A DNA stretch of 64,000 bases from the NCBI GenBank assembly GCA_963666285.1, contig OY762711.1. One strand, 5' to 3'. The translations under genes and the position numbers were made by a program. This document shows positions 1-64,000 of the stretch, in pieces (within the stretch, counting starts at the first letter, position 1; each line of letters starts with the position of its first letter). The stretch comes from Sedimentisphaerales bacterium (GTDB lineage: Bacteria > Planctomycetota > Phycisphaerae > Sedimentisphaerales > SM23-30). The notes below the pieces were generated by a model. The model worked only from the letters and a program-made list of their open reading frames with translations, searched no databases and had not been told where the DNA came from.

Positions 1-939
1 CATGGCCCAAACCAGCGGCAGTTTATAGTTTTCTCCGTAGATGTAGATATCGACAGTAGCGTCACCGACTTCGATAGATTCCTTTTTGAGCAGATGCTCT
101 TTCCATTGATCCGGTACGGCGTCTGATGAACTGCTGCCGGGTGTCTGGATTACCTGTGTGCCAAGTTCGAGGATAGAAAGAATATCATCATATTGATTTT
201 CAGTTGCGATGGATTCGATTTCACCGAGAGTGTAGTTTATATCGTCAATGTTAGGGTCAGTTATCTGGTTGTAGTCTTCCAGCAGTGTGGTAATGTCGTC
301 AAGTGAGTTTTCCTGAGCGGTGAGCCCTATTTCGTTAATAATGTTGGCCAGCAACTCGAAATCTATGTTGGTCTGGCCATTTTGCTGATTGAGATATTCG
401 TTGATAAGATCGGAAACACCCTGCAGGCCTTCGTCTTCTGCGATAGTGATGATACCGGCTAATATAGGTACGGCCACTTCCAGGTCAAGGTTGTCAATGT
501 CGATAGTTTCTATCATTTCACTTATGACAATATCGTTATTATCAACAGCTATCTGTTTTACCTGTTCGATGAGCTCTGCAAACTGTTCCGGACTGAGCGT
601 TTTAAGATCACTGGTGAGATCAGCGACTTCATCTTCTGTTTGCTGATCCGTTGAAGTCTGGGCTGTCTGACGTTTGCGTATACGATTGACCATTTCATCG
701 TTATATTCCTGGATGAGCTTACCGGCAGCAACCAGTCCGGACTCAAGAGCGTAATCACATTGGACCAGATCCTGGCGATGTTTATTCATACGAACCTGTA
801 TGAATGATTCCTGCTGAAATTCCAGGGCCAGCAGGGTAAGTACGATAATAGCCATAAGCACCAGCAGCAGGACATATCCCTTGCGTCTGGTGGTTGACCT
901 TGAAGCGTACTGAATTGTTTTGTTATTATTGCGGTACAT
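1..939 (-). CDS. gspK: Type II secretion protein K-like minor pseudopilin (runs off left edge, partial)
   Basis: Not in ORF track (no stop in window). Hand translation from ATG at 939: MYRNNNK...RRKGYVLLLVLMAIIVLTLLALEF...CDYALESGLVAAG...VGDATVDIYIYGENYKLPLVWAM, open to position 1. Class III-like signal lacking Glu+5, GspK-type 'A.SG' motif, position after G-H-I-J. Confidence 0.8.
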   Translation of the reverse strand, partial: MYRNNNKTIQYASRSTTRRKGYVLLLVLMAIIVLTLLALEFQQESFIQVRMNKHRQDLVQCDYALESGLVAAGKLIQEYNDEMVNRIRKRQTAQTSTDQQTEDEVADLTSDLKTLSPEQFAELIEQVKQIAVDNNDIVISEMIETIDIDNLDLEVAVPILAGIITIAEDEGLQGVSDLINEYLNQQNGQTNIDFELLANIINEIGLTAQENSLDDITTLLEDYNQITDPNIDDINYTLGEIESIATENQYDDILSILELGTQVIQTPGSSSSDAVPDQWKEHLLKKESIEVGDATVDIYIYGENYKLPLVWAM

Positions 940-949
940 TGTTATTTGC

Positions 950-974
950 TCAAGCTGACCGATGGTCGGTTTGA
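950..974. repeat. Intergenic hairpin between gspJ and gspK
   Basis: TCAAGCTGACC-gat-GGTCGGTTTGA imperfect inverted repeat. Confidence 0.5.
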
Positions 975-1023
975 AAGGTATCAGGTATTAAAGTACTCTA
1001 GTTTTCTAGTATCAGATTTTGAG

Positions 1024-1737
1024 TTATTTATTTGCCCTTCCAGTTGAAGTTTTACCAGTTTGGGAATTAGTTTTATTAGAGCCAGTTCGAGGTTTTCTCT
1101 CGGTACTCTTTTTGATTTCCGCTTCTTCGAGCAGGATTTCATTTATGTTGGGCATGTCAAGGATGTCATTTCTTCTCAGGCAGAAAGTTCTGTAGGTTGA
1201 GAATGTCTGTTCGCTGTTTTTATTGTAATAGCTTTCGACGAGCAGCTCAATAACGGCAGGTGCCGAATTGGGGTCTTCCAGTCCATTTTCGTTAAGCAGC
1301 CTGATATCAAAATTGGCGATGCCGTCACAAATAGGGTAATAAACATCATACCCGGTTTTGTCCTGGCTTGAATAGTCTTTTCGATATAATGTATAAGTTT
1401 CGTTTTCATCTTCGGCAGCGACCCAGCTGATTTCCCGGTTGACCTTGCCGGCCGATGAATTTTCGGTTATGCTGACGCCGCCAAGGTTTTTGATTCCCCT
1501 GGGCGGCAGGATATTGAGCTTGCCCTGTGAACTTACCGAGTCGATGATGTCGGTAGTCATTTTATCGAGGCAGAAATTGACTTGTGATTCCTGGGATATT
1601 CGCTGTCGCAGGCTCACGGTAAAATCGACAGACTGCCTGTAGATCTGCATGACTGAAATCAGGATCAGCGAGGTAATAGTCATTACCGCGATCAGTTCCA
1701 GTAGGGAAAAGCCAGATTGTCGTTTTGTATTTGGCAT
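1024..1737 (-). CDS. gspJ: Minor pseudopilin, GspJ-like
   Basis: Prepilin motif SG|FSLLE plus hydrophobic helix; order H-I-J-K. Confidence 0.75.
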   Translation of the reverse strand: MPNTKRQSGFSLLELIAVMTITSLILISVMQIYRQSVDFTVSLRQRISQESQVNFCLDKMTTDIIDSVSSQGKLNILPPRGIKNLGGVSITENSSAGKVNREISWVAAEDENETYTLYRKDYSSQDKTGYDVYYPICDGIANFDIRLLNENGLEDPNSAPAVIELLVESYYNKNSEQTFSTYRTFCLRRNDILDMPNINEILLEEAEIKKSTERKPRTGSNKTNSQTGKTSTGRANK

Positions 1738-1739
1738 TT

Positions 1740-2279
1740 TTATTCCTGCATATTCATCATACGATCTAATAGTTCCTGCATAGTAGGATCTCTGCCAAGT
1801 TCTTCTTTCAGCCTTTGGTAATCTTCATCCATTTCATAAGCCGGGCGAAGCGGTACGGCTACTGCGTTGCCAGGTTTAGGGTTTAAGCTTTCAAAGAACC
1901 TGTGCAGTTCATAAGGCTGCATAAGGTTGCCGTCTCCAATATAATTAACCGTTACTATTGCATGAATAACGGTATTGTTCAGGGTGGCAGACTTTTCGCC
2001 TACAGCTTCTCTTTTGAGGTCAAGTTTCCAGCTGAAATCCGGATCCTGCTCGTCATCGGTTTCTAGTCCGACAGAGTCCGGTTCCTGCCTGTTGGTTATC
2101 AGCAGCTCCATCTGTCTGCGGGCAACTTCCGCGGCACGCTGGGCAATCAGGCTATGGGTGACCTGTTTGGTGGATTCATTCAATACCGAGTATGCACCGG
2201 TCAGCAGCAGGCCGAGAAGCAGGGTTGCTGCGACGACCTCGATAAGAGTGAATCCTTTTTGTTTGTGTGGTGCAAGCAT
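1740..2279 (-). CDS. gspI: Minor pseudopilin, GspI-like
   Basis: KG|FTLIE prepilin motif; position in operon. Confidence 0.75.
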   Translation of the reverse strand: MLAPHKQKGFTLIEVVAATLLLGLLLTGAYSVLNESTKQVTHSLIAQRAAEVARRQMELLITNRQEPDSVGLETDDEQDPDFSWKLDLKREAVGEKSATLNNTVIHAIVTVNYIGDGNLMQPYELHRFFESLNPKPGNAVAVPLRPAYEMDEDYQRLKEELGRDPTMQELLDRMMNMQE

Positions 2280-2285
2280 ATTTAT

Positions 2286-2330
2286 CGAGTGAAGAACTAA
2301 GAGTGAAGAATTGTGGTTTGCTACGCAAGC
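2286..2330. repeat. REP-like module (purine microrepeat plus small hairpin) inserted between gspH and gspI
   Basis: GAGTGAAGAA twice, then TTGTG-GTTTGC-TAC-GCAAGC; TGAAGAATTG(T/A)GGT recurs at ~51825. Confidence 0.55.
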
Positions 2331-2404
2331 TTAATTTATACTCTGTTATGACTTAATCCTTCAAATTTCCGGTATTATTTACAATTTATATATCTTAAGA
2401 GTAC

Positions 2405-3040
2405 TTAAAAGTTTTCAACGGTTTTGGGTAATTTTGTTTCACTATAGTACTGCTTAACATTAGCAGTTGATCTTTCACATCTTAACCAGTTGGAATTCTG
2501 ACCGTTATTGTCGGTTATGGTCAGTACAAACGATTCCTGCCAGCCGCCGGAGTCGGCTTCGAAAATAAACTCTCCGGAGGTGTTGAGCTGACCGTCTTCG
2601 GTCAGAATCGAATCGAGATAGTTAAGCTGTAAAGGCTGACATTCGAAGATCAGCTCTGTTTCCCGGTTATCTTCCGGTTCTGTATCAATTGGATTAAATT
2701 CGGCACCTAAGATAGGTCTGTCGCCGAGTAGTGGTGTTTCTTCGGTGGTATTAGCGGTTCCAAATTCCAACGGCTTGTAAACTTCATAGGTTTCAAAGAT
2801 GCCATTGTCGATATCGAGTACAACTTTGATAGTTTTTCCTTTTAAGACGGCATATTGCACACTTTCCCTGAGGAAGATATCGAGTTTGTCAGCATCGGAA
2901 TCAGTTCGGCTGCGTTCGATAATCCTGACAACAGGGACGCTGGCAAACCCGGTAATCAATACAATAATAACCAGAACCAGCACAAGCTCGACAAGAGAAA
3001 ATGCCTGCCGAGCCTGATATTTTTTTGCTGAAGTATGCAT
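2405..3040 (-). CDS. gspH: Minor pseudopilin, GspH-like
   Basis: QA|FSLVE prepilin motif; immediately after gspG. Confidence 0.75.
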   Translation of the reverse strand: MHTSAKKYQARQAFSLVELVLVLVIIVLITGFASVPVVRIIERSRTDSDADKLDIFLRESVQYAVLKGKTIKVVLDIDNGIFETYEVYKPLEFGTANTTEETPLLGDRPILGAEFNPIDTEPEDNRETELIFECQPLQLNYLDSILTEDGQLNTSGEFIFEADSGGWQESFVLTITDNNGQNSNWLRCERSTANVKQYYSETKLPKTVENF

Positions 3041-3074
3041 ATTATGTAAATGACTGGAATATTATCCGAAAAAA

Positions 3075-3515
3075 CTATTCTTCAGTATTAGTTAAAGAGA
3101 AGTTGTCGATATCTCCGCTAATACCATCACCACCTTCTTCACCATCAGCGCCGTAGCAGATGATAGTGTATTCCCTGGAGTCCATTTCCGGTGGGTAGTA
3201 TTCGTAGGAATTATCCCAAGGGTCAAGCGGCAGGCCGTCACCTTCGATATACGGTCCGTCCCAGCCTTTGACATCAGCAGGTTCAACCATCAGATCTTCT
3301 AGGTATTGAGGGTAGATTCCGGTATGAAGTTTGTAGTTATCGATAGCCCTGCAGAAGATAGATATCTGAGCTTTGGCAGCCTGTACCCTGGCTGTATCAA
3401 CGTTCTGTATGATTTTCAGCCCGGCAACACCAGCAAGAACCGCAATGATTCCCAGTACAACCAGCATTTCGATAAGAGTAAAACCGTGATTTCTTTTTGT
3501 TCTGTTTCTGTTCAT
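3075..3515 (-). CDS. gspG: Type II secretion major pseudopilin
   Basis: HG|FTLIE; 'YKLHTGIYP', 'GWDGPY', 'DPWDNSYEY', 'YGADGEEGG' GspG motifs. Confidence 0.95.
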   Translation of the reverse strand: MNRNRTKRNHGFTLIEMLVVLGIIAVLAGVAGLKIIQNVDTARVQAAKAQISIFCRAIDNYKLHTGIYPQYLEDLMVEPADVKGWDGPYIEGDGLPLDPWDNSYEYYPPEMDSREYTIICYGADGEEGGDGISGDIDNFSLTNTEE

Positions 3516-3566
3516 TTGATATTCTCCATCTAAATCAAAAATACATATGTATAGGCATATATTATA

Positions 3567-4766
3567 TTAAACAGTATTGACATCCATCATAGGGATAACA
3601 ATTGCCATAAAAATCATTCCAATGATAACGGCCATAATAACAATAATAACAGGTTCGATAACAGCACCGATACGTTCGGCGGCTATATCAGTTTTTTCCT
3701 GCATGGATTCCGCGATATTTCTAAGCATGGTTTCGAGTTCGCCGCTTTTTTCACCGATAGTAATCATGTGAGCGGTGGTAGGGTCAACCAGTCCGCTGTC
3801 CCTGAGAGGGGTGGCGATGTCGGCACCACCAACGATACGTTCACGGGCACGGTGTACGGCATGGCCCATGACTACATTACCGGTAACATCGGCAACCACG
3901 GCCAGAGCATCAGCCATTGGCATACCGCTGCGCATAAGGGCAGCGAGTGTAGAAGCGAACCTGGCGACTACAGTATGTTTGATAAATGTGCCGAAGACCG
4001 GTATTTTAAGTTTGAAGCGGTCGAGCCTGGTACGCCCGGATTTGGTAGATTTCCATTTGCGGAAGAGCAAGTGAGTGACGAAAAGGCAAATAAGTATGAG
4101 CCACCACCATTGAGCCATGAAGCTACTTAGGTTTATAAGTGCTTTTGTAGAAGCGGGAAGCTCTTTACCGGTTGCCATGAGTAGTTTAGTTAGTTTAGGT
4201 ACGGCTACAGTTACGATAACAGAGACAATGACAATACAGCCAATTACGAGTATGGCGGGGTATATCATAGCACTAATGAATTTCTGTTCGAGTTTATTGC
4301 TTTTTAGCATCTGCTCTTTGAGAACTTCGAGTGAACTGCCGAGATTACCGGTAGCTTCGCCAACTTTTACCATTGATGAGTAGATGGTATCGAAGTATTG
4401 CGGATACCCTTTGAGCCCGTCCGCGAAGTTGTCACCGGCGACCAGCTGATCCTTGATATTCTGTAGAGCCTGTTTGAATTTCATGTCGGCAACCTGCAGA
4501 ATAACGAGGTCGAGCGCCTCGGTAAGTTTAACTTCGGCATTGATCATGGTACTAAGCTGGGTGGTAAAATCCATAACCAGTTTTTTATTACGTCGGCTGA
4601 CAGAAACACTGCCTTCCAAGCGAGCGGCTGCGGCCTGTTCAATGCTTTTGGGGTGAAGCATCCGGTTGCGAAGCTGTTTTCGCGCAGCGGCAGCGTTTTC
4701 AGCTACGATAGAGCCTCGTACCTGTTTACCTTCTTTGTCTATAGCTTTGTATTTGAATGATGGCAT
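3567..4766 (-). CDS. gspF: Type II secretion inner-membrane platform protein F
   Basis: MPSFKYKAIDKEGK start, two T2SSF domains ('VGEATGNL', 'IGEKSGEL'), 3 TM segments. Confidence 0.95.
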   Translation of the reverse strand: MPSFKYKAIDKEGKQVRGSIVAENAAAARKQLRNRMLHPKSIEQAAAARLEGSVSVSRRNKKLVMDFTTQLSTMINAEVKLTEALDLVILQVADMKFKQALQNIKDQLVAGDNFADGLKGYPQYFDTIYSSMVKVGEATGNLGSSLEVLKEQMLKSNKLEQKFISAMIYPAILVIGCIVIVSVIVTVAVPKLTKLLMATGKELPASTKALINLSSFMAQWWWLILICLFVTHLLFRKWKSTKSGRTRLDRFKLKIPVFGTFIKHTVVARFASTLAALMRSGMPMADALAVVADVTGNVVMGHAVHRARERIVGGADIATPLRDSGLVDPTTAHMITIGEKSGELETMLRNIAESMQEKTDIAAERIGAVIEPVIIVIMAVIIGMIFMAIVIPMMDVNTV

Positions 4767-4799
4767 TGTTTAAGCAAGTAATAACTAATAAATTATTTA

Positions 4800-4814
4800 T
4801 CCGCCTTTGGCGGA
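4800..4814. repeat. Short REP-like palindrome between gspE and gspF
   Basis: TCCGCC-ttt-GGCGGA. Confidence 0.5.
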
Positions 4815-4819
4815 CTGGA

Positions 4820-6535
4820 TTATACTTCGTCGGACTGGGCCATACGCAGGATTTCCTCGAGCGAAGTCATGCCTTGTTCGACCTTTCTCATGCCGTCCAT
4901 TCGAAGAGTGGTCATCCCACTTTCGAGAGCGACTTTTTTGATCATAGCAGCGCTTTTCCGCTGGTAAATACATTGCCGGACATCGTCGTCGATAGTCATA
5001 AGTTCGTATATGCCTGTTCGTCCCATATACCCGGTTCTAAAACATTTATCACAACCTTTTGGTTCATAGACTTTTTCGAAGCCGGAATACGCCAGCCCCA
5101 GTTTCTTGATTTTATCCGAATCGCCCGCGATTTCCTCTTTGCAATGCGGGCATAACCTTCTGACAAGCCGCTGTGCCAGGGCACCGACAACAGAGGAGGC
5201 AACCAGGTACGGTTCGACATTGAAATCGAGTATACGGGTAATAGCGCCAGATGCATCATTGGTATGCAGGGTGCTGAATACCAGGTGACCGGTAAGCGAG
5301 GATTGGATAACCATCCGAGCGGTTTCCTCATCACGTACCTCACCAACCATAATAACATCCGGGTCCTGACGCAGAATATGTCTCAGGGCGGTGATAAAAG
5401 TCATGCCTTTGCGGTTGGCGACCTGAATCTGGCTTATGCCGTCGAGATGATATTCGATTGGGTCTTCTACGGTGATAACGTTCTTTTCACGAGCATCAAT
5501 TTTCTGCAGAAAGCTGTAAAGAGTAGTACTTTTACCGCTACCGGTAGGCCCAGTTACAAAGAATACGCCGTGAGGCCGGTTGATAAGATCCCCGATACGG
5601 TCATAGTCATAATCGCTGAGTCCAAGCTCTTTTAGCGAGTAAACTCCGCTGCCTTTATCGAGAATACGCAAAACCGACCGTTCGCCATAGGCGGTAGGTA
5701 CGGTACTAACACGGAGGTCAACTTCGCGTGACCCGATTCTGACACTACAGCGTCCGTCTTGAGGCATACGTCGTTCAGCGATATCCATGCCGCTCATAAC
5801 CTTGATACGGGATACGAGAACCGGCAGCAGTCTCGGGTCGAGAGTGAGCATATCGTATAGAAGTCCGTCGATACGGTATCGTACCATCAGCTTTTGTTCA
5901 AACGGATGGATATGTACATCAGAGGTTCTCATCTGGAGAGCCTTGAAGAGGATATCATTAACCAGACGGATAACCGGCGGTCGGTTGACAACATCAAGCA
6001 GGTCTTCGCTGGAGACGTCGCCGATAAGACTCTGGATACTGCTGGAGTCAACTTCTTCGGCAACTTCTTCGAGTACGGTTGTTCGGTTTTCGTATGCACC
6101 GTTAATCGCAGTGTTGATGATAGCACGGTTGGCAAGTGCGGGTATGACAGGCAGTCCTGTCATATTAGCGATATTATCGACGGCATAGAATTCCAGCGGT
6201 CTGCATGTGGCAATGACAAGGGAGCCGTCACGGTTTTCGACGGCACAGACATTGTGCTGATGAGCGTAGTTGCTGGGCACAATATTTGAAAACTCGGCAG
6301 GAACATCAGCCGGGTCGATATGTTCGAGATAATCCATCCCGAGTGCCGCAGCGAAGAGCCTGAGTACCTGGTCTTCGGTGAAGCTACCTTCGGCCAGTAT
6401 CATGCTGTCGAGATCGGCGGGGTTGTCCGAGACCTCGAGCTTTCGGGCGCATATTTCCAGCACATCTTCGAGGTCGCCAGGATCGACGGCCCCGGTTTTT
6501 CTTGCTGCTGTAATTAACTTATCTTGTATTTTCAT
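4820..6535 (-). CDS. gspE: Type II secretion ATPase
   Basis: Walker A GPTGSGKSTT, Asp box TVEDPIE, LRQDPDVIMVGEVRD, His box STLHTND, CxxC...CxxC zinc motif. Confidence 0.95.
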   Translation of the reverse strand: MKIQDKLITAARKTGAVDPGDLEDVLEICARKLEVSDNPADLDSMILAEGSFTEDQVLRLFAAALGMDYLEHIDPADVPAEFSNIVPSNYAHQHNVCAVENRDGSLVIATCRPLEFYAVDNIANMTGLPVIPALANRAIINTAINGAYENRTTVLEEVAEEVDSSSIQSLIGDVSSEDLLDVVNRPPVIRLVNDILFKALQMRTSDVHIHPFEQKLMVRYRIDGLLYDMLTLDPRLLPVLVSRIKVMSGMDIAERRMPQDGRCSVRIGSREVDLRVSTVPTAYGERSVLRILDKGSGVYSLKELGLSDYDYDRIGDLINRPHGVFFVTGPTGSGKSTTLYSFLQKIDAREKNVITVEDPIEYHLDGISQIQVANRKGMTFITALRHILRQDPDVIMVGEVRDEETARMVIQSSLTGHLVFSTLHTNDASGAITRILDFNVEPYLVASSVVGALAQRLVRRLCPHCKEEIAGDSDKIKKLGLAYSGFEKVYEPKGCDKCFRTGYMGRTGIYELMTIDDDVRQCIYQRKSAAMIKKVALESGMTTLRMDGMRKVEQGMTSLEEILRMAQSDEV

Positions 6536-6581
6536 AATTAAATTGTTTCAAACTGGCCGGTTAAGAGTTTACAAGACCGAT

Positions 6582-9500
6582 TTAATTTACACGTTCACGT
6601 TTTTCCGGTTTGAATCCAGGAATAATTGGCATCTCGTTAAAGTTTTCCTGCAGTTCTCTCATCTTTTCTTCATTTATTTTAGAAATACTCTTGAGCTGTT
6701 CAAAGTTCTGGTCACTTACTATTTCCGCTTTGACAAATACGTATAGAACTGTTCTGCCCTTGGTTTTAGATATATTTCTGAAGGCAGAACCTAATATGGG
6801 TATATCACCGAGCAGCGGTATTTTATTTTCTGTTTCTGTCCAGCTGGTCTGGGTAAGCCCGCCGAGGATGATATAAGCACCATTTGGAATGTTAACATGG
6901 GATTCCAGGTTGTTGTTTGCGGTAGAGGTGTCACTACCTTCACCGATAAAGTTGTCAACATCCAGAGTGATCTCCAACCTTAGGAATGCCTTTTCATTTT
7001 CCGGGTCATCATCAAAGACGCCAATATGCGGAGTGACAGTAAGGGTAGTACCGGCTTCTTTCCATTCAGAAACCTCGGTGATAGGTGTGTCACTACCGGC
7101 AGGGATTGTTGTGCGTTCGATAGGCCTGGAAGTAGAGCTGGTAATTGTAGCCGATTTGTTGTCAAGGGTAAGTACCCGCGGCATACTGGAGATTTCCGAG
7201 TTTGTATTGGTATTAATAGCTTCCAAAGCGGCATAGATAAAATCTTCCTTGAAGAAAGCGATTGTACCGCCGGTACCGGTTGCAACTCCATTGTCACCGA
7301 TGGAAACCCCGTCAATACTGAATGGAGAAACCCCGGAAATAGAACTGCCGTCAGGCGTGCCAAATACATCTTTTAAGGTGACGCCGAGTTTGAAAGAGTC
7401 GTCCAGAGTGATCTTTATCAGGCTGGCCTCAATAAGAACCTGCGGCATCGGGACGTCGATATCATTAATAATCGACTCTATCTCTTCCAGTTGGCGTTTA
7501 CTGCCGCGAACGGCAACAGAGAAAATATCTTCGAGTTCATGAACCGTAGGAGCCATTTCCAAACCTTTCAGTTTGGATTCACCTTCAGAGACTTCACCCT
7601 GGTCGATAAGCGGCTGGACATATAGAGAATCGAGAGCCGCCGCGACAGTGGCCGGTTCCTGGTTACGCATCTTGAAGACTTTGACCTGTCCCATAGTGTC
7701 GTCAGGTTCGACATCGATAACCTTGATCATCTCGGTTATCTCTTCATGCTGGTAAAGGGTAGCATAAATGAATAATCTATTGGTCGGTTCATGCTGGGCA
7801 ACGTATATAATCGGTTCCTCGATATTAGTCCAGGAGTCCCATTCATTGATGACAATATTCTGCCCGGAGATAGGGTCGAAGGTTTGCTGCCTAAGGTTTC
7901 TATTGTTATTGGAGTTGTATCTCTGATATTTCTGATCCAGGCTTTCACTGGTTTGAGTCAGTTCAAGATCGTCAAGAATAGTTCTAACATCGCTTACAGG
8001 TACATACTTCAACTGATGTATTTGCAGGGTCATGTTGTCATGTTTGCTAGGCGGCACATCAATAATCGGCATGAGGTCGACAATTTCGTTATACTGTTCA
8101 TTGGTCGATACAACCAGCAGGCGGTTGGTTCTATCGTCCGGCAGCAGGAATGGTCCGCGAGGTGAAACTTCAATAATCGAAGACAGTCCTTCCCGCCTGT
8201 TATACCCGCTGTTAGTGTTACGGGAACTAGCATTTCTGTTGTTGTCATTGTAGCTGTCAAGCAGGTTAGAATTTCTATTAGAGCTATTGTTGCGATTGCT
8301 GTTACTGCCGTATTGGTTTGACCTGGAGCTGCTGCCTGACTGGGGCTGTTCCTGTTCATGCAGTACAGCGAGCAGTTTAGCGACCTGGTCGGCAGCTTCA
8401 GAGCTAAGGATATATTTGAGCTGCGGAGCGATCTGCAGGTTCAGCCCGATAGATTTATCGAGTATTTTGATCATGTCATCAACCTGCTTGATCTGTTCGT
8501 CCATACCGACAACAAATAATCTGTTAAGCCTGTTGTCAGCCATGAGGAAAGGTCCTTCCTCGCCAACCTGCTGTAGAGAAGGAGAGGAAGTTCTATTATC
8601 AGAATCATTTCTGTTTGACTGTCTTTGGTTAGTGCCGAAGATATCGCTTGACCTGCCTCTGTCAATAGTGTTTTTAGTCGGATCTTCTTCGGTATTGGAG
8701 CTGAGAGCTTCAATAAGTTGGGTTATCTGTTCGGTAATAGCTTCAACTTCAACGACATCAAAGGTGAAGATTTCGAGGCGAACTTCACTGTTAGGCCATT
8801 CCTGATCGATGATTTCGACCAGTTCTTTAGCCTGGTCAATTTGTTCGCGAACACCGACAATCAGAATTCTGTTCAGGCGTTCATCAGCCAGCATGAAAGG
8901 GCCGGCATCCTCTTCATCAGAAGAAGTTTGCGGTTCAGAGGTATTATTATCGTTTCTGCCCGGAGTTCTTACTCTGTTATTTGGAGTTCTGCCGGTAATA
9001 CTAGTGTTGCTTGGAGCCTTGCCGGTAGACTGTTCGTTGATAGCGCCGATAAGTTCTTTAACTTTGCTAAGAGTGTCGGCAGCTTCAGTGTTTTCCAGTT
9101 TCAGGATTTCTAATGTGATTTCACCGCCGGGCAGAGGGACATCAAATAAAGCGAGCAATTCTTCGAACTGTTCGATCTGTTCTTTCCAACCGAGAATAAT
9201 AATACGGTTGGTCCGGTCATCAACAAGCATAAACATGCCGTCAACCTGTTCATCGTTTGAAGCTTGAGTGTTGGTTCTGCGTTGGTTTGTTGATGGTCTG
9301 GCAGTCCTGTTGTTTGGCGTTGGCTGAGTCGGTTCCGGATCGGGGCTGTCGGCCTGTTCCTGTTCGGCCTGTTCCTCGTTAATAGCTTTCATAAGCTTCT
9401 GGATCTTTTCGACAGCATTTTGCGAGTCCAGATAAACCGGAGAATAAATTTTCAGCTCAACCTGCTGGCCGCCTTTTGGTACATCAAACAGGCTTAGAAT

Positions 9501-11354
9501 ATGTTTAATATTTTTGATTTCACTTTCGGTGCCGATAATGAACAATCTTCCGGTTCGTTTATCCACCGTAATGCTGGGAGCAATAGAGCTGCTGTTGTTT
9601 GCAGGTGTTCCGGCCTGGTTGCCGCCAGTTCTGTTTCTTGCGTTATTTATTGCCTGCTGCCTTCTTTCGGCGGCAATAGCTCTAGCTCTTTCAGCAGGTG
9701 ACATACCTTCAAAGCGGTTAGGGTCTTTGTCGGGAGTTTCAGAGCTGCCGTCTTCGGCATTATTGTCGGCAGATACACCATCTTCTCCGTAGAGTTTGTT
9801 GTACATATCTTCCAGGATTTTCTTGGTATCTTCCGGCTTCAGGTAATTAGGAATGAAAATTTCAAGTTTCTTTTCCGGTCCGGATACATCAACCATTTCG
9901 ATAATGTCATTTATTCGCTTTATATTCCTGGAATAATCGGCGATAACGATTTTGTTTGTGTTAGGGATTTCGGTGATAATATCAGATGATGGAATGAATT
10001 TATCCAGTATAGGTTTTAATGTTGTCGCATATTCTATGTTATTCAGAGTTACAACTGTTGCAACGATAGTGTCGTCAGCTTTGGCATATTCTTCATCAAG
10101 ATCAGGTGAGAAGATGCCGGTGTTTTTCTGGATTTCAGTCATTTTCATGATCTTGGTATATGGTCCTTCCTTAATCATCATGTAGGGAGGATTACATTTA
10201 GCAAGAACCGAGGTCAGCAGCGGGAGCAGTTCTTCTCTCTTGATAGTGCCGTACTGCTGCAGCATGATAGAACTGGAAGGTACCTGGCCGTCTTCATACC
10301 AGAAGTTTAGCTCAAGCTCTTTACCGACGGTAAGCAGCAGTTCGCTAAGGTCGATCCTGTCGTCTTTAGTCTGGATACGGATACTGTCAGAAGGCAGTTT
10401 TTCAATGACAATATCAGCTTCTTGTTTTTCTTCATCGGCATTGACGGTCTGAGATGAGCTTTTATCAATGGTAATGTTAGTTTCCGGTTTTGGTTCTGTT
10501 TTATTGCTTGTTGAGCCGGTAGTGTCAGGTTTGGCAACAGTAGTCCTGGTTGTTACAGGTTTGACAGTAGTTCTGTTTGCAGCAGGTTTTGGAGTGTTGT
10601 TTTCAATTTCTTTGGTTTTGCTGGTTTCAGTTTTTTCTTCCTGCTTTTGCTCTACAATATTACGTGGAGGATTGACTTTTCCATTGATTTTTTTAGGGAA
10701 AATCCCGGTTGCCGGTTTAGTATTTGGATCGGTTTTATTTTCTTTAGTTTCAGGCTGTTTTTTAGCCGGTTCAGTTGCAGGAGTGGTTTGGGCATTCTTT
10801 TTTTGATTTTCTTGAATTCTTTTTTCAATTTTCTCATTAAATGCTTTTGCTTCGGGGCTATCGATGCCTTTTGTTTCCTGGATTTCAGCCATTTCAGTGA
10901 ACATTTTGAAGATTTCTTTATCTTCCTGGCTCATTGTGTCAGGCAGTTTCAGTTCTTTGAGCTTTTGAGCTTCAGTTTTTTTATTATCGTCAGCTTCTTT
11001 TTTCTGTTTTTCAGGCTCAGCCTGAGCGACCAGCAGCTCCTGGTTTGAGTTTGAACTGCCGCTGTTATTCGAACTGCTATGGGCAGTGGAAATGCCAGCG
11101 GTAACGGTGTTATGCTGAGGGGCCGGTGTATTATTGTTGTTGAAGTTACCGAATATGCCTGCAATCAAAATTCCGGCAGCAAAGGGCAGAAGAATCAACA
11201 ACGGCTGAATCTGGTATTTTTGCCGGATAAAATTATTAATTTCGACAATTTTTGAGGTAAACTCTTTTACTTTGGCGATAAACGCATTGGAAGTCGTTTT
11301 GCATGATACTTCCAGGCTTTGTTTGTCTGTATTTTTCGGTGCCATAACTATCAA
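6582..11354 (-). CDS. gspD: Giant type II secretion outer-membrane secretin (start may be ATG 11345)
   Basis: C-terminal secretin domain (PQVLIEA..., ILGGL, KIPLLGDIPILGSAFR); N0 plus ~8 repeated N-domains ('D.RTNRL.I.G...QI......L.D'). Confidence 0.92.
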   Translation of the reverse strand: MIVMAPKNTDKQSLEVSCKTTSNAFIAKVKEFTSKIVEINNFIRQKYQIQPLLILLPFAAGILIAGIFGNFNNNNTPAPQHNTVTAGISTAHSSSNNSGSSNSNQELLVAQAEPEKQKKEADDNKKTEAQKLKELKLPDTMSQEDKEIFKMFTEMAEIQETKGIDSPEAKAFNEKIEKRIQENQKKNAQTTPATEPAKKQPETKENKTDPNTKPATGIFPKKINGKVNPPRNIVEQKQEEKTETSKTKEIENNTPKPAANRTTVKPVTTRTTVAKPDTTGSTSNKTEPKPETNITIDKSSSQTVNADEEKQEADIVIEKLPSDSIRIQTKDDRIDLSELLLTVGKELELNFWYEDGQVPSSSIMLQQYGTIKREELLPLLTSVLAKCNPPYMMIKEGPYTKIMKMTEIQKNTGIFSPDLDEEYAKADDTIVATVVTLNNIEYATTLKPILDKFIPSSDIITEIPNTNKIVIADYSRNIKRINDIIEMVDVSGPEKKLEIFIPNYLKPEDTKKILEDMYNKLYGEDGVSADNNAEDGSSETPDKDPNRFEGMSPAERARAIAAERRQQAINNARNRTGGNQAGTPANNSSSIAPSITVDKRTGRLFIIGTESEIKNIKHILSLFDVPKGGQQVELKIYSPVYLDSQNAVEKIQKLMKAINEEQAEQEQADSPDPEPTQPTPNNRTARPSTNQRRTNTQASNDEQVDGMFMLVDDRTNRIIILGWKEQIEQFEELLALFDVPLPGGEITLEILKLENTEAADTLSKVKELIGAINEQSTGKAPSNTSITGRTPNNRVRTPGRNDNNTSEPQTSSDEEDAGPFMLADERLNRILIVGVREQIDQAKELVEIIDQEWPNSEVRLEIFTFDVVEVEAITEQITQLIEALSSNTEEDPTKNTIDRGRSSDIFGTNQRQSNRNDSDNRTSSPSLQQVGEEGPFLMADNRLNRLFVVGMDEQIKQVDDMIKILDKSIGLNLQIAPQLKYILSSEAADQVAKLLAVLHEQEQPQSGSSSRSNQYGSNSNRNNSSNRNSNLLDSYNDNNRNASSRNTNSGYNRREGLSSIIEVSPRGPFLLPDDRTNRLLVVSTNEQYNEIVDLMPIIDVPPSKHDNMTLQIHQLKYVPVSDVRTILDDLELTQTSESLDQKYQRYNSNNNRNLRQQTFDPISGQNIVINEWDSWTNIEEPIIYVAQHEPTNRLFIYATLYQHEEITEMIKVIDVEPDDTMGQVKVFKMRNQEPATVAAALDSLYVQPLIDQGEVSEGESKLKGLEMAPTVHELEDIFSVAVRGSKRQLEEIESIINDIDVPMPQVLIEASLIKITLDDSFKLGVTLKDVFGTPDGSSISGVSPFSIDGVSIGDNGVATGTGGTIAFFKEDFIYAALEAINTNTNSEISSMPRVLTLDNKSATITSSTSRPIERTTIPAGSDTPITEVSEWKEAGTTLTVTPHIGVFDDDPENEKAFLRLEITLDVDNFIGEGSDTSTANNNLESHVNIPNGAYIILGGLTQTSWTETENKIPLLGDIPILGSAFRNISKTKGRTVLYVFVKAEIVSDQNFEQLKSISKINEEKMRELQENFNEMPIIPGFKPEKRERVN

Positions 11355-11486
11355 AGCTCCAGCTAGTTATAAAAACAGGTTTAATAATTTATAATGTTTA
11401 TACTTTTTGCCAGACAAAATGTTTCCAGGCTGTCCAGTTTGTTTCGATTTTGCAAATACTCATGGCAAGCTATTGCCAGGAAATAT

Positions 11487-11960
11487 TTGCGTTTCAATAT
11501 TCTATTTTTAGTTTTTATTACTGTTTGTATATTTATTGCGGGTTGTTCACAACCAGCTCCGGTAGAACCGGTTGAAAAAGCTGTTTCTATGCCAGAGGAA
11601 ACAGGGCATGAGGTCATTGATGAGGATACCCGTATAATCAGTAAGCTAACCGACGGCATCCTTAATTGCCTGGCAACGAACAAATATCAATGGCTCAAGC
11701 ATTATACAGTCAGCGATTTAAACGGTCCTCAGGTTGCCCGTGTCCTTGTTGGCGACGCAGCATTTGACTACAATATCACAGAATGGAATTTAAGCGAGAT
11801 CAGTATCTCATACAGCGCGGATAAAAAAGCTGCGCTGGTATCCATCCCGGTAATTTGCGTGGCCCGGGTAAATCCCAAGTACGGTCCGCAAACAGCAATA
11901 TTTAATTTTCAATTTATATATTCAGCACAACATAATCGCTGGCTGTTAAATATCAAATAG
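11487..11960 (+). CDS. Lipoprotein, candidate secretin pilotin/accessory (ORF track start 11394; TTG 11487 preferred)
   Basis: AGGA 6 nt before TTG 11487; MRFNILFLVFITVCIFIAG|C lipobox; lies between gspC-like and gspD. Confidence 0.65.
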   Translation: MRFNILFLVFITVCIFIAGCSQPAPVEPVEKAVSMPEETGHEVIDEDTRIISKLTDGILNCLATNKYQWLKHYTVSDLNGPQVARVLVGDAAFDYNITEWNLSEISISYSADKKAALVSIPVICVARVNPKYGPQTAIFNFQFIYSAQHNRWLLNIK

Positions 11961-11988
11961 TAATGAAAGATCTATCAGAAAGAGTATT

Positions 11989-13575
11989 TCAGGATCTCGT
12001 GGTTTGAGGTCTGCGAAAGCTACTCGGTCTGTTTGGTATGGATCTTTCGGGAACTTCTTTTCCCGGAATGCTTCTATCTGGGATATTTCTTCCAGGTTCA
12101 TCAATAAGCGGCGGTTCCTGAATGTCTCTTTTTTCAAGTTCCGGTCTGCCAGGCCTGTTTTTTTCAGGTGTTGCCGGGGGGCGTACCGGTGAGTTTACTT
12201 TTTGCGTGACAGGAGCTACGGGCGGATCAGTTTTCTTAATCTGTAGTTCGTATTCGAACCCTTCTTTTTCGAAAAATGCTTTGCCCTGTCCGACAGCAAT
12301 GAGTTTGAAATCCTGAATTATCTCACCAACTTTATACCCTTCTTTATTATTAATAAATGCAACTCCATTACCGCCGCCAGTTTCAATAACGGTGACAATT
12401 TCGAATTTCGGTCCAGGAGGTTTGATCCGTACGTATTCACAGCTCATGTCGTAAGTAATTTCCTCTTCAACATTGAGCTGAACATCATCCGGTTTAGTCC
12501 ATCCCTCAACATTCTTGAAACTGATTTTGTGTTCTTTCAGTGTAACTTTTTCCCCGATCTGATCAAAGTTAAGCCATGGCCCGTTATCAATTCTCCATTG
12601 AGCAGAACTAATTCGATCATCGTTAGCAGGCTTCAGTTCAATTTTTACCTGAGCGTATGGGATAGGCAGGTATTCAGCGATAATTTCGTATGCTGTTTCT
12701 TCTTCCATATTTAACTTATAATCATCCGGTTTATCCCAGTCGGCGACATCCTTAAAACTAACAGTATAGCTACCCAATCTTGTTTTTACAGGTTCAGCAC
12801 CAAAGTTATTCCAGTTTTTCTTATCGATGGACCATTTCGCGACACTAAGAGCAGGGTTATCCTTTGGTTCAAGGCTGACATATATTTCGCCATACCTGAT
12901 AATTTCATAACTGGCAGTAATTTCGGTTGTATTGTCTTCTGTGATGTCAACGGCAACCGAGGGCTTATCCCAACCTTCGATATCTTTAAATACTATATTC
13001 TTTTTACCAACAGCAGTTTTCTGGCTTTCCTGACCACTATCGAGCCATTGTCCGTTTCCAATTTTCCATTGCGGCTTAAGTTTGAGAACTTCTTCCGGTT
13101 CGATAACGATTTTGACAGTGCCCTGTGGCGGGAGGGTGTAGACAGCCGTAATTTCGGTATTCAGGTCTTTTTTGACTTCGGCAGTGATTTTTGGACTAAT
13201 CCATTCGTCAATAGATTTGAATGTCAGGATTTTTTTTCCGGGAGAAATTTTTTCATCTTTGTCGCCGGAGTTGAGCCATGTGTTTCCACCGACACGCCAG
13301 GCGGCTCCGAGTTTACGAGCATCTTCCGGTTCGATCGTTACAGTAAGAGTTCCGAATGCAGGAGGCGGGTCCAGCCAGTGAGAAAATCCCCTGGCGGCGA
13401 GAACCGTTTCAGACTCCATATTGGATATATCATTTTCGCCAGAGCCGGCTCTGGTTGCCGGAGCTTTAAAACGAGCTTTGGAAGGGTAATCTGGGCCTGC
13501 CATAATTCCCGTTATCCAAATTGCTGCCAGTGCGATAATCAAAGCAGCATTTATGTACCAAAGCTTATTATTCAC
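11989..13575 (-). CDS. GspC-like protein with four PEGA/Ig-like repeats
   Basis: N-terminal TM helix; 4 x ~78-aa repeats (G...V.LEP...A.W.I....W...FK.VEGW.KP...EI.A.Y); HR-like segment GVAFINNKEGYKVGEIIQDFKLIAVGQGKAFF; Pro/Arg-rich tail; first gene of T2SS cluster. Confidence 0.7.
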   Translation of the reverse strand: MNNKLWYINAALIIALAAIWITGIMAGPDYPSKARFKAPATRAGSGENDISNMESETVLAARGFSHWLDPPPAFGTLTVTIEPEDARKLGAAWRVGGNTWLNSGDKDEKISPGKKILTFKSIDEWISPKITAEVKKDLNTEITAVYTLPPQGTVKIVIEPEEVLKLKPQWKIGNGQWLDSGQESQKTAVGKKNIVFKDIEGWDKPSVAVDITEDNTTEITASYEIIRYGEIYVSLEPKDNPALSVAKWSIDKKNWNNFGAEPVKTRLGSYTVSFKDVADWDKPDDYKLNMEEETAYEIIAEYLPIPYAQVKIELKPANDDRISSAQWRIDNGPWLNFDQIGEKVTLKEHKISFKNVEGWTKPDDVQLNVEEEITYDMSCEYVRIKPPGPKFEIVTVIETGGGNGVAFINNKEGYKVGEIIQDFKLIAVGQGKAFFEKEGFEYELQIKKTDPPVAPVTQKVNSPVRPPATPEKNRPGRPELEKRDIQEPPLIDEPGRNIPDRSIPGKEVPERSIPNRPSSFRRPQTTRS

Positions 13576-14124
13576 AATACATTACCTCTACAAAGGTTTT
13601 CTGAACATAATGAAATATTTATCGTTTAATATTTACCAAGCCGTATAATTCATACAGGTCGAATAAACATATCGACAATTTATAAGCGCAAATATAGTTG
13701 AAACTTACAGAAAAACAGCAAAAAAAGAGGGGCAAACTACTATCTGGCTAGCAGTGCCGGTATTGATGTATATTATCGAATTCGGCTGCATCTAAAAATT
13801 CCTGGCTTATTTGGCGTTAACAGTATAAAAATCGGCGTTTTGACGGTGGAATCTGATAAGTATCTTAACCACTGTCAACTATCATGTTATCGACATTTAG
13901 CGATAGCTGTCAATAGCCAGTATGGAAGTGTAAAATAGTGTGACAAACAGCTATTTCTAGCTGTAAGTCATTCTATTTAATTAGTTTATGGAAATAAGTT
14001 CTATTTGAGATGCAGTTATATTGGGTGTGTTATTTTACAAACCTTTTACAATTGGTCACGATGCCATAACTTCAGTCTGGAGTGTGTCCGTTATTTTGGG
14101 GGGCGAGGAAGCCTATAACGACTG

Positions 14125-15321
14125 TCATAATTCGGTATAGCCTCCGAATTTTTGGACTTTATGTTCGATCATAATATTTTCTTTTGGCAGATCGATAGCT
14201 ATGCCGGTGTATCCCTTCTCAAATTTATAGGAATGGTTTCTCATGCCATCAAAAGCTAAAACGTCTCCTGGCTGAATCTCAAATTCACCGTCTTCAATAG
14301 AAACAGTCATTTTACCTTCAAGAGGTACATGCAATTCCAGGCAGAATGGATGGTTGGGGTCAGAAAATAACTCTTTGTTATGTTGATCGCATTTCAGTAA
14401 ATGGAAATGCAGGTTGTGATTTGTTTCTGTAACGAGAGTAGATCCCTTATATTCCGATTTGTTTACGGTTGTAGGAATTTTTTGGGCCATTGTAAATAGA
14501 TTTACCGTGGTTTCGTTTAAGACCGTCGATAATGCCGATATGGTTGCGAGAGAAGGAGCGCGTTTATTGTTTTCTATTAGTGAAATAGCAGAAGTTGATA
14601 GACCAGCAGCTTCTGCGAGCGTATCCAGGCTCATATTTTTTGTGTTTCTCAGGAACTTTATGAAAGAGAAATCCATATCATCTTTACAAATACTGATTTC
14701 TTTTTCGCTATCGAGGTGTTTTGGATAGGTTTCAAGTATAGTAGCCAAATCTTCGAGCGGGTTATGATTATGATGAAAATTGCATTTATTTTTAAGAATT
14801 GTAATAACCTTACAATGGTCTTTAACTGTAGTGACCCTTTTGGATAATCCGCTTAAACTGATGCATTCGTTTGGCATAACAGAATAATCTTCACCGTCAA
14901 TATTGACATTAAATGAACCATCAATAGCATAAGTAAAAACATTAAAGTAAGGTAATCTGGCGAGGCAAATGTCATCTACGGGCTGGCCGACAGATATTAT
15001 GCCAATATAATAGCCGTTATACTCATAAAATTTAATACTATGGTCAATTTCACTGTCCAGTTTAATATCATTAACTTCCAACATTGCAGATTTAAAGCGA
15101 TGAGAGAGGCTAACATATTTGGAGAAATCAATATCCAAAGCCTGAATAAGTGCTGTAATAGTAGAGAGAGATGCCGGAAAACGGTTTTGTTCAACGTTCA
15201 GGATGGTTTGTTGGGTGATGCCTGATTTTTCAGCGAGTTCTCTTCTACTCCATTTTTTTTTCTCACGAAGAGTTTTTATAATACTCTGATCGTAGTCTTC
15301 CACATTACCTTGCGGTTTCAT
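14125..15321 (-). CDS. Transcriptional regulator with duplicated XRE-HTH + cupin architecture
   Basis: Two HTH_3 motifs (IKTLREKKKWSRRELAEKSGIT; IKFLRNTKNMSLDTLAEAAGLS), each followed by a cupin-like beta region (e.g. PGDVLAFDGMRNHSY); AAGGA RBS. Confidence 0.85.
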   Translation of the reverse strand: MKPQGNVEDYDQSIIKTLREKKKWSRRELAEKSGITQQTILNVEQNRFPASLSTITALIQALDIDFSKYVSLSHRFKSAMLEVNDIKLDSEIDHSIKFYEYNGYYIGIISVGQPVDDICLARLPYFNVFTYAIDGSFNVNIDGEDYSVMPNECISLSGLSKRVTTVKDHCKVITILKNKCNFHHNHNPLEDLATILETYPKHLDSEKEISICKDDMDFSFIKFLRNTKNMSLDTLAEAAGLSTSAISLIENNKRAPSLATISALSTVLNETTVNLFTMAQKIPTTVNKSEYKGSTLVTETNHNLHFHLLKCDQHNKELFSDPNHPFCLELHVPLEGKMTVSIEDGEFEIQPGDVLAFDGMRNHSYKFEKGYTGIAIDLPKENIMIEHKVQKFGGYTEL

Positions 15322-16396
15322 CGTGCTGTTTCCTTATATCATGGTGTAATTCAGTGTGTGTGTATGTGCGCACGCGCACAGGCATTGAGTGTCTTTTAGC
15401 AGGATTTTTAGTATTAGCTGCTAGCTAAAAGGATTGTATCCTTCTCATATTACAAATATCGTAATAAACCTTCTGTAAATTCAAGTGGAAATTATATTAT
15501 TTCTATTTTGGCAATTTTTGTCATGTAAACAAGTATTTTTTTTAGCAAAATACTACAAGAACAACTTTTTTTTTATATGTAATGTAAATCTTAACAATTT
15601 TATATGCTTTTGGCCTGAATATGTTAAAAGCCAATGTTTTGAAAAAAGCGAGAAATGTTGGAAAACAATGGTTTAAGCAGGCGAAATATTTGATTTATTT
15701 AGATTAAGGGCTTCGTATTCGCATAAAAAAGGATTTTTAGAGGCAAAGTATGAAAACTGGATATTTCTTTCCTGAAAATAGTGAAATCGTCCATTTAACA
15801 CCGCTAATCGCTTTCCAAATAGAGTAAAAGTTTGTATTTAGTTATATGCGAAAAATGTTAGGAAAATTGTGATGAGGAATGTAAAAAAGCTTCAGAGGTT
15901 TGTTTGACATTGTTTTAATGATGAAAGGCCCTTTTATGTGTTTTGGAAAGCGAATGCCAGAAAGAAGCGAGGAGACATGCAGTTTGTGTGAAAAGGGCGA
16001 TATGTTTTTTTGGCAGACAGTGTAAAAAGTTTTTTAAAAAATAGCAGTTAAATGTAAATGGTTGGTATTCGGCTATATATTGTACTTTGCATAAATGGTT
16101 AAAAGTTATTATATTTGCCGGCAGGCGTAGAAAGATTTTAATTTATTGTTAATTTATGTTTTGAGTGTGAATAAATTTACATTATCTGATGTTTGGTGTT
16201 AAAAAACGCATAATATATACGCTAAATATTTCATGTTTATTTGTAGTTGTAGTGAATTTTGGGTTAAAAAATAAAATATAAAAATAATGTGGAAGTATAC
16301 AATTTTTGTTGGCTATGGGAATATAATTAAAAATGCAGAGTATTGCATGTAATTACAATTCATAAGAAATTTAACCCGTTTTATATGGAGGTCATC

Positions 16397-18955
16397 ATGA
16401 AACATTTTAAATTATTGGTTTTGTTTGCTGTTTTAGTGTTGTGCCTGGTATCTTCGTCTGCAGATGCGATTTTGGCAGGAGTAAACCCTGATATACGTAA
16501 TGATACCGGGGTAGTTGCCAATGATTTTCATATTGAGGGCAAGATAAAGTCAGGCTGGCCGTATATGAACTGGCAGGATCCACCTACATTAGTTCACCAT
16601 ATAGATGGGATTTTTCCAGAATTTTCATATTCAATAACCCCTGACAGCAGCAGTTTATGGCAGAATGAGTTTACATTTACAGCACATTGGAAGGGGGTAG
16701 ATATTGCTCCGGGAGAGATAATACATCTTGGCCTGGTGTTTGATCTATATTGCAATAACCTGATAATAGATTTAGAGGGATGGTGGACCAGGGATGGTGA
16801 GCGAATAGCGGTTGGCTTGAATAACGGTTCTGTAATAATCCCAGGTTTTGATGTTAAGGATACCGGACTAGATCCCGTCAACCCGGATAACAGTGATTTA
16901 ATTCCCCAGCATATTCGGATACAAAACGATTCCGGAGTTCAGATACCTGCAACAATTATGGGTATGGAAGTTGCGGTAGTAAAGCCTTCCCTGGTTGATG
17001 AGCTATTTGACGGCAGTCTGGTTGCTCTGTTTGATCATTTGAATCAGGAGATGCAGGGGGCGTTACCGGTAGAATGGCGTGAAGTCCCGCAAGAGCTATT
17101 TCCTCCGGAATTTGGAGTTGAAAGTTTCTTCGATGTATTTTTTGAGATAGAGGTTCCTACCCCGGATGGCAGTGGATTGGAGCCATTAGTGCCAGATTTT
17201 CAGCCGGGAGATATTCTAATCGACAGGATAGTAATCGAATATCCTGGGAATGATGGAGTCAGCAGTTGGCGCTGGACGTGGCATATGCATCAGAGTCATG
17301 AACTTGATTTTGGTGATGCCCCTGTAATAGATGATTCGGTAGGGTATCCAACGCTGCTGGCACAGGATGGTGCCCGTCATATAATTCAGGGTCCATGGTT
17401 TGGTGACAGGAGTGACAGGCCGGATCCAGAGCGAGATGGTCAGCCGGAGCCGGCAGCTCTTGGAGATGATACATTTGACCTAAATGACGATGAGGATGGA
17501 ATAGTTATTCCAGTTTTGACTGTTGGAGCTACGTCAACAATCCAGGTAGAAGTCAGTAACGGAGGTGGTTTTGTTAAAGGCTGGATTGACTGGGATCAGG
17601 ACAGGCAATGGTCAGCAGCAGAACTGGTAGTGAGTACATATCTTGCTACAGGTTCTCACAGTTTGAATGTAACAGTACCCTCAACAGCGGTAACAGGTCA
17701 GACTTTTGCCCGTTTCCGTATTGTCGCACCAGCGGCCACGGGTGCCAGCGTAGCAGTTGATCCTGTGGGGCTGGCCCGTTCGGGAGAAGTCGAAGACCAT
17801 GAAGTCAAAATTGTCGAACCAGAGCCAATATTTGACTTTGGTGATGCTCCAGACAGAGGTCCGGTAGCTGCCGGTTATCCAACCTTGCTGGTTAATAACG
17901 GAGCACGGCATTATCCACGCGGTCCATGGCTGGGGCCTGACGATGATAATCCTGACCTCGAGCTGGATGGTCAGCCCAATGCAACAGCAACGGGTGATGA
18001 TTTGCTGGACCTAAATGACGATGAAGATGGGGTATCTATTCCATTGCTTATTGCCGGTCAAACGGTAGTGGTCAAGTTTTCAGTCAGCGGTGGCGGCGGT
18101 GTTGTTGAAGGCTGGATAGATTTTGACCATAGTACATCCTGGGATGCATCAGAGCTGATAGTAAACGGTTCATATCCTGACGGGACTCATGGAGTGAATG
18201 TTACAGTTCCGGCAGGTTCAGTTCCGGGTCAAAGTTATGCCCGTTTCAGGATATCATCGAATGGTACCGGTTCTCCAGAAGGTGAGGCAGCAGATGGAGA
18301 GGTCGAGGATTACCTGGTAGATATTGAAGAGCCTCAAGCTGAATATGACTGGGGCGATGCGCCGGATAATGCTGATATGCCAGGTTATCCAACTCTAATG
18401 GCTAATAATGGTGCAAATCATATGATAGGCGGTCCATGGCTTGGCCCTGATGATGATAGTCCTGATGTAGAAGCAGATGGTCAGCCAACTAATGCGGCAG
18501 ATGGAGATGATCTTGACGGTAACGATGATGAAGATGGATTAAAGATTCCGATTTTAGTTGCCGGCAAGTCTGGGGATATTACTTTAATCGTTAATGGCGG
18601 TGGTGGTTATGTTACCGGCTGGATAGATTATGACCAGAGTATGAGCTGGGAGCTAAGCGAGCTGGTTGTGAACGGCAGCTATAGTGATGGAGTCCATACA
18701 ATAACCGTAAATGTTCCTTTTGACGCGGTATATGGCAAGACCTATGCCAGGTTCCGTATTGTTCGGACAGATGTACTGCCGATAACTCCTTCACCAGAAG
18801 GTCCGGCAGCAAATGGAGAAGTCGAGGATTATATTCTTGAAATCAAGGATCCTTGCCACTGGCCATTAAACGCTGATATTGATGGTGATGGTAAGGTTGA
18901 TCTTGTAGATTTTTCAATAATGGCAACCCAGTGGTTGGATGGTGTTTCCAATTGA
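16397..18955 (+). CDS. Secreted surface protein with three GEVED-domain repeats and C-terminal dockerin-like motif (ORF track start 16343)
   Basis: GGAGG before ATG 16397; signal peptide MKHFKLLVLFAVLVLCLVSSSADA; 3 x DFGDAP...GWID...ARFRI...GEVED; tail ADIDGDGKVDLVDFSIMATQWL. Confidence 0.85.
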   Translation: MKHFKLLVLFAVLVLCLVSSSADAILAGVNPDIRNDTGVVANDFHIEGKIKSGWPYMNWQDPPTLVHHIDGIFPEFSYSITPDSSSLWQNEFTFTAHWKGVDIAPGEIIHLGLVFDLYCNNLIIDLEGWWTRDGERIAVGLNNGSVIIPGFDVKDTGLDPVNPDNSDLIPQHIRIQNDSGVQIPATIMGMEVAVVKPSLVDELFDGSLVALFDHLNQEMQGALPVEWREVPQELFPPEFGVESFFDVFFEIEVPTPDGSGLEPLVPDFQPGDILIDRIVIEYPGNDGVSSWRWTWHMHQSHELDFGDAPVIDDSVGYPTLLAQDGARHIIQGPWFGDRSDRPDPERDGQPEPAALGDDTFDLNDDEDGIVIPVLTVGATSTIQVEVSNGGGFVKGWIDWDQDRQWSAAELVVSTYLATGSHSLNVTVPSTAVTGQTFARFRIVAPAATGASVAVDPVGLARSGEVEDHEVKIVEPEPIFDFGDAPDRGPVAAGYPTLLVNNGARHYPRGPWLGPDDDNPDLELDGQPNATATGDDLLDLNDDEDGVSIPLLIAGQTVVVKFSVSGGGGVVEGWIDFDHSTSWDASELIVNGSYPDGTHGVNVTVPAGSVPGQSYARFRISSNGTGSPEGEAADGEVEDYLVDIEEPQAEYDWGDAPDNADMPGYPTLMANNGANHMIGGPWLGPDDDSPDVEADGQPTNAADGDDLDGNDDEDGLKIPILVAGKSGDITLIVNGGGGYVTGWIDYDQSMSWELSELVVNGSYSDGVHTITVNVPFDAVYGKTYARFRIVRTDVLPITPSPEGPAANGEVEDYILEIKDPCHWPLNADIDGDGKVDLVDFSIMATQWLDGVSN

Positions 18956-18981
18956 TAGATTGAATTCGTTTTTTTTATAAT

Positions 18982-19016
18982 AAAGGCCCTGTTTCATTTA
19001 AGAATCAGGGTCTTTT
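18982..19016. terminator. Bidirectional intrinsic terminator
   Basis: AAAGGCCCTG...CAGGGTCTTT hairpin with A/T tails between convergent genes. Confidence 0.7.
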
Positions 19017-19056
19017 GTTTTTAGCATCGGAAGAGGAGATAAGATAATTTAAAGTG

Positions 19057-21063
19057 CTAAATCAGAGAGAGAGTTTCCAGATTCTGTTCTTCATTTTCAT
19101 CTATTTTCCCAGCAAAAATAACAGGTATAGTAATAATAAACGTAGTGCCATTCCCATGGGTGCTTTCCAGCTTTATACTGCCACCGTGTTTAGATGTTAT
19201 TATGTTATGGGTAATAGCCAGTCCCTGGCCAGTGCCTTTGCCGACTTCTTTTGTGGTGAAGAAGGGGTCAAATACATTGTCGATAACATCTTTGGGTATT
19301 CCCATGCCGTTATCAGATATAATGACAATAGCATCATGATCTTTTCTTTTCGTTTCAATTTTAATTATTCCCTGGAAATCATCAACGGCCTTTCTTTCTT
19401 CTATGGCATGTGCAGAATTAACAATCATATTAATAAATACCTGCAGTAGGCTGCCCGGCATACAGGAAATATTGAGCATTTCATCCTCGAAATTCAATTC
19501 GACATCAGCTATGTACTTCCATTCATTTTTGGTAATTGTTTTAGCATTGTTCAAGATGAGGTTCAAGTCGGCGGATTCAGGAGAATTACCGTCCGGGTGA
19601 GTGAAATCCTTCATGGCAGAAACAATTTTAGCAATATGGTTTGTACCATGAATAGCATCTTCAAATGCAGAAGTTGCTTCCTTTAGTTCGTATTCATTAT
19701 TGAACATTGATTTTAAATATTCGGTTAGCTGGTCTATCTCTATCTGTTGGTGGTCGAGCTGTTCTACCTGTTCGTTGATTTTATCCTGTAATAAGTCAAA
19801 AGTTCGTTTGAGAAAGCTAAGGTTGTCACTAATGTATTGAATCGGTGTGTTTAATTCATGAGCAATACCGGAGGCGAGCTGGCCAACCGATTCCATTTTT
19901 TTATTATGCTGCAGTTCAATTTCCAATTCCTTTTGCCTGGTTATGTCGAGCCTGGTATGAACTATACCAATAATTTCATTATCATCGTTGAAAACGGGTG
20001 ATGCGGTAGAAGAGAATATCTTGCCATTGTCCATGACTACCTCGGAGTATTCACTCTTTCCGGTAGCTAGAGATTTTTTAACCGGGCAGTTCGTACAGGG
20101 TTTTCCTTCACCCCATTGATTATAGCAATGAAAACCGCTTTCATTACAAGCGGATCCATCTTCATTTCTGTTGGCCCAGATAACTTTCAGGTCTGGAGAT
20201 ATGTATGATATTTGCTCTTGTATGTTTTCCAGTACTTTTGTTGTCTTATCTGCATTGATAAGAAGCTGCTCATTGTGTTTGTGTTCAGTAATATCCTGTT
20301 CAATACAAATTACATTAATACTATCGCTGATATCAGCTATGCTGTTATTGGTTACCCATCTCCACTTACCTGACGCATCTTTAATACGGAATTCGAATGT
20401 AGATTTTGTTATTTTTCCATTGGCAAGGTCGTTATATGTTTTTTTGACTATTTTCTGGTCGTCTGGGTGTATGAGAGAAAAATAGAAATCCTCATTAGTG
20501 TCGATTTTATGGTTGTAACCGAAGGTTCCAAGCCATTGAGTCGTGAATTCAATTTTTTTAGTTGCAGGAATCCATTTAAATGACCCGGTTTTTGCAACCT
20601 GAGCGATAAGCTCAAGTGCCAGGTACCTTTCGGCAGATTTAGCCTGATGAATTTTGAGGTCGTGTTTAATTTGCCAGGCCATAGTCAAAGAGGTTACACA
20701 AGCTGCCAGTTCGTCTTTATCCCAAGGTTTAGTAAGGAATTTGTCCAGGCGGCTTTTATTGATGGTCTGGGATATATCATGTATTTCAGCATGTCCTGTC
20801 AGCAGCAGGGTAGAGGTGTCAGGAGTTTTCTGACTGATAATTTCCAGCAGCTCGCCGCCATTCATTATCGGCATAACATAGTCGCTGATAACCAATGCTA
20901 TATTCCGCTTTTCAGCAATAAGTTCATCGATGACAGCTAAAGCTTCCTGCCCGCTCTCGGCAATTTCTATCTCGAACTCTTCCTGCAAAAGCCCCCTTAG
21001 CTCTTTTTCAAGAGAAGAAAGGACGATATTTTCATCATCAACGCATATTATGACTGGCTGCAT
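19057..21063 (-). CDS. Hybrid sensor histidine kinase (REC-PAS-PAS-HisKA-HATPase)
   Basis: ICVDDE...ISDYVMP receiver; PAS (IHPDD, GKWRWV); H-box GIAHELNTP; N/G/F boxes (NSAHA, DNGMG, PFFTTK, GTGQGL). Confidence 0.92.
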   Translation of the reverse strand: MQPVIICVDDENIVLSSLEKELRGLLQEEFEIEIAESGQEALAVIDELIAEKRNIALVISDYVMPIMNGGELLEIISQKTPDTSTLLLTGHAEIHDISQTINKSRLDKFLTKPWDKDELAACVTSLTMAWQIKHDLKIHQAKSAERYLALELIAQVAKTGSFKWIPATKKIEFTTQWLGTFGYNHKIDTNEDFYFSLIHPDDQKIVKKTYNDLANGKITKSTFEFRIKDASGKWRWVTNNSIADISDSINVICIEQDITEHKHNEQLLINADKTTKVLENIQEQISYISPDLKVIWANRNEDGSACNESGFHCYNQWGEGKPCTNCPVKKSLATGKSEYSEVVMDNGKIFSSTASPVFNDDNEIIGIVHTRLDITRQKELEIELQHNKKMESVGQLASGIAHELNTPIQYISDNLSFLKRTFDLLQDKINEQVEQLDHQQIEIDQLTEYLKSMFNNEYELKEATSAFEDAIHGTNHIAKIVSAMKDFTHPDGNSPESADLNLILNNAKTITKNEWKYIADVELNFEDEMLNISCMPGSLLQVFINMIVNSAHAIEERKAVDDFQGIIKIETKRKDHDAIVIISDNGMGIPKDVIDNVFDPFFTTKEVGKGTGQGLAITHNIITSKHGGSIKLESTHGNGTTFIITIPVIFAGKIDENEEQNLETLSLI

Positions 21064-21333
21064 TCTGAATTACTCCGTATCAATTTTTAACTAATATTTA
21101 TAAAAAATATCGTACAATTTTTGCGGCTAGTTTAGCCGTAAGGTATTATAAACGATATTTGAATATGTCAGTGCTATAATATTATTATGAATCTGGCAGG
21201 TTATAGGACGTACAATGCGTATATGCATGAAAAATAAAGAAAATAACAGCAGGCAGCTGATTTAAACAATTGATAGTGTGAGAAGAGTTAGCGATTTTTT
21301 AAATTTTTTCAAATTTATTTATCGGACTTTATA

Positions 21334-23250
21334 ATGAACGGCAGAAAAGAAAAAGAGCGGTTTTCTGCGATAGATGAAAGGTTGAACGTAATGAGTATCC
21401 CAGGCGAAAAGTCAGAAAAGACAGTACATGTTGTCGATTTGAGCATGTTTCGCTTTATAAGGTTGTTTAAGGGTTTTTTCATGTCAATTCAGCCAATGAA
21501 AATAGTATTGGCGATAATGATAATATTATCGTTTTACCTTGTTGGCGGTATCATGGATTTTATAGCCGGTGAAGAATGCAGAGTTTTAAGTGACGATGTG
21601 TATAACTTTAATTCCGGCAGTGAAATTACCTGGGTAGCAGAGAATCGTTCAGGTGATATAAAGCCAGATATGGATGTCCTGGAGTTCAGGCGTAAAACCG
21701 TTGATGGATATACAGAAGAGCTTAGAAATGGTTTAATAACTCATCCGATGCTTCAGGAAATAGCAGGGGATAATCCGCTGGAGATAATTCGTTCAGGCAG
21801 GGCGTACTCATTATTGAAAGAGAAGTATCGTGAGGTCTATGATAAGAACCATGATTTGCTGGAGCAGCGTTATGCAATAACGATTAAAAATACCGAGGAA
21901 GGTTTTGACAAGCGAAAAAGTGCATTAGCAGGAAACGATGCAGATTTTGATTTTCAGAAGAGGCGTCTGGTGGAAGAAATATCAGATGCAAATCTTTGCC
22001 TGCAGAAGGCTATGGTAAGCGGCAATCCGGAATATTCTTCCTATGAATATCTAAACAAGGTTATCGTTGTTGATGTTAGTATTGAAGATAGTAAATTACG
22101 CCGGGAAGATAGTGAAAAGGTAAATGAAATAAAGGAAAATGTCAATGAAGTGATTCAGCTGGCCAGGTATATGAAGGTTGCGAAAGCAATAGAAGGTCGA
22201 GGGGTATTTTCTGCATTAGCGGATTTTAAGCTGAGACGAATTCATGAGTTGGCTTCAGGTCTGGTTCTCCTGGATTTTGAGCAGGTGAAAAATAATTTCT
22301 TCGAACTGGTATATGCAGCATCATGGATGGTACGATATCATCCTTTGTATACCTCAATCCTTTTTGCTGCCGGTTTTGCGATTTATGCCTTGTTTGGCGG
22401 CGCGATATGTCGGATATCAGCCCTGCAAGTTACCAGGGATGAGAGAATAGGGCCCATGGAGGCATTAAAGTTTAGCGGGAGGCGATTCTGGCGATTGTTT
22501 TTTGTTCCGGTAACACCGGTATTTATAATATTGATTGGAATAATAGCAATAGCAATAATATCCTGGTTCTTTTCATTACCCTTTGTCGGCCAGGTGCTGC
22601 AGGCATTGTTTATGCCAATAATATTTCTGATAGGATTCCTGGTGACGGTAGTGGTTGTACTGGCGACGGCAGGATACGGCTTGATGTTTCCGGCAGTTGC
22701 AGTCGATAATTCAGAGGCCTTTGATGCCATGAGTCGTTCATTTTCGTATGTTCTAAACAAGCCATGGCATGCAGCATTTTATGCGTTTTTGTCAGCAGTT
22801 TACGGGATAATATGTTATATATTTTTACGTTTCTTTATATTTATTCTGTTTTTCTGTATGCGTGCCGGTATAAGTCTCGTCCTGGATGGTGATCTGTTAT
22901 GGCCGGAACCGATTTTCAGTGATTTTATGCCGCCGATTCAATGGCATTTGCTAAGCACCAGTCAAGCTGTTTCTGCTGTTATGTTTCGTATAGCGACCGT
23001 ATTTTTTGTGCTTGTTCTTCCTGGTTACGGTTTAAGTTTTTTCTATACGATGGCGACCCAGGTATATGTATTACTGCGAAAAGATGAAGATGAAGTGGAT
23101 ATGGAGGAATGTTATCTCGAAACCCATATCAGTGACCTGTTTACTTCCACTGTTAAAATAGGAGCAGAAGAAGATAAGGCAGTCGAATCGGAATCTGAAG
23201 CAGCGGAGCAGGATCAGGAAACTACGGAAGAGGAAAAGCCGAATTCGTAA
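21334..23250 (+). CDS. Multi-pass membrane protein of unknown function
   Basis: Long ORF; one N-terminal TM, large soluble insert, ~5-6 C-terminal TM segments, acidic tail. Confidence 0.75.
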   Translation: MNGRKEKERFSAIDERLNVMSIPGEKSEKTVHVVDLSMFRFIRLFKGFFMSIQPMKIVLAIMIILSFYLVGGIMDFIAGEECRVLSDDVYNFNSGSEITWVAENRSGDIKPDMDVLEFRRKTVDGYTEELRNGLITHPMLQEIAGDNPLEIIRSGRAYSLLKEKYREVYDKNHDLLEQRYAITIKNTEEGFDKRKSALAGNDADFDFQKRRLVEEISDANLCLQKAMVSGNPEYSSYEYLNKVIVVDVSIEDSKLRREDSEKVNEIKENVNEVIQLARYMKVAKAIEGRGVFSALADFKLRRIHELASGLVLLDFEQVKNNFFELVYAASWMVRYHPLYTSILFAAGFAIYALFGGAICRISALQVTRDERIGPMEALKFSGRRFWRLFFVPVTPVFIILIGIIAIAIISWFFSLPFVGQVLQALFMPIIFLIGFLVTVVVVLATAGYGLMFPAVAVDNSEAFDAMSRSFSYVLNKPWHAAFYAFLSAVYGIICYIFLRFFIFILFFCMRAGISLVLDGDLLWPEPIFSDFMPPIQWHLLSTSQAVSAVMFRIATVFFVLVLPGYGLSFFYTMATQVYVLLRKDEDEVDMEECYLETHISDLFTSTVKIGAEEDKAVESESEAAEQDQETTEEEKPNS

Positions 23251-23345
23251 AGACAGCATATCTTATGCTTTTAGAAAAGGCATATTAATAAGGCTTTTTC
23301 TGCTGTGGGGCAGGTAAGTATTTTGTATAGGCTATAGCTTTTGTT

Positions 23346-23374
23346 TTGACTAATTGAGTGAAAATTGCTATTAT
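23346..23374 (+). promoter_or_regulatory. Sigma-70-type promoter upstream of typA
   Basis: TTGACT-N17-TATTAT with TG at the extended -10 position. Confidence 0.55.
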
Positions 23375-23611
23375 ACCGCCGTTGCCGTTTAAATGGTATG
23401 GACACACATAGTGTGTGATATTGCCCGGCAGCCTAAAGGCAGGCAAGTAGAATAATAAGCTTTTTATTTTACTGCTGAACGGGCATTATAGTTTGTAGAT
23501 GGTATAATACGGCATCCTGCCTTTTATCGGACCTTGAAAACTATTTTCAGGTTCATATTAAGTTCTTTTGAATAAAGAGCTTGCATTCACACCTTATTTT
23601 TCGGAGCAAAC

Positions 23612-25462
23612 TTGGAAAAGATAAGAAATGTAGCTATCATAGCGCACGTTGACCATGGTAAGACCTCGCTGGTAGATAAATTATTGTATCAGTCAGGAAA
23701 ATTTCGTAATTCAGACCTGGATAAGCTGGCCGGCGGTCAGCATGGCTTGATTATGGACTCCAATCCTCTAGAACGCGAGCGTGGAATTACCATATTGAGT
23801 AAGAATTGTGCAATCAGCTATACAGATACAGATGGGGAAGAATATAAGATAAACCTGATTGACACCCCCGGCCACGCAGACTTTGGCGGTGAAGTAGAGC
23901 GAGTATTAAAGATGGCAGACGGAGTGCTGCTGGTAGTAGATGCCTTTGAAGGTCCTATGCCACAGACCAGGTTTGTCTTGGGCAAGGCGTTGGAGCATGG
24001 CTTAAAGCCGATAGTTGTGGTGAATAAGTCTGACCGTCCCAATGCCCGTTGTGATGATGTTGTGAACGAGGTATTTGACCTGCTGGTACAACTGGATGCC
24101 AATGATGATGCCCTTGATTTTCCGGTACTGTTTACCTCAGCCCGTGATGGCTGGTGCAAGACCAGTTCCAATGGCGAACAGACAGATCTCAAGCCGGTAT
24201 TTGATGCAATTATTAATAAAATACCATCGCCTGTGGGTGATATGGGTGCACCTTTACAAATGCTGGTAACAACTCTGGACCACAGCGACTATGTAGGTCG
24301 TATTGCGATTGGTCGGGTATTCAGCGGTGTAATGCAGGAAGGGCAGAATGTGACAGTAATCGATAACCATGGCAAACATACCCTGCAGAAAGTAATGCAC
24401 ATTCATCAGTTTGAAGGATTGGGGAAAAAGCAGGTTTCAGGTGTTCATGCCGGAGATATTTGTGCGATATCCGGTCTTGATCCGATTGATATCGGAAATA
24501 CGATTGCTTGTGCCGATAAGCCGTCACCATTACCTATTATTGCCGTTGATGAGCCGACAATGCACACAACATTCCGAGTAAATGATGGTCCTTTTGTTGG
24601 TAATGAGGGAGACAAGGTAACCAGCAGGCAGCTATGGGATAGATTGCAGAAGGAATTGCAGCATAACGTAGCATTAAGAGTGGAAAAAGGCGATACCACA
24701 GATGAATTTAAGGTTTCCGGTCGCGGATTGATGCATATAGGTATTTTACTGGAAAATATGCGTAGGGAAGGGTATGAATTGTGCGTAGGTAAACCAGAGG
24801 TGATTATCCGAGAGTATGATGGGGTCAGGCAGGAGCCGATAGAAAGACTGGTAATTGATTGTCCTCAGGATTGTCAGAGTTCGGTTATGTCTCTATTGGG
24901 CGAGCGACGTTGCGAGATGGTAACAATGGAAGCCAAGGGCGGAAGTGATGAATACGTTCATATGGAGTTTATGGTTCCCGCCCGCGGTTTGTTTGGGCTG
25001 CATTCCCGGATGATGAATGCAACCCAGGGCAGGGCGATTATGCACCATAGTTTTGAGCGATATGAGCCTGTTCGTGGCAATATCCCTGGTCGCCAGGCAG
25101 GAGTTATGATAGCAATAGCTCAAGGTGCGGTAACGGCTTATGCCTTGGATGGTCTGTTTGATCGAGGGATATTCTTTGTCAAGCAGGGTGAGAGGATTTA
25201 TGAAGGGCAGGTAGTAGGCGAGCATTGCAAAGAAGGTGACATTATCTGTAACCCGGTCAAGGTTAAGCAGTTAAATAATATGCGAGCTTCAGGTAAGGAT
25301 GAAGCTGCTCGAGTCAGGCCGCCAAGGGAGATGGGGCTGGAAGAGGCTTTAGAGTATATAGAAAAGGACGAGCTGGTGGAAATAACCCCTCAATCAATTC
25401 GTATAAGAAAGAAGATTCTACAAGAAAGCGTAAGGCGAAGAATGGCAAGGCAGGAAAAATAA
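23612..25462 (+). CDS. typA: Translational GTPase TypA/BipA
   Basis: IRNVAIIAHVDHGKT, ERERGITILSKN, DTPGHADFGGEVER, VSGRG.MH, ELVEITP. Confidence 0.98.
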   Translation: MEKIRNVAIIAHVDHGKTSLVDKLLYQSGKFRNSDLDKLAGGQHGLIMDSNPLERERGITILSKNCAISYTDTDGEEYKINLIDTPGHADFGGEVERVLKMADGVLLVVDAFEGPMPQTRFVLGKALEHGLKPIVVVNKSDRPNARCDDVVNEVFDLLVQLDANDDALDFPVLFTSARDGWCKTSSNGEQTDLKPVFDAIINKIPSPVGDMGAPLQMLVTTLDHSDYVGRIAIGRVFSGVMQEGQNVTVIDNHGKHTLQKVMHIHQFEGLGKKQVSGVHAGDICAISGLDPIDIGNTIACADKPSPLPIIAVDEPTMHTTFRVNDGPFVGNEGDKVTSRQLWDRLQKELQHNVALRVEKGDTTDEFKVSGRGLMHIGILLENMRREGYELCVGKPEVIIREYDGVRQEPIERLVIDCPQDCQSSVMSLLGERRCEMVTMEAKGGSDEYVHMEFMVPARGLFGLHSRMMNATQGRAIMHHSFERYEPVRGNIPGRQAGVMIAIAQGAVTAYALDGLFDRGIFFVKQGERIYEGQVVGEHCKEGDIICNPVKVKQLNNMRASGKDEAARVRPPREMGLEEALEYIEKDELVEITPQSIRIRKKILQESVRRRMARQEK

Positions 25463-25532
25463 ATCAGAGCCAATCGCTTGAGCATAAGTTGACTTCACGT
25501 GAGATGATGGCGTAATCAGCAAGTTTACGTTA

Positions 25533-25937
25533 TTAATGCGGCAAAGCTACGAGGTATGGGCTGTATTTTTTATCTTCCTGCATAATATGGTCTATCAGCC
25601 AGTTTTGCAGGAAAATGCCCAGGTCAGCAGGTTCTATTAAAGAGCCATTTTCCAGGTCGTCGGCGATTTTTTTTACATGTTCAGTTAGTATTTTATGCTT
25701 GTGCTGATGCTCTTCCAGGTAAGGGTAGTCGGCAAGAATCAATAATTCTTCTTCATCTACAAAATGCTCTTTAGTATATTTTAGAAGTATTTGAATAGAG
25801 CTTTGTACGATGGTTTTTATATCATTACTTTTGGCTTCATCATGAATGCGGTTGATTAGTCTAACAAGGACTTTATGCTGTTTGTCGAGTTTTTCCACTC
25901 CCACCGACATTGATTTTTCCCATTTGAAATCGTCCAT
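25533..25937 (-). CDS. Bacteriohemerythrin
   Basis: W...MSVGV..LDKQH, HFVDEE, HQHKH, WLIDHIMQED di-iron ligand pattern. Confidence 0.92.
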   Translation of the reverse strand: MDDFKWEKSMSVGVEKLDKQHKVLVRLINRIHDEAKSNDIKTIVQSSIQILLKYTKEHFVDEEELLILADYPYLEEHQHKHKILTEHVKKIADDLENGSLIEPADLGIFLQNWLIDHIMQEDKKYSPYLVALPH

Positions 25938-26267
25938 CTGTTTACCTCTAAAATTGGGATGAATTAAAAAATGCTATTGATATTTTTATAATAATCGGCT
26001 TGTAATACCGAACTAATTAGCTAATTGTCGGTAAATGAAACAAAATTCTGGAATACCGGAGTTATCAATTGTGATAATAGTTTTATTATGGGACTATTGT
26101 CTGACTCTATAAGTTTTAAGAAAATCTTGCAAATATTGAATCATGAGATTATCATATCTGTTCTGTATCGCTTTATCTAAAGTCGAAGGTATAACTATCC
26201 TTGTAAATAAGATGAAGCTTAAGTAAGTTGTTGAATCTAAATATTTTAATGATATGGAGTTATGTAA

Positions 26268-27017
26268 ATGGCAGGTCATAGTAAGTGGGCCAATATCAAA
26301 CACCGCAAAGGTGCCCAGGATGCAAAAAGAGGAAAACTCTGGAGCAAAATAGCCAAAATAATTATTGTAGCAGCCAAAAACGGCGGTGGAGACCCGGCAA
26401 CAAACCTGTCTCTTCGTTATGCGATAGATAAGGCCAAAGATGCCAATATGCCTAAGGATAACATTGAAAAGGCCATCAAAAAAGGTACTGGTGATGTTGA
26501 AGGCATAACATTTGAAGAGATACTTTACGAAGGTTATGGCCCAAGTGGTACCGCGGTAATGTGTGAAGTTTTGACAGATAATCGAAACAGGACTGCGGGT
26601 GAGATTCGTAAGATCTTTGATTTGAGTGGCGGTTCGTTAGGGGCAACCGGTTGTGTATCGTGGATGTTCTCCAAGAAGGGTATGATTGCCGTACCGGTAG
26701 AGGGAAATGATGAAGAGAAAGTAATGGATATTGCCCTTGAAGCAGGAGCAGAAGATTTTGCGGTTGAGGGAGATATTTTTGAGATAACAACAGATGCAGA
26801 GAGCTATAGTGATGTTAAACAGGCTCTGGTTGATGCCGGTATTGAGGTTCAGATGTCAGATATCTCTCAAGTGGCAAGTAATACAGTGGTACTGGGCGAA
26901 GATGATGCCAAGAAGGTATTGAAACTGATGGATATGCTTGACGATCATGATGATGTTCAGGCGGCACATTCAAACTTTGATATTCCTGAAGATATCCTGG
27001 AAAAACTTCAGGACTAG
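26268..27017 (+). CDS. yebC: YebC/PmpR family protein
   Basis: MAGHSKWANIKHRKG, YEGYGP, TDNRNRT, DDHDDVQ. Confidence 0.97.
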   Translation: MAGHSKWANIKHRKGAQDAKRGKLWSKIAKIIIVAAKNGGGDPATNLSLRYAIDKAKDANMPKDNIEKAIKKGTGDVEGITFEEILYEGYGPSGTAVMCEVLTDNRNRTAGEIRKIFDLSGGSLGATGCVSWMFSKKGMIAVPVEGNDEEKVMDIALEAGAEDFAVEGDIFEITTDAESYSDVKQALVDAGIEVQMSDISQVASNTVVLGEDDAKKVLKLMDMLDDHDDVQAAHSNFDIPEDILEKLQD

Positions 27018-27052
27018 TCTTAGTATTTCTGTATATAAAATTTCGATATAAT

Positions 27053-27078
27053 ACGGGCTGTTCATTTGAGCAGCCTGT
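27053..27078. terminator. Bidirectional terminator between yebC and tilS
   Basis: ACGGGCTGTTCA-tt-TGAGCAGCCTGT hairpin between convergent stops. Confidence 0.65.
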
Positions 27079-28545
27079 TTATTTTTTAAAGGATATCAGT
27101 ATTGCATTTCTGGTTTGTGATGTGAACTTGACGTTTTCTGCAATACGGTGACCGGCGATACAGATCAGCCCGTGGTCATCATAGATTGCCGCGATATTAT
27201 TTCTAAGATATTGTGGGACCTTGAAGTTGGTCATGATATCTCCGGTAGTTTGTGTGCCGGCAAGACCAAGCGGCCGGTAGTGAATTGACGGTTTTAGAGA
27301 GGTGATATAAAGAGTTCCGGCAGTTTTATTCAGGTCGATAATTTCCTGATATGGCGTTTTGTTTTTGCGAAACGATTCAATGTCGAAATTATTTGTATCT
27401 ACATTTTCAACGGAAACAGAGCGTATCTTATGCAGGTCGGCGATAAATAATAGTTTATTAATTTCAACCTGTCCCGGAATATCTAATTCTACTGTCGAAT
27501 GGCTGCTATCAGTTTTTAAGGCAATAATAAGGTTCTTTTGGGATATTTCAGCTGTCCAGTTATTAGAAAGGTCAGCAATTATCCTGGTTTTCTCATTGAG
27601 GCATTCAGCCCGGATGTAATCTATTTTACTGCAACCAATATCAGCCAAAGGCAGCATGATTTTATCTATTGCATAGCGCAGCATGTTTTTGGCCCGGCTA
27701 TTAGTCAAAGAATTCAGATATCCAAGAGAGACCTGGAATAGTCCGGGGGTGACCACGGCATTAGCAGTGTCAATATCACCTTGGGCTACCGAGTTTAGTA
27801 TTTCTGCGGAGTCAGCAGCGATATTGCCGAGGTTATTGAGAGCCTGTTTAAAGTTAGGATTGAAGGAGTTTTCTATTTCCGGTATGAGTCGATTGCGCAG
27901 GTTGTTACGGGTATAGTCATTTGAATCGTTGCTGGAGTCGTATCTTGAAGTGACATTTTGGGCAACGAGATATTTTTCGATTCGGCTGCGAGTTAAGCCG
28001 AGCAGGGGGCGGATAATAGTAACTGCATTATTGTTATCTGCAAAGCGTTTCGGCTGAATACCTGCCAGACCGTTGATGCCTGTTCCGCGAATGATCCTGT
28101 GAAGGATGGTCTCAGCATTATCGTCGGCATGATGAGCGGTAGCCAGGTACCTGCAATTATGTTCCCGGCATATACCCGTAAGAAAATCATACCTGGCATT
28201 TCTAGCAGCGGTCTCAATTGACTGGCCGGTTTGTTTTGCTGTCTCATTAATATCAAGTTTTTTTATGATGCAATTTAGTCCTAGTTTCTGACAATGGTCA
28301 AGGACGAAATATGCATCCTGATCACTTTCCTGACCTCGAAGAGAGTGATTCAAATGTGCGACGATTATATTGTATGTGTTTTTAATATTTTTTCTCAGGA
28401 TATCATTAATAATTTCCAGCATGGCTATACTGTCCGGCCCGCCTGAGACGGCCAGGACGATAGATTCGTTTCCGGATAGCAGGTCTGGGCAGTTCTGTTT
28501 GAGAAAGCTCTGTACCTCAGTTGTTTCAATACATGCTGTATTCAT
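27079..28545 (-). CDS. tilS: tRNA(Ile)-lysidine synthetase
   Basis: AVSGGPDS PP-loop, AHLNHSLRG, E.AAR.ARY, TAHHADDNAET, IIRPLL, D.SN, RN.LR. Confidence 0.95.
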   Translation of the reverse strand: MNTACIETTEVQSFLKQNCPDLLSGNESIVLAVSGGPDSIAMLEIINDILRKNIKNTYNIIVAHLNHSLRGQESDQDAYFVLDHCQKLGLNCIIKKLDINETAKQTGQSIETAARNARYDFLTGICREHNCRYLATAHHADDNAETILHRIIRGTGINGLAGIQPKRFADNNNAVTIIRPLLGLTRSRIEKYLVAQNVTSRYDSSNDSNDYTRNNLRNRLIPEIENSFNPNFKQALNNLGNIAADSAEILNSVAQGDIDTANAVVTPGLFQVSLGYLNSLTNSRAKNMLRYAIDKIMLPLADIGCSKIDYIRAECLNEKTRIIADLSNNWTAEISQKNLIIALKTDSSHSTVELDIPGQVEINKLLFIADLHKIRSVSVENVDTNNFDIESFRKNKTPYQEIIDLNKTAGTLYITSLKPSIHYRPLGLAGTQTTGDIMTNFKVPQYLRNNIAAIYDDHGLICIAGHRIAENVKFTSQTRNAILISFKK

Positions 28546-28628
28546 AACCTGAAATTATACAAGGAAAGTGCAAACTATGCAATATAGGATGCTATAATAT
28601 AGAGATGTTGAGGAAGATTGAGCAACTG

Positions 28629-30239
28629 CTATTTTGAGGAAATGCCGAGATAATCTTCTATTTCGTTCCATTGCTCATCGTATGAAGCACCGTAAGGCAG
28701 TTCTTTTTCCAGGCCGGTTTTGGTATTTATGCGGATAAGCTTAGTGACCTTGTTTACAATCCGCGGCACAATAGTGACCGGTCCTTTGATTTCTTCATTG
28801 ACTTTAGATTCGCCACGAGGGAATCTAATGACCACATTTGGATGAATCTTGCCAGTAACCTCAACACTAAGGACGGCATTGTTGATGGAATTTTCGTATG
28901 CAGTTTTCAATTTTTCTATCAGTTCATCTGCCTTGCTGTCAAGTTCATATGTTTCGTACAGCAGTTCGGTAGCTTTTTCTTTTTGTTCGCTTGTGAGTCG
29001 CTTTTGTTGTGCCAGCAGCGGCTCAACAACAGCCCTGACTTTTTCTGCCTGCATACGAAGTTTTTTAACTTCGGGTTTGGTAGTTTCGGCTCTGGTTTTA
29101 AGCTCGTCATTTATGCCTATATCGAGAATAGTTTTGCTGCCGGCGTCAGAACCGAGGGTGTGAACTTTTACGCCTTTGAAAGCAGAAATGCTGCCGCCTG
29201 CGAGCTGGCCATTTTCTGAGTAGATTCTACCGCCGCATTCCAGGTTACAGTACATGATTTCCTTGGCAAAAGAGATATCACCAAGGCATTTAACTTTTGA
29301 ACTTGTGATGAATTTGCATTCCAGGTTGCCGTGGCAAATAGCACAACCTTTTTCTTTGCCTGCCATCCCGCCTTTTAGAATCAGGTCTTCTCCAGATTCC
29401 ACCTGGGCGGCTTCGACAACACCTCGAATAATTAGATTTTTGCCCGCTTTAACTTCAAAGAGGTCCAGGATGCTGCGGAATATGTCGACGTTGTTTTTGA
29501 AATTGATATTGCCAATAGAGAAATCAACTTCACTATGGACTTCCAGATTTTCATCTATCCATATTTTCTTAAAGGTATGATTAAGTTTTCCATAGGAACT
29601 TGCATATATGATATCAGCACGTTCTTCTGAATCATCTTTGTCAGGTTCGCCATATCTTACATTTTTTCTTAGCTGTATTTCAGCATCGCGACCTTTAATC
29701 CTCGGAATCGGTTTGCCGAATATATCAATACCATCCTGGCCGGGAGTCGGAGGCATGATTTGTACCAGCGGCTGGTTTTCTTCAACAAAGACAAAACAGC
29801 TCTTTTCGTAATGGCTTTCACGATCAGGGTCATTTTCCTTTTGCTGAGGAGCGGGCTGGTTTTTGGCTAATTCAGGGTTACACGTAAGACTCTGGTCCTG
29901 CTCGTCTCCGTCACCGGTATCGTTGTCTTTTGATACCGGTTCAGGTTTTTCGGCTTCTGTATAAAGTTTCTTAATATAACCATTTGTGTCAGCAACCGGC
30001 GGAGTACCCTGAGCAACAATAACAGTTTCCGGCTGTTTTTTATCATTGATGACAGCAACGAATTGTTGGATATTCTTTTTACCTTCATCATTGATTTGTA
30101 AGCCCAGGCCAATGAGTTCGCTTGTAACTTCCTGCGCAGTGACATCTTTAGGCAAAGTTTCCCCATTAATTGCAATAGTTGCGGTAAGATTATCTTTAGA
30201 ATATGATACCTTATATTTTTTGTTTGCAGTTAACGGCAA
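28629..30239 (-). CDS. FapA / DUF342 family flagellar-associated protein
   Basis: IVAQGTPP, PTPGQDGIDIFG, VDFSIGNINF, beta-helix repeats, coiled coil, IHPNVVI; GGAGG before TTG. Confidence 0.88.
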   Translation of the reverse strand: MPLTANKKYKVSYSKDNLTATIAINGETLPKDVTAQEVTSELIGLGLQINDEGKKNIQQFVAVINDKKQPETVIVAQGTPPVADTNGYIKKLYTEAEKPEPVSKDNDTGDGDEQDQSLTCNPELAKNQPAPQQKENDPDRESHYEKSCFVFVEENQPLVQIMPPTPGQDGIDIFGKPIPRIKGRDAEIQLRKNVRYGEPDKDDSEERADIIYASSYGKLNHTFKKIWIDENLEVHSEVDFSIGNINFKNNVDIFRSILDLFEVKAGKNLIIRGVVEAAQVESGEDLILKGGMAGKEKGCAICHGNLECKFITSSKVKCLGDISFAKEIMYCNLECGGRIYSENGQLAGGSISAFKGVKVHTLGSDAGSKTILDIGINDELKTRAETTKPEVKKLRMQAEKVRAVVEPLLAQQKRLTSEQKEKATELLYETYELDSKADELIEKLKTAYENSINNAVLSVEVTGKIHPNVVIRFPRGESKVNEEIKGPVTIVPRIVNKVTKLIRINTKTGLEKELPYGASYDEQWNEIEDYLGISSK

Positions 30240-30294
30240 AATTTACCTCCGCAATGATGTTTATTTCGATCGAAAAGGGTTTCCCATCGATTGA

Positions 30295-30678
30295 TTACGC
30301 TGTTTGAGTGACACCGGCTTTTTTAAGAGTTTCATCGATTTTTCCAAGCAGGGTATCAGGTGTAAAAGGTTTAACAACATAATTATTAACACCGGATTTG
30401 ATAGCTTCGATAATTCTTGGCTTTTCAGCTTCGGTTGTACACATGATGATGATAGCTTTTTTATCGATTTCTCTTACCTTTTTGACCATGGTCAAGCCGT
30501 CCATATTAGGCATGTTCCAGTCTACCAGCAGGATGTCAAAAGGTCCGTTTTCAGAGATTTGTTTTAAGCCTTCAACACCATCTCCGGCTTCAAACACCTC
30601 AGAACCTTCAATACCTGATACCACCTTTTTCCAGATATTTCTCATTGTACGAGAATCATCAACAAGTAGAAACTTCAT
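30295..30678 (-). CDS. cheY: Chemotaxis response regulator CheY-like
   Basis: LLVDDSRTMR, DWNMPNMDG, MCTTEAEK, GVNNYVVKPF; adjacent to cheX. Confidence 0.88.
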   Translation of the reverse strand: MKFLLVDDSRTMRNIWKKVVSGIEGSEVFEAGDGVEGLKQISENGPFDILLVDWNMPNMDGLTMVKKVREIDKKAIIIMCTTEAEKPRIIEAIKSGVNNYVVKPFTPDTLLGKIDETLKKAGVTQTA

Positions 30679-30710
30679 AGTTTATTTCCTTTCCTACTAT
30701 ACAAAAATGT

Positions 30711-31190
30711 TTAGCTGACACATTTTATGTTAACTTCAACCGCAAGTTTGCCAAGCGGAGTTTCACATGGAATAACAACACAAGGTACATCGCTCATCCT
30801 GGCGACGCTATGATTCTTACCAATAATTACATTTGGTATACTGATACCTGCGGTCATGCCGAATTCAGATTTGGCATTACCGGCGATCATATTTGAAAGT
30901 TCGCCAATTGCATCAGCAAAGTCGTCAGAGTCAATTTCGAATCTTTCACAGGTTAGTTTTTCTACCAGGTTAATGGCAGTATCAGTTGCGAAACTGATGA
31001 CGACAGACCCGACAATATCACCGGTAAAACCGACAATACCTGAAATATCATAATGAGCTACATTTTTCTCTTTCAAATGAGGTTTTCCAATCTGACAATC
31101 AATATCCATCATAGTAGATAAGACATTTTTTGTCGAATAGACGAATGCCTTTGTGATTGTCGGATTGATCTGCACAGTTTGCGTTGTCAT
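30711..31190 (-). CDS. cheX: CheY-P phosphatase CheX
   Basis: ISGIVGFTGDIVG, DAIGELSNMIAG (ExxN), ISIPNVIIG. Confidence 0.93.
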   Translation of the reverse strand: MTTQTVQINPTITKAFVYSTKNVLSTMMDIDCQIGKPHLKEKNVAHYDISGIVGFTGDIVGSVVISFATDTAINLVEKLTCERFEIDSDDFADAIGELSNMIAGNAKSEFGMTAGISIPNVIIGKNHSVARMSDVPCVVIPCETPLGKLAVEVNIKCVS

Positions 31191-31240
31191 TTGTTTTTAC
31201 TCCTGAAATATGGAATATATTATTATTTGTCTTTACTTTT

Positions 31241-31267
31241 TTATCGGTGTTGAATGTATCCAACTTA
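31241..31267 (-). promoter_or_regulatory. Sigma-28 (FliA)-type promoter for cheX-cheY-fapA
   Basis: Minus strand TAAG-N15-ACCGATAA versus consensus TAAA-N15-GCCGATAA. Confidence 0.65.
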
Positions 31268-31287
31268 ACTAACATGTGTTTCACATG

Positions 31288-32613
31288 TCATGCGAGAAAA
31301 TAATATTCGCTTTTGAATGCATAACAATCGTCACAACCATCATAGCCGGTATATCTTTCTGCAGTACAAGTTAAATTAGAATCATCTAATAAATCATCTG
31401 TTTCCGGTAGAATGTATCTTGGGCTGTATTGACAGACATCTGATAGATACTCGTTTTCAGTATAGGAAATGATGTTTTTTAATTCTTCAATATTGCAATT
31501 TAGAAGAATGTCTGATATTTCCGGGTCAAACTGGGTGCCGCTAAACCTGGCAATTTCCGACAGGACTTTTCTGACAGGCAGAGATTTACGGTACGTCCTG
31601 GTGCTCATCATTGCATCAAAAGTATCGGCAATTTTCACGATTCGTCCGATAACAGGTATGCTTTTTCCGCTAATACCAGCAGGGTAACCTTTCCCGTCAT
31701 ATCTTTCATGATGTGTTCGCACTCCGTGGACAACTTCTGATATCTGCCTTATTCCCTTAAGAATATCGGCACCGATAAGCGGATGCTGTTTGACCTCTTC
31801 AAATTCCTCAAGTGTCAGTCTGGCGTCTTTGCGAAGGGTGGATCCTTTAATGCCGATTTTACCAATATCGTGCAGCAAACCTGCCATATAAGCACTTTCA
31901 ATCTGCTGGTCATCAAGTTTAAGCTTCTCTGCAATATATCTTGAGATTCTTGCGACTCTTTCTGAATGTCCGCATGTGTATGGGTCTTTAGCGTCGATGG
32001 TCCTGATAAGGGCTCTTAATGTGCCCATAAGTAATTCCTGCTGGTCTGTGTATAAAGTCTGGTTTTCATGGCAGTTAGAAAGTTTATTGGCTACCGAGAG
32101 CACCAGTCTCGATTCGATTGAACAGAAATTATCTCCATGGTATTTTCCACAGGCAGCAATAGCTCCAACAGTGCCATGGTTCGTGACGATAGGGGCGATA
32201 ATATAATTGTTTATATTTTGTATCAGTCTTGATGAAGCTTTGGTCGGACTATTTTCGATAATAAATGAAGCTTTATCATTTTTGGCGATATGTTTTGCTT
32301 CCTGCCAGATAGCAGATATAGAGTTTCCAGCCAGAAGGTATTTCCCCTCCTGAAATACCTCCGGCTGATTTTGTTTATCTGTTTTTGTGGAGTCATTATT
32401 TCTTAAATCATTCCAGATGATTGCAACATAATCACATTCGATAACTTTCCTGAGCTGTTTGCATATAGATCGGATTTGCCTTGGTAAATCTCTGATGTTA
32501 ACAGTAAGGTCACCTATTTTATGCAGTAGACTGATTTCCTCGTAGCTTTTGCTTAATGCTTCAGCCAGTTTTTCGTTGTCGCTTGCAACTGTAATATTTT
32601 CTAATGTGTTCAT
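31288..32613 (-). CDS. GAF + HD-GYP c-di-GMP phosphodiesterase
   Basis: IDAKDPYTCGHSERV, LLHDIGK, HHERYDGKGYP, ADTFDAM, GTQFDP. Confidence 0.92.
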   Translation of the reverse strand: MNTLENITVASDNEKLAEALSKSYEEISLLHKIGDLTVNIRDLPRQIRSICKQLRKVIECDYVAIIWNDLRNNDSTKTDKQNQPEVFQEGKYLLAGNSISAIWQEAKHIAKNDKASFIIENSPTKASSRLIQNINNYIIAPIVTNHGTVGAIAACGKYHGDNFCSIESRLVLSVANKLSNCHENQTLYTDQQELLMGTLRALIRTIDAKDPYTCGHSERVARISRYIAEKLKLDDQQIESAYMAGLLHDIGKIGIKGSTLRKDARLTLEEFEEVKQHPLIGADILKGIRQISEVVHGVRTHHERYDGKGYPAGISGKSIPVIGRIVKIADTFDAMMSTRTYRKSLPVRKVLSEIARFSGTQFDPEISDILLNCNIEELKNIISYTENEYLSDVCQYSPRYILPETDDLLDDSNLTCTAERYTGYDGCDDCYAFKSEYYFLA

Positions 32614-32646
32614 ATTTTAAATGGCAACCAGCCCAACACTGGCAAT

Positions 32647-33033
32647 TTATGCAGGTATAGCTGCACTTTCGGTTAATAGTTCAACTTCTTCCAATAGTTC
32701 AGCCGGGCTGAAAGGTTTATCCAGGCATTTAACAATACCAGAAGGTAAAATTTGCTCAGATATTTCAAAGCTGTGAGAGGTCAGCATAATAATCGGTATC
32801 TCTTTAGTAGCGATATTGTGTTTCAGTTTACTGCATAATTCCAATCCGGACAGATCTGGCATATGGTAATCTGTAATAATGATATCCGGCAGTTCGTTTA
32901 TTGCCTGCTGATACGCTTCAATGCCGTTAATTGCTGTTATTATGTCATATCCGGCTCTTTTCAACTTTAAGCCGATAACATGTAAAATAGCTATTTCGTC
33001 ATCTGCAATCAAAACTTTTTGTTTAATGTCCAT
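32647..33033 (-). CDS. Single-domain response regulator
   Basis: VLIADDE, TDYHMP, MLTS, DKPFSP. Confidence 0.9.
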   Translation of the reverse strand: MDIKQKVLIADDEIAILHVIGLKLKRAGYDIITAINGIEAYQQAINELPDIIITDYHMPDLSGLELCSKLKHNIATKEIPIIMLTSHSFEISEQILPSGIVKCLDKPFSPAELLEEVELLTESAAIPA

Positions 33034-33109
33034 TTTAATGATCCTTATTCTCTTTTCAGCTTTAACGGCTGTTGATGTTTACTGTTTTCAAACACAGATT
33101 ATGAATGAG

Positions 33110-34579
33110 TTAATAGTATTTATTTTTATTAACTGTGCAGCCTGCCAATACCTCTTTACCGAGTTCCAGTTGCGGCAGACATATTGTAAAATTACTGCCG
33201 CGGCCCGGAATACTTTTAACAGAAATAAAACCACTGTGAATTTCTTCAACCACTCTTTTGGTAAGATTAAGTCCCAGGCCGGTACCTTTAATGTTTTTAG
33301 CTCCCGGAACCCTGTAAAACTTATCGAATATTTTCTTTTGATGTTCTTCTGATATTCCTATTCCATTGTCAATAATATGTATGTAGATAACACTCTTATC
33401 AGATTTTGCTGATATTGTTACTTTGCCATTGGGATTGGTGTATTTAATTGCGTTTGTAAGCAGATTCATTATTGCATGATAAAGCAGGTCATAATCGCCA
33501 TAACATTCAAGCTCATTATCATCGATTTTCTTAACAATATTGATATTACTTTCATTGGCAATAGGAGCGGCGGTCATGATAGTTTCATCAATAAGTTTGA
33601 CCAGGTTGAATGCCTGTGGTATCATGTTGACCGCACCATTTTCCACTCTTGACAGGTAGAGTATGTCGTCGATCATTCCAGCCAGTCTTTTAGCCTGGTT
33701 TTCGATTGTGACAGCCATTTCGCGGGCATCATTAGTATTGTCGAATTCGCCCTGGGATATCATTTCAGCATACGCCTTGATGGCAGCTAGCGGAGTTTTT
33801 AGCTCGTGAGATATACTATTGATGATATCGTCTTTCATCATCATAATTTCATTTTCTGTCGTAATATCATAACTTATGATAACCTGTCCGATTCTTCTGT
33901 CTTCACTGTCAAATACGGGCCAGCAGATTAACTTTAAAGTTCTGGTCACGTTGGTTTCAGGGTCATTAACATCAAATTGCCGGCAAAGTTCAATGTATGT
34001 GTTATCTTTGAAATTACTTTCAGTAACAAGTGAAATAATTTCAGGACACATGATAACATCTTCGATAGGCTCCGGTCCGTTATTGTCAAAGACAAAATCA
34101 AATCTTTCCTGGGCTTTGCGATTTGCCAATATAATGTTGCTTTTCTGGTCTGTTATTATCACACCTTCAGCAATGCTATAAATCACTGACTTTAGATGGC
34201 TAAGTTCGAATTCTGCGTTATCTCTGCTTATTTTAAGCTCTCGCAGCTGTTTAGTATGTTCCAGTGAGTTTTCATTTTCCAGGGTAAGGTGGTTATTGAT
34301 CGCACTGACAAGCCCGGCAAGTTCATTTATGGTGTCAACCATGATCATGCCTTTATGGTGGCTTTCGTCCAGTTCTTTAATCTGTTCGGATATCTTAATA
34401 TGTGTATTGGTATAGTATGAATGGATTTTGTTTATGGATCTGAAGAATACAAGGGTGATTACACCGGCAGATATTATGACAGCGGCAATATTAGCACCGA
34501 TTCCAAATATGGAAAAGATTCCAATGATGGAACATGTGAAAATAAGTGTTATAGCCAGTATTTTGTATTTAGTATTCAT
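33110..34579 (-). CDS. Membrane PAS-domain sensor histidine kinase
   Basis: 2 N-terminal TMs, PAS (SIAEGVIITD), SHELKTPL, NLLTNAIKY, DNGIG, FDKFYRV, GTGLGL. Confidence 0.92.
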   Translation of the reverse strand: MNTKYKILAITLIFTCSIIGIFSIFGIGANIAAVIISAGVITLVFFRSINKIHSYYTNTHIKISEQIKELDESHHKGMIMVDTINELAGLVSAINNHLTLENENSLEHTKQLRELKISRDNAEFELSHLKSVIYSIAEGVIITDQKSNIILANRKAQERFDFVFDNNGPEPIEDVIMCPEIISLVTESNFKDNTYIELCRQFDVNDPETNVTRTLKLICWPVFDSEDRRIGQVIISYDITTENEIMMMKDDIINSISHELKTPLAAIKAYAEMISQGEFDNTNDAREMAVTIENQAKRLAGMIDDILYLSRVENGAVNMIPQAFNLVKLIDETIMTAAPIANESNINIVKKIDDNELECYGDYDLLYHAIMNLLTNAIKYTNPNGKVTISAKSDKSVIYIHIIDNGIGISEEHQKKIFDKFYRVPGAKNIKGTGLGLNLTKRVVEEIHSGFISVKSIPGRGSNFTICLPQLELGKEVLAGCTVNKNKYY

Positions 34580-34613
34580 ATATAAGCCTCCAAAGGCTTT
34601 ATTAAATTAGGCG

Positions 34614-35846
34614 TTACTTAGTTACAGTGTTATTTTCGATATTGCTGAGTCTTAACTGTTGAATTTCATTAAGCAGCTGTTCTGTAAGTGTGTTGCCGGG
34701 ATTAAGCTTTTCCGCCTGTTGATAACATTCTTCGGCTTTGAGGATTTCTCCCTGTCCGGAATAAGCTCTTCCAAGGATGCACCAGGCCAGAGGGTCGTCC
34801 TGATCTCTATTTATTACATTTTGAGCCAGGTTCTGGCTGATGTCATATTGTCTTTGTTTCAAATTGATTACAGCTAAAAGCAGAGTAGCTTCGTTGTTTT
34901 CCGGTTCCAGGGCAAGTATTTTACTGCATGTGTCAGTAGCTCGTTCGAGATCGTTTCTGGCTAAAGTAACTTGAGCCATTCTGCACAAGTATTCTTTTTG
35001 AACTCCATGTTTGCGTATCAGGGTTTCATAAGCTCTCTGGGCATTGACATATTGCCCTGTGTACAGATAACAGTCAGCAAGAGCCAACTGCAGGTTTTTA
35101 TCATTTTCCCGGTTCATTTCAGCCATGACGGATTTAATCTGTTTTGCGGCATCTTCATATTGCCCGGTTTTCATTAGTGAGAAGATCAGTTTATCAGCAA
35201 TAACAACATTGTTTGGGTTAAGCTTTCGTGCAAACATGTACATTGCAGTTGCTTTTTGATACTGGTCGTTATTGAAATACAGATTCCCGGTAATCAGGTA
35301 TAATTCCGGGCTGTTTCTTCCGAGTTTGATCTGTTTTTCTGCAATATCGATTGCCTCTGATATTTTATTCATTGATGCCAGAAGTTCTACTTCAGCCAGG
35401 ATGTAATCGATATTGTCCGGACTGCCGGTCTGAGCTTTTTGATAATATTCAATAGCGGTGATATTATTTCCCATCATTTCCTGCAGCAAACCCATCTGGT
35501 AGTTGCCTTCAGGGTGGTCAGGTGCTTGTTCCAGGCATTTTTTCAGGCAGTTTCTAGACATTTCAGGCATATCCTGATATATATACAATTGAGATAGGAG
35601 CAGCCAGCCATCTGGAAAATCAGGTGATTTTTTCAGGGTTTCCTGTACAGTAGATACGGCTTTATCGATTTGCCCATTTGTCATTTGTTTCCTGGCAAGA
35701 TCTAGAGCAATATCGTTGCGAGCCTTATTCCACTGTTCAAACACGGTTTGTTTGTTTTTGTCCTGGGTGCCGCAGCCTCCGGACAGGATAAGGGTCAGGA
35801 AAGCCAGAATGACAATAGTTCTGGAATAAAATTTGTAAATTCTCAT
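34614..35846 (-). CDS. TPR-repeat lipoprotein (ORF track start 35870)
   Basis: GGAGA RBS before ATG 35846; lipobox LSGG|C; ~9-10 TPRs. Confidence 0.85.
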   Translation of the reverse strand: MRIYKFYSRTIVILAFLTLILSGGCGTQDKNKQTVFEQWNKARNDIALDLARKQMTNGQIDKAVSTVQETLKKSPDFPDGWLLLSQLYIYQDMPEMSRNCLKKCLEQAPDHPEGNYQMGLLQEMMGNNITAIEYYQKAQTGSPDNIDYILAEVELLASMNKISEAIDIAEKQIKLGRNSPELYLITGNLYFNNDQYQKATAMYMFARKLNPNNVVIADKLIFSLMKTGQYEDAAKQIKSVMAEMNRENDKNLQLALADCYLYTGQYVNAQRAYETLIRKHGVQKEYLCRMAQVTLARNDLERATDTCSKILALEPENNEATLLLAVINLKQRQYDISQNLAQNVINRDQDDPLAWCILGRAYSGQGEILKAEECYQQAEKLNPGNTLTEQLLNEIQQLRLSNIENNTVTK

Positions 35847-36072
35847 GTTTTCTCCGCCTGCATAATACAATTAAGTATGCATAAGGAATCAGGTCAGGCT
35901 ACATTGATGCCGCTGAAATACTATTATGCATTATTTTTTTCGTATATAATTAGAGATGACTTAATATATCAATTAAAACTTTATTTCGTAAATGGCAGGT
36001 CCTGTCGGCGAGAAAAAAACATTAAATGATAAAAACTGAAGACAGAGTTAGGATTAAGTAGTTAAGTATATG

Positions 36073-36120
36073 TAAAAAAAAAAGTTATAGCAGCCAATTG
36101 AGTTTAGCTGCCATAACTTT
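36073..36120 (-). terminator. Intrinsic terminator after second secretin gene
   Basis: AAAGTTATAGCAGC...GCTGCCATAACTTT stem with a run of T on the minus strand. Confidence 0.7.
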
Positions 36121-36161
36121 GATTAACGATTATTTCGGTTATTATACTGGTAACAGTATTT

Positions 36162-37811
36162 CTAGTTGTTAAACAGGGTATCCTGCTGCAGTATTTTATA
36201 GACAAAGTTTCTAATTGAATGTTTATCGGACTCAATGAGTTCTGTGCCGCTTATTTCCTGTTGCAGGGCAACAGCGTCTTTATGCAGCGGCATTACATAT
36301 GCCGAACGATCAATATATTTTTTAGCATCTTCGGCTTCACCCATCTCTATCGCCTGGCGTGCCTGACGATAATAATGTTCTGCCAGCCTGGTGCGACCAA
36401 TAGGCATAAGTTTGTTACTCATACTTGACATTGTTCGGCCAATATCACCTTTAACTCTCTCAGCCATAGCATAATCCATGTCTTCATTGATGATATGAGG
36501 AGTGATCAGGAAGATAACCTCTTCTTTGTTAACGGTGTCGCTTTGGCTGCGGAATAATGCGCCAACTCCCGGAACTTCACCCAGCAGAGGGACCTGACTG
36601 CGTGTGACAGTTGTTTTGTCACGGAAAAGTCCGCCAATTACGATAGTATGACCATCTTTTACCAGAACATTAGAAGTGACTTCGGCTGTCTGTTCGGAAG
36701 GCAGAACAAATGTGCCTTTTGTTTCTACACCACCATCACTATCCTTGGTCATAAGTTCCATACGGATATAGCCGTCATTCATAACAAAAGGTCTGAATAT
36801 CAACTGGGTACCGGTTTCCAGAAATTCAACAGTCTGGGTTGCAGTAGTCTGCGATACTTCGGTAGTAACATAACCATCTTTGTTACCAACAATTACACGA
36901 CCTTGCTGACGGTTGAGAGTAAGTACTTTTGGATTGCCCAGGGTAACTACATCGGTGATACTTTCCAATGCTTTAATCATTACACTGATATTATTTTTCA
37001 CAATGTTAAGTGAGAAGCCGCCATCACTGACTTTAGAGGTAAAACCTGTTCCAATTGTGGCAGCGCCGTTTTTGATTGTGCTCTGACTGTCCGGGATAGC
37101 AAAGCCGCCGTTCTGATTAACAAAATCTACGCCGCTGAGAACATTGAAATCAATACCAAATTCATTAGTATCGTTAAGAGAAGCGACAAGAATAGTTGCC
37201 TCGATAAGTACCTGGGGAGGGCGGACATCGATTTCATCAATAATTTGACCAATCATTCCAAGGTTTTCAGGATAATCAATAACAACTATGCAGTTTTTAG
37301 CTGCCCAGTTTTCACCAGATTCATCGGTAGGGCCGGAAAGTTCCGGTGAGATAGATATGGAACCGGCTTCGCTGACTACCGGTTTGATCAGGTCGTTTAC
37401 TGAGACAGCCGGCACATAATTAAGTGAAAATACTCTTGTTTCCAGCTTGCGATTTGCTGACTGGATAGCGTTAAATTCATCCTGAGTGTAGACAAAAATA
37501 AATGCCCCTTTTTCTTCGTAGGTGTAACCATTGGCCGGTAAAACAGCGTCCAGAGCTTCCTTGCAGCTTACATCAAAAAGGTTGACTTTCACCTCGCCGG
37601 CGACAGCTTTTGTAGGGATAATATTCCTGTTGCACTTTAAGCTCAGCATTTGCAGAAATTCTACAATATCGCCATTATGAACCAGTGATTCGAGAATATA
37701 CCCCGTATTGGCAGTGTCTGTGTCTGAAGTTTCTTGTGCCGCAGTATTTGCGGTGCACATTGAAATTGCCGCGATTGATAATAGAGCTGTAACTAAAATT
37801 CTGGTTTTCAT
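36162..37811 (-). CDS. Second secretin (PilQ/GspD/MshL-like)
   Basis: Signal peptide; N0 and one N3-type domain; RPPQVLIEATI, VKDGHTIVIGGLF, VPLLGEVPGVGALF, FLITPHII; C-terminal TPR-like helix. Confidence 0.92.
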   Translation of the reverse strand: MKTRILVTALLSIAAISMCTANTAAQETSDTDTANTGYILESLVHNGDIVEFLQMLSLKCNRNIIPTKAVAGEVKVNLFDVSCKEALDAVLPANGYTYEEKGAFIFVYTQDEFNAIQSANRKLETRVFSLNYVPAVSVNDLIKPVVSEAGSISISPELSGPTDESGENWAAKNCIVVIDYPENLGMIGQIIDEIDVRPPQVLIEATILVASLNDTNEFGIDFNVLSGVDFVNQNGGFAIPDSQSTIKNGAATIGTGFTSKVSDGGFSLNIVKNNISVMIKALESITDVVTLGNPKVLTLNRQQGRVIVGNKDGYVTTEVSQTTATQTVEFLETGTQLIFRPFVMNDGYIRMELMTKDSDGGVETKGTFVLPSEQTAEVTSNVLVKDGHTIVIGGLFRDKTTVTRSQVPLLGEVPGVGALFRSQSDTVNKEEVIFLITPHIINEDMDYAMAERVKGDIGRTMSSMSNKLMPIGRTRLAEHYYRQARQAIEMGEAEDAKKYIDRSAYVMPLHKDAVALQQEISGTELIESDKHSIRNFVYKILQQDTLFNN

Positions 37812-37869
37812 TGTTCTACCTCTGGCTCACTGTTGGAGCTGCCAAAAAAAGTAATAAAAGTCCCTAGTT

Positions 37870-38409
37870 TTAATTGAAAGTGATTTTTCCAGAAACAGGT
37901 TCGATATTCAAGGTTGTAGTTTCGGTTTTTGCAGTTAATATAATTTGTCCACTGGTAAGTGAAGTCTTATTTGTAATTGGTCCGCTATAAGGCATTCCGA
38001 GCCTGTCAAACCACAGGATATTTGTTCCGTCAAAATCAGCCTGTGTGATAACAACCCTGTTGAAATTCTGGTCCAGGCTGAATTGCCGTTTAAGTTTATA
38101 CTTATCCGGTTCAGTTGTGCCGCTTGGGGCCGTTTTGCTAGGGTCGTCAATCAGGTTGCCATTTTCATCAGATACCTCAAATTTATTGTTAACAGTGTCG
38201 AATGTAATCTGATATCCCTGCTGGCTGGATATCGCCAGGTTTTGAGTATACATGATTATGGAGTTAAGTTCTCTGGCAGCAGCAGTTAATTGAAAAGTAC
38301 TGCTATTGCCTAATGTAGGTAAAATAATACCTGCAAGAATACTCATGATAGTGATTACCATTAGTAACTCAATCAGGGTGAAAGCAGATTGTTTCCGGCA
38401 ATAGTTCAT
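37870..38409 (-). CDS. Minor pilin, FimT/GspH-like
   Basis: SA|FTLIE prepilin motif; 'AAREL.S.I.YTQNLAI', 'FDRLG.P', C-terminal 'IEPVSGKI'. Confidence 0.85.
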   Translation of the reverse strand: MNYCRKQSAFTLIELLMVITIMSILAGIILPTLGNSSTFQLTAAARELNSIIMYTQNLAISSQQGYQITFDTVNNKFEVSDENGNLIDDPSKTAPSGTTEPDKYKLKRQFSLDQNFNRVVITQADFDGTNILWFDRLGMPYSGPITNKTSLTSGQIILTAKTETTTLNIEPVSGKITFN

Positions 38410-38437
38410 ATATTTACATACTTAAAAAAGAAATTAT

Positions 38438-38758
38438 TTATTTACGTCTGAAAGTTACTTTGCTATCAGGATCTAATGCTGGTTTAGACTTTGCTTCCTT
38501 GTCTTTTTCAATGATTTCTACTTTTAGTGTTTTGCTGCTGAGTATCTCGGCTATTAATTCAAGCGATGCTTTGTTGTCAGCCGTTAAATTAATTAACTCA
38601 TTGAATTGCTGACCGGAGTCAGGTATGCCCTGGTTAGCTGCCATAGCGGAATTACTCATGTCAGGAGACTGGGTCCAAAGCGGGATTGCGATAAAGGTTA
38701 GTAATACCGCAATAACAGTCAGAAGTATTCGTGTATAATTGTCCATTACAACAACCAT
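38438..38758 (-). CDS. Small single-TM protein in pilin cluster (ORF track start 38800)
   Basis: GGAGA RBS before ATG 38758; DNYTRILLTVIAVLLTFIAIPLW TM segment. Confidence 0.7.
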   Translation of the reverse strand: MVVVMDNYTRILLTVIAVLLTFIAIPLWTQSPDMSNSAMAANQGIPDSGQQFNELINLTADNKASLELIAEILSSKTLKVEIIEKDKEAKSKPALDPDSKVTFRRK

Positions 38759-38771
38759 AATTATTCTCCGT

Positions 38772-39317
38772 TTAATATTTTGAATATGGTTTACCTTCAA
38801 AGCCGTTACCTTGCAGGTCTGCGATAAATGTCAGGGTGGATGGTATATATATCCAGCCGCTGGTGCCTGGGCACTGGTTAGGAACCGCATTCATTATGGT
38901 AACGGACGACATGTTATTGATCGGGTTTTCCGGAATCCTACTTAAATAGGGGCCAAAACAAAATTGATTCGTCCTGGTATTATTGGTATTTCCGTTAATA
39001 TCGGAAAAACCGGTAAGATGTTCCGCGAATAAAGTGGAATCAGCAGTATTTGAAGAGTCAACGCCGGGGGGGGTATCAAGATGCTGTAAAGCATAAATGC
39101 TGATTTGAGTTCTTATATTTCTCAAATCTTCTTTCAGCATACTGTCTCTCGTTTCTTCTGTAGCAGAGCTGAAACGCGGTACGATAATTGAAGCAAGGGT
39201 TCCAAGGATAATAACTACTATTAAAATTTCAACAAGAGTAAATCCTTTTAGACATCTGTAATTATTCTGTCTGAATATGATCGAATGATTGCTTGAGTTT
39301 TGTCTAAAGATTTGCAT
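38772..39317 (-). CDS. Type IV pilin / pseudopilin (ORF track start 39353)
   Basis: KG|FTLVEILIVVIILG; GPYLSRIPENP; paralog of 39462-39905. Confidence 0.88.
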   Translation of the reverse strand: MQIFRQNSSNHSIIFRQNNYRCLKGFTLVEILIVVIILGTLASIIVPRFSSATEETRDSMLKEDLRNIRTQISIYALQHLDTPPGVDSSNTADSTLFAEHLTGFSDINGNTNNTRTNQFCFGPYLSRIPENPINNMSSVTIMNAVPNQCPGTSGWIYIPSTLTFIADLQGNGFEGKPYSKY

Positions 39318-39383
39318 GTTTTCCCCACTGTCTGCCCCTGTGATTGATAACATGTTGATTTAAGAGTTTACTTAGTTTACATT

Positions 39384-39416
39384 AAAGAACCCGGCAGGTA
39401 TTGCACTGCCGGGCTC
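39384..39416 (-). terminator. Terminator/attenuating hairpin after first pilin
   Basis: Minus strand GAGCCCGGCAG-tgcaatac-CTGCCGGGTTC-TTT. Confidence 0.65.
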
Positions 39417-39461
39417 CATATTGCATTTTGACTGTATCGTTATAGTCAGTAAGTGTTTATG

Positions 39462-39905
39462 TTATTCAACCAATGCACCTGAAACAATAGCACCAGTATC
39501 TGTATCGATAATCCAGTGGCATGTTGCCGGAGATTCAGGTGTGCCTGAATTTGAAAAGATTGTTTCAACACTAGCAGCACGAGGATTTGTCGGGACGTTC
39601 TGCATATATGGTCCAAGAGTACCGCTAGCAGCACCTTCTGCTGTAGTTTTAGTAGTCAGCTGAGTTATAATGTCAGCACTGGAAAAGGTTGTTGCAATTT
39701 CCCAAGGATACTGGTCATTATGTTGTGCTTTATAAAGTTCGAACTGTGCTCTCATTGCCTGCAAGTTACTTTCAATTGCTGAGTCGCGAGCACCTTCGGA
39801 AGCGTCTGTGAATTGTGGTATGATAATAGCTGCCAAAATACCAAGAATAATTACTACGATAAGAATTTCAACCAGTGTAAAACCTTTTGTTCTTTTTGTC
39901 ATCAT
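39462..39905 (-). CDS. Type IV pilin, probable major pilin
   Basis: KG|FTLVEILIVVIILGILAAIIIPQF; GPYMQNVPTNP; first gene of cluster, GGAG RBS, own terminator. Confidence 0.9.
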   Translation of the reverse strand: MMTKRTKGFTLVEILIVVIILGILAAIIIPQFTDASEGARDSAIESNLQAMRAQFELYKAQHNDQYPWEIATTFSSADIITQLTTKTTAEGAASGTLGPYMQNVPTNPRAASVETIFSNSGTPESPATCHWIIDTDTGAIVSGALVE

Positions 39906-40402
39906 TTTAATGATCTCCAGAAAATAAAATATTAATTAATTTACTACTAAAAATGTTTAACATTAAATGAACTGAAAAGGCTTACTCTTTAATAGCCGCG
40001 AGCATAAAAAATAGGTTTCCCCCTTTCTTGATTCGGTCGAAAGTCAGTTCGCTTCGTACCTGTTTGCTCATAATCCTGAAATGCTATTTTTTTGTTAAAA
40101 CAACTTAATTTACTTATTTACTTGTAGGCTGTTCGATAACAACCATCAATTTCAATGTATAATTTATTGAGGTAACAGGCAATTCATTTTAGCTGTTTTT
40201 CTTAGTTTTTTTATTTTACCAGCGCAGTGTAACTTGAATAACCGTTACAGGTATAATAGAAATGGTAAATAGTAACGGGAGGCTGTTAAAATATACTGAT
40301 TATTCAGGTATATCAGCGGAATTGACGCGGAAAGAAGGCGTATATAAAGAAATGGTCCTTAGAGTATAGACATACATTATATACAGGTCAAAATGCAGTT
40401 TT

Positions 40403-41560
40403 TTACAGGCAGAGGGTTAGGATTTCGCCAACCTCTTTATGGCCGATGTTCTGATGTTCGCCAACAATAGTGTTTCTTTGTTTAAAGCGATCAGAAACTT
40501 TTGCAATATCATCTTTACAGATATTATAGTCAGCCAGGGATGTCGGCATTCCAACAGAGTGGAAAAATTCTACCGTTCTTTCGATTGCCAGAACGGCGTT
40601 TTCATCATTGGTGTCATGGTTCAGATTCCATACTCTCTCGCCGAATTTTGCCAGTTTTTCCTTTTTGTTTTCAAACTGATGTTTCCATACACCGGGAAGA
40701 ACCACCGCGAGAGATTCTGCATGGGCAAGTCCCCAAAATGCAGTTAGTTCGTGACCTATCATATGAGTTGACCAGTCACCAACAGCACCGCATGCAATTG
40801 TGCCGTTTAAGGCCTGGGTGGTGCACCACATGTAACCGGCCAAAGCATTGTAGTCTTTATTTTGTGCCAGCACGCGATCGGCCAGCTCAACCAGAGTATT
40901 TAATATCGCTTCTGCCTGGCGATCCTGCAGCGGGGTTTCAATATCATATGTGATATATTGCTCTACGACATGTACAAAAGCATCTACAATACCATTCCGC
41001 AATTGATTTTTAGGAATTGAATATGTAGTTTCCGGATCAAGTATTGAAAATGTCGGGTAAACTGCAGAGCTGGCAAAAGCCAGCTTCTCATCAGAGCTTT
41101 TTCGGGATATTACCGAGTTTGCGTTCATTTCAGTTCCAGTTGCAGGCATTGTTAATACGCAGCCGAAAGGCATAGCCTCGCTTACATTCGTCCCATGGTT
41201 TACGAGAATTTCCCATGGGGCTGAACCTTCGCATTTGGAGGCCGCAGCGATAAATTTAACAGCATCTATTACAGAACCGCCGCCGACACCTAGAAGAAAC
41301 CCTATATTCTCTTCTTTAATAATATCAACGGCTTGCATACATGTTTCGAAAAGAGGATTTGGTTCTATTCCACTGAATTCGATATGTTCTTTGCCTGAAA
41401 GAGCAGATATAACCTGGTCATAGACACCATTTTTCCTGATTGAACCGCCGCCATAGCAGAGCATGACTTTGGTATCTGAAGGGATCAGGTTGGCTAATTG
41501 AGAGATAGTGTTTTTGCCGAAAACGATATTGACAGGATTGCAGAAATTAAAATTATTCAT
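40403..41560 (-). CDS. Iron-containing alcohol dehydrogenase (YqhD/Bdh-like)
   Basis: YGGGS, GIEPNP, VGGGSVID, TMPATGTE, DAFVHVVEQY, HMIGHELTA...HAESLA. Confidence 0.93.
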   Translation of the reverse strand: MNNFNFCNPVNIVFGKNTISQLANLIPSDTKVMLCYGGGSIRKNGVYDQVISALSGKEHIEFSGIEPNPLFETCMQAVDIIKEENIGFLLGVGGGSVIDAVKFIAAASKCEGSAPWEILVNHGTNVSEAMPFGCVLTMPATGTEMNANSVISRKSSDEKLAFASSAVYPTFSILDPETTYSIPKNQLRNGIVDAFVHVVEQYITYDIETPLQDRQAEAILNTLVELADRVLAQNKDYNALAGYMWCTTQALNGTIACGAVGDWSTHMIGHELTAFWGLAHAESLAVVLPGVWKHQFENKKEKLAKFGERVWNLNHDTNDENAVLAIERTVEFFHSVGMPTSLADYNICKDDIAKVSDRFKQRNTIVGEHQNIGHKEVGEILTLCL

Positions 41561-41642
41561 AATAGACTTCCTTTCGATTGTTTATCAACAACTGAATTTT
41601 TGACAATAGTACAGGCAGTCTGAGTCAGGCAGGAATAATTAT

Positions 41643-42467
41643 TTATTTACCGCAGTAGTCGATAAGCCGGGCAAGTTCAGAACGCATTTCCTTGCGATGG
41701 ACAATCATGTCAACAAAACCATGGTCCATGAGGAATTCTGCCCTCTGAAAACCTTCCGGTAGCTTAACTTTGATTGTCTGCCATATTGTCCTTGGCCCGG
41801 CAAAGCAAATAAGAGCCTTGGGTTCAGCTATAATAATATCAGCCAGCATAGCAAAACTTGCTGTGACGCCGCCTGATGTTGGATCTGCCATAACAGAGAT
41901 ATATAGTCCGCCTGATTCATGCAGTTTTGCAACAGCAGCACTGGTTTTTGCCATTTGCATCAGGCTCAAGGCTCCTTCCTGCATACGGGCACCACCAGAA
42001 CAGGTTACAGTGATAACCGGCAGTTGTTGTTCCGTGGCAAATTCAATTGCCTTAGCAATTTTTTCACCTACAACAGAACCCATTGACCCCATCATGAAAT
42101 CAGGATCAAGGACACCTAATACAACCGGTCGACCTTTTATGAATCCTTTACCAATGACAGCGGCGTCGTTGATGCCTGTTTTCTTTCTCATGCCGGCGAT
42201 GCGATCTTTGTAGCTTTTACTATCTACAAAACTAAGTGGGTCAACGGCAACCATATCAGCAAACATTTCTTCGAAGGTACCTTCATCGCAAAGCTGGTTG
42301 ATTCTGGCATGAGCCGGCACGCGAAAGTGATGGTCGCATTCTGGACATATGCAGCTGTTTTCCTGCATACTTCGGGTGAAGATAGTTTTTTTACAGCCCG
42401 GGCATTTAGTCCATAAGCCTTCGGGCATGTCTCTTTTCAGTGTTTGTTTAGATTGGTCTTGATTCAT
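41643..42467 (-). CDS. accD: Acetyl-CoA carboxylase carboxyltransferase beta subunit
   Basis: GLWTKCPGC...CPEC zinc finger, GSMGSVVGEK, SGGARMQEG, GGVTASFA, FAGPR. Confidence 0.97.
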   Translation of the reverse strand: MNQDQSKQTLKRDMPEGLWTKCPGCKKTIFTRSMQENSCICPECDHHFRVPAHARINQLCDEGTFEEMFADMVAVDPLSFVDSKSYKDRIAGMRKKTGINDAAVIGKGFIKGRPVVLGVLDPDFMMGSMGSVVGEKIAKAIEFATEQQLPVITVTCSGGARMQEGALSLMQMAKTSAAVAKLHESGGLYISVMADPTSGGVTASFAMLADIIIAEPKALICFAGPRTIWQTIKVKLPEGFQRAEFLMDHGFVDMIVHRKEMRSELARLIDYCGK

Positions 42468-42473
42468 ATTATA

Positions 42474-43175
42474 TTAATTCAAGGCATTAACTGGGGTAGC
42501 CTTCGGCAGAGAGCCTTTTTCTGCCTCGCCTAGTTCAAATATCCTTACTTGTGAACTATTGTCTGCGATTTCCCAGAAATCTGTTGATAATTTATCTGTT
42601 AAAAGGCATTCAATTATTGCTGCTGCTATTTCAGCAACTACAATAACAATTGTCTGGCTTTTGCTTTTCTTTATTATGGAAAGAAGTGCGGTCTCTATTC
42701 TTTCTCGGCATGCGGCAAATAACTCTCCATCTGGCGGACAGATACTTTCCGGGTCGTTTCGCCATTGTTTATAGGCATTTGAGTATCTCTTCTCAATATC
42801 TCTATACCTTAAGCCTTGCCATAGACCACAGTTCAATTCTTTTAAGTCAGTGTTTTTTTTGCTTTTCAGATCGCAGAGCTCGGCCAGGTGTTCAGCAGTA
42901 GGGCCTGAAGACTCATTTCCGCTGCTGTAAATGGTTTGAGCATCGTATTGCTTTAATACAGCTGCAACTGAAACCAACGCATTTCTTCCCTGGTCGCTTA
43001 AAGGCAGGGGAAGCGTTCCCTGCAGTCTGCGTTCCGAGGCAGCGTCAGAAGAATCAGGTTTAGATATCTCGTTCTGATTATCAGTAGAATCAATATCTTC
43101 CTGACGCTCGCTTTCTGCATGGTCAGCTTCTGCCCATGCTGTGCTGCCGGATATTATCAGTATCAATTTCTTCAT
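42474..43175 (-). CDS. Histidine phosphatase-fold protein, catalytic residues degenerate
   Basis: RLQG..LPLS.QG, IYSS, LKELNCGLWQGL, PPDGE; RHG replaced by ISG. Confidence 0.75.
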   Translation of the reverse strand: MKKLILIISGSTAWAEADHAESERQEDIDSTDNQNEISKPDSSDAASERRLQGTLPLPLSDQGRNALVSVAAVLKQYDAQTIYSSGNESSGPTAEHLAELCDLKSKKNTDLKELNCGLWQGLRYRDIEKRYSNAYKQWRNDPESICPPDGELFAACRERIETALLSIIKKSKSQTIVIVVAEIAAAIIECLLTDKLSTDFWEIADNSSQVRIFELGEAEKGSLPKATPVNALN

Positions 43176-43233
43176 ACTATTAACAATAAATTAAACTACC
43201 CGAATTAGAGATACAATATGAGCTCTTTCTTAT

Positions 43234-43288
43234 AAAACAAAAGGCTGTAAAGTTAATGATCTTGATTAAATGTATAACTTCACGGCCT
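43234..43288 (-). terminator. Putative terminator after response regulator
   Basis: AGGCTGTAAAGTTA...TAACTTCACGGCCT stem, T-rich tail on minus strand. Confidence 0.5.
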
Positions 43289-43323
43289 GTTGTATTTGAT
43301 AGTTTATAAAGTTTGTATCTTCG

Positions 43324-43722
43324 CTATTTTTCGCCTTCTTCAGGAGAAAGCAAAGATTTAACCGCATCTATAAACCTTTCCATACGGAATGGTTTGTTAA
43401 GGTAAATATCAACGCCAAGAGTTTCAGCGTAAACTTTGTGCCTGGAACCCGGGTTAGCTGTGATCATAATAATCGGTGGTTTCCCGCTTTCCTTGCGTAA
43501 ACTGCGAATATTTTCCAGGATGATAAAACCACTTCTGCCTGGCAGCATCTGGTCAAGAACTAATAAGTCAGGTATTTTTTCCTGTACCATTCTTACTGCT
43601 TCGTTACCGTTACCAGTGCATCGAATGTTGACATTTAGTTCTTCTAAAGCGGCTTCCAGAGTTTCAATGATATCATCATCATCGTCTACGAGTAATACGT
43701 CTTTGCCTTCAAATTCGCTCAT
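43324..43722 (-). CDS. Single-domain response regulator
   Basis: VLLVDDD, LDQMLP, MITAN, NKPF. Confidence 0.9.
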   Translation of the reverse strand: MSEFEGKDVLLVDDDDDIIETLEAALEELNVNIRCTGNGNEAVRMVQEKIPDLLVLDQMLPGRSGFIILENIRSLRKESGKPPIIMITANPGSRHKVYAETLGVDIYLNKPFRMERFIDAVKSLLSPEEGEK

Positions 43723-43965
43723 TATAATTCCTTATCTAGTCTTTTAATAAATGATTAAGGGTTAATATTAATAATATATGGCTAATTTGTCAATATTTGC
43801 CAGTTAAAGTTTTTGTGGATAAAAAAATCAAAAAAATTGTTTTTGAAATATAAATGTTCCGATAACATATTTAGTATAGTGTTATTTGAAAGCTATTATA
43901 AGATAGTGATCAAATTAAATAGTTGTAAGTACTTTATAGTTTAGTGTTTACGGAAAAGTTTCTGT

Positions 43966-44394
43966 ATGCCGGAAGAAAATGTAGACATATCAGATCAGGC
44001 CCAGGCTGAAAATGCTGACGCTGAGATCGAACAAGAGCCGGAACTGTCGGATGAATATTCGGCAATGAAGGATATGCTGGATGGTAATACCAGTGAAGCA
44101 GCCGGTGGTGAATCACAGACGGCTCCCGAGAAGAAAATTAAAAGTATTCTTTCCATGAGAGTGCCATTAATCGTAAAGGTTGCAGAGAAAAAGATGACAA
44201 TGGAGAACGTTCTTAAGTTGTCTTTGGGAAGCATAATTCAGTTTGACAAAGACGTTTATGAAAATATTGAGCTTATGGTAAACAACCAGACTATCGGTCT
44301 GGGCCAACCAGTTAAGATAGGGGAAAATTTTGGGTTGAGATTGTTGCAGGTTGGTGATCTGGAGCATACCATAAAGAGTCTGGGTGGAAGATAG
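43966..44394 (+). CDS. fliN: Flagellar motor switch FliN/FliM C-terminal (SpoA) protein
   Basis: ILSMRVPLIVKVAEKKM...LSLGSIIQFDK...VNNQTIGLGQPVKIGENFGLR. Confidence 0.8.
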   Translation: MPEENVDISDQAQAENADAEIEQEPELSDEYSAMKDMLDGNTSEAAGGESQTAPEKKIKSILSMRVPLIVKVAEKKMTMENVLKLSLGSIIQFDKDVYENIELMVNNQTIGLGQPVKIGENFGLRLLQVGDLEHTIKSLGGR

Positions 44395-44451
44395 CGATTT
44401 TAATGCTGATTTTTGCTATTTATTTAATATTTTCTCAAATATATCCTAAAA

Positions 44452-45252
44452 TCAGTTAATTTTATCGCTAATACCATTCCATAAATCACTGAAGCCTGTC
44501 AATAGCTTAATTGCAGCTGCAGTTGCAAGAACCAGGGCGAGAATATTAAATAATCTTTGTGGGATCCTTTTGAAAAGCCATATGCCGGCATATGCACCGC
44601 AAACAACAGCTGGAAATACGCAAAGATTTATTTTCAGGGTGGAAACAGTAATCATATCTTCACTTGCCATTAGCGGCACTTTGATCCAGTTAACGATAAA
44701 GAAGAACCATGCAGCAGTTCCTATAAATTTTTGTTTGGGCATTTTCATACTGAGCAGGTACAAGGTCATTACCGGCCCGGCGGCATTGGCCATCATAGTG
44801 GTTGCACCGGCTAGCAGCCCCATTATGTTTGCATATGTTTTGCTATGTTCAATATTCTGTTTGGAATCATTTGATAATAGTGATTTTGCCCTGATAGCAA
44901 GCATGGCAAGTACAATTAATCCAATAATCGGTTTGAGCTGATAGCTTTCAATTTTAATCAAAACCAGGTATCCGGCAATAATTCCTAAAATAGCCCAGGG
45001 CAGCAGCTTTTTGAGATGGTCCCATTTGCCGTGGTGGCGGTGATGGAAGACCGCAAAAATGTCAGCCATAATTAAAATTGGTAGCAGCATTCCGACTGAC
45101 GGTTTGGCGTCAAAAGCCAAAGCCATAAGCGGAACAGCCAGAATTCCAATGCCTGGGAGGCCGGTTTTGGCGATACCGGTCATAAAAGCGCTAAGAATTA
45201 TAGCTGCCCATTGCAGATTTGAAAGTGAGTCAATAGTATAGGCAAGTATCAT
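44452..45252 (-). CDS. Sulfite exporter TauE/SafE family membrane protein (ORF track start 45297)
   Basis: GIAKTGLPG, LPILIMAD, TMMANAAGP, NWIKVP; ATG overlaps addB stop (TGATG). Confidence 0.88.
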   Translation of the reverse strand: MILAYTIDSLSNLQWAAIILSAFMTGIAKTGLPGIGILAVPLMALAFDAKPSVGMLLPILIMADIFAVFHHRHHGKWDHLKKLLPWAILGIIAGYLVLIKIESYQLKPIIGLIVLAMLAIRAKSLLSNDSKQNIEHSKTYANIMGLLAGATTMMANAAGPVMTLYLLSMKMPKQKFIGTAAWFFFIVNWIKVPLMASEDMITVSTLKINLCVFPAVVCGAYAGIWLFKRIPQRLFNILALVLATAAAIKLLTGFSDLWNGISDKIN

Positions 45253-48200
45253 CAATTCTCCAGTTTTTCTAATATTTCTTCTTTTGAATAGTCGCAAATT
45301 TCATTGTACTGGTTAAAACATCGGTCGAAACGGCAGACAGGGAAGAAATCACAATAGCTGCATGGAGTTTCGTTCTTTATCCTGTAAGGAGTTATGTCAA
45401 TTTTACCGTTTGTTAGTGCCAGGACAAGTTCCTTAATAATAAGTTTTGTGTGCTGAAGGACGGTTTGCAGCTCTTGTGGATTGACAGATGCGGTGCTGGA
45501 TTTACCGTAATAACTGCCATTTTTATATTTATAAACGCCACCCAGATGTTTGGCATGTCCGGTTTCCATACCCAGTTCCATATCATCAACCATATCACCG
45601 TTGGCAAGTCCGTGTGCTTTTGCCCCGCTTGGCGGTATAGTTGTGTCATTTGAAAGGCTATTATCCAGGATATAATCCGGTGGAGGGCCGTTTTTGCCGG
45701 AAGATGGCGGTTTGTTGATTATGGGCATATAGAACATGCCGGCAGGTGTCAGGTCCTGGCTGTTATATCCGTCGGTGACGGCGATCAGGTAGCAGGCGAG
45801 CTGCAGTTCCAGGCCATGGTAAAACTTATTCCAGTCGAAAGACCGTTCATTTGTTTTATAATCAAAGACAGCGACTGCCTTGTCAGGACCGTCCATAATG
45901 TCTATACGATCAATTATTCCCTGCAGAACCAATTTAAGATTGTCTGCAATATCAAGTTCAATGCCCTTTATTTTGCTATTTTTCATTCCAAACGTCACTT
46001 CTGCTTTAACTTGTCTGAAATTGCTTTTACGGGCAGCTGTGGCGAGTGTAACAGCAAGTTTTTTGAGATTGTGGTCTGCCTGGCTGAAAATGAATCTGTA
46101 GCGATGAGATTTTTCCAGCAGGTTGCTGATTTCACTATTAGATTGTACTTCGCCAGCTGCTTTTTCAACCAGCGAGTGTATTTCTTCATTTTCCACCATA
46201 TGCCAGTTTCTGCTGTCAGCCTTGAGATCGTTAAACATCTGGCATAGCATAGCATGGTAATATTTACCCAGATCGATAGCTTCCAGGCCGAATGGTTTGC
46301 GTTTTTCCAGTTTAAGCAAATACCTGGCAAAGAACCGGAACGGGCACTTGGCGTATTCTTCCAGTTTGGAAATACTAGATTCTATAATTTCTTTGCCGAT
46401 AAGCTTTTGAGCTGCTTCAGGTGATATAGTTGCTTTGTTTTCAGCGTTTACGCCTGATAGTACAATATCCATAAGTCCGAACTCATCAGCTTTTTTATAC
46501 AGGGCGGACCATACCGGGGGCAATTCACCGGTTATTTTGGCTTCTGATAATGCAGCTGCCAGTTCCCTGGCAAGCTGTTCGTGGTTGGTGATACGGTTTA
46601 TGTCGGGTTCGTTTCGACTGTCAGCGAGGGTTTTGACAGGGCAGGATCCAATAGCTTTTTGCAGATATTTAATAAAAGGAGACCGGTTTAGTACCTGGTC
46701 TTCGCCACCGTTTGAGGGGTAGCTAATCCAAAGATATTCGCTGGCCCTGGTAAAGGCGATATAAGCAAGGTATCGTTCGTGCAGCAGTTTAACATTGGCT
46801 GAAGGTGCGAGTTCGAACCCGTCGTCGGCAAGCAGGTCACGCTGGTTATCGGTGATAATTGCCGTTGAAGCGGTATATTTAGGGAATTTACCGTCATTCA
46901 TGCCTAAAATGAAGGCAGCTTTGATCTGCGGCTGGCGTGAACGCTCGATAGTACCTACAAGTACCTGGTCGATTGAAGGTGGGACCAGTCTAAGCGACAT
47001 TTGCGAAATTGCAGAGAAAAGCAGGTCGGTATAGTCGTGCAGAGATATTTTCATTCCTTCCAATGCGGCAACCAGTTCGTCGAGCATATCGAAAAAGTCG
47101 TTGTATATCTGGCTGTGAATCTGCTGAGTATCTAAATCACCATTTCTGGAGGCTTTTTGCTGCCATTGGTGCAGCGTTTTTCCAACTTCCAGGTCTTCTA
47201 TCAATTCAACGAGCAATTGAGTTATGGTTTCAGCAGTAAGGGTGTCGCCCTTGACATTAAGGATATTACGCATTTTAGCGATAGGTGCTATTGCCTTTCT
47301 ACGCAGTTTGTCGATATCGCTAACAGAGAAAATAATACCTTCAATTGTGGTACATTTTTTCGTAAATTCCCTGGTTTCAGTAGTCCAGTCGCTATCGATA
47401 AGCCATTGACTGCCAAACATGCCGGTGGTAATGCAATAGTTTTCGAGTGCGTCGGCTTCGCTGCGGGTAACCGGGCTCAGGTCGGTTTTCAAATAGTTGT
47501 AAATATAATCAATGCGGAAATTTTCGGTGAGCATTTCAAATACAGACCGAACAAGTTCTATCATTGGGTGATGTCGAACTTCACGTCGAATGTCCATAAA
47601 GTATGGTATTTTATGTTCTTCCAGAGCGGCGGCGAGCAGTTCGTGATACTGGTCGAGGTCGCGGAAGATTATAGCTATATCCCTGAAACGATAGTTATAT
47701 TCCCGGCATAGTTCCAGTATTTTTCTGGCTGCGGCCTCAACCTCATCTCTTAAGTTTGATGTTGAGATAATATCCATAGATATGTCGATGTCGGCCGGAT
47801 GACCTTTGGGAGTATGTTGGGAAAAAACGTTTTTTTCGATCATCTGGAGCGTCTCACTGGCGGCAAAACGCGGCATAGTCGGCTGTATCGGCAGCAAAAC
47901 CGGGGGCGTAGTTTCAATAGCATTATCCAGGCAGATGCCATTGAGTCGCTGATAAGTTTCGAGGGTAGGGTGGAACATGTGTTCAATGTCCAGTTCACTA
48001 TCCGGATCAGCAGCAAGTTTGAACTGAGGGTTGGTATGGTCCAGGTTCAGGCTTATATTGCATTGGTCGGCATGCTGCATGATAAGCCGCATTATTTTAT
48101 ACTGCTGAGGAGTGAACCCGGCGAATCCGTCGATCCAGAATTCGATGTCAGAAAAGAGATTATTCGATTTGTAAAAATTTTCAAGATGATCAAGATATTC

Positions 48201-48749
48201 GTCCGGATCGAGGTATTTGTCTGCGATATTACTTTTCCATGCTTTCTGGATAACAGCAAGATCATGCAGTTTATCAGCGAGCGGTTTTTGAGACAATCCG
48301 GCAGTTTCCCTGATCCTGTCGCTTTCGCTGAGCAGTTCAGAGGGTGTTTTGTTATACCTGCAAAGCTCTGATAGCATCTGGCTGACCTGGTCGCAGAACC
48401 CGGAGTGGATATTGCCGCGGAATATTGACAGGTCGTCTTTGACTTCTCTTAAAACTCTCTGCATAAGCAGGAATCGTCCGGTCTGGGAAAGTGGTTTCAG
48501 GCATCCAACGGGCATATTTCTGGCAGCTTTGCGTGCGAGTCGTAGGAAACTGGTAATTTCCAGGTTGTGGTAACCTTTTATCCGACCGTCACTTAGTACT
48601 GCCTGTTCGACCTGGAAGGTGGATTGTTCGGGAGTAAGAAAAATAATTCTGGCGGAAGTGCTGTTTTGTGCCAGTTTAGCACAGATATTATCGACACAGA
48701 AATGAGTTTTGCCGCAGCCGGAGCGTCCAATTATAAATCTTACAGCCAT
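45252..48749 (-). CDS. addB: ATP-dependent helicase/nuclease subunit B
   Basis: FIIGRSGCGKT, PEQSTFQ, IDGFAGFTPQQ, ERYLAYIAFTRA, KCPFRFF, GIIDRID, FDYKT, CSYCDFFPVCR (Fe-S staple). Confidence 0.95.
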   Translation of the reverse strand: MAVRFIIGRSGCGKTHFCVDNICAKLAQNSTSARIIFLTPEQSTFQVEQAVLSDGRIKGYHNLEITSFLRLARKAARNMPVGCLKPLSQTGRFLLMQRVLREVKDDLSIFRGNIHSGFCDQVSQMLSELCRYNKTPSELLSESDRIRETAGLSQKPLADKLHDLAVIQKAWKSNIADKYLDPDEYLDHLENFYKSNNLFSDIEFWIDGFAGFTPQQYKIMRLIMQHADQCNISLNLDHTNPQFKLAADPDSELDIEHMFHPTLETYQRLNGICLDNAIETTPPVLLPIQPTMPRFAASETLQMIEKNVFSQHTPKGHPADIDISMDIISTSNLRDEVEAAARKILELCREYNYRFRDIAIIFRDLDQYHELLAAALEEHKIPYFMDIRREVRHHPMIELVRSVFEMLTENFRIDYIYNYLKTDLSPVTRSEADALENYCITTGMFGSQWLIDSDWTTETREFTKKCTTIEGIIFSVSDIDKLRRKAIAPIAKMRNILNVKGDTLTAETITQLLVELIEDLEVGKTLHQWQQKASRNGDLDTQQIHSQIYNDFFDMLDELVAALEGMKISLHDYTDLLFSAISQMSLRLVPPSIDQVLVGTIERSRQPQIKAAFILGMNDGKFPKYTASTAIITDNQRDLLADDGFELAPSANVKLLHERYLAYIAFTRASEYLWISYPSNGGEDQVLNRSPFIKYLQKAIGSCPVKTLADSRNEPDINRITNHEQLARELAAALSEAKITGELPPVWSALYKKADEFGLMDIVLSGVNAENKATISPEAAQKLIGKEIIESSISKLEEYAKCPFRFFARYLLKLEKRKPFGLEAIDLGKYYHAMLCQMFNDLKADSRNWHMVENEEIHSLVEKAAGEVQSNSEISNLLEKSHRYRFIFSQADHNLKKLAVTLATAARKSNFRQVKAEVTFGMKNSKIKGIELDIADNLKLVLQGIIDRIDIMDGPDKAVAVFDYKTNERSFDWNKFYHGLELQLACYLIAVTDGYNSQDLTPAGMFYMPIINKPPSSGKNGPPPDYILDNSLSNDTTIPPSGAKAHGLANGDMVDDMELGMETGHAKHLGGVYKYKNGSYYGKSSTASVNPQELQTVLQHTKLIIKELVLALTNGKIDITPYRIKNETPCSYCDFFPVCRFDRCFNQYNEICDYSKEEILEKLEN

Positions 48750-48837
48750 TTATTACCTTTTGCTTATCCAATAAACTAAAAGCCATATTCTACTTAAAAT
48801 AAAAGGATTGTTAAGTAAATTGTGTGTTGGCGGAGCT

Positions 48838-49650
48838 TTATGTAGTACAGATATCTCTTTGGCTGAAGGTTCTGAACGCGATGATGTAGAGTATCGTACC
48901 CAGAGTCAATAGAACCAGGCAATCCCGCCAGGGAGTGCCGGAACCGTCCATAATCAGTAACGGCTGGTAATAATGCCATAAGGTAAAGGAAGAAAGGCAT
49001 TCAGCCGGTTCCCAGAATTCAGAGATATAATCGATAAGGTCGTTAAAAGCCTGGAAGCCAAATGCTATCCCGGCAGCTTTAATTCTACTGGAGCAGAAAG
49101 AAGTAACGATAGTGACGATTCCTGATATAACGTAATATAAGCAAGCCAGATTTATAGCGGTAATAACCAGTTTGTTAAAGGGGATACGGAAATCTTCAGG
49201 TGCGAACCTGGCGGTAATAAAGTTACTGGTAAAACCTAAAATAATGATGAGTGTGCCGCAAAGCAGGCAAATAATTTTATCGGTGAGAAACAGTTTATTT
49301 CGGGAGACAGGCCAGCTAAGCAAAATATCGACAGTACCGCTTCCGGTTTCTCCTGCGGGAAGCCTGGTAAATAAGACCAGAATATGGCCATAAATCAGTA
49401 TCATTACTAAAGGGTGTATACACATCAGAGCTTTAGGCAGTTCAGGGCCGAATTTTTCAGTTTGTTTGGTTCCCAATAATGCTCTGAAAACATTTTTCAT
49501 GAAATCCGATTTGAATAGAGTTTGAAATTCGGCGAATACCTGCGGGTAAATTTTGACCAGCAGAACTTCGATGCCGGCGACAGCGAGTACGATAATTAAG
49601 GTTACCAGCCATACTTCGCGCCAAGTTTTTTGGATCAGTCCGTAGTTCAT
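48838..49650 (-). CDS. ABC-2 type transporter permease
   Basis: ~6 TMs, AGETGSGTVDILLSWPVSR motif; overlaps ATPase gene (ATGA). Confidence 0.88.
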   Translation of the reverse strand: MNYGLIQKTWREVWLVTLIIVLAVAGIEVLLVKIYPQVFAEFQTLFKSDFMKNVFRALLGTKQTEKFGPELPKALMCIHPLVMILIYGHILVLFTRLPAGETGSGTVDILLSWPVSRNKLFLTDKIICLLCGTLIIILGFTSNFITARFAPEDFRIPFNKLVITAINLACLYYVISGIVTIVTSFCSSRIKAAGIAFGFQAFNDLIDYISEFWEPAECLSSFTLWHYYQPLLIMDGSGTPWRDCLVLLTLGTILYIIAFRTFSQRDICTT

Positions 49651-50543
49651 GCTTCCAGTTCCCCTTTATTGTAATATTTCATAAATACGGTGTTGAGATC
49701 AGGGGGGCTGATAACCAGATCGTCGATTGGTTTGTCGGAACACCATTGGGTAAGGTGGTTTATCGACCCGTTAAGGAAGCATTCCCAACGATTTTGGATA
49801 AACCGTACGGAGTCCAGGAATGGAGGGATGCTGATATTATTTGAGTTTGCAGTAGGCGACCATAGGATAGAAACGTGTTTTTTGGCCTGTTTACGCAGTT
49901 CGTCCAGGGTTTTGTTCTCGACGAGCTGACCTTTTCGAAGAATTGCAACTCTATCGCAAAGTCTTTCGACCTCGCTGAGAGTGTGGCTGGAGAAGAATAT
50001 GGTATGACCATTGGACGCCTTTTTGCGGATGATCTCGAAAAGTATCTCCTGTATAAGCGGGTCTAGTCCGGAAGTAGGTTCGTCGAATATGAGCAGTTTT
50101 GGGTTGTGGGCAAGAGCCAGTACGAGCCCAAGCTTTTGCCTGGTGCCGCGTGACATTTTCCTGGCGGGCAGGTCCGGTTCCAGTTTAAGCTGTTCGGCCA
50201 GATCAAGGCCGAGGCTAGTAATATCTTTGCCGCGAACTTTTCCGGTAATTTTGAGCCCGTTTCGACATGTCATCCAACCGTAAATCCTAAGATCGCCCGG
50301 CATATATCCAATTTCGTGCCTGATGGCAGGTCCGGAAATTTTGCAGTCTTTGCCGAAGATTTGTGCCGAGCCTCCGTCTGCTTTTAGCAGTCCCATCAGA
50401 ACGCGGATTGTACTGGTTTTACCGGCACCGTTTGGTCCAAGAAAACCGAACAGTTCACCTTCAGCGACTTCGAGTGACAGGTTGTCGACGCCAATTCTTG
50501 TGCCGTAGCGTTTGGTCAGGCTGTCTATCTGGATAACATTCAT
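49647..50543 (-). CDS. ABC transporter ATP-binding protein
   Basis: GPNGAGKT, MSRGTRQK, LIFDEPTSGLDP, SSH. Confidence 0.95.
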   Translation of the reverse strand: MNVIQIDSLTKRYGTRIGVDNLSLEVAEGELFGFLGPNGAGKTSTIRVLMGLLKADGGSAQIFGKDCKISGPAIRHEIGYMPGDLRIYGWMTCRNGLKITGKVRGKDITSLGLDLAEQLKLEPDLPARKMSRGTRQKLGLVLALAHNPKLLIFDEPTSGLDPLIQEILFEIIRKKASNGHTIFFSSHTLSEVERLCDRVAILRKGQLVENKTLDELRKQAKKHVSILWSPTANSNNISIPPFLDSVRFIQNRWECFLNGSINHLTQWCSDKPIDDLVISPPDLNTVFMKYYNKGELEA

Positions 50544-51009
50544 AGGTTATGGTAATTAAGTGTACGGTATTTAACGTTGTTAATCTAAGTGCTTATAAAT
50601 TAAGGGCTTTTCTTGTGTGGCAAAGCTGTAATAATGTTTAATTTTAATGAGTAAAGTATGGTTGGCAAGCTAATTATTTGTTATTGTGCTAATTCTGTGC
50701 GTTTAGGGTATGATACTGCAGAATGCCGGGGTTGGTTACAGTCATAGTTTTTTTATTTCAAATATTTAGTTTTTATTGAGCGTTGTTTATATTTAAGACG
50801 AAGTTTTCGTCGTTGTTATGTTTTATCGAGAGCTGATTTTTGCTGGTACTCATTTTTTGTCGGCTCTCTACTGTTGGACGGTATGTCGAAAGTGCGTTGA
50901 TTTTTTTGATGGGATGGTTGGCCCGGAAGATTGTAAGGTGTTGGGGGTAAAGTGGATAAAAATTTTGAAGATTATAGATTTTCGCGATTTGGTGGTTGTA
51001 AAAACGCGG

Positions 51010-51980
51010 TGATTTTTTCGAGAAAATCAGGGGCCAGGGATCAGGTTACATGTGCCAGGGAAGGTTGCTCGCTACCGCTCGCGGCTAATTGATGGGTAAC
51101 GGGAGGTGTGCGGCATGAATACGGCGGCAGAGGGCGGTGGGACGGCGGTGAAAAGGCAAATGGATTTGAACGAAGGGGAATTGCGGGCTGCGGGTAGTAT
51201 ACGGCGGAACGTTGAATGGGTGCGGCGGTATACGGATGGGAACGGAGCGGAGACGCGACGAGCTACGCTAAATGAAAAATGAATAATTAAAAGTGAAAAA
51301 TTAAGGTGTTCGCCTGGCGGCTCACGGCTTGTTTAAAATTAGAGCAGGTGAGCAGTGGAACAGAAGAACAGGAGGAAGATAAATACGTGCTACGCGAACG
51401 ACCAAAGGTCGTTAGAGATAGAGCAGATGAGCAGAAGAACAGGAGAAAGATAAATACGTGCTTCGCACTCTGGCACATCATTGGACAAGTCCAATGATGT
51501 GGAGGTGTCGCTTACGCGACCTATTTTAAACGGGTTCTGCGAGGCTAATTGATTTATAAGTGAGAGTAGTTGGGTGAAGGAGGGTTTTAAAAACGGAATG
51601 AAATTGAAGAGTGCGGGGATATAAGGAAGAGTGCATGGTGGGTTCAGAGAAGAGTTGCGGTGGGAAGGGGATTTTGCGGATATTATCGTAAGTTGTTTGT
51701 TTTGGATTGTGGGCGGACCAGACAGGTGCCGTGAAACGGCATCTGAAGTTTGAAGTCTGAATTCTGAAAAGATGGTGTTCGCCTGGCGGCGAGCGATGCT
51801 AAGTGAAAAATGAATATTGAAAAATGAAGAATTGAGGTGTCCTGATGTACGTTGACATCAGGAATAATTCGCTGTTGCTTACAATTTATTTTAAAGCCAA
51901 AGCGTAAGAAAGTTTAAATCAAAATTATGGCACCTGAAGGATGAGAAGAGTTAGAAGAAAGAAGCGAGAAGAGAGAGTTT
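51010..51980. repeat. Mosaic of REP-like hairpins, 7-8 nt purine microrepeats and short direct repeats
   Basis: GGTGTTCGCCTGGCGGC at 51305 and 51774; CAGAAGAACAGGAG.AAGATAAATACGTGCT at ~51361 and ~51432; perfect stems AACGACC/GGTCGTT, CACATCATTGGAC/GTCCAATGATGTG, TCCTGATGT/ACATCAGGA. Confidence 0.75.
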
Positions 51981-52343
51981 AAAACCGGTTTTGTTCAGGA
52001 TATGGGTAATGGTTGAGTTTTATAGGGGGAAGTTTAAGTATGATGTGGCTAGAAATGGTTTCGGGAACGTTAAATAATCAAATTGTTTCCAAATTGGTAT
52101 AAATTGATAAAAAATCCGATTCTGGTTCGATAAATATACCTCTAAAAAATCATTTTTAGCGAAAGATGGATCTTTTGCAACATAAGCAATTTCTAGAAGT
52201 ACCCATAATATTGGGCTGAAAATAGCAAAAAACACTCATTTTTGGCAGAAAATAAATATTTTATATTTTTTTAGGCAGATTTTATAAATTCAGCTGATTG
52301 TATATAATGAAGCGAATGGTTTTTTTCAGGAATTCTTAAAATA

Positions 52344-52886
52344 ATGGCTAAACAGTTTGAAGACAACCGAGATGACAGGTACAAGCTATTTCTAAGGCTG
52401 TATCGTCAAAATGAAAACGGCATATACAGTTTCACCCTTAAGCTTCTGCCTAACTATTCGATTGCCGAAGAGATAATGCAGGAATCGCTGATGACAATGT
52501 GGGACAAGTTCGACAGTTTCCAGCAAGGCACAAATTTCTCAGCATGGGCAAAACAAATAGTAAAGTATAAAGTGATTCAATATCTCAGCAATAAGAACAA
52601 TAAATCTATAATATATCTGACAGCAGAGATGATAGAACAACTGGGACAGGATGAGCGGACAAGTTCATCATATGATACTTATTTTGAAGCATTACATAAT
52701 TGTGTAGATAAGCTTCAGGGTCGAAATAAGGAAATCATTCGTTTGCGTTATTATAAGAATTTTAAGGTAAAAGATATGGCTTCGATGTTAAACACGACAA
52801 GTAATGCCGTTTCAAAGCATATTGCAAGAATTCATGGTGCATTAAAAAAATGTATTAATCAGACGATTAATGCTTGTAGATTATAA
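52344..52886 (+). CDS. ECF sigma-70 factor (planctomycete/Rhodopirellula type)
   Basis: AEEIMQE..WDKFDSFQQGTNFSAWA; LHNCVDKL..IIRLRY..LKKCI. Confidence 0.92.
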   Translation: MAKQFEDNRDDRYKLFLRLYRQNENGIYSFTLKLLPNYSIAEEIMQESLMTMWDKFDSFQQGTNFSAWAKQIVKYKVIQYLSNKNNKSIIYLTAEMIEQLGQDERTSSSYDTYFEALHNCVDKLQGRNKEIIRLRYYKNFKVKDMASMLNTTSNAVSKHIARIHGALKKCINQTINACRL

Positions 52887-52889
52887 AAT

Positions 52890-54551
52890 ATGGATAAACA
52901 CCTGGAAAATCAAATAGATGAATATGTATTTAAATCTCTGGAAGGGATAATAACAGAGAGTGAATGCCGAGAGTTGGAAGATATCCTGATATCTTCTCCG
53001 GAAGCGTTTTCATATTATTGTGATAGTATTGAGCTGAATCATGGATTATGTAAAATAAAGAATATGATAGAGGCAAAGCATGACACTTCTTCTCTGCTAG
53101 ATATGCTGGCCAGATTTGAAGAAAATGCACCTGAGGTAATACTGGAAAAGCCAGTTGAACCAGAAGTGCTAAAGAATGCAATAAATGAATCCGGATCGAC
53201 CAAGTTCACTAAAATAGTAAATCGGTTGATTACAGCAGCAGCATGCCTATTAATATTGTTTGTAGTTTATGCGAATGTATTTCCTCCCCGGTTGACAGAA
53301 GAAGTAGCTACTGTGGATGATCAATTAGGGGTTGAGTGGAGTGCATCATCTGCAAGGTTAAACAATGGGCAAAGAATATTAACTAATCAGTTGCCTTTCA
53401 GATTGGAAACAGGAATAATTCAACTCAGTTATGATGAAGGTGTCGATATTGTTATTGAAGGGCCTGCTGAATTTATAATTGAGAAAAAGGGAGTGGATTT
53501 ATCTTATGGCAGGTTGTATTCATATGTATCAGATATTGGTCACGGCTTTACCGTAGATACTCCCAACAATAGATTCATTGACCTTGGCACAGAGTTTGGT
53601 GTTTTTGTTGATCAAAGTGCAACTTCCGAACTTCATGTATTCACAGGTGAGGTACAGTATTATTCCGGTCAAAAAGGAGCAGCGAAAGCAAGTAAGACTA
53701 TCAAGGCTAATAATGCCAGAAGATTTGATGCTTTTTCCGGGCAAATAGAAAGCATTCCAGTTGCAAACCAATCATTTGTACGGCAGCTTAATTCGGCAGC
53801 CGGTATGGTATGGCGTGGCCAGAAATATCTTGATGTTACAAGTATTCTAGGCGGATTAGATGGATTTGAAATGGTTCAAGATGCTGTTGGTATAAACCCC
53901 TTAACAGGGATACTAGAAACGCGATTGTCCTATGAAAAGAAAACCATTGAAGGTAATAGGAAATATAATTTAGTATCAGCTTCTGCATTTGTTGATGGTG
54001 TTTTTGTGCCTGATGGCGGCAACGGAAAGATTACTGTTACTTCAACAGGTATTACATTCTTATGTCCAAATACAACAGGTAAATTTACCAATAATATTTG
54101 TGTATTCAAAGGAGATATTAACGAGATTGATAATACGATTTTGCCACCAGCATTAAATGGTAAGTCGAATAATAATACCACAGGGTCAGCAATGCTTATG
54201 CACAGTAATTGTGGGATTACTATTGATTTGCAGGCTATAAGAAAAACTATTCCAAAGTTAAAACTGGAAAGTTTTTCTGCCTTTGGAGGTATTTCTAAAG
54301 CCCCCGAGCAAGATGAAGGTGATATACGTGATGCAGGTTTTTGGGTGTTGGTTGATGGAGATATTCGTTATGAACAAAAAGAACTCAATTATGATAACAA
54401 CACAGTATCTTTCAATGTGAAATTGTCGGAGAAAGATCGATTTTTGACGTTAATAGTAACAGATGGACTAAGAGAGGATGATAAGAGAGATTATCCAACC
54501 GCAAATGATTTCTTCTACCTGATAAGTCCACAAATTAAGCTATATCCTTAA
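52890..54551 (+). CDS. FecR-domain anti-sigma factor with C-terminal NPCBM-like domain
   Basis: TM helix AAACLLILF; FecR motifs IEGPAEF, FTVDTP..DLGTEFGV, LHVFTGEV; MHSNCGITIDL, FWVLVDG, RFLTLIVTDG. Confidence 0.88.
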   Translation: MDKHLENQIDEYVFKSLEGIITESECRELEDILISSPEAFSYYCDSIELNHGLCKIKNMIEAKHDTSSLLDMLARFEENAPEVILEKPVEPEVLKNAINESGSTKFTKIVNRLITAAACLLILFVVYANVFPPRLTEEVATVDDQLGVEWSASSARLNNGQRILTNQLPFRLETGIIQLSYDEGVDIVIEGPAEFIIEKKGVDLSYGRLYSYVSDIGHGFTVDTPNNRFIDLGTEFGVFVDQSATSELHVFTGEVQYYSGQKGAAKASKTIKANNARRFDAFSGQIESIPVANQSFVRQLNSAAGMVWRGQKYLDVTSILGGLDGFEMVQDAVGINPLTGILETRLSYEKKTIEGNRKYNLVSASAFVDGVFVPDGGNGKITVTSTGITFLCPNTTGKFTNNICVFKGDINEIDNTILPPALNGKSNNNTTGSAMLMHSNCGITIDLQAIRKTIPKLKLESFSAFGGISKAPEQDEGDIRDAGFWVLVDGDIRYEQKELNYDNNTVSFNVKLSEKDRFLTLIVTDGLREDDKRDYPTANDFFYLISPQIKLYP

Positions 54552-54677
54552 ATTCAGTAGTTAATGCATTAATATTTATCAGGGCTATTCATAATAAAGA
54601 ATTGTCTATGTGGGATGTGCGTATTCACATTTGTTAGTTTTTAATAATTTTAACTTTTTGATTATGGAGATTTGATT

Positions 54678-56810
54678 ATGAGAAAATTATTTTTGTTAGT
54701 GTTTATGTTGGCTGGTATCTGCTCCGCAAGCTGTTATGGAGCAACAGTATTGATAGATAGTTCAAAGGCTCAAAGTGGCAATCAGAGCGTTATAGACTTC
54801 TTTACTAATAACTTTGATGACGTGACAGTAATTTATGGCAATTATAATAACTGGGCAGATTCAGCAGTAGTAGATGCGATAGAAGCAGCAGATGTGCTGG
54901 TGATCGCTCGAGACAATAGCAGTAATAATTACGATGATACTGGGGATCAGGAATTTTACAGTGGCCTGGAAACACCTGTGATATCGCTAAGTTCCTATTT
55001 TTCGCGTGTCAGCAGACTTGGCTGGGGTGATGGCGATGTGACAAATTTCTCTACGGATGGTGACGAAGCAGTTGTGACCATCGAAGGTGCTGCAGTTTTT
55101 GGAGCAGCTGGCAGTTTTGACTGGTGGAACGCAAGTATAGATTTCTGGGGTGCAGGTACTGATACCAGTGTTGGAGATGGTTCTATTTTAGTTACAGATT
55201 CAGCCGGGAATAATATTGTTGTTGGCTGGAAAGCCGGAGATGAAATTGCAGTCGGTTTAGTTCAGAGCGGAAATCGTCTATTATTTAACCTGCCTACAGG
55301 AAATGGATTGCCCGATACAGATGCGGGATTACAAGCAATGATTAATGCAATAAAGCATTATACATTTCTTGGTAATATAGCATCTCCGGTACCAGGTAAT
55401 GATGATACTGGTGTTGCTCTTGATATTACTTTGCAGTGGGAAGGAGCTGAGGATAAGGATAATGCAGGGCAGCTAGATCCGGCAGTATTAAAGCATTATG
55501 TATATATAGACCTTGATAATACAGATGATGATCCTAACCTGTATCTGGCTGGAGAGATTGTTGTAAGCGACTGGGCTACTCGTAATGCTGCTTATGGTCC
55601 ATTGTCGTTAAGTTACGATCAAGGTGTAAGCTGGCGGATAGAAGAAGGTTTAGATGATGGACAAGGAAGTGCATATGCAGCTGGTGATTCACATAATTTA
55701 ATGGGGCCAGTCTGGTCATTTACTGCTATTGCCAGCGTGCCTGAATTTGAACTTCAGCCACAGAATACCTACTTCAATACTGGTGATTCGGAAGTATCTT
55801 TAAATCTGATAGCAACAACCCCGTTTACCCCATTGTCTTATCAATGGAATAAAGATGGTTCGGTTATTTCAGATGGCGCTGACTACTCAGGGACACAGAG
55901 TGATACATTAGTAGTTCTGAATCCTGAACTTGCCGATGAAGGAGGATATTATTGCACTGTTACAGGTAATAATGGCGGAATTGCAGATTCAGCTACTGTT
56001 AGCATAAAACTGCGTCGAGTATTAGCCTGGTATCAGTTTGAGCAGGATGTGAATGATTCTGTCGGTACAAATGACGGTACTTTTGTTGGTGGAGACTTTG
56101 TGTACAGTGAAGGTATGTCAGAAATAAGCGATCAGAACTATGCAGTCGATCCAAACACATCTAATTATGCCTTGCTGTCGGTTGACGCTTATCCTAAAGC
56201 AGGTTTTGGAAATGCTATCGAAGAAGGTTCAATTGCCTTTTGGGTTAAAACTGATTCTACATCCGAACAAATGCTTTTAGGGTCATTTAACGATGATTCT
56301 ACTACAGGTTTCCAGATTATTTCATCATCAGGAAATATTAGTATATATCTTCGTGATAGTGATGCTGTGAGTATATCTGTCGCAGGTGATACTATTGTGA
56401 ATGATGGTGAGTGGCATTATGCCGTAGTTGTTTATCAGGGAGATAGTGGTTCAGGAAACAGTTTTGCATCTATATATATTGATGGCGAGTTAAGTGGTTC
56501 GATAACTGGTGCTGTAATGGACAACTTTGAAGCCTGGCAGTATCCTATGGTACTACTTGCTCGTAACAATAGAGGTACTGTCGACAAACAATTTGGCGGA
56601 ATGCTTGATGATTTGAAAATCTACAACTATCTGTTAAGTTCCGAAGATGTTGCAGAATTGTTCTATAATGTAACAGGTCAGCAAAGCTGTATAGTGGCAA
56701 ACTATGTTTCTGATCTAGACTTCAATAATGATTGTAATGTTGATTTAGAAGATTTTGCAAATATTGCATCTGCATGGCTGAGCAGTGGTTTATATCCAGT
56801 TTTACCATAG
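54678..56810 (+). CDS. Secreted Ig-like + LamG (concanavalin A-like) protein with dockerin-like tail
   Basis: GGAGA RBS, signal peptide, GPVWSFT, Ig (YQWNKDG...DEGGYYC), LamG (SIAFWVK, DGEWHY, IYIDG, GMLDDLKIYN), tail DLDFNNDCNVDLEDFANIASAWL. Confidence 0.88.
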   Translation: MRKLFLLVFMLAGICSASCYGATVLIDSSKAQSGNQSVIDFFTNNFDDVTVIYGNYNNWADSAVVDAIEAADVLVIARDNSSNNYDDTGDQEFYSGLETPVISLSSYFSRVSRLGWGDGDVTNFSTDGDEAVVTIEGAAVFGAAGSFDWWNASIDFWGAGTDTSVGDGSILVTDSAGNNIVVGWKAGDEIAVGLVQSGNRLLFNLPTGNGLPDTDAGLQAMINAIKHYTFLGNIASPVPGNDDTGVALDITLQWEGAEDKDNAGQLDPAVLKHYVYIDLDNTDDDPNLYLAGEIVVSDWATRNAAYGPLSLSYDQGVSWRIEEGLDDGQGSAYAAGDSHNLMGPVWSFTAIASVPEFELQPQNTYFNTGDSEVSLNLIATTPFTPLSYQWNKDGSVISDGADYSGTQSDTLVVLNPELADEGGYYCTVTGNNGGIADSATVSIKLRRVLAWYQFEQDVNDSVGTNDGTFVGGDFVYSEGMSEISDQNYAVDPNTSNYALLSVDAYPKAGFGNAIEEGSIAFWVKTDSTSEQMLLGSFNDDSTTGFQIISSSGNISIYLRDSDAVSISVAGDTIVNDGEWHYAVVVYQGDSGSGNSFASIYIDGELSGSITGAVMDNFEAWQYPMVLLARNNRGTVDKQFGGMLDDLKIYNYLLSSEDVAELFYNVTGQQSCIVANYVSDLDFNNDCNVDLEDFANIASAWLSSGLYPVLP

Positions 56811-56836
56811 CAGCATAAATAATATGTTAAACCTTG

Positions 56837-56870
56837 AACCTGGGGGAGATTATCTCCTTCAGGTTTTTTT
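56837..56870 (+). terminator. Intrinsic terminator
   Basis: AACCTGGGGGAGA-tta-TCTCCTTCAGGTT followed by a T run. Confidence 0.7.
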
Positions 56871-56922
56871 CTAGATGAAGTGAATATGAAACTTATTAGT
56901 AATAAGAATAGATATGTTTTAG

Positions 56923-57096
56923 AATTGGTAATGACCTTCATTATGAAGGGGGGGAGGGAAAGTAATTGTTGCTTCCCCCTTTCATATTTTTTGTATTGCT
57001 CCAAAATCTTCATTATTGATTGGCAGATGTGCTAATTGATAATGACTTCCTTTAAGAAACGGGGGGAGGAAATATTATGTTTTCTTCCCCCTTTTT
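56923..57096 (+). repeat. Two diverged ~65-bp direct repeats each ending in a terminator-like hairpin
   Basis: AATTG(G/A)TAATGAC...GGGGGGAGG.AA...CTTCCCCCTTT at 56923 and 57034. Confidence 0.6.
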
Positions 57097-57361
57097 AGTA
57101 TTTGTTTATTATTCTAATAGAGTTTAGCACTCTTATTCAATGTAAGATATATATTTAAGGAAAGTGATAGTGCGGTTTCGCACTTTTGACTGTTCAACAT
57201 TACACGCAAAGGCCAGAACAGGGCCTTGTGAATGAGAAACTTTATATTTAAATGTATTTCCGAGCTAATTCTCGAAAGTATATTTAACTCAAAGCGTTGC
57301 AGGAAGGCCCTTTTAGGCGATTTTTGCAACTTGAAAACTGCGAAAGGAAAATGATATAGAA

Positions 57362-58793
57362 ATGATGAATATTGTAAGGTTATTGTATGTTATAATAGTA
57401 TGTTGTTTGTCATTAAATGCATATGCCGAGGGAAACAGTAAGTCTATCAACAGCGGAGTTTCCTGGTTTGATCAGAACAACAATGAAGTAAACGCTCATG
57501 GTGGATGCATTGTTAAAGAGGGCGATAAATATTATCTTTTTGGCGAATATAAATCTGATACAGCTAATCTGTTTTCAGGATTTAGCTGTTATTCTTCGTT
57601 GGATCTGGTTAACTGGAAATTTGAAAATATTGTACTTCCGATGCAAAAGGAAGGTTTATTAGGGCCGAACCGTATTGGTGAGCGTGTAAAAGTGATGAAA
57701 TGTCCGCAAACCGGTGAGTTTGTGATGTATATGCATACAGATGACAGCAAGTATAAAGATCCTCATGTTGGTTACGCTACCAGTGATACAATTGATGGCG
57801 ACTATGTGTTTCATGGACCTGTTTTATATGAAGGTAAGCCAATTCGCAAATGGGATATAGGGACATTTCAGGACACTGACGGCAAAGGATATTTATTGAT
57901 TCATCATGGTATTATTTACGAGCTGGCTTCGGATTATAAAACTATAAAGCGTCTTGTTGTTTCCAGGCAAAAATCAGGCGAATCACCTGCGATGTTTAAG
58001 AGTAATGGGGTATATTTCTGGTTGAGTTCAAACCTTACCAGTTGGGAACGAAACGATAATTATTACTTGACGGCAACATCGTTGGAAGGTCCTTGGACAA
58101 GAAAAGGGTTCTTTGCACCAGAAGGAACATTGACGTGGAATTCTCAATGTTCATTTGTTTTTCCAGTATCAAATGGACAAGATACCATATTTATGTATAT
58201 GGGAGATCGCTGGTCATATCCCAAGCAGGGTTCGGCGGCAACGTATGTCTGGCAGCCTATATCTGTTGATGGCCCTAATATGAGTATTCCTGATTATGTA
58301 GAGAGCTGGCAGATAGATTTTTCTAATTTCAAATGGAATGCTGTTCACTCTGAAAAGAAGATAATAAAGCCAGCCTCAATACAAGGAAATTGGCATAGGA
58401 GAACCGGAGCAATAGCTTCAAATGAAAGAGGAGCGATAGCTGCTTATATTTAATGGCGGCCGTATTGGGTTTAATGCTTTGTCAAATACTACTAGTGGAT
58501 ATGCCAAGGTAATTATTACTAATAGTGAAAATGAAGAGTTTGTTAATACAATTGTTGATTTTTATAGTAAATATGAATGTATATCACAGAAATTCATTAG
58601 TCCAAAAATGGAAAAAGATGTTTATAAAATGACTATTGAAGTACAAGGAGAGCACGGTCAATGGAGTGATAAAAAGAAAAATCAATACGGCAGTGTTGAT
58701 GATTATGTTTATATTGTAGATGTATTTGTTGTTGATGAGATGCTTTCAGACGTTTCAGGAGATAATAATAATCCTGTTCTTAAAGGTTATTAG
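57362..58793 (+). pseudogene. Glycoside hydrolase family 43 (five-bladed propeller) split by a frameshift near 58450 (ORFs 57362-58453 and 58479-58793)
   Basis: Signal peptide; VNAHGG, YYLFGE, GERVKV, ESPAMFK, TWNSQ, YMGDRW. Frame ends TAT ATT TAA while the +1 frame continues FNGGRIGFNALSNTTSGYAKV into a beta-sandwich domain. Confidence 0.7.
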
Positions 58794-59035
58794 AGGCTGT
58801 TGAATGCAAGTGTTGGGTGTGGGGCAGGGGAGTGTTTTGTCGCCTGTAAGGTATTGGTAGTAAAATAGTTACGTTTGCAGAGGGTTGGGGGAGTGCAGAA
58901 ATCGTAATTTTTTAATGATAGAATGGGTAAAAACTGGTATACTGGCTGGCTTATTAAACTTATGCCTAGGGTAAAGTTATATGCCATGGGTTTGTTGAAA
59001 TAACTATTTTTTTCCATACTGGAGGTAAATATAGT

Positions 59036-60118
59036 ATGAGTAGAAGCTATAACATAGCGGTGATTCCCGGTGATGGTACCGGTCCTGAGGTAACGGCCGA
59101 GGCTGTAAAGGTAATGGATGCGGCGGCGGCGAAGTTCGGTTTCAAAACAGAAAAGACTGAGTTTGATTTTGGCGGCGAACGTTATATGAGAACCGGCGAG
59201 ACTTTGACCGATAGTGCGATCGAAGATCTACGTAAATTCGATAATATTCTGCTGGGTGCGATTGGTCATCCTGATGTTAAGCCTGGTATCCTGGAGAAGG
59301 GTATTTTGCTGAAGGCTCGTTTTGAGCTGGATCAGTATATCAACCTTCGTCCGATCAAGCTGTTTCCGGGTGTTGAGTGTCCGCTGAAGGATAAAGGCCC
59401 GGAACATATCGACTATGTTGTAGTTCGTGAGAATACCGGTGACCAGTATACAGGTGCCGGCGGATTTACGCTGAAGGGTACGCCAAACGAAGTTGCGGTG
59501 CAGACCGCGGTGTATAACCGATTCCAGTGTGACCGGGCGTTGAAGTTTGCATTTGAATATGCCCGCAAGTATGGTAAAAAGGCTCGCGGTGTGGGTGAAG
59601 AAAACACACTTGGCCTGGTCGGTAAGACCAATGTTTTGACCTATGTTTACGATCTGTGGGAAAGGGCGTTCCATGAGATGGGTGACGCGGAATATCCTGA
59701 TATTCGTCGTGACTATTATCATGTAGACGCGGCATGTATGTGGATGGTGAAGAGCCCTGAATGGTTTGATATACTAGTTACCGGCAATATGTTCGGTGAT
59801 ATTATTACCGACCTGGGTGCGATTACACAGGGTGGTATGGGTATTGCCGCCGGTGGTAATATTAATCCAGAAGGTGTGAGCATGTTCGAGCCGATCGGTG
59901 GTTCTGCTCCTAAATATACCGGACAGAATGTTATTAACCCGCTGGCCGCTATTGGTGCCGCGGCGATGATGCTGCGTGACCTGGGCGAAGAAGAAGCTGC
60001 TGATAAGATTGAAGATGCTATTAAGGTAGTAACCTCTACCAAGCTGAAATCGCTGGCAGCCGGTCGTATGGGCTATACAACATCAGAGGTTGGCGATCTG
60101 GTTGCTAGCCTGCTGTAA
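59036..60118 (+). CDS. leuB: 3-isopropylmalate dehydrogenase
   Basis: IAVIPGDGTGPEV, ILLGAIG, YINLRP, VVRENT, NMFGDIITD, FEPIGGSAP, NPLAAI; GGAGG RBS. Confidence 0.9.
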   Translation: MSRSYNIAVIPGDGTGPEVTAEAVKVMDAAAAKFGFKTEKTEFDFGGERYMRTGETLTDSAIEDLRKFDNILLGAIGHPDVKPGILEKGILLKARFELDQYINLRPIKLFPGVECPLKDKGPEHIDYVVVRENTGDQYTGAGGFTLKGTPNEVAVQTAVYNRFQCDRALKFAFEYARKYGKKARGVGEENTLGLVGKTNVLTYVYDLWERAFHEMGDAEYPDIRRDYYHVDAACMWMVKSPEWFDILVTGNMFGDIITDLGAITQGGMGIAAGGNINPEGVSMFEPIGGSAPKYTGQNVINPLAAIGAAAMMLRDLGEEEAADKIEDAIKVVTSTKLKSLAAGRMGYTTSEVGDLVASLL

Positions 60119-60240
60119 CAGGCCTCGCCTGCACCAGACCGGACTTGGGCAAGCTGAGCCCGGCGACGAATAGAGATAGGCTTGACAAAGGAACAAACCA
60201 TACTGGTTTGTCGAAAGTCTTGACATATTGAATATATAAT

Positions 60241-60272
60241 AAGGCTCGTTCAGAAATGGACGGGCCTTTTTT
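60241..60272 (+). terminator. Intrinsic terminator after leuB
   Basis: AAGGCTCGTTC-agaaat-GGACGGGCCTTTTTT. Confidence 0.75.
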
Positions 60273-60370
60273 GCAAGGCAGAGCCTGCCTTTGATATGTC
60301 TCAGGGAAGCTGCTTTGGAGATGAGTTTAGAAAAGAATGATCGGGTACACGTTTTTTATAAAACATCATT

Positions 60371-61585
60371 TTACTCAGTAGTTTGTATTTCTCCGATGTC
60401 TTGTTTCTTGAGTTTTTCTATCTCTTTTTTTATTTGCTCTTTTGTAAATTTCATTTCAGACAACAATTTTGTAAAATCCCTTATCGTTGGTTCATATTGA
60501 GGGTGTTGAATATTATTAGATCTGGAATAGTTTTCAAGGATTGAAAGTGTCTTTTCAAAATATTCTTTAGCTTGAGTTAGTTTGTTTGTTTTCCAGTACA
60601 ATAATGCTAAATTGTTGCAATCCCTGGCAATATTAGTGTGAAATTTGTCAAAGTATTTATAGTCGATATCAAGAGCTTTTAGATGCATTTGTTCGGCTTT
60701 GCTATAATTGCCTTTTAAATTGTATATTAAGCCAAGATTGTTATATGTTGATGCCATATCAGGGTGACCATCTTTGTAAGATTCTTTGAAGATTTCAAGA
60801 GCCTGTATGTAATTAGTTTCAGCTTCTTCTATTCTGTATGTTTCCCTATATAGTTCGCCAAGATTGTTATAGGTTACAGCTGTTTGAAGTGTTGAATTGT
60901 TTTCTAGTATTGCCAATGCTTTAATGTAATATTCTTCAGCTATTTTCGGACGATTAGTTTGTCTGTGTAGCTCAGCCATATTTGTATAAGTTGTTGCAAC
61001 CCATGGATGGTTTTCGCTAAGATTTTTAATGTAAATATCAAGGGCTTGTCTATATAGCGGTTCGGCTTTAATAGGTCTATTGGTTTTTCTATACAATTCA
61101 GCTAGATTATTGCATGTGGTAGCATAGTCCTGGTGCTGTTTACCTATTGTTTTTTCTCTAATTTCCTTTGCCCGTATGAAATTTTGTTCGGCCTTATCCA
61201 TATTGTCAGTAGTCATGTATAGTTGGCCGAGATTGTCAAGTATGCAAGCTACATCTTGATGTTCGTTACCGAGTTTAGCTGTTTTTAAGTTTAAAACTTT
61301 TGTCATAGCGGGCTCGGCTTTATCATATCTGCCGATTTTAAAATAGGCACAACTAAGGTGCTCAAGGTATGTGACTTCATGTTCTTTATCATCTTTAGAA
61401 ATATTATCGATTGCGGATTCGAAGATTTTTATGACTGTTTCGATGTCATTGTTATTTTCTGCTATAGCGGCTTTGTCCATTATTTGTTTAAATTTAACAT
61501 TTTCTTCAGTACAACCTGTTAAATTCAGTGCTGATACAATGAGAAAAGACAGAGTGAACAGCCTTATATTACAATATTTAACCAT
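60371..61585 (-). CDS. Kinesin-light-chain-type TPR lipoprotein
   Basis: Lipobox LTG|C; ~42-aa repeats HP.VA...NNLA.LY...G...AE..Y..AL.I. Confidence 0.88.
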   Translation of the reverse strand: MVKYCNIRLFTLSFLIVSALNLTGCTEENVKFKQIMDKAAIAENNNDIETVIKIFESAIDNISKDDKEHEVTYLEHLSCAYFKIGRYDKAEPAMTKVLNLKTAKLGNEHQDVACILDNLGQLYMTTDNMDKAEQNFIRAKEIREKTIGKQHQDYATTCNNLAELYRKTNRPIKAEPLYRQALDIYIKNLSENHPWVATTYTNMAELHRQTNRPKIAEEYYIKALAILENNSTLQTAVTYNNLGELYRETYRIEEAETNYIQALEIFKESYKDGHPDMASTYNNLGLIYNLKGNYSKAEQMHLKALDIDYKYFDKFHTNIARDCNNLALLYWKTNKLTQAKEYFEKTLSILENYSRSNNIQHPQYEPTIRDFTKLLSEMKFTKEQIKKEIEKLKKQDIGEIQTTE

Positions 61586-61847
61586 ATTATACCCTTAATA
61601 TGTAATTACATGATTGCATTGTGCAGGCAATCTCGGAAGATTTCATTATAAAATGGATTTCTTTGCTTGCAGGTTACAAGTGTGAAGAAAAGACATCTCC
61701 CTTTGTATCGCCGATAATTTGACATACGGGTATTTTATTGATAATGGAAGTGAAATCAAGGATTGATTTATAAAATACCATTCCTTAAATGTGTGGTACA
61801 GCGTAAAGAAACAGCAGATATCATTATATCGTATCCAACAAAATTTG

Positions 61848-61921
61848 AAGATTTTCCATTAAAAATCCTGTTTTGATAAGATTCAAACCAAAACCAGCCT
61901 GTATTGTAATATCTATGTGCT
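61848..61921. repeat. Direct repeat copy 1 (promoter/5' end of a small gene)
   Basis: AAGATTTTCCATT-A5-TCCTGTTTTGATAAGATTCAAACCAAAACCAGCCTGTATTGTAATATCTATGTGCT, identical to 63926-64000 except the A-run length. Confidence 0.95.
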
Positions 61922-62038
61922 TATAGTCAAGATGTATGTAAAGCTTTCTTGACATATTACCAATCATTTATTATAAGTAATACAACAGATTTTTAACCGA
62001 AAAACATATTTTCATCAAGCCTGAAGGGAGCAGAAGGT

Positions 62039-63622
62039 ATGGATAATCGTATCTGCCTGTATTATCGTGTTTTAGCTTTTATGTTGACATTTCTTGCATT
62101 TTATTCAGATTTACAAGCTGCAATTTGGGATGATGCGCCGCCGTCGACAGATGTTCTTGCAATACTTGAAAGTTTGCCACCTAAATACAGTGATCAGGCA
62201 AAGCCTGATTTCTATGTTGAAGAACAAATTCTTAATCCTTTGCTTATAAAGATAGAATATCTGGCAGAAAATGAACGTAGTAGCTTTTTGTGGTTTGGCA
62301 ATGATTCATTCCGGAGTCTTGGACTTGAGATGAAATGTCTGAATAGTTTGGGCTATCATGACGAGGTATTATGCCTTGGCGATAAGTTGTTTGATATATT
62401 TTATACCACTTTAAATAGTTATGAATTTTTGGAATGCATGCCTGAGATTGTAGATGCAGTTAAGATGTCGTCTCTGGAACCGCACGAAAAACTGGTATGG
62501 GTTATGGAAAGGTACAGGGGGAGTGTTGCGGTGGATGAAGATGTGATGCGGTTTATGCTGCCATCTGAAAGAGAATGTTTTTCCCAATGGTCTGAATTTT
62601 TGAAGCAGGACAGGCCGCAAATAATATGGAGTGAAACAGCTGATTTGCTTTTGGCTAAGTTGAATAATATATATGAGGATAATTCAACGCTGAAGCATAC
62701 AGAATTTTTGAAAAAAGAAAATTTATATAATTGGCATATAGATAATGTTGTGTTTTGCCTGAGAAAAGCCGGCAGGTATAAAGATATTGAAGGATTGCTA
62801 GTTAAGGAAGCAGAGGAAAATCATAATTTCATAGATTTAGTTGATTATTATATCGAAGCAAAACAATACCAAGAAGCAGAAAACTGGATAGAAAAAGGGA
62901 TTTACGCTTCATGCGGTGAAGATTATTATGTTTATTCTGAACTCTTATTTATGCAAAACCAGATCTTATTTGAAATGAGTCGATGGGAGGAAATGCTGGT
63001 CTTAGATGTTGTAAACATAATCTATGGAGATTTGGATGATTATTATGATCCTGATTTTAACTATGCCAGAGCAAGCGGTTTAAACGATAAGGTAGATTGG
63101 GTGGAGAAAAGTCTTATTGACTATTGTCAGTCTGGTAATATACCATGGCAGCAGCCTGGCTGGCCATTGCTTAAACCGCGGAAATGTTGGTTAGTTCGCG
63201 ATAAAAAATTGGAATCCAGGAGTTTTCCAAAGTACGATCATATACTTAGTTATTATGGTATGAAAGGCGATAGAGAAAAAAGTTTATACTGGTATCATTT
63301 TGCAATTGAAGATAATTATAAAGTACAAACTGAAATACTTGAAGACATAGTGTGGTTGATAGAAGAAATTTCACCTGATGATGCGTTTTTTATATGGGCC
63401 AGAAGAGCAGAAGAAGATATTAACAGTGGAGTTAATTATTGGAATGCTATGATTAATGTTCGTATGGGGCAGGCTGTTTGTGTTGATGCCGGACTTGAGA
63501 GCCGCTGGCAGGAATATGTTAGCCAATTTTGTGCTAAATACTCAGATAATAAACCTTTGATAGAAGAGTTTGAAAGAGCTCTCGAATTTGGTCCGCTCAA
63601 TTATAGAAGGCAGCTGAAATGA
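62039..63622 (+). CDS. Hypothetical secreted all-helical (TPR-like) protein
   Basis: 527-aa ORF, N-terminal signal-like segment, helical repeat character (LVDYYIEAKQYQEAENWIEKG). Confidence 0.75.
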   Translation: MDNRICLYYRVLAFMLTFLAFYSDLQAAIWDDAPPSTDVLAILESLPPKYSDQAKPDFYVEEQILNPLLIKIEYLAENERSSFLWFGNDSFRSLGLEMKCLNSLGYHDEVLCLGDKLFDIFYTTLNSYEFLECMPEIVDAVKMSSLEPHEKLVWVMERYRGSVAVDEDVMRFMLPSERECFSQWSEFLKQDRPQIIWSETADLLLAKLNNIYEDNSTLKHTEFLKKENLYNWHIDNVVFCLRKAGRYKDIEGLLVKEAEENHNFIDLVDYYIEAKQYQEAENWIEKGIYASCGEDYYVYSELLFMQNQILFEMSRWEEMLVLDVVNIIYGDLDDYYDPDFNYARASGLNDKVDWVEKSLIDYCQSGNIPWQQPGWPLLKPRKCWLVRDKKLESRSFPKYDHILSYYGMKGDREKSLYWYHFAIEDNYKVQTEILEDIVWLIEEISPDDAFFIWARRAEEDINSGVNYWNAMINVRMGQAVCVDAGLESRWQEYVSQFCAKYSDNKPLIEEFERALEFGPLNYRRQLK

Positions 63623-63718
63623 AAGTGTGATACTATTTAGCCGTAGCTTGCCGGAGGTTTGAACTGGTTGATAGGAATACAACGTGGGCAGTTTTCTAAT
63701 CAAAATGGTAGTTTTTTT

Positions 63719-63937
63719 TTACATCATTTCGCCGAAGATAAATAATGAAGTACCTATCCACCATACAGGAAGAAATATCCATCTTTTGGGAATATATAGA
63801 TAGGCGTATATCCATGCTACTGGTAAGATAAAGCAGCCGATCCACCATTTGATGGATTCCTCATATGCCGAGCTTAAAGTAATGTACCAGCAATACCCTG
63901 CAATTGCCCATCCTGTTAATGATATAAGATTTTCCAT
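63719..63937 (-). CDS. Small Trp-rich membrane protein
   Basis: 72 aa, 2-3 hydrophobic segments, AGGA RBS within the repeated promoter segment. Confidence 0.65.
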   Translation of the reverse strand: MENLISLTGWAIAGYCWYITLSSAYEESIKWWIGCFILPVAWIYAYLYIPKRWIFLPVWWIGTSLFIFGEMM

Positions 63938-64000
63938 TAAAAAATCCTGTTTTGATAAGATTCAAACCAAAACCAGCCTGTATTGTAATATCTATGTGCT
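63926..64000. repeat. Direct repeat copy 2 (runs to window edge)
   Basis: Matches 61848-61921 with A6 instead of A5. Confidence 0.95.

Follow-up and report, generated by a model that had tools for sequence, protein, structure and literature searches.

Organisation of the operon

The window, a 64,000-nucleotide stretch of DNA from a Sedimentisphaerales bacterium (contig OY762711.1), opens with an intact and complete type II secretion system (T2SS) operon. ORF calls gave the gene order C-D-E-F-G-H-I-J-K-L-M without stop codons (Table 1), and this order is kept across the loci of the Sedimentisphaerales. GspK extends 686 bases beyond the window start and is followed, outside the window, by a conserved GspL-like (481 aa) and GspM-like (172 aa) protein, both named by position and size; profile searches returned no family match for either. 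The operon contains a secretin with N0 and N-domains, GspE and GspF, GspG and four minor pseudopilins, with prepilin motifs in the GspH-like, GspI-like and GspJ-like proteins, and a GspC with a membrane anchor and an HR domain. A type IVa pilus was ruled out, as the T2SS models for GspE, GspF, GspG and GspD outscored the pilus models and no second ATPase is present in the operon. GspE scored 629 bits against TIGR02533 and 527 against PilB, and GspF 349 bits against TIGR02120 and 260 against PilC, both T2SS scores being under the model cut-offs. GspE, GspF and GspG are of ordinary size (571, 399 and 146 aa), as the initial annotation had stated.

Table 1 Features of the T2SS operon (window positions; residues are those of the named protein).
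Feature	Position	Strand	Basis or remark
GspK, 5' part	1..939	-	541 aa total; variable acidic loop 64-753
GspJ-like minor pseudopilin, 237 aa	1024..1737	-	N-methyl motif and gene position
GspI-like minor pseudopilin, 179 aa	1740..2279	-	below cut-off
GspH-like minor pseudopilin, 211 aa	2405..3040	-	below cut-off
GspG major pseudopilin, 146 aa	3075..3515	-	TIGR01710 above cut-off; PF08334
GspF, 399 aa	3567..4766	-	TIGR02120 E 4e-104
GspE ATPase, 571 aa	4820..6535	-	TIGR02533 629 bits (cut-off 630)
GspD secretin, 1,590 aa	6582..11354	-	TTG start, ATG three codons further; PF00263 and PF03958
GspD pore domain and C-terminal extension	6582..7448	-	PF00263 E 1.8e-31
GspD eight N-domains, residues 428-1302	7449..10073	-	Pfam, own profile, AlphaFold2 model
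GspD N0, about residues 323-410	10125..10388	-	4jtm_A structural match
GspD helical-hairpin-like motif, residues 141-180, in low-complexity region before N0	10815..10934	-	family-conserved
Predicted lipoprotein, family-specific, between C and D	11394..11960	+	Cys after hydrophobic stretch
GspC, 528 aa	11989..13575	-	membrane helix, conserved helix and PPP motif, four spacers, HR, Pro-rich tail
GspC HR domain, about residues 387-448	12232..12414	-	3oss_C structural match
GspC four spacer repeats, ~76 aa each	12427..13356	-	beta-sandwich, predicted CnaB/transthyretin-like
GspC individual spacers	13132-13356, 12901-13125, 12664-12894, 12427-12657	-	model and repeat alignment

Three metagenome homologues of 74-82% identity carry the same eight GspD N-domains, which excludes an assembly artefact; bases 1-14000 are also present unaltered in one contig, although that run may be the source of this DNA. 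No pilotin or prepilin peptidase gene was recognised within the operon, a promoter and terminator scan of the locus yielded chance-level hits only, and a comparison of neighbourhoods across relatives found no conserved cargo gene beside the operon. A sequencing-run search listed no RNA runs holding the operon, and two small-share runs were set aside as evidence of habitat. A separate 1,622-aa frame called as a secretin was discarded, since the protein is unrelated and matches weakly and in part only. All 19 aligned homologues of the predicted lipoprotein keep the cysteine behind a hydrophobic region, and in 18 of them the gene is antisense; the protein matched no Pfam or NCBIfam family, and its atlas matches (0.91, one NTF2-like) serve as leads only.

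An elongated secretin

The initial annotation had proposed about eight N-domain repeats in a GspD of about 1,590 aa, and Pfam (Secretin_N in eight stretches, E 2.9e-48, and a single Secretin domain), a purpose-built N-domain profile and an AlphaFold2 model all agree on eight. The model, covering residues 321-1310, shows N0 followed by eight beta-alpha-beta-beta-alpha units, and single units matched the secretin N domains 5w68_A (Z 9.5, rmsd 2.0, 64 aligned) and 2y3m_B (Z 8.4, rmsd 1.6, 63 aligned), in a structural matching that is largely limited to the two units at either end of the array. The repeats are predicted to fold as N-domains. The modelled N0 matched that of enterotoxigenic E. coli (ETEC) GspD (4jtm_A; Z 8.2, rmsd 2.7, 79/81 aligned); PF21305 finds N0 in orthologues, while the N0 of the window's GspD lies below Pfam detection. 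The best NCBIfam model for the protein was TIGR02517 (297 bits, under the cut-off of 351), and PulD was the top Foldseek match of the model (E 1.4e-10).

The middle six N-domains carry Ser/Asn/Arg-rich loops of 43-68 aa that are predicted to be disordered. Comparison within the family indicates that GspD grows by duplication of one middle unit, the first and the last two units staying constant. A repeat scan found just two short arrays of DNA tandem repeats, so the duplications in the window's gspD are old. At about 50% identity, members of the genus all share one number and order of N-domains.

A GspC linker built of spacer domains

The gspC gene lies upstream of gspD across the order. Four beta-rich repeats between the membrane helix and an HR-like domain had been noted at the outset, and they were recovered as spacers at residues 74-148, 151-225, 228-304 and 307-383, joined by linkers of 2-3 residues; any two copies agree at 17-30 of 75-77 positions. 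The presence of an HR fold, named initially as a check on this protein, is upheld by a match to the HR domain of ETEC GspC (3oss_C; Z 8.1, rmsd 2.2, 59/65 aligned), with further matches to GspB (4wfw_A, Z 6.1) and 3jc8_Pa (Z 6.2). GspC had no Pfam match and lacks a PDZ domain, and the spacers belong to no Pfam or NCBIfam family. A PEGA assignment for them was rejected, no PF08308 match being found at E up to 1; atlas PEGA clusters scored 0.86-0.89 against the spacers (a lead only) and unnamed clusters 0.96. A predicted complex of HR with GspD N0-N2 scored 0.23, below the 0.32 mark, from 32-row alignments and with controls not folded, and counts neither for nor against binding.

The GspK loop

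GspK, which matched NF037980 (E 3.6e-11, under the cut-off), had been described as carrying an acidic insert of about 200 aa and as taking part in a coordinated lengthening of the machine. Its variable loop, Y63-G292, is indeed long and acidic (230 aa, against 72-122 aa in other family members), but it exceeds near relatives by about 110-160 aa, and in acidity (D+E share 0.21) it resembles the short versions (0.13-0.24). The long insert is restricted to this genome and the three close metagenome homologues. In two same-genus loci with an eight-domain GspD and a four-spacer GspC the GspK loop measures 104 and 109 aa, whereas it reaches 209 aa in a relative with a four-domain GspD, which contradicts a coordinated change. 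A coupling of loop length to N-domain number was likewise rejected (Spearman 0.51, p 0.07, in the family; -0.48 over 35 loci of the order), and the correlation with total GspK length within the family (Spearman 0.74, n=14) was set aside as dependent on start calls. The insert would be a later, separate change.

Co-variation of GspD and GspC among relatives

We compared 62 orthologous C/D pairs, with membership of the order (Sedimentisphaerales) judged from homologue names. Within this one orthologous operon GspD forms a natural series of 4, 5, 7, 8, 9, 10 and 12 N-domains, and GspC carries 0-4 spacers or one of three other types of linker. All 11 GspDs with 7-12 N-domains are paired with a GspC bearing 2-4 spacers, whereas none of the 51 with 4-5 N-domains is. 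Few changes underlie this contrast (2, 3 and 2 in the trees, which are quick trees, and just 1-2 independent pairs), so the binary association is of little statistical weight; a single origin of long GspD and spacers was not rejected (p-AU 0.58). As to the direction of change, the first FastTree rooting gave losses in the short forms and IQ-TREE gains or a mix. N-domain number followed estimated GspC reach in independent contrasts (r 0.43, 61 contrasts), 10 of the 15 informative ones pointing in the same direction. Among the long forms, N-domain and spacer counts were weakly correlated (Spearman 0.41, p 0.21, n=11): GspDs of 8 to 12 domains are all paired with four spacers. The estimated reach of GspC in five-domain members (10-24 nm) overlaps that of the long forms (13-20 nm). 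The co-variation anticipated by the initial annotation therefore holds as a split between long and short forms, which may reflect one event, and is weak within the long forms; GspD and GspC lengths are loosely matched, without a fixed ratio.

Lengthened GspC linkers in the family are of four kinds: a Pro-rich stretch of 32-48 aa, a pair of FN3 domains, six additional HR domains, or 1-4 spacers. All are placed at the same site, which suggests selection on length and not on sequence. The step from four to five domains in family f6 was considered as an independent replicate (linker median 24 vs 34 aa) and dropped, as four-domain f6 members already have linkers of 29-36 aa. Another planctomycete lineage has T2SS GspDs of 9, 10 and 14 N-domains with GspCs of 262-293 aa that contain no spacers. 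A metagenome scan with a secretin alignment recovered ordinary secretins for the most part; 4 of 80 loci (L042, L047, L052, L089) gave usable orthologues.

Envelope and cargo

Besides this operon, the genome carries two T2SS operons with a three-domain GspD (one GspD of 681 aa) and an ordinary TonB frame of 234 residues. The envelope is therefore not uniformly wide, and the generally very wide periplasm first suggested is contradicted; TonB and other secretins are also not longer in genomes with a long GspD. The periplasm of planctomycetes is described as uneven in the available text of a study of another class (PMC5394234). The other early suggestion, very large cargo, found no support, as giant LEPR-XLL proteins occur with long as well as short GspD, and the LEPR-XLL motif was rejected as a cargo marker since it showed no pattern across these genomes. 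For this order, the likeliest guess at the cargo is secreted polysaccharide-degrading enzymes.

A probable long-reach secretion system and its alternatives

On balance we lean towards a long-reach T2SS. Of the three T2SSs in the cell, this one would bridge the distance between inner and outer membrane where it is locally wide. Lengthening both periplasm-spanning parts, GspD and GspC, would allow a wider gap to be bridged. By analogy with solved T2SSs, GspD would oligomerise, with every N-domain adding one ring beneath the pore, and HR would dock on N0 at the secretin base; such HR-N0 binding at the base (PMC3169554) and a PulC that spans the gap (PMC6882859) are described in the parts of those papers available. 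Given HR-N0 binding and ring stacking, the two extensions would add up. Taking a ring as 2.5-4 nm, a spacer as 3.5 nm and a free residue as 0.31 nm, we roughly estimate the extra barrel at 12-20 nm over a three-domain GspD. On the same assumptions GspC would reach about 18 nm at most, and the GspC of four-domain relatives about 4-11 nm. The remaining operon products have sizes typical of the order. Because two ordinary T2SSs are retained in the same cell, the long one would serve sites where the membranes lie far apart. A more elaborate version, which we consider doubtful, is that GspC spacers and GspD rings form a two-part adjustable ruler, with short T2SSs at close membranes and a machine about twice as tall for wide regions, in which the disordered loops, six in each subunit and about 90 in a 15-mer, would line the tube as an entropic filter.

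The extra N-domains could instead form a flexible tether or a cargo-binding sleeve under a normal pore, the GspC spacers helping to reach a mobile N0. This is unlikely: the beta-alpha-beta-beta-alpha core is complete in every repeat and modelled with high confidence, and Thermus PilQ stacks five such folds and N0 as rings. Expansion of the repeats by drift in a roomy periplasm, with long GspD and spacer GspC co-occurring by common ancestry, would account for the unrejected single origin, the missing fixed ratio, the recent in-gene duplications at loci L021 and L014, and the equally free variation of the GspK loop and the pre-N0 region. The constancy of the repeats within the genus, the four different spacer types at one GspC site and a weak positive trend in sister pairs (L019 vs the window's genus; L017 vs L020) make it a distinctly unlikely explanation.

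We give still less credence to a bigger loading chamber for large or elongated cargo, formed by a longer barrel and a taller GspC cage, with the machine holding the membranes apart. Substrate entry through the GspC cage has been proposed (PMC6882859, available part), a role as envelope spacer has been ascribed to the GspD of D. radiodurans (PMC10828601, likewise), and the genome has 22 frames of at least 2,000 aa, many with signal-peptide-like starts. Against this, the pore domain is not enlarged, the operon adjoins no conserved cargo gene, and LEPR-XLL matches occur in short-GspD genomes and were not found in several long-GspD ones, these genomes being incomplete. The long-reach T2SS remains our preferred reading. 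It bears on how secretion machines handle the wide, uneven periplasm of planctomycetes. The natural series, and short and long T2SSs in one cell, make ring number and GspC reach testable as span-setters, with proteins small enough for expression in comparison with the 4,000-5,000-residue giants described below.

Comparison with known secretion systems

The operon shares with Klebsiella PulC/PulD (6hcg) and ETEC GspC-GspD (3oss) the gene set C-M, the N0/N-domain and HR folds and the secretin pore. It differs from the canonical T2SS in that N0 is followed by eight N-domains and not by three, in a region of 320 aa preceding N0, and in a GspC without PDZ whose linker consists of four folded domains and not of a disordered stretch.

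Extra N rings that span a wide periplasm (~70 nm) are likewise described for Thermus thermophilus PilQ (N0-N5), whose six rings cover most of it according to the available text (PMC5745081, PMC4463427). PilQ, however, is a pilus and DNA-uptake secretin of 757 aa, with six rings against nine domains here, and what is left of the gap is taken up by other proteins without a lengthened GspC. The Deinococcus radiodurans DR_0774 complex (8co1), the top VIA match of our GspD model (Z 9.8, rmsd 24.5, 245 aligned), is about 35 nm tall, matching the envelope thickness, and is called a spacer in the part of the report available (PMC10828601); that complex owes its length to an additional N-terminal flange with N0-N3, whereas the GspD studied here owes it to repeated N-domains.

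Other Phycisphaerae commonly have T2SS operons with a giant GspD, also built as a tandem array, of 19-53 N-domains, so the present system does not mark the upper extreme. In a quick tree of 27 secretins the window's GspD is separated from these giants by a branch of support 98, and they lie nearer to this genome's ordinary 681-aa GspD than to its long one. Their partner in four loci is a GspM-like protein of 345-366 aa, with no spacer repeats visible by eye. We found no papers on lengthened planctomycete GspD or GspC, the giant GspD included, in a search mostly outside subscription journals, and the available portions of PMC12475490, PMC11131199, PMC3422733 and bioRxiv 2023.11.21.568195 make no mention of N-domain number.

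The GspC spacers have the same predicted fold as the CnaB/transthyretin-like stalk domains of Gram-positive pilins and adhesins. Together they matched 6fwv_B (Z 9.6, rmsd 12.8, 229 aligned), and single spacers matched CnaB-like domains (Z about 8, rmsd 2.2-2.9, 71-80 aligned), with an identity of at most 15% and Z near the library background. Unlike the Gram-positive domains, the spacers form part of an inner-membrane connector. Docking of HR on N0, if it is retained, would show that the GspC linker is a replaceable spacer. The principle of a longer secretin has precedent in Thermus and Deinococcus, and the secretin itself is modest beside the giants; the distinctive feature of this system is a GspC linker rebuilt with interchangeable spacers.

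Architecture of the operon and its secretin

The window operon is a real, conserved type II secretion system (T2SS) variant. Its D, E, F and G products score better with T2SS than with pilus models in NCBIfam. Besides gspC and gspD, the minus strand carries genes for E, F and G (571, 399 and 146 aa) and for H, I and J (211, 179 and 237 aa), then the start of gspK; in the genome GspK has a full size of 541 aa, and genes of 481 and then 172 aa occupy the L and M positions. The regulator gene directly upstream of gspC lies in a low-GC stretch and is not kept at that position in most relatives.

Features of the window, with strand and product
Feature	Position	Strand	Product
gspD	6582-11354	-	1,590 aa
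predicted lipoprotein	11394-11960	+	188-codon frame between gspC and gspD
gspC	11989-13575	-	528 aa
regulator	14125-15321	-	398 aa, two XRE helix-turn-helix stretches
second secretin (locus L145)	36162-37826	-	549 aa, one N-domain; adjoins pilin-like genes

One Secretin domain and eight Secretin_N stretches were found in GspD using Pfam. Residues 321-1310 were modelled with AlphaFold2 from a 61-row alignment (mean pLDDT 69.9, pTM 0.35); the model contains N0 and eight beta-alpha-beta-beta-alpha units, and its top Foldseek matches are the N regions of PulD, XcpQ and GspD. In VIA, N0 matched 4jtm_A (Z 8.2, rmsd 2.7, 79/81 aligned) and single units matched secretin N domains with rmsd 1.6-2.9; since the VIA list barely covered the middle units, their identity depends on Pfam together with the model. 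Between its first helix and its second strand, each of units 2-7 has a loop (68, 45, 43, 47, 65 and 49 aa, respectively) enriched in Ser, Asn, Arg, Glu, Thr and Gln; these loops mostly have pLDDT <50, and the first includes a predicted helix. In known GspDs the N3 loop faces the lumen. In a tree of 135 repeat units, built on few columns and weakly supported, the first and the last two units are fixed and one middle unit is amplified; two lineages show recent duplication within the gene.

Ahead of N0 lie ~320 residues made up of a long N-terminus, a hydrophobic stretch (~50-69), a low-complexity part and a motif of 40 residues. By profile, this motif was matched in members of the family (the f1 grouping, 25 genomes), with no convincing match outside it. 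Inspected by eye, the pre-N0 region of loci L022-L041 from other families seems to contain one or two N-like domains in degenerate form, whose place is occupied by the helical motif in the window's family.

In the GspC model (8 alignment rows, mean pLDDT 73.6), a membrane helix and a short helix are followed by four beta domains and then a fifth, and the tail is disordered. Residues 387-447 match the HR domain of ETEC GspC (3oss_C; Z 8.1, where Z 8 is close to background in that structure library; rmsd 2.2, 59/65 aligned), as well as GspB and a type IVa pilus chain. Despite the near-background Z, whole-domain cover and gene position agree with the HR assignment of this predicted domain. The four repeats, or spacers, resemble in predicted structure the CnaB/transthyretin-like sandwiches of pilin stalks and have no family match in Pfam or NCBIfam; PEGA identity is a lead only. 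This repeat type is also present in unrelated proteins (3-8 copies) and, in one instance, in a secreted-type protein of 1,771 aa encoded by the window's source genome, so the spacer is a mobile module. At L010:4201-6057 a related GspC has seven tandem HR domains, and a fragment in another record (P0116) has four; these could contact several N0 domains or act as spacers.

Elongation of GspD and GspC among relatives

Close homologues are named as Sedimentisphaerales in their sources, and the order is so called here. The set examined comprised 79 orthologous loci. In 62 both the GspC linker and the GspD N region were complete, and 17 with C cut off or non-adjacent were left out. Domain counts were corrected by eye at loci L004 (7 to 8), L020 (11 to 12) and L195 (5 to 4). 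Outside the family, 30 loci have four N-domains with GspC linkers of 13-36 aa and 16 have five with linkers of 31-41 aa; spacers are absent from these loci. Five family loci have five N-domains and lack the window-type spacer, three having Pro-rich linkers (32-48 aa), one two FN3 domains and one six extra HR domains. The remaining eleven family loci are long forms with 7-12 N-domains, each with 2-4 spacers (N-domains/spacers 7/2, 8/3, 8/4 three times, 9/3, 10/3, 10/4 twice, 12/4 twice). The pattern also fits two loci that were dropped or broken (L012, eight with at least three spacers; L141, at least seven with four). At L141:395-5430 the gspD of genome G017 is spread over several frames, which may be a sequencing error of the assembly. 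Among the best 150 matches of a GspC profile search, taken without the GspD partners, three further GspCs place a single spacer after a Pro-rich stretch, and the FN3 and multi-HR forms each gain one more example.

Long GspD and spacers map identically on each of three trees (2, 3 and 2 changes). Constraining all long forms to one clade gave a slightly better fit and was not rejected (p-AU 0.58), and only 1-2 independent pairs are available for the C-D association. Across the 11 long forms, N-domain and spacer counts correlate at 0.41 (p 0.21). Independent contrasts between domain number and estimated maximal GspC reach (r 0.43, 61 contrasts, nominal p 0.0004; 10/15 informative contrasts in agreement) favour coupling, but are suggestive only because reach is estimated from assumed lengths and internal branches of the family are unstable.

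The initial annotation proposed coordinated lengthening of GspD, GspC and GspK. A loose coupling of C and D is retained, whereas GspK has to be taken out. Its loop from the N-terminal helix to the first conserved strand measures 230 aa in the window's genome and 227-234 aa in three close homologues, but 72-122 aa in the rest of the family, two same-genus loci with eight N-domains and four spacers among them; outside the family it spans 107-209 aa. Judged by these sequence comparisons, the GspK insert is a late, separate change.

The lipoprotein gene between gspC and gspD is antisense in 18/19 loci and on the same strand in L141; it is absent from locus L014 and none was detected outside the family. 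It is family-specific, and its product is a candidate pilotin. A transcript reading through gspC into gspD would be antisense to it.

Long secretins elsewhere in the phylum

Across 120 further genomes from the phylum, most of the best secretin matches have 650-900 residues and long ones are scattered; in 35/101 genomes of the class, a frame of at least 2,000 residues includes a related secretin domain. Giant secretins of 2,457-5,409 aa are encoded within T2SS operons of other Phycisphaerae (L122:3391-16818, L150, L152, L154, L158-L160), with 19-53 Secretin_N stretches in the seven single-gene cases scanned. At L156:1527-15297 and L157:4610-18058 two neighbouring genes share the giant: the first encodes N-domains only (18 or 19 stretches), and the second encodes the pore along with 12 or 14 stretches. 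In a third lineage (L123, L124, L125, L127; 9-14 N-domains) a short GspC lies at the operon end; GspDs with 9, 10 and 14 N-domains accompany GspCs of 269, 262 and 293 aa, so a long GspD needs no long GspC. The three expansions are separate in the secretin tree. Our literature search found no paper describing elongated GspD or GspC in planctomycetes.

A possible site-specific reading of the long system

The idea that the lengthening answers a generally wide periplasm did not hold. Two further T2SS operons exist in the source genome; their GspDs (681 and 714 aa) each have N0 and three domains, and the genes in the C position encode 184 and 299 aa. Other secretins are not longer in genomes with a long GspD: frames span 621-1,102 residues in G016 and 648-842 in G004 (both 10 domains), vs 633-1,017 in G010 (five domains), TPR type excepted. 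TonB frames have 226-336 residues in the 8/25 genomes with a match (234 in the source genome), and GspL length does not track domain number. The envelope is therefore not uniformly wide. The planctomycete periplasm is described, in another class, as convoluted and much enlarged, crateriform structures being confined to places where the membranes lie close together (PMC5394234), and such unevenness allows a site-specific reading.

We lean, with little more than even confidence, towards a long-reach machine in which the lengths of the GspD rings and GspC spacers would sum and together bridge a locally wide gap. That the long GspD is instead a flexible sleeve seems unlikely. Shared drift of the two proteins is distinctly doubtful, and a chamber for large cargo we consider quite improbable.

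TPR-type secretin-like frames of ~1,170-1,320 residues are found across the family, and the source genome has one of 1,245 aa without N-domains and with a Gly/Met-rich insert (L137:4607-8344). Its contig C1 holds frames of 11,171, 10,528 and 5,755 aa (2757710-2791267, 3162210-3193856, 160198-177546), two with a LEPR-XLL match, among 114 genomic frames of at least 1,200 aa. Its contigs C2, C3 and C4 (~65-66 kb each) each carry a 3,700-5,500-aa frame, two of which start alike, and may be related mobile elements.

Comparison with known systems

The HR-N0 contact is reported as established (PMC3169554), and PulC is described as spanning the periplasm to a secretin base that protrudes ~20 nm (PMC6882859); the Legionella vestibule is given as ~23 nm (bioRxiv 10.1101/525063). 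Thermus PilQ is reported to have six rings and a ~35 nm channel in a ~70 nm periplasm (PMC5745081, PMC4463427), and DR_0774 of D. radiodurans, ~35 nm tall, is termed a spacer (PMC10828601). N-domain number is reported to vary among secretins (PMC8563730).
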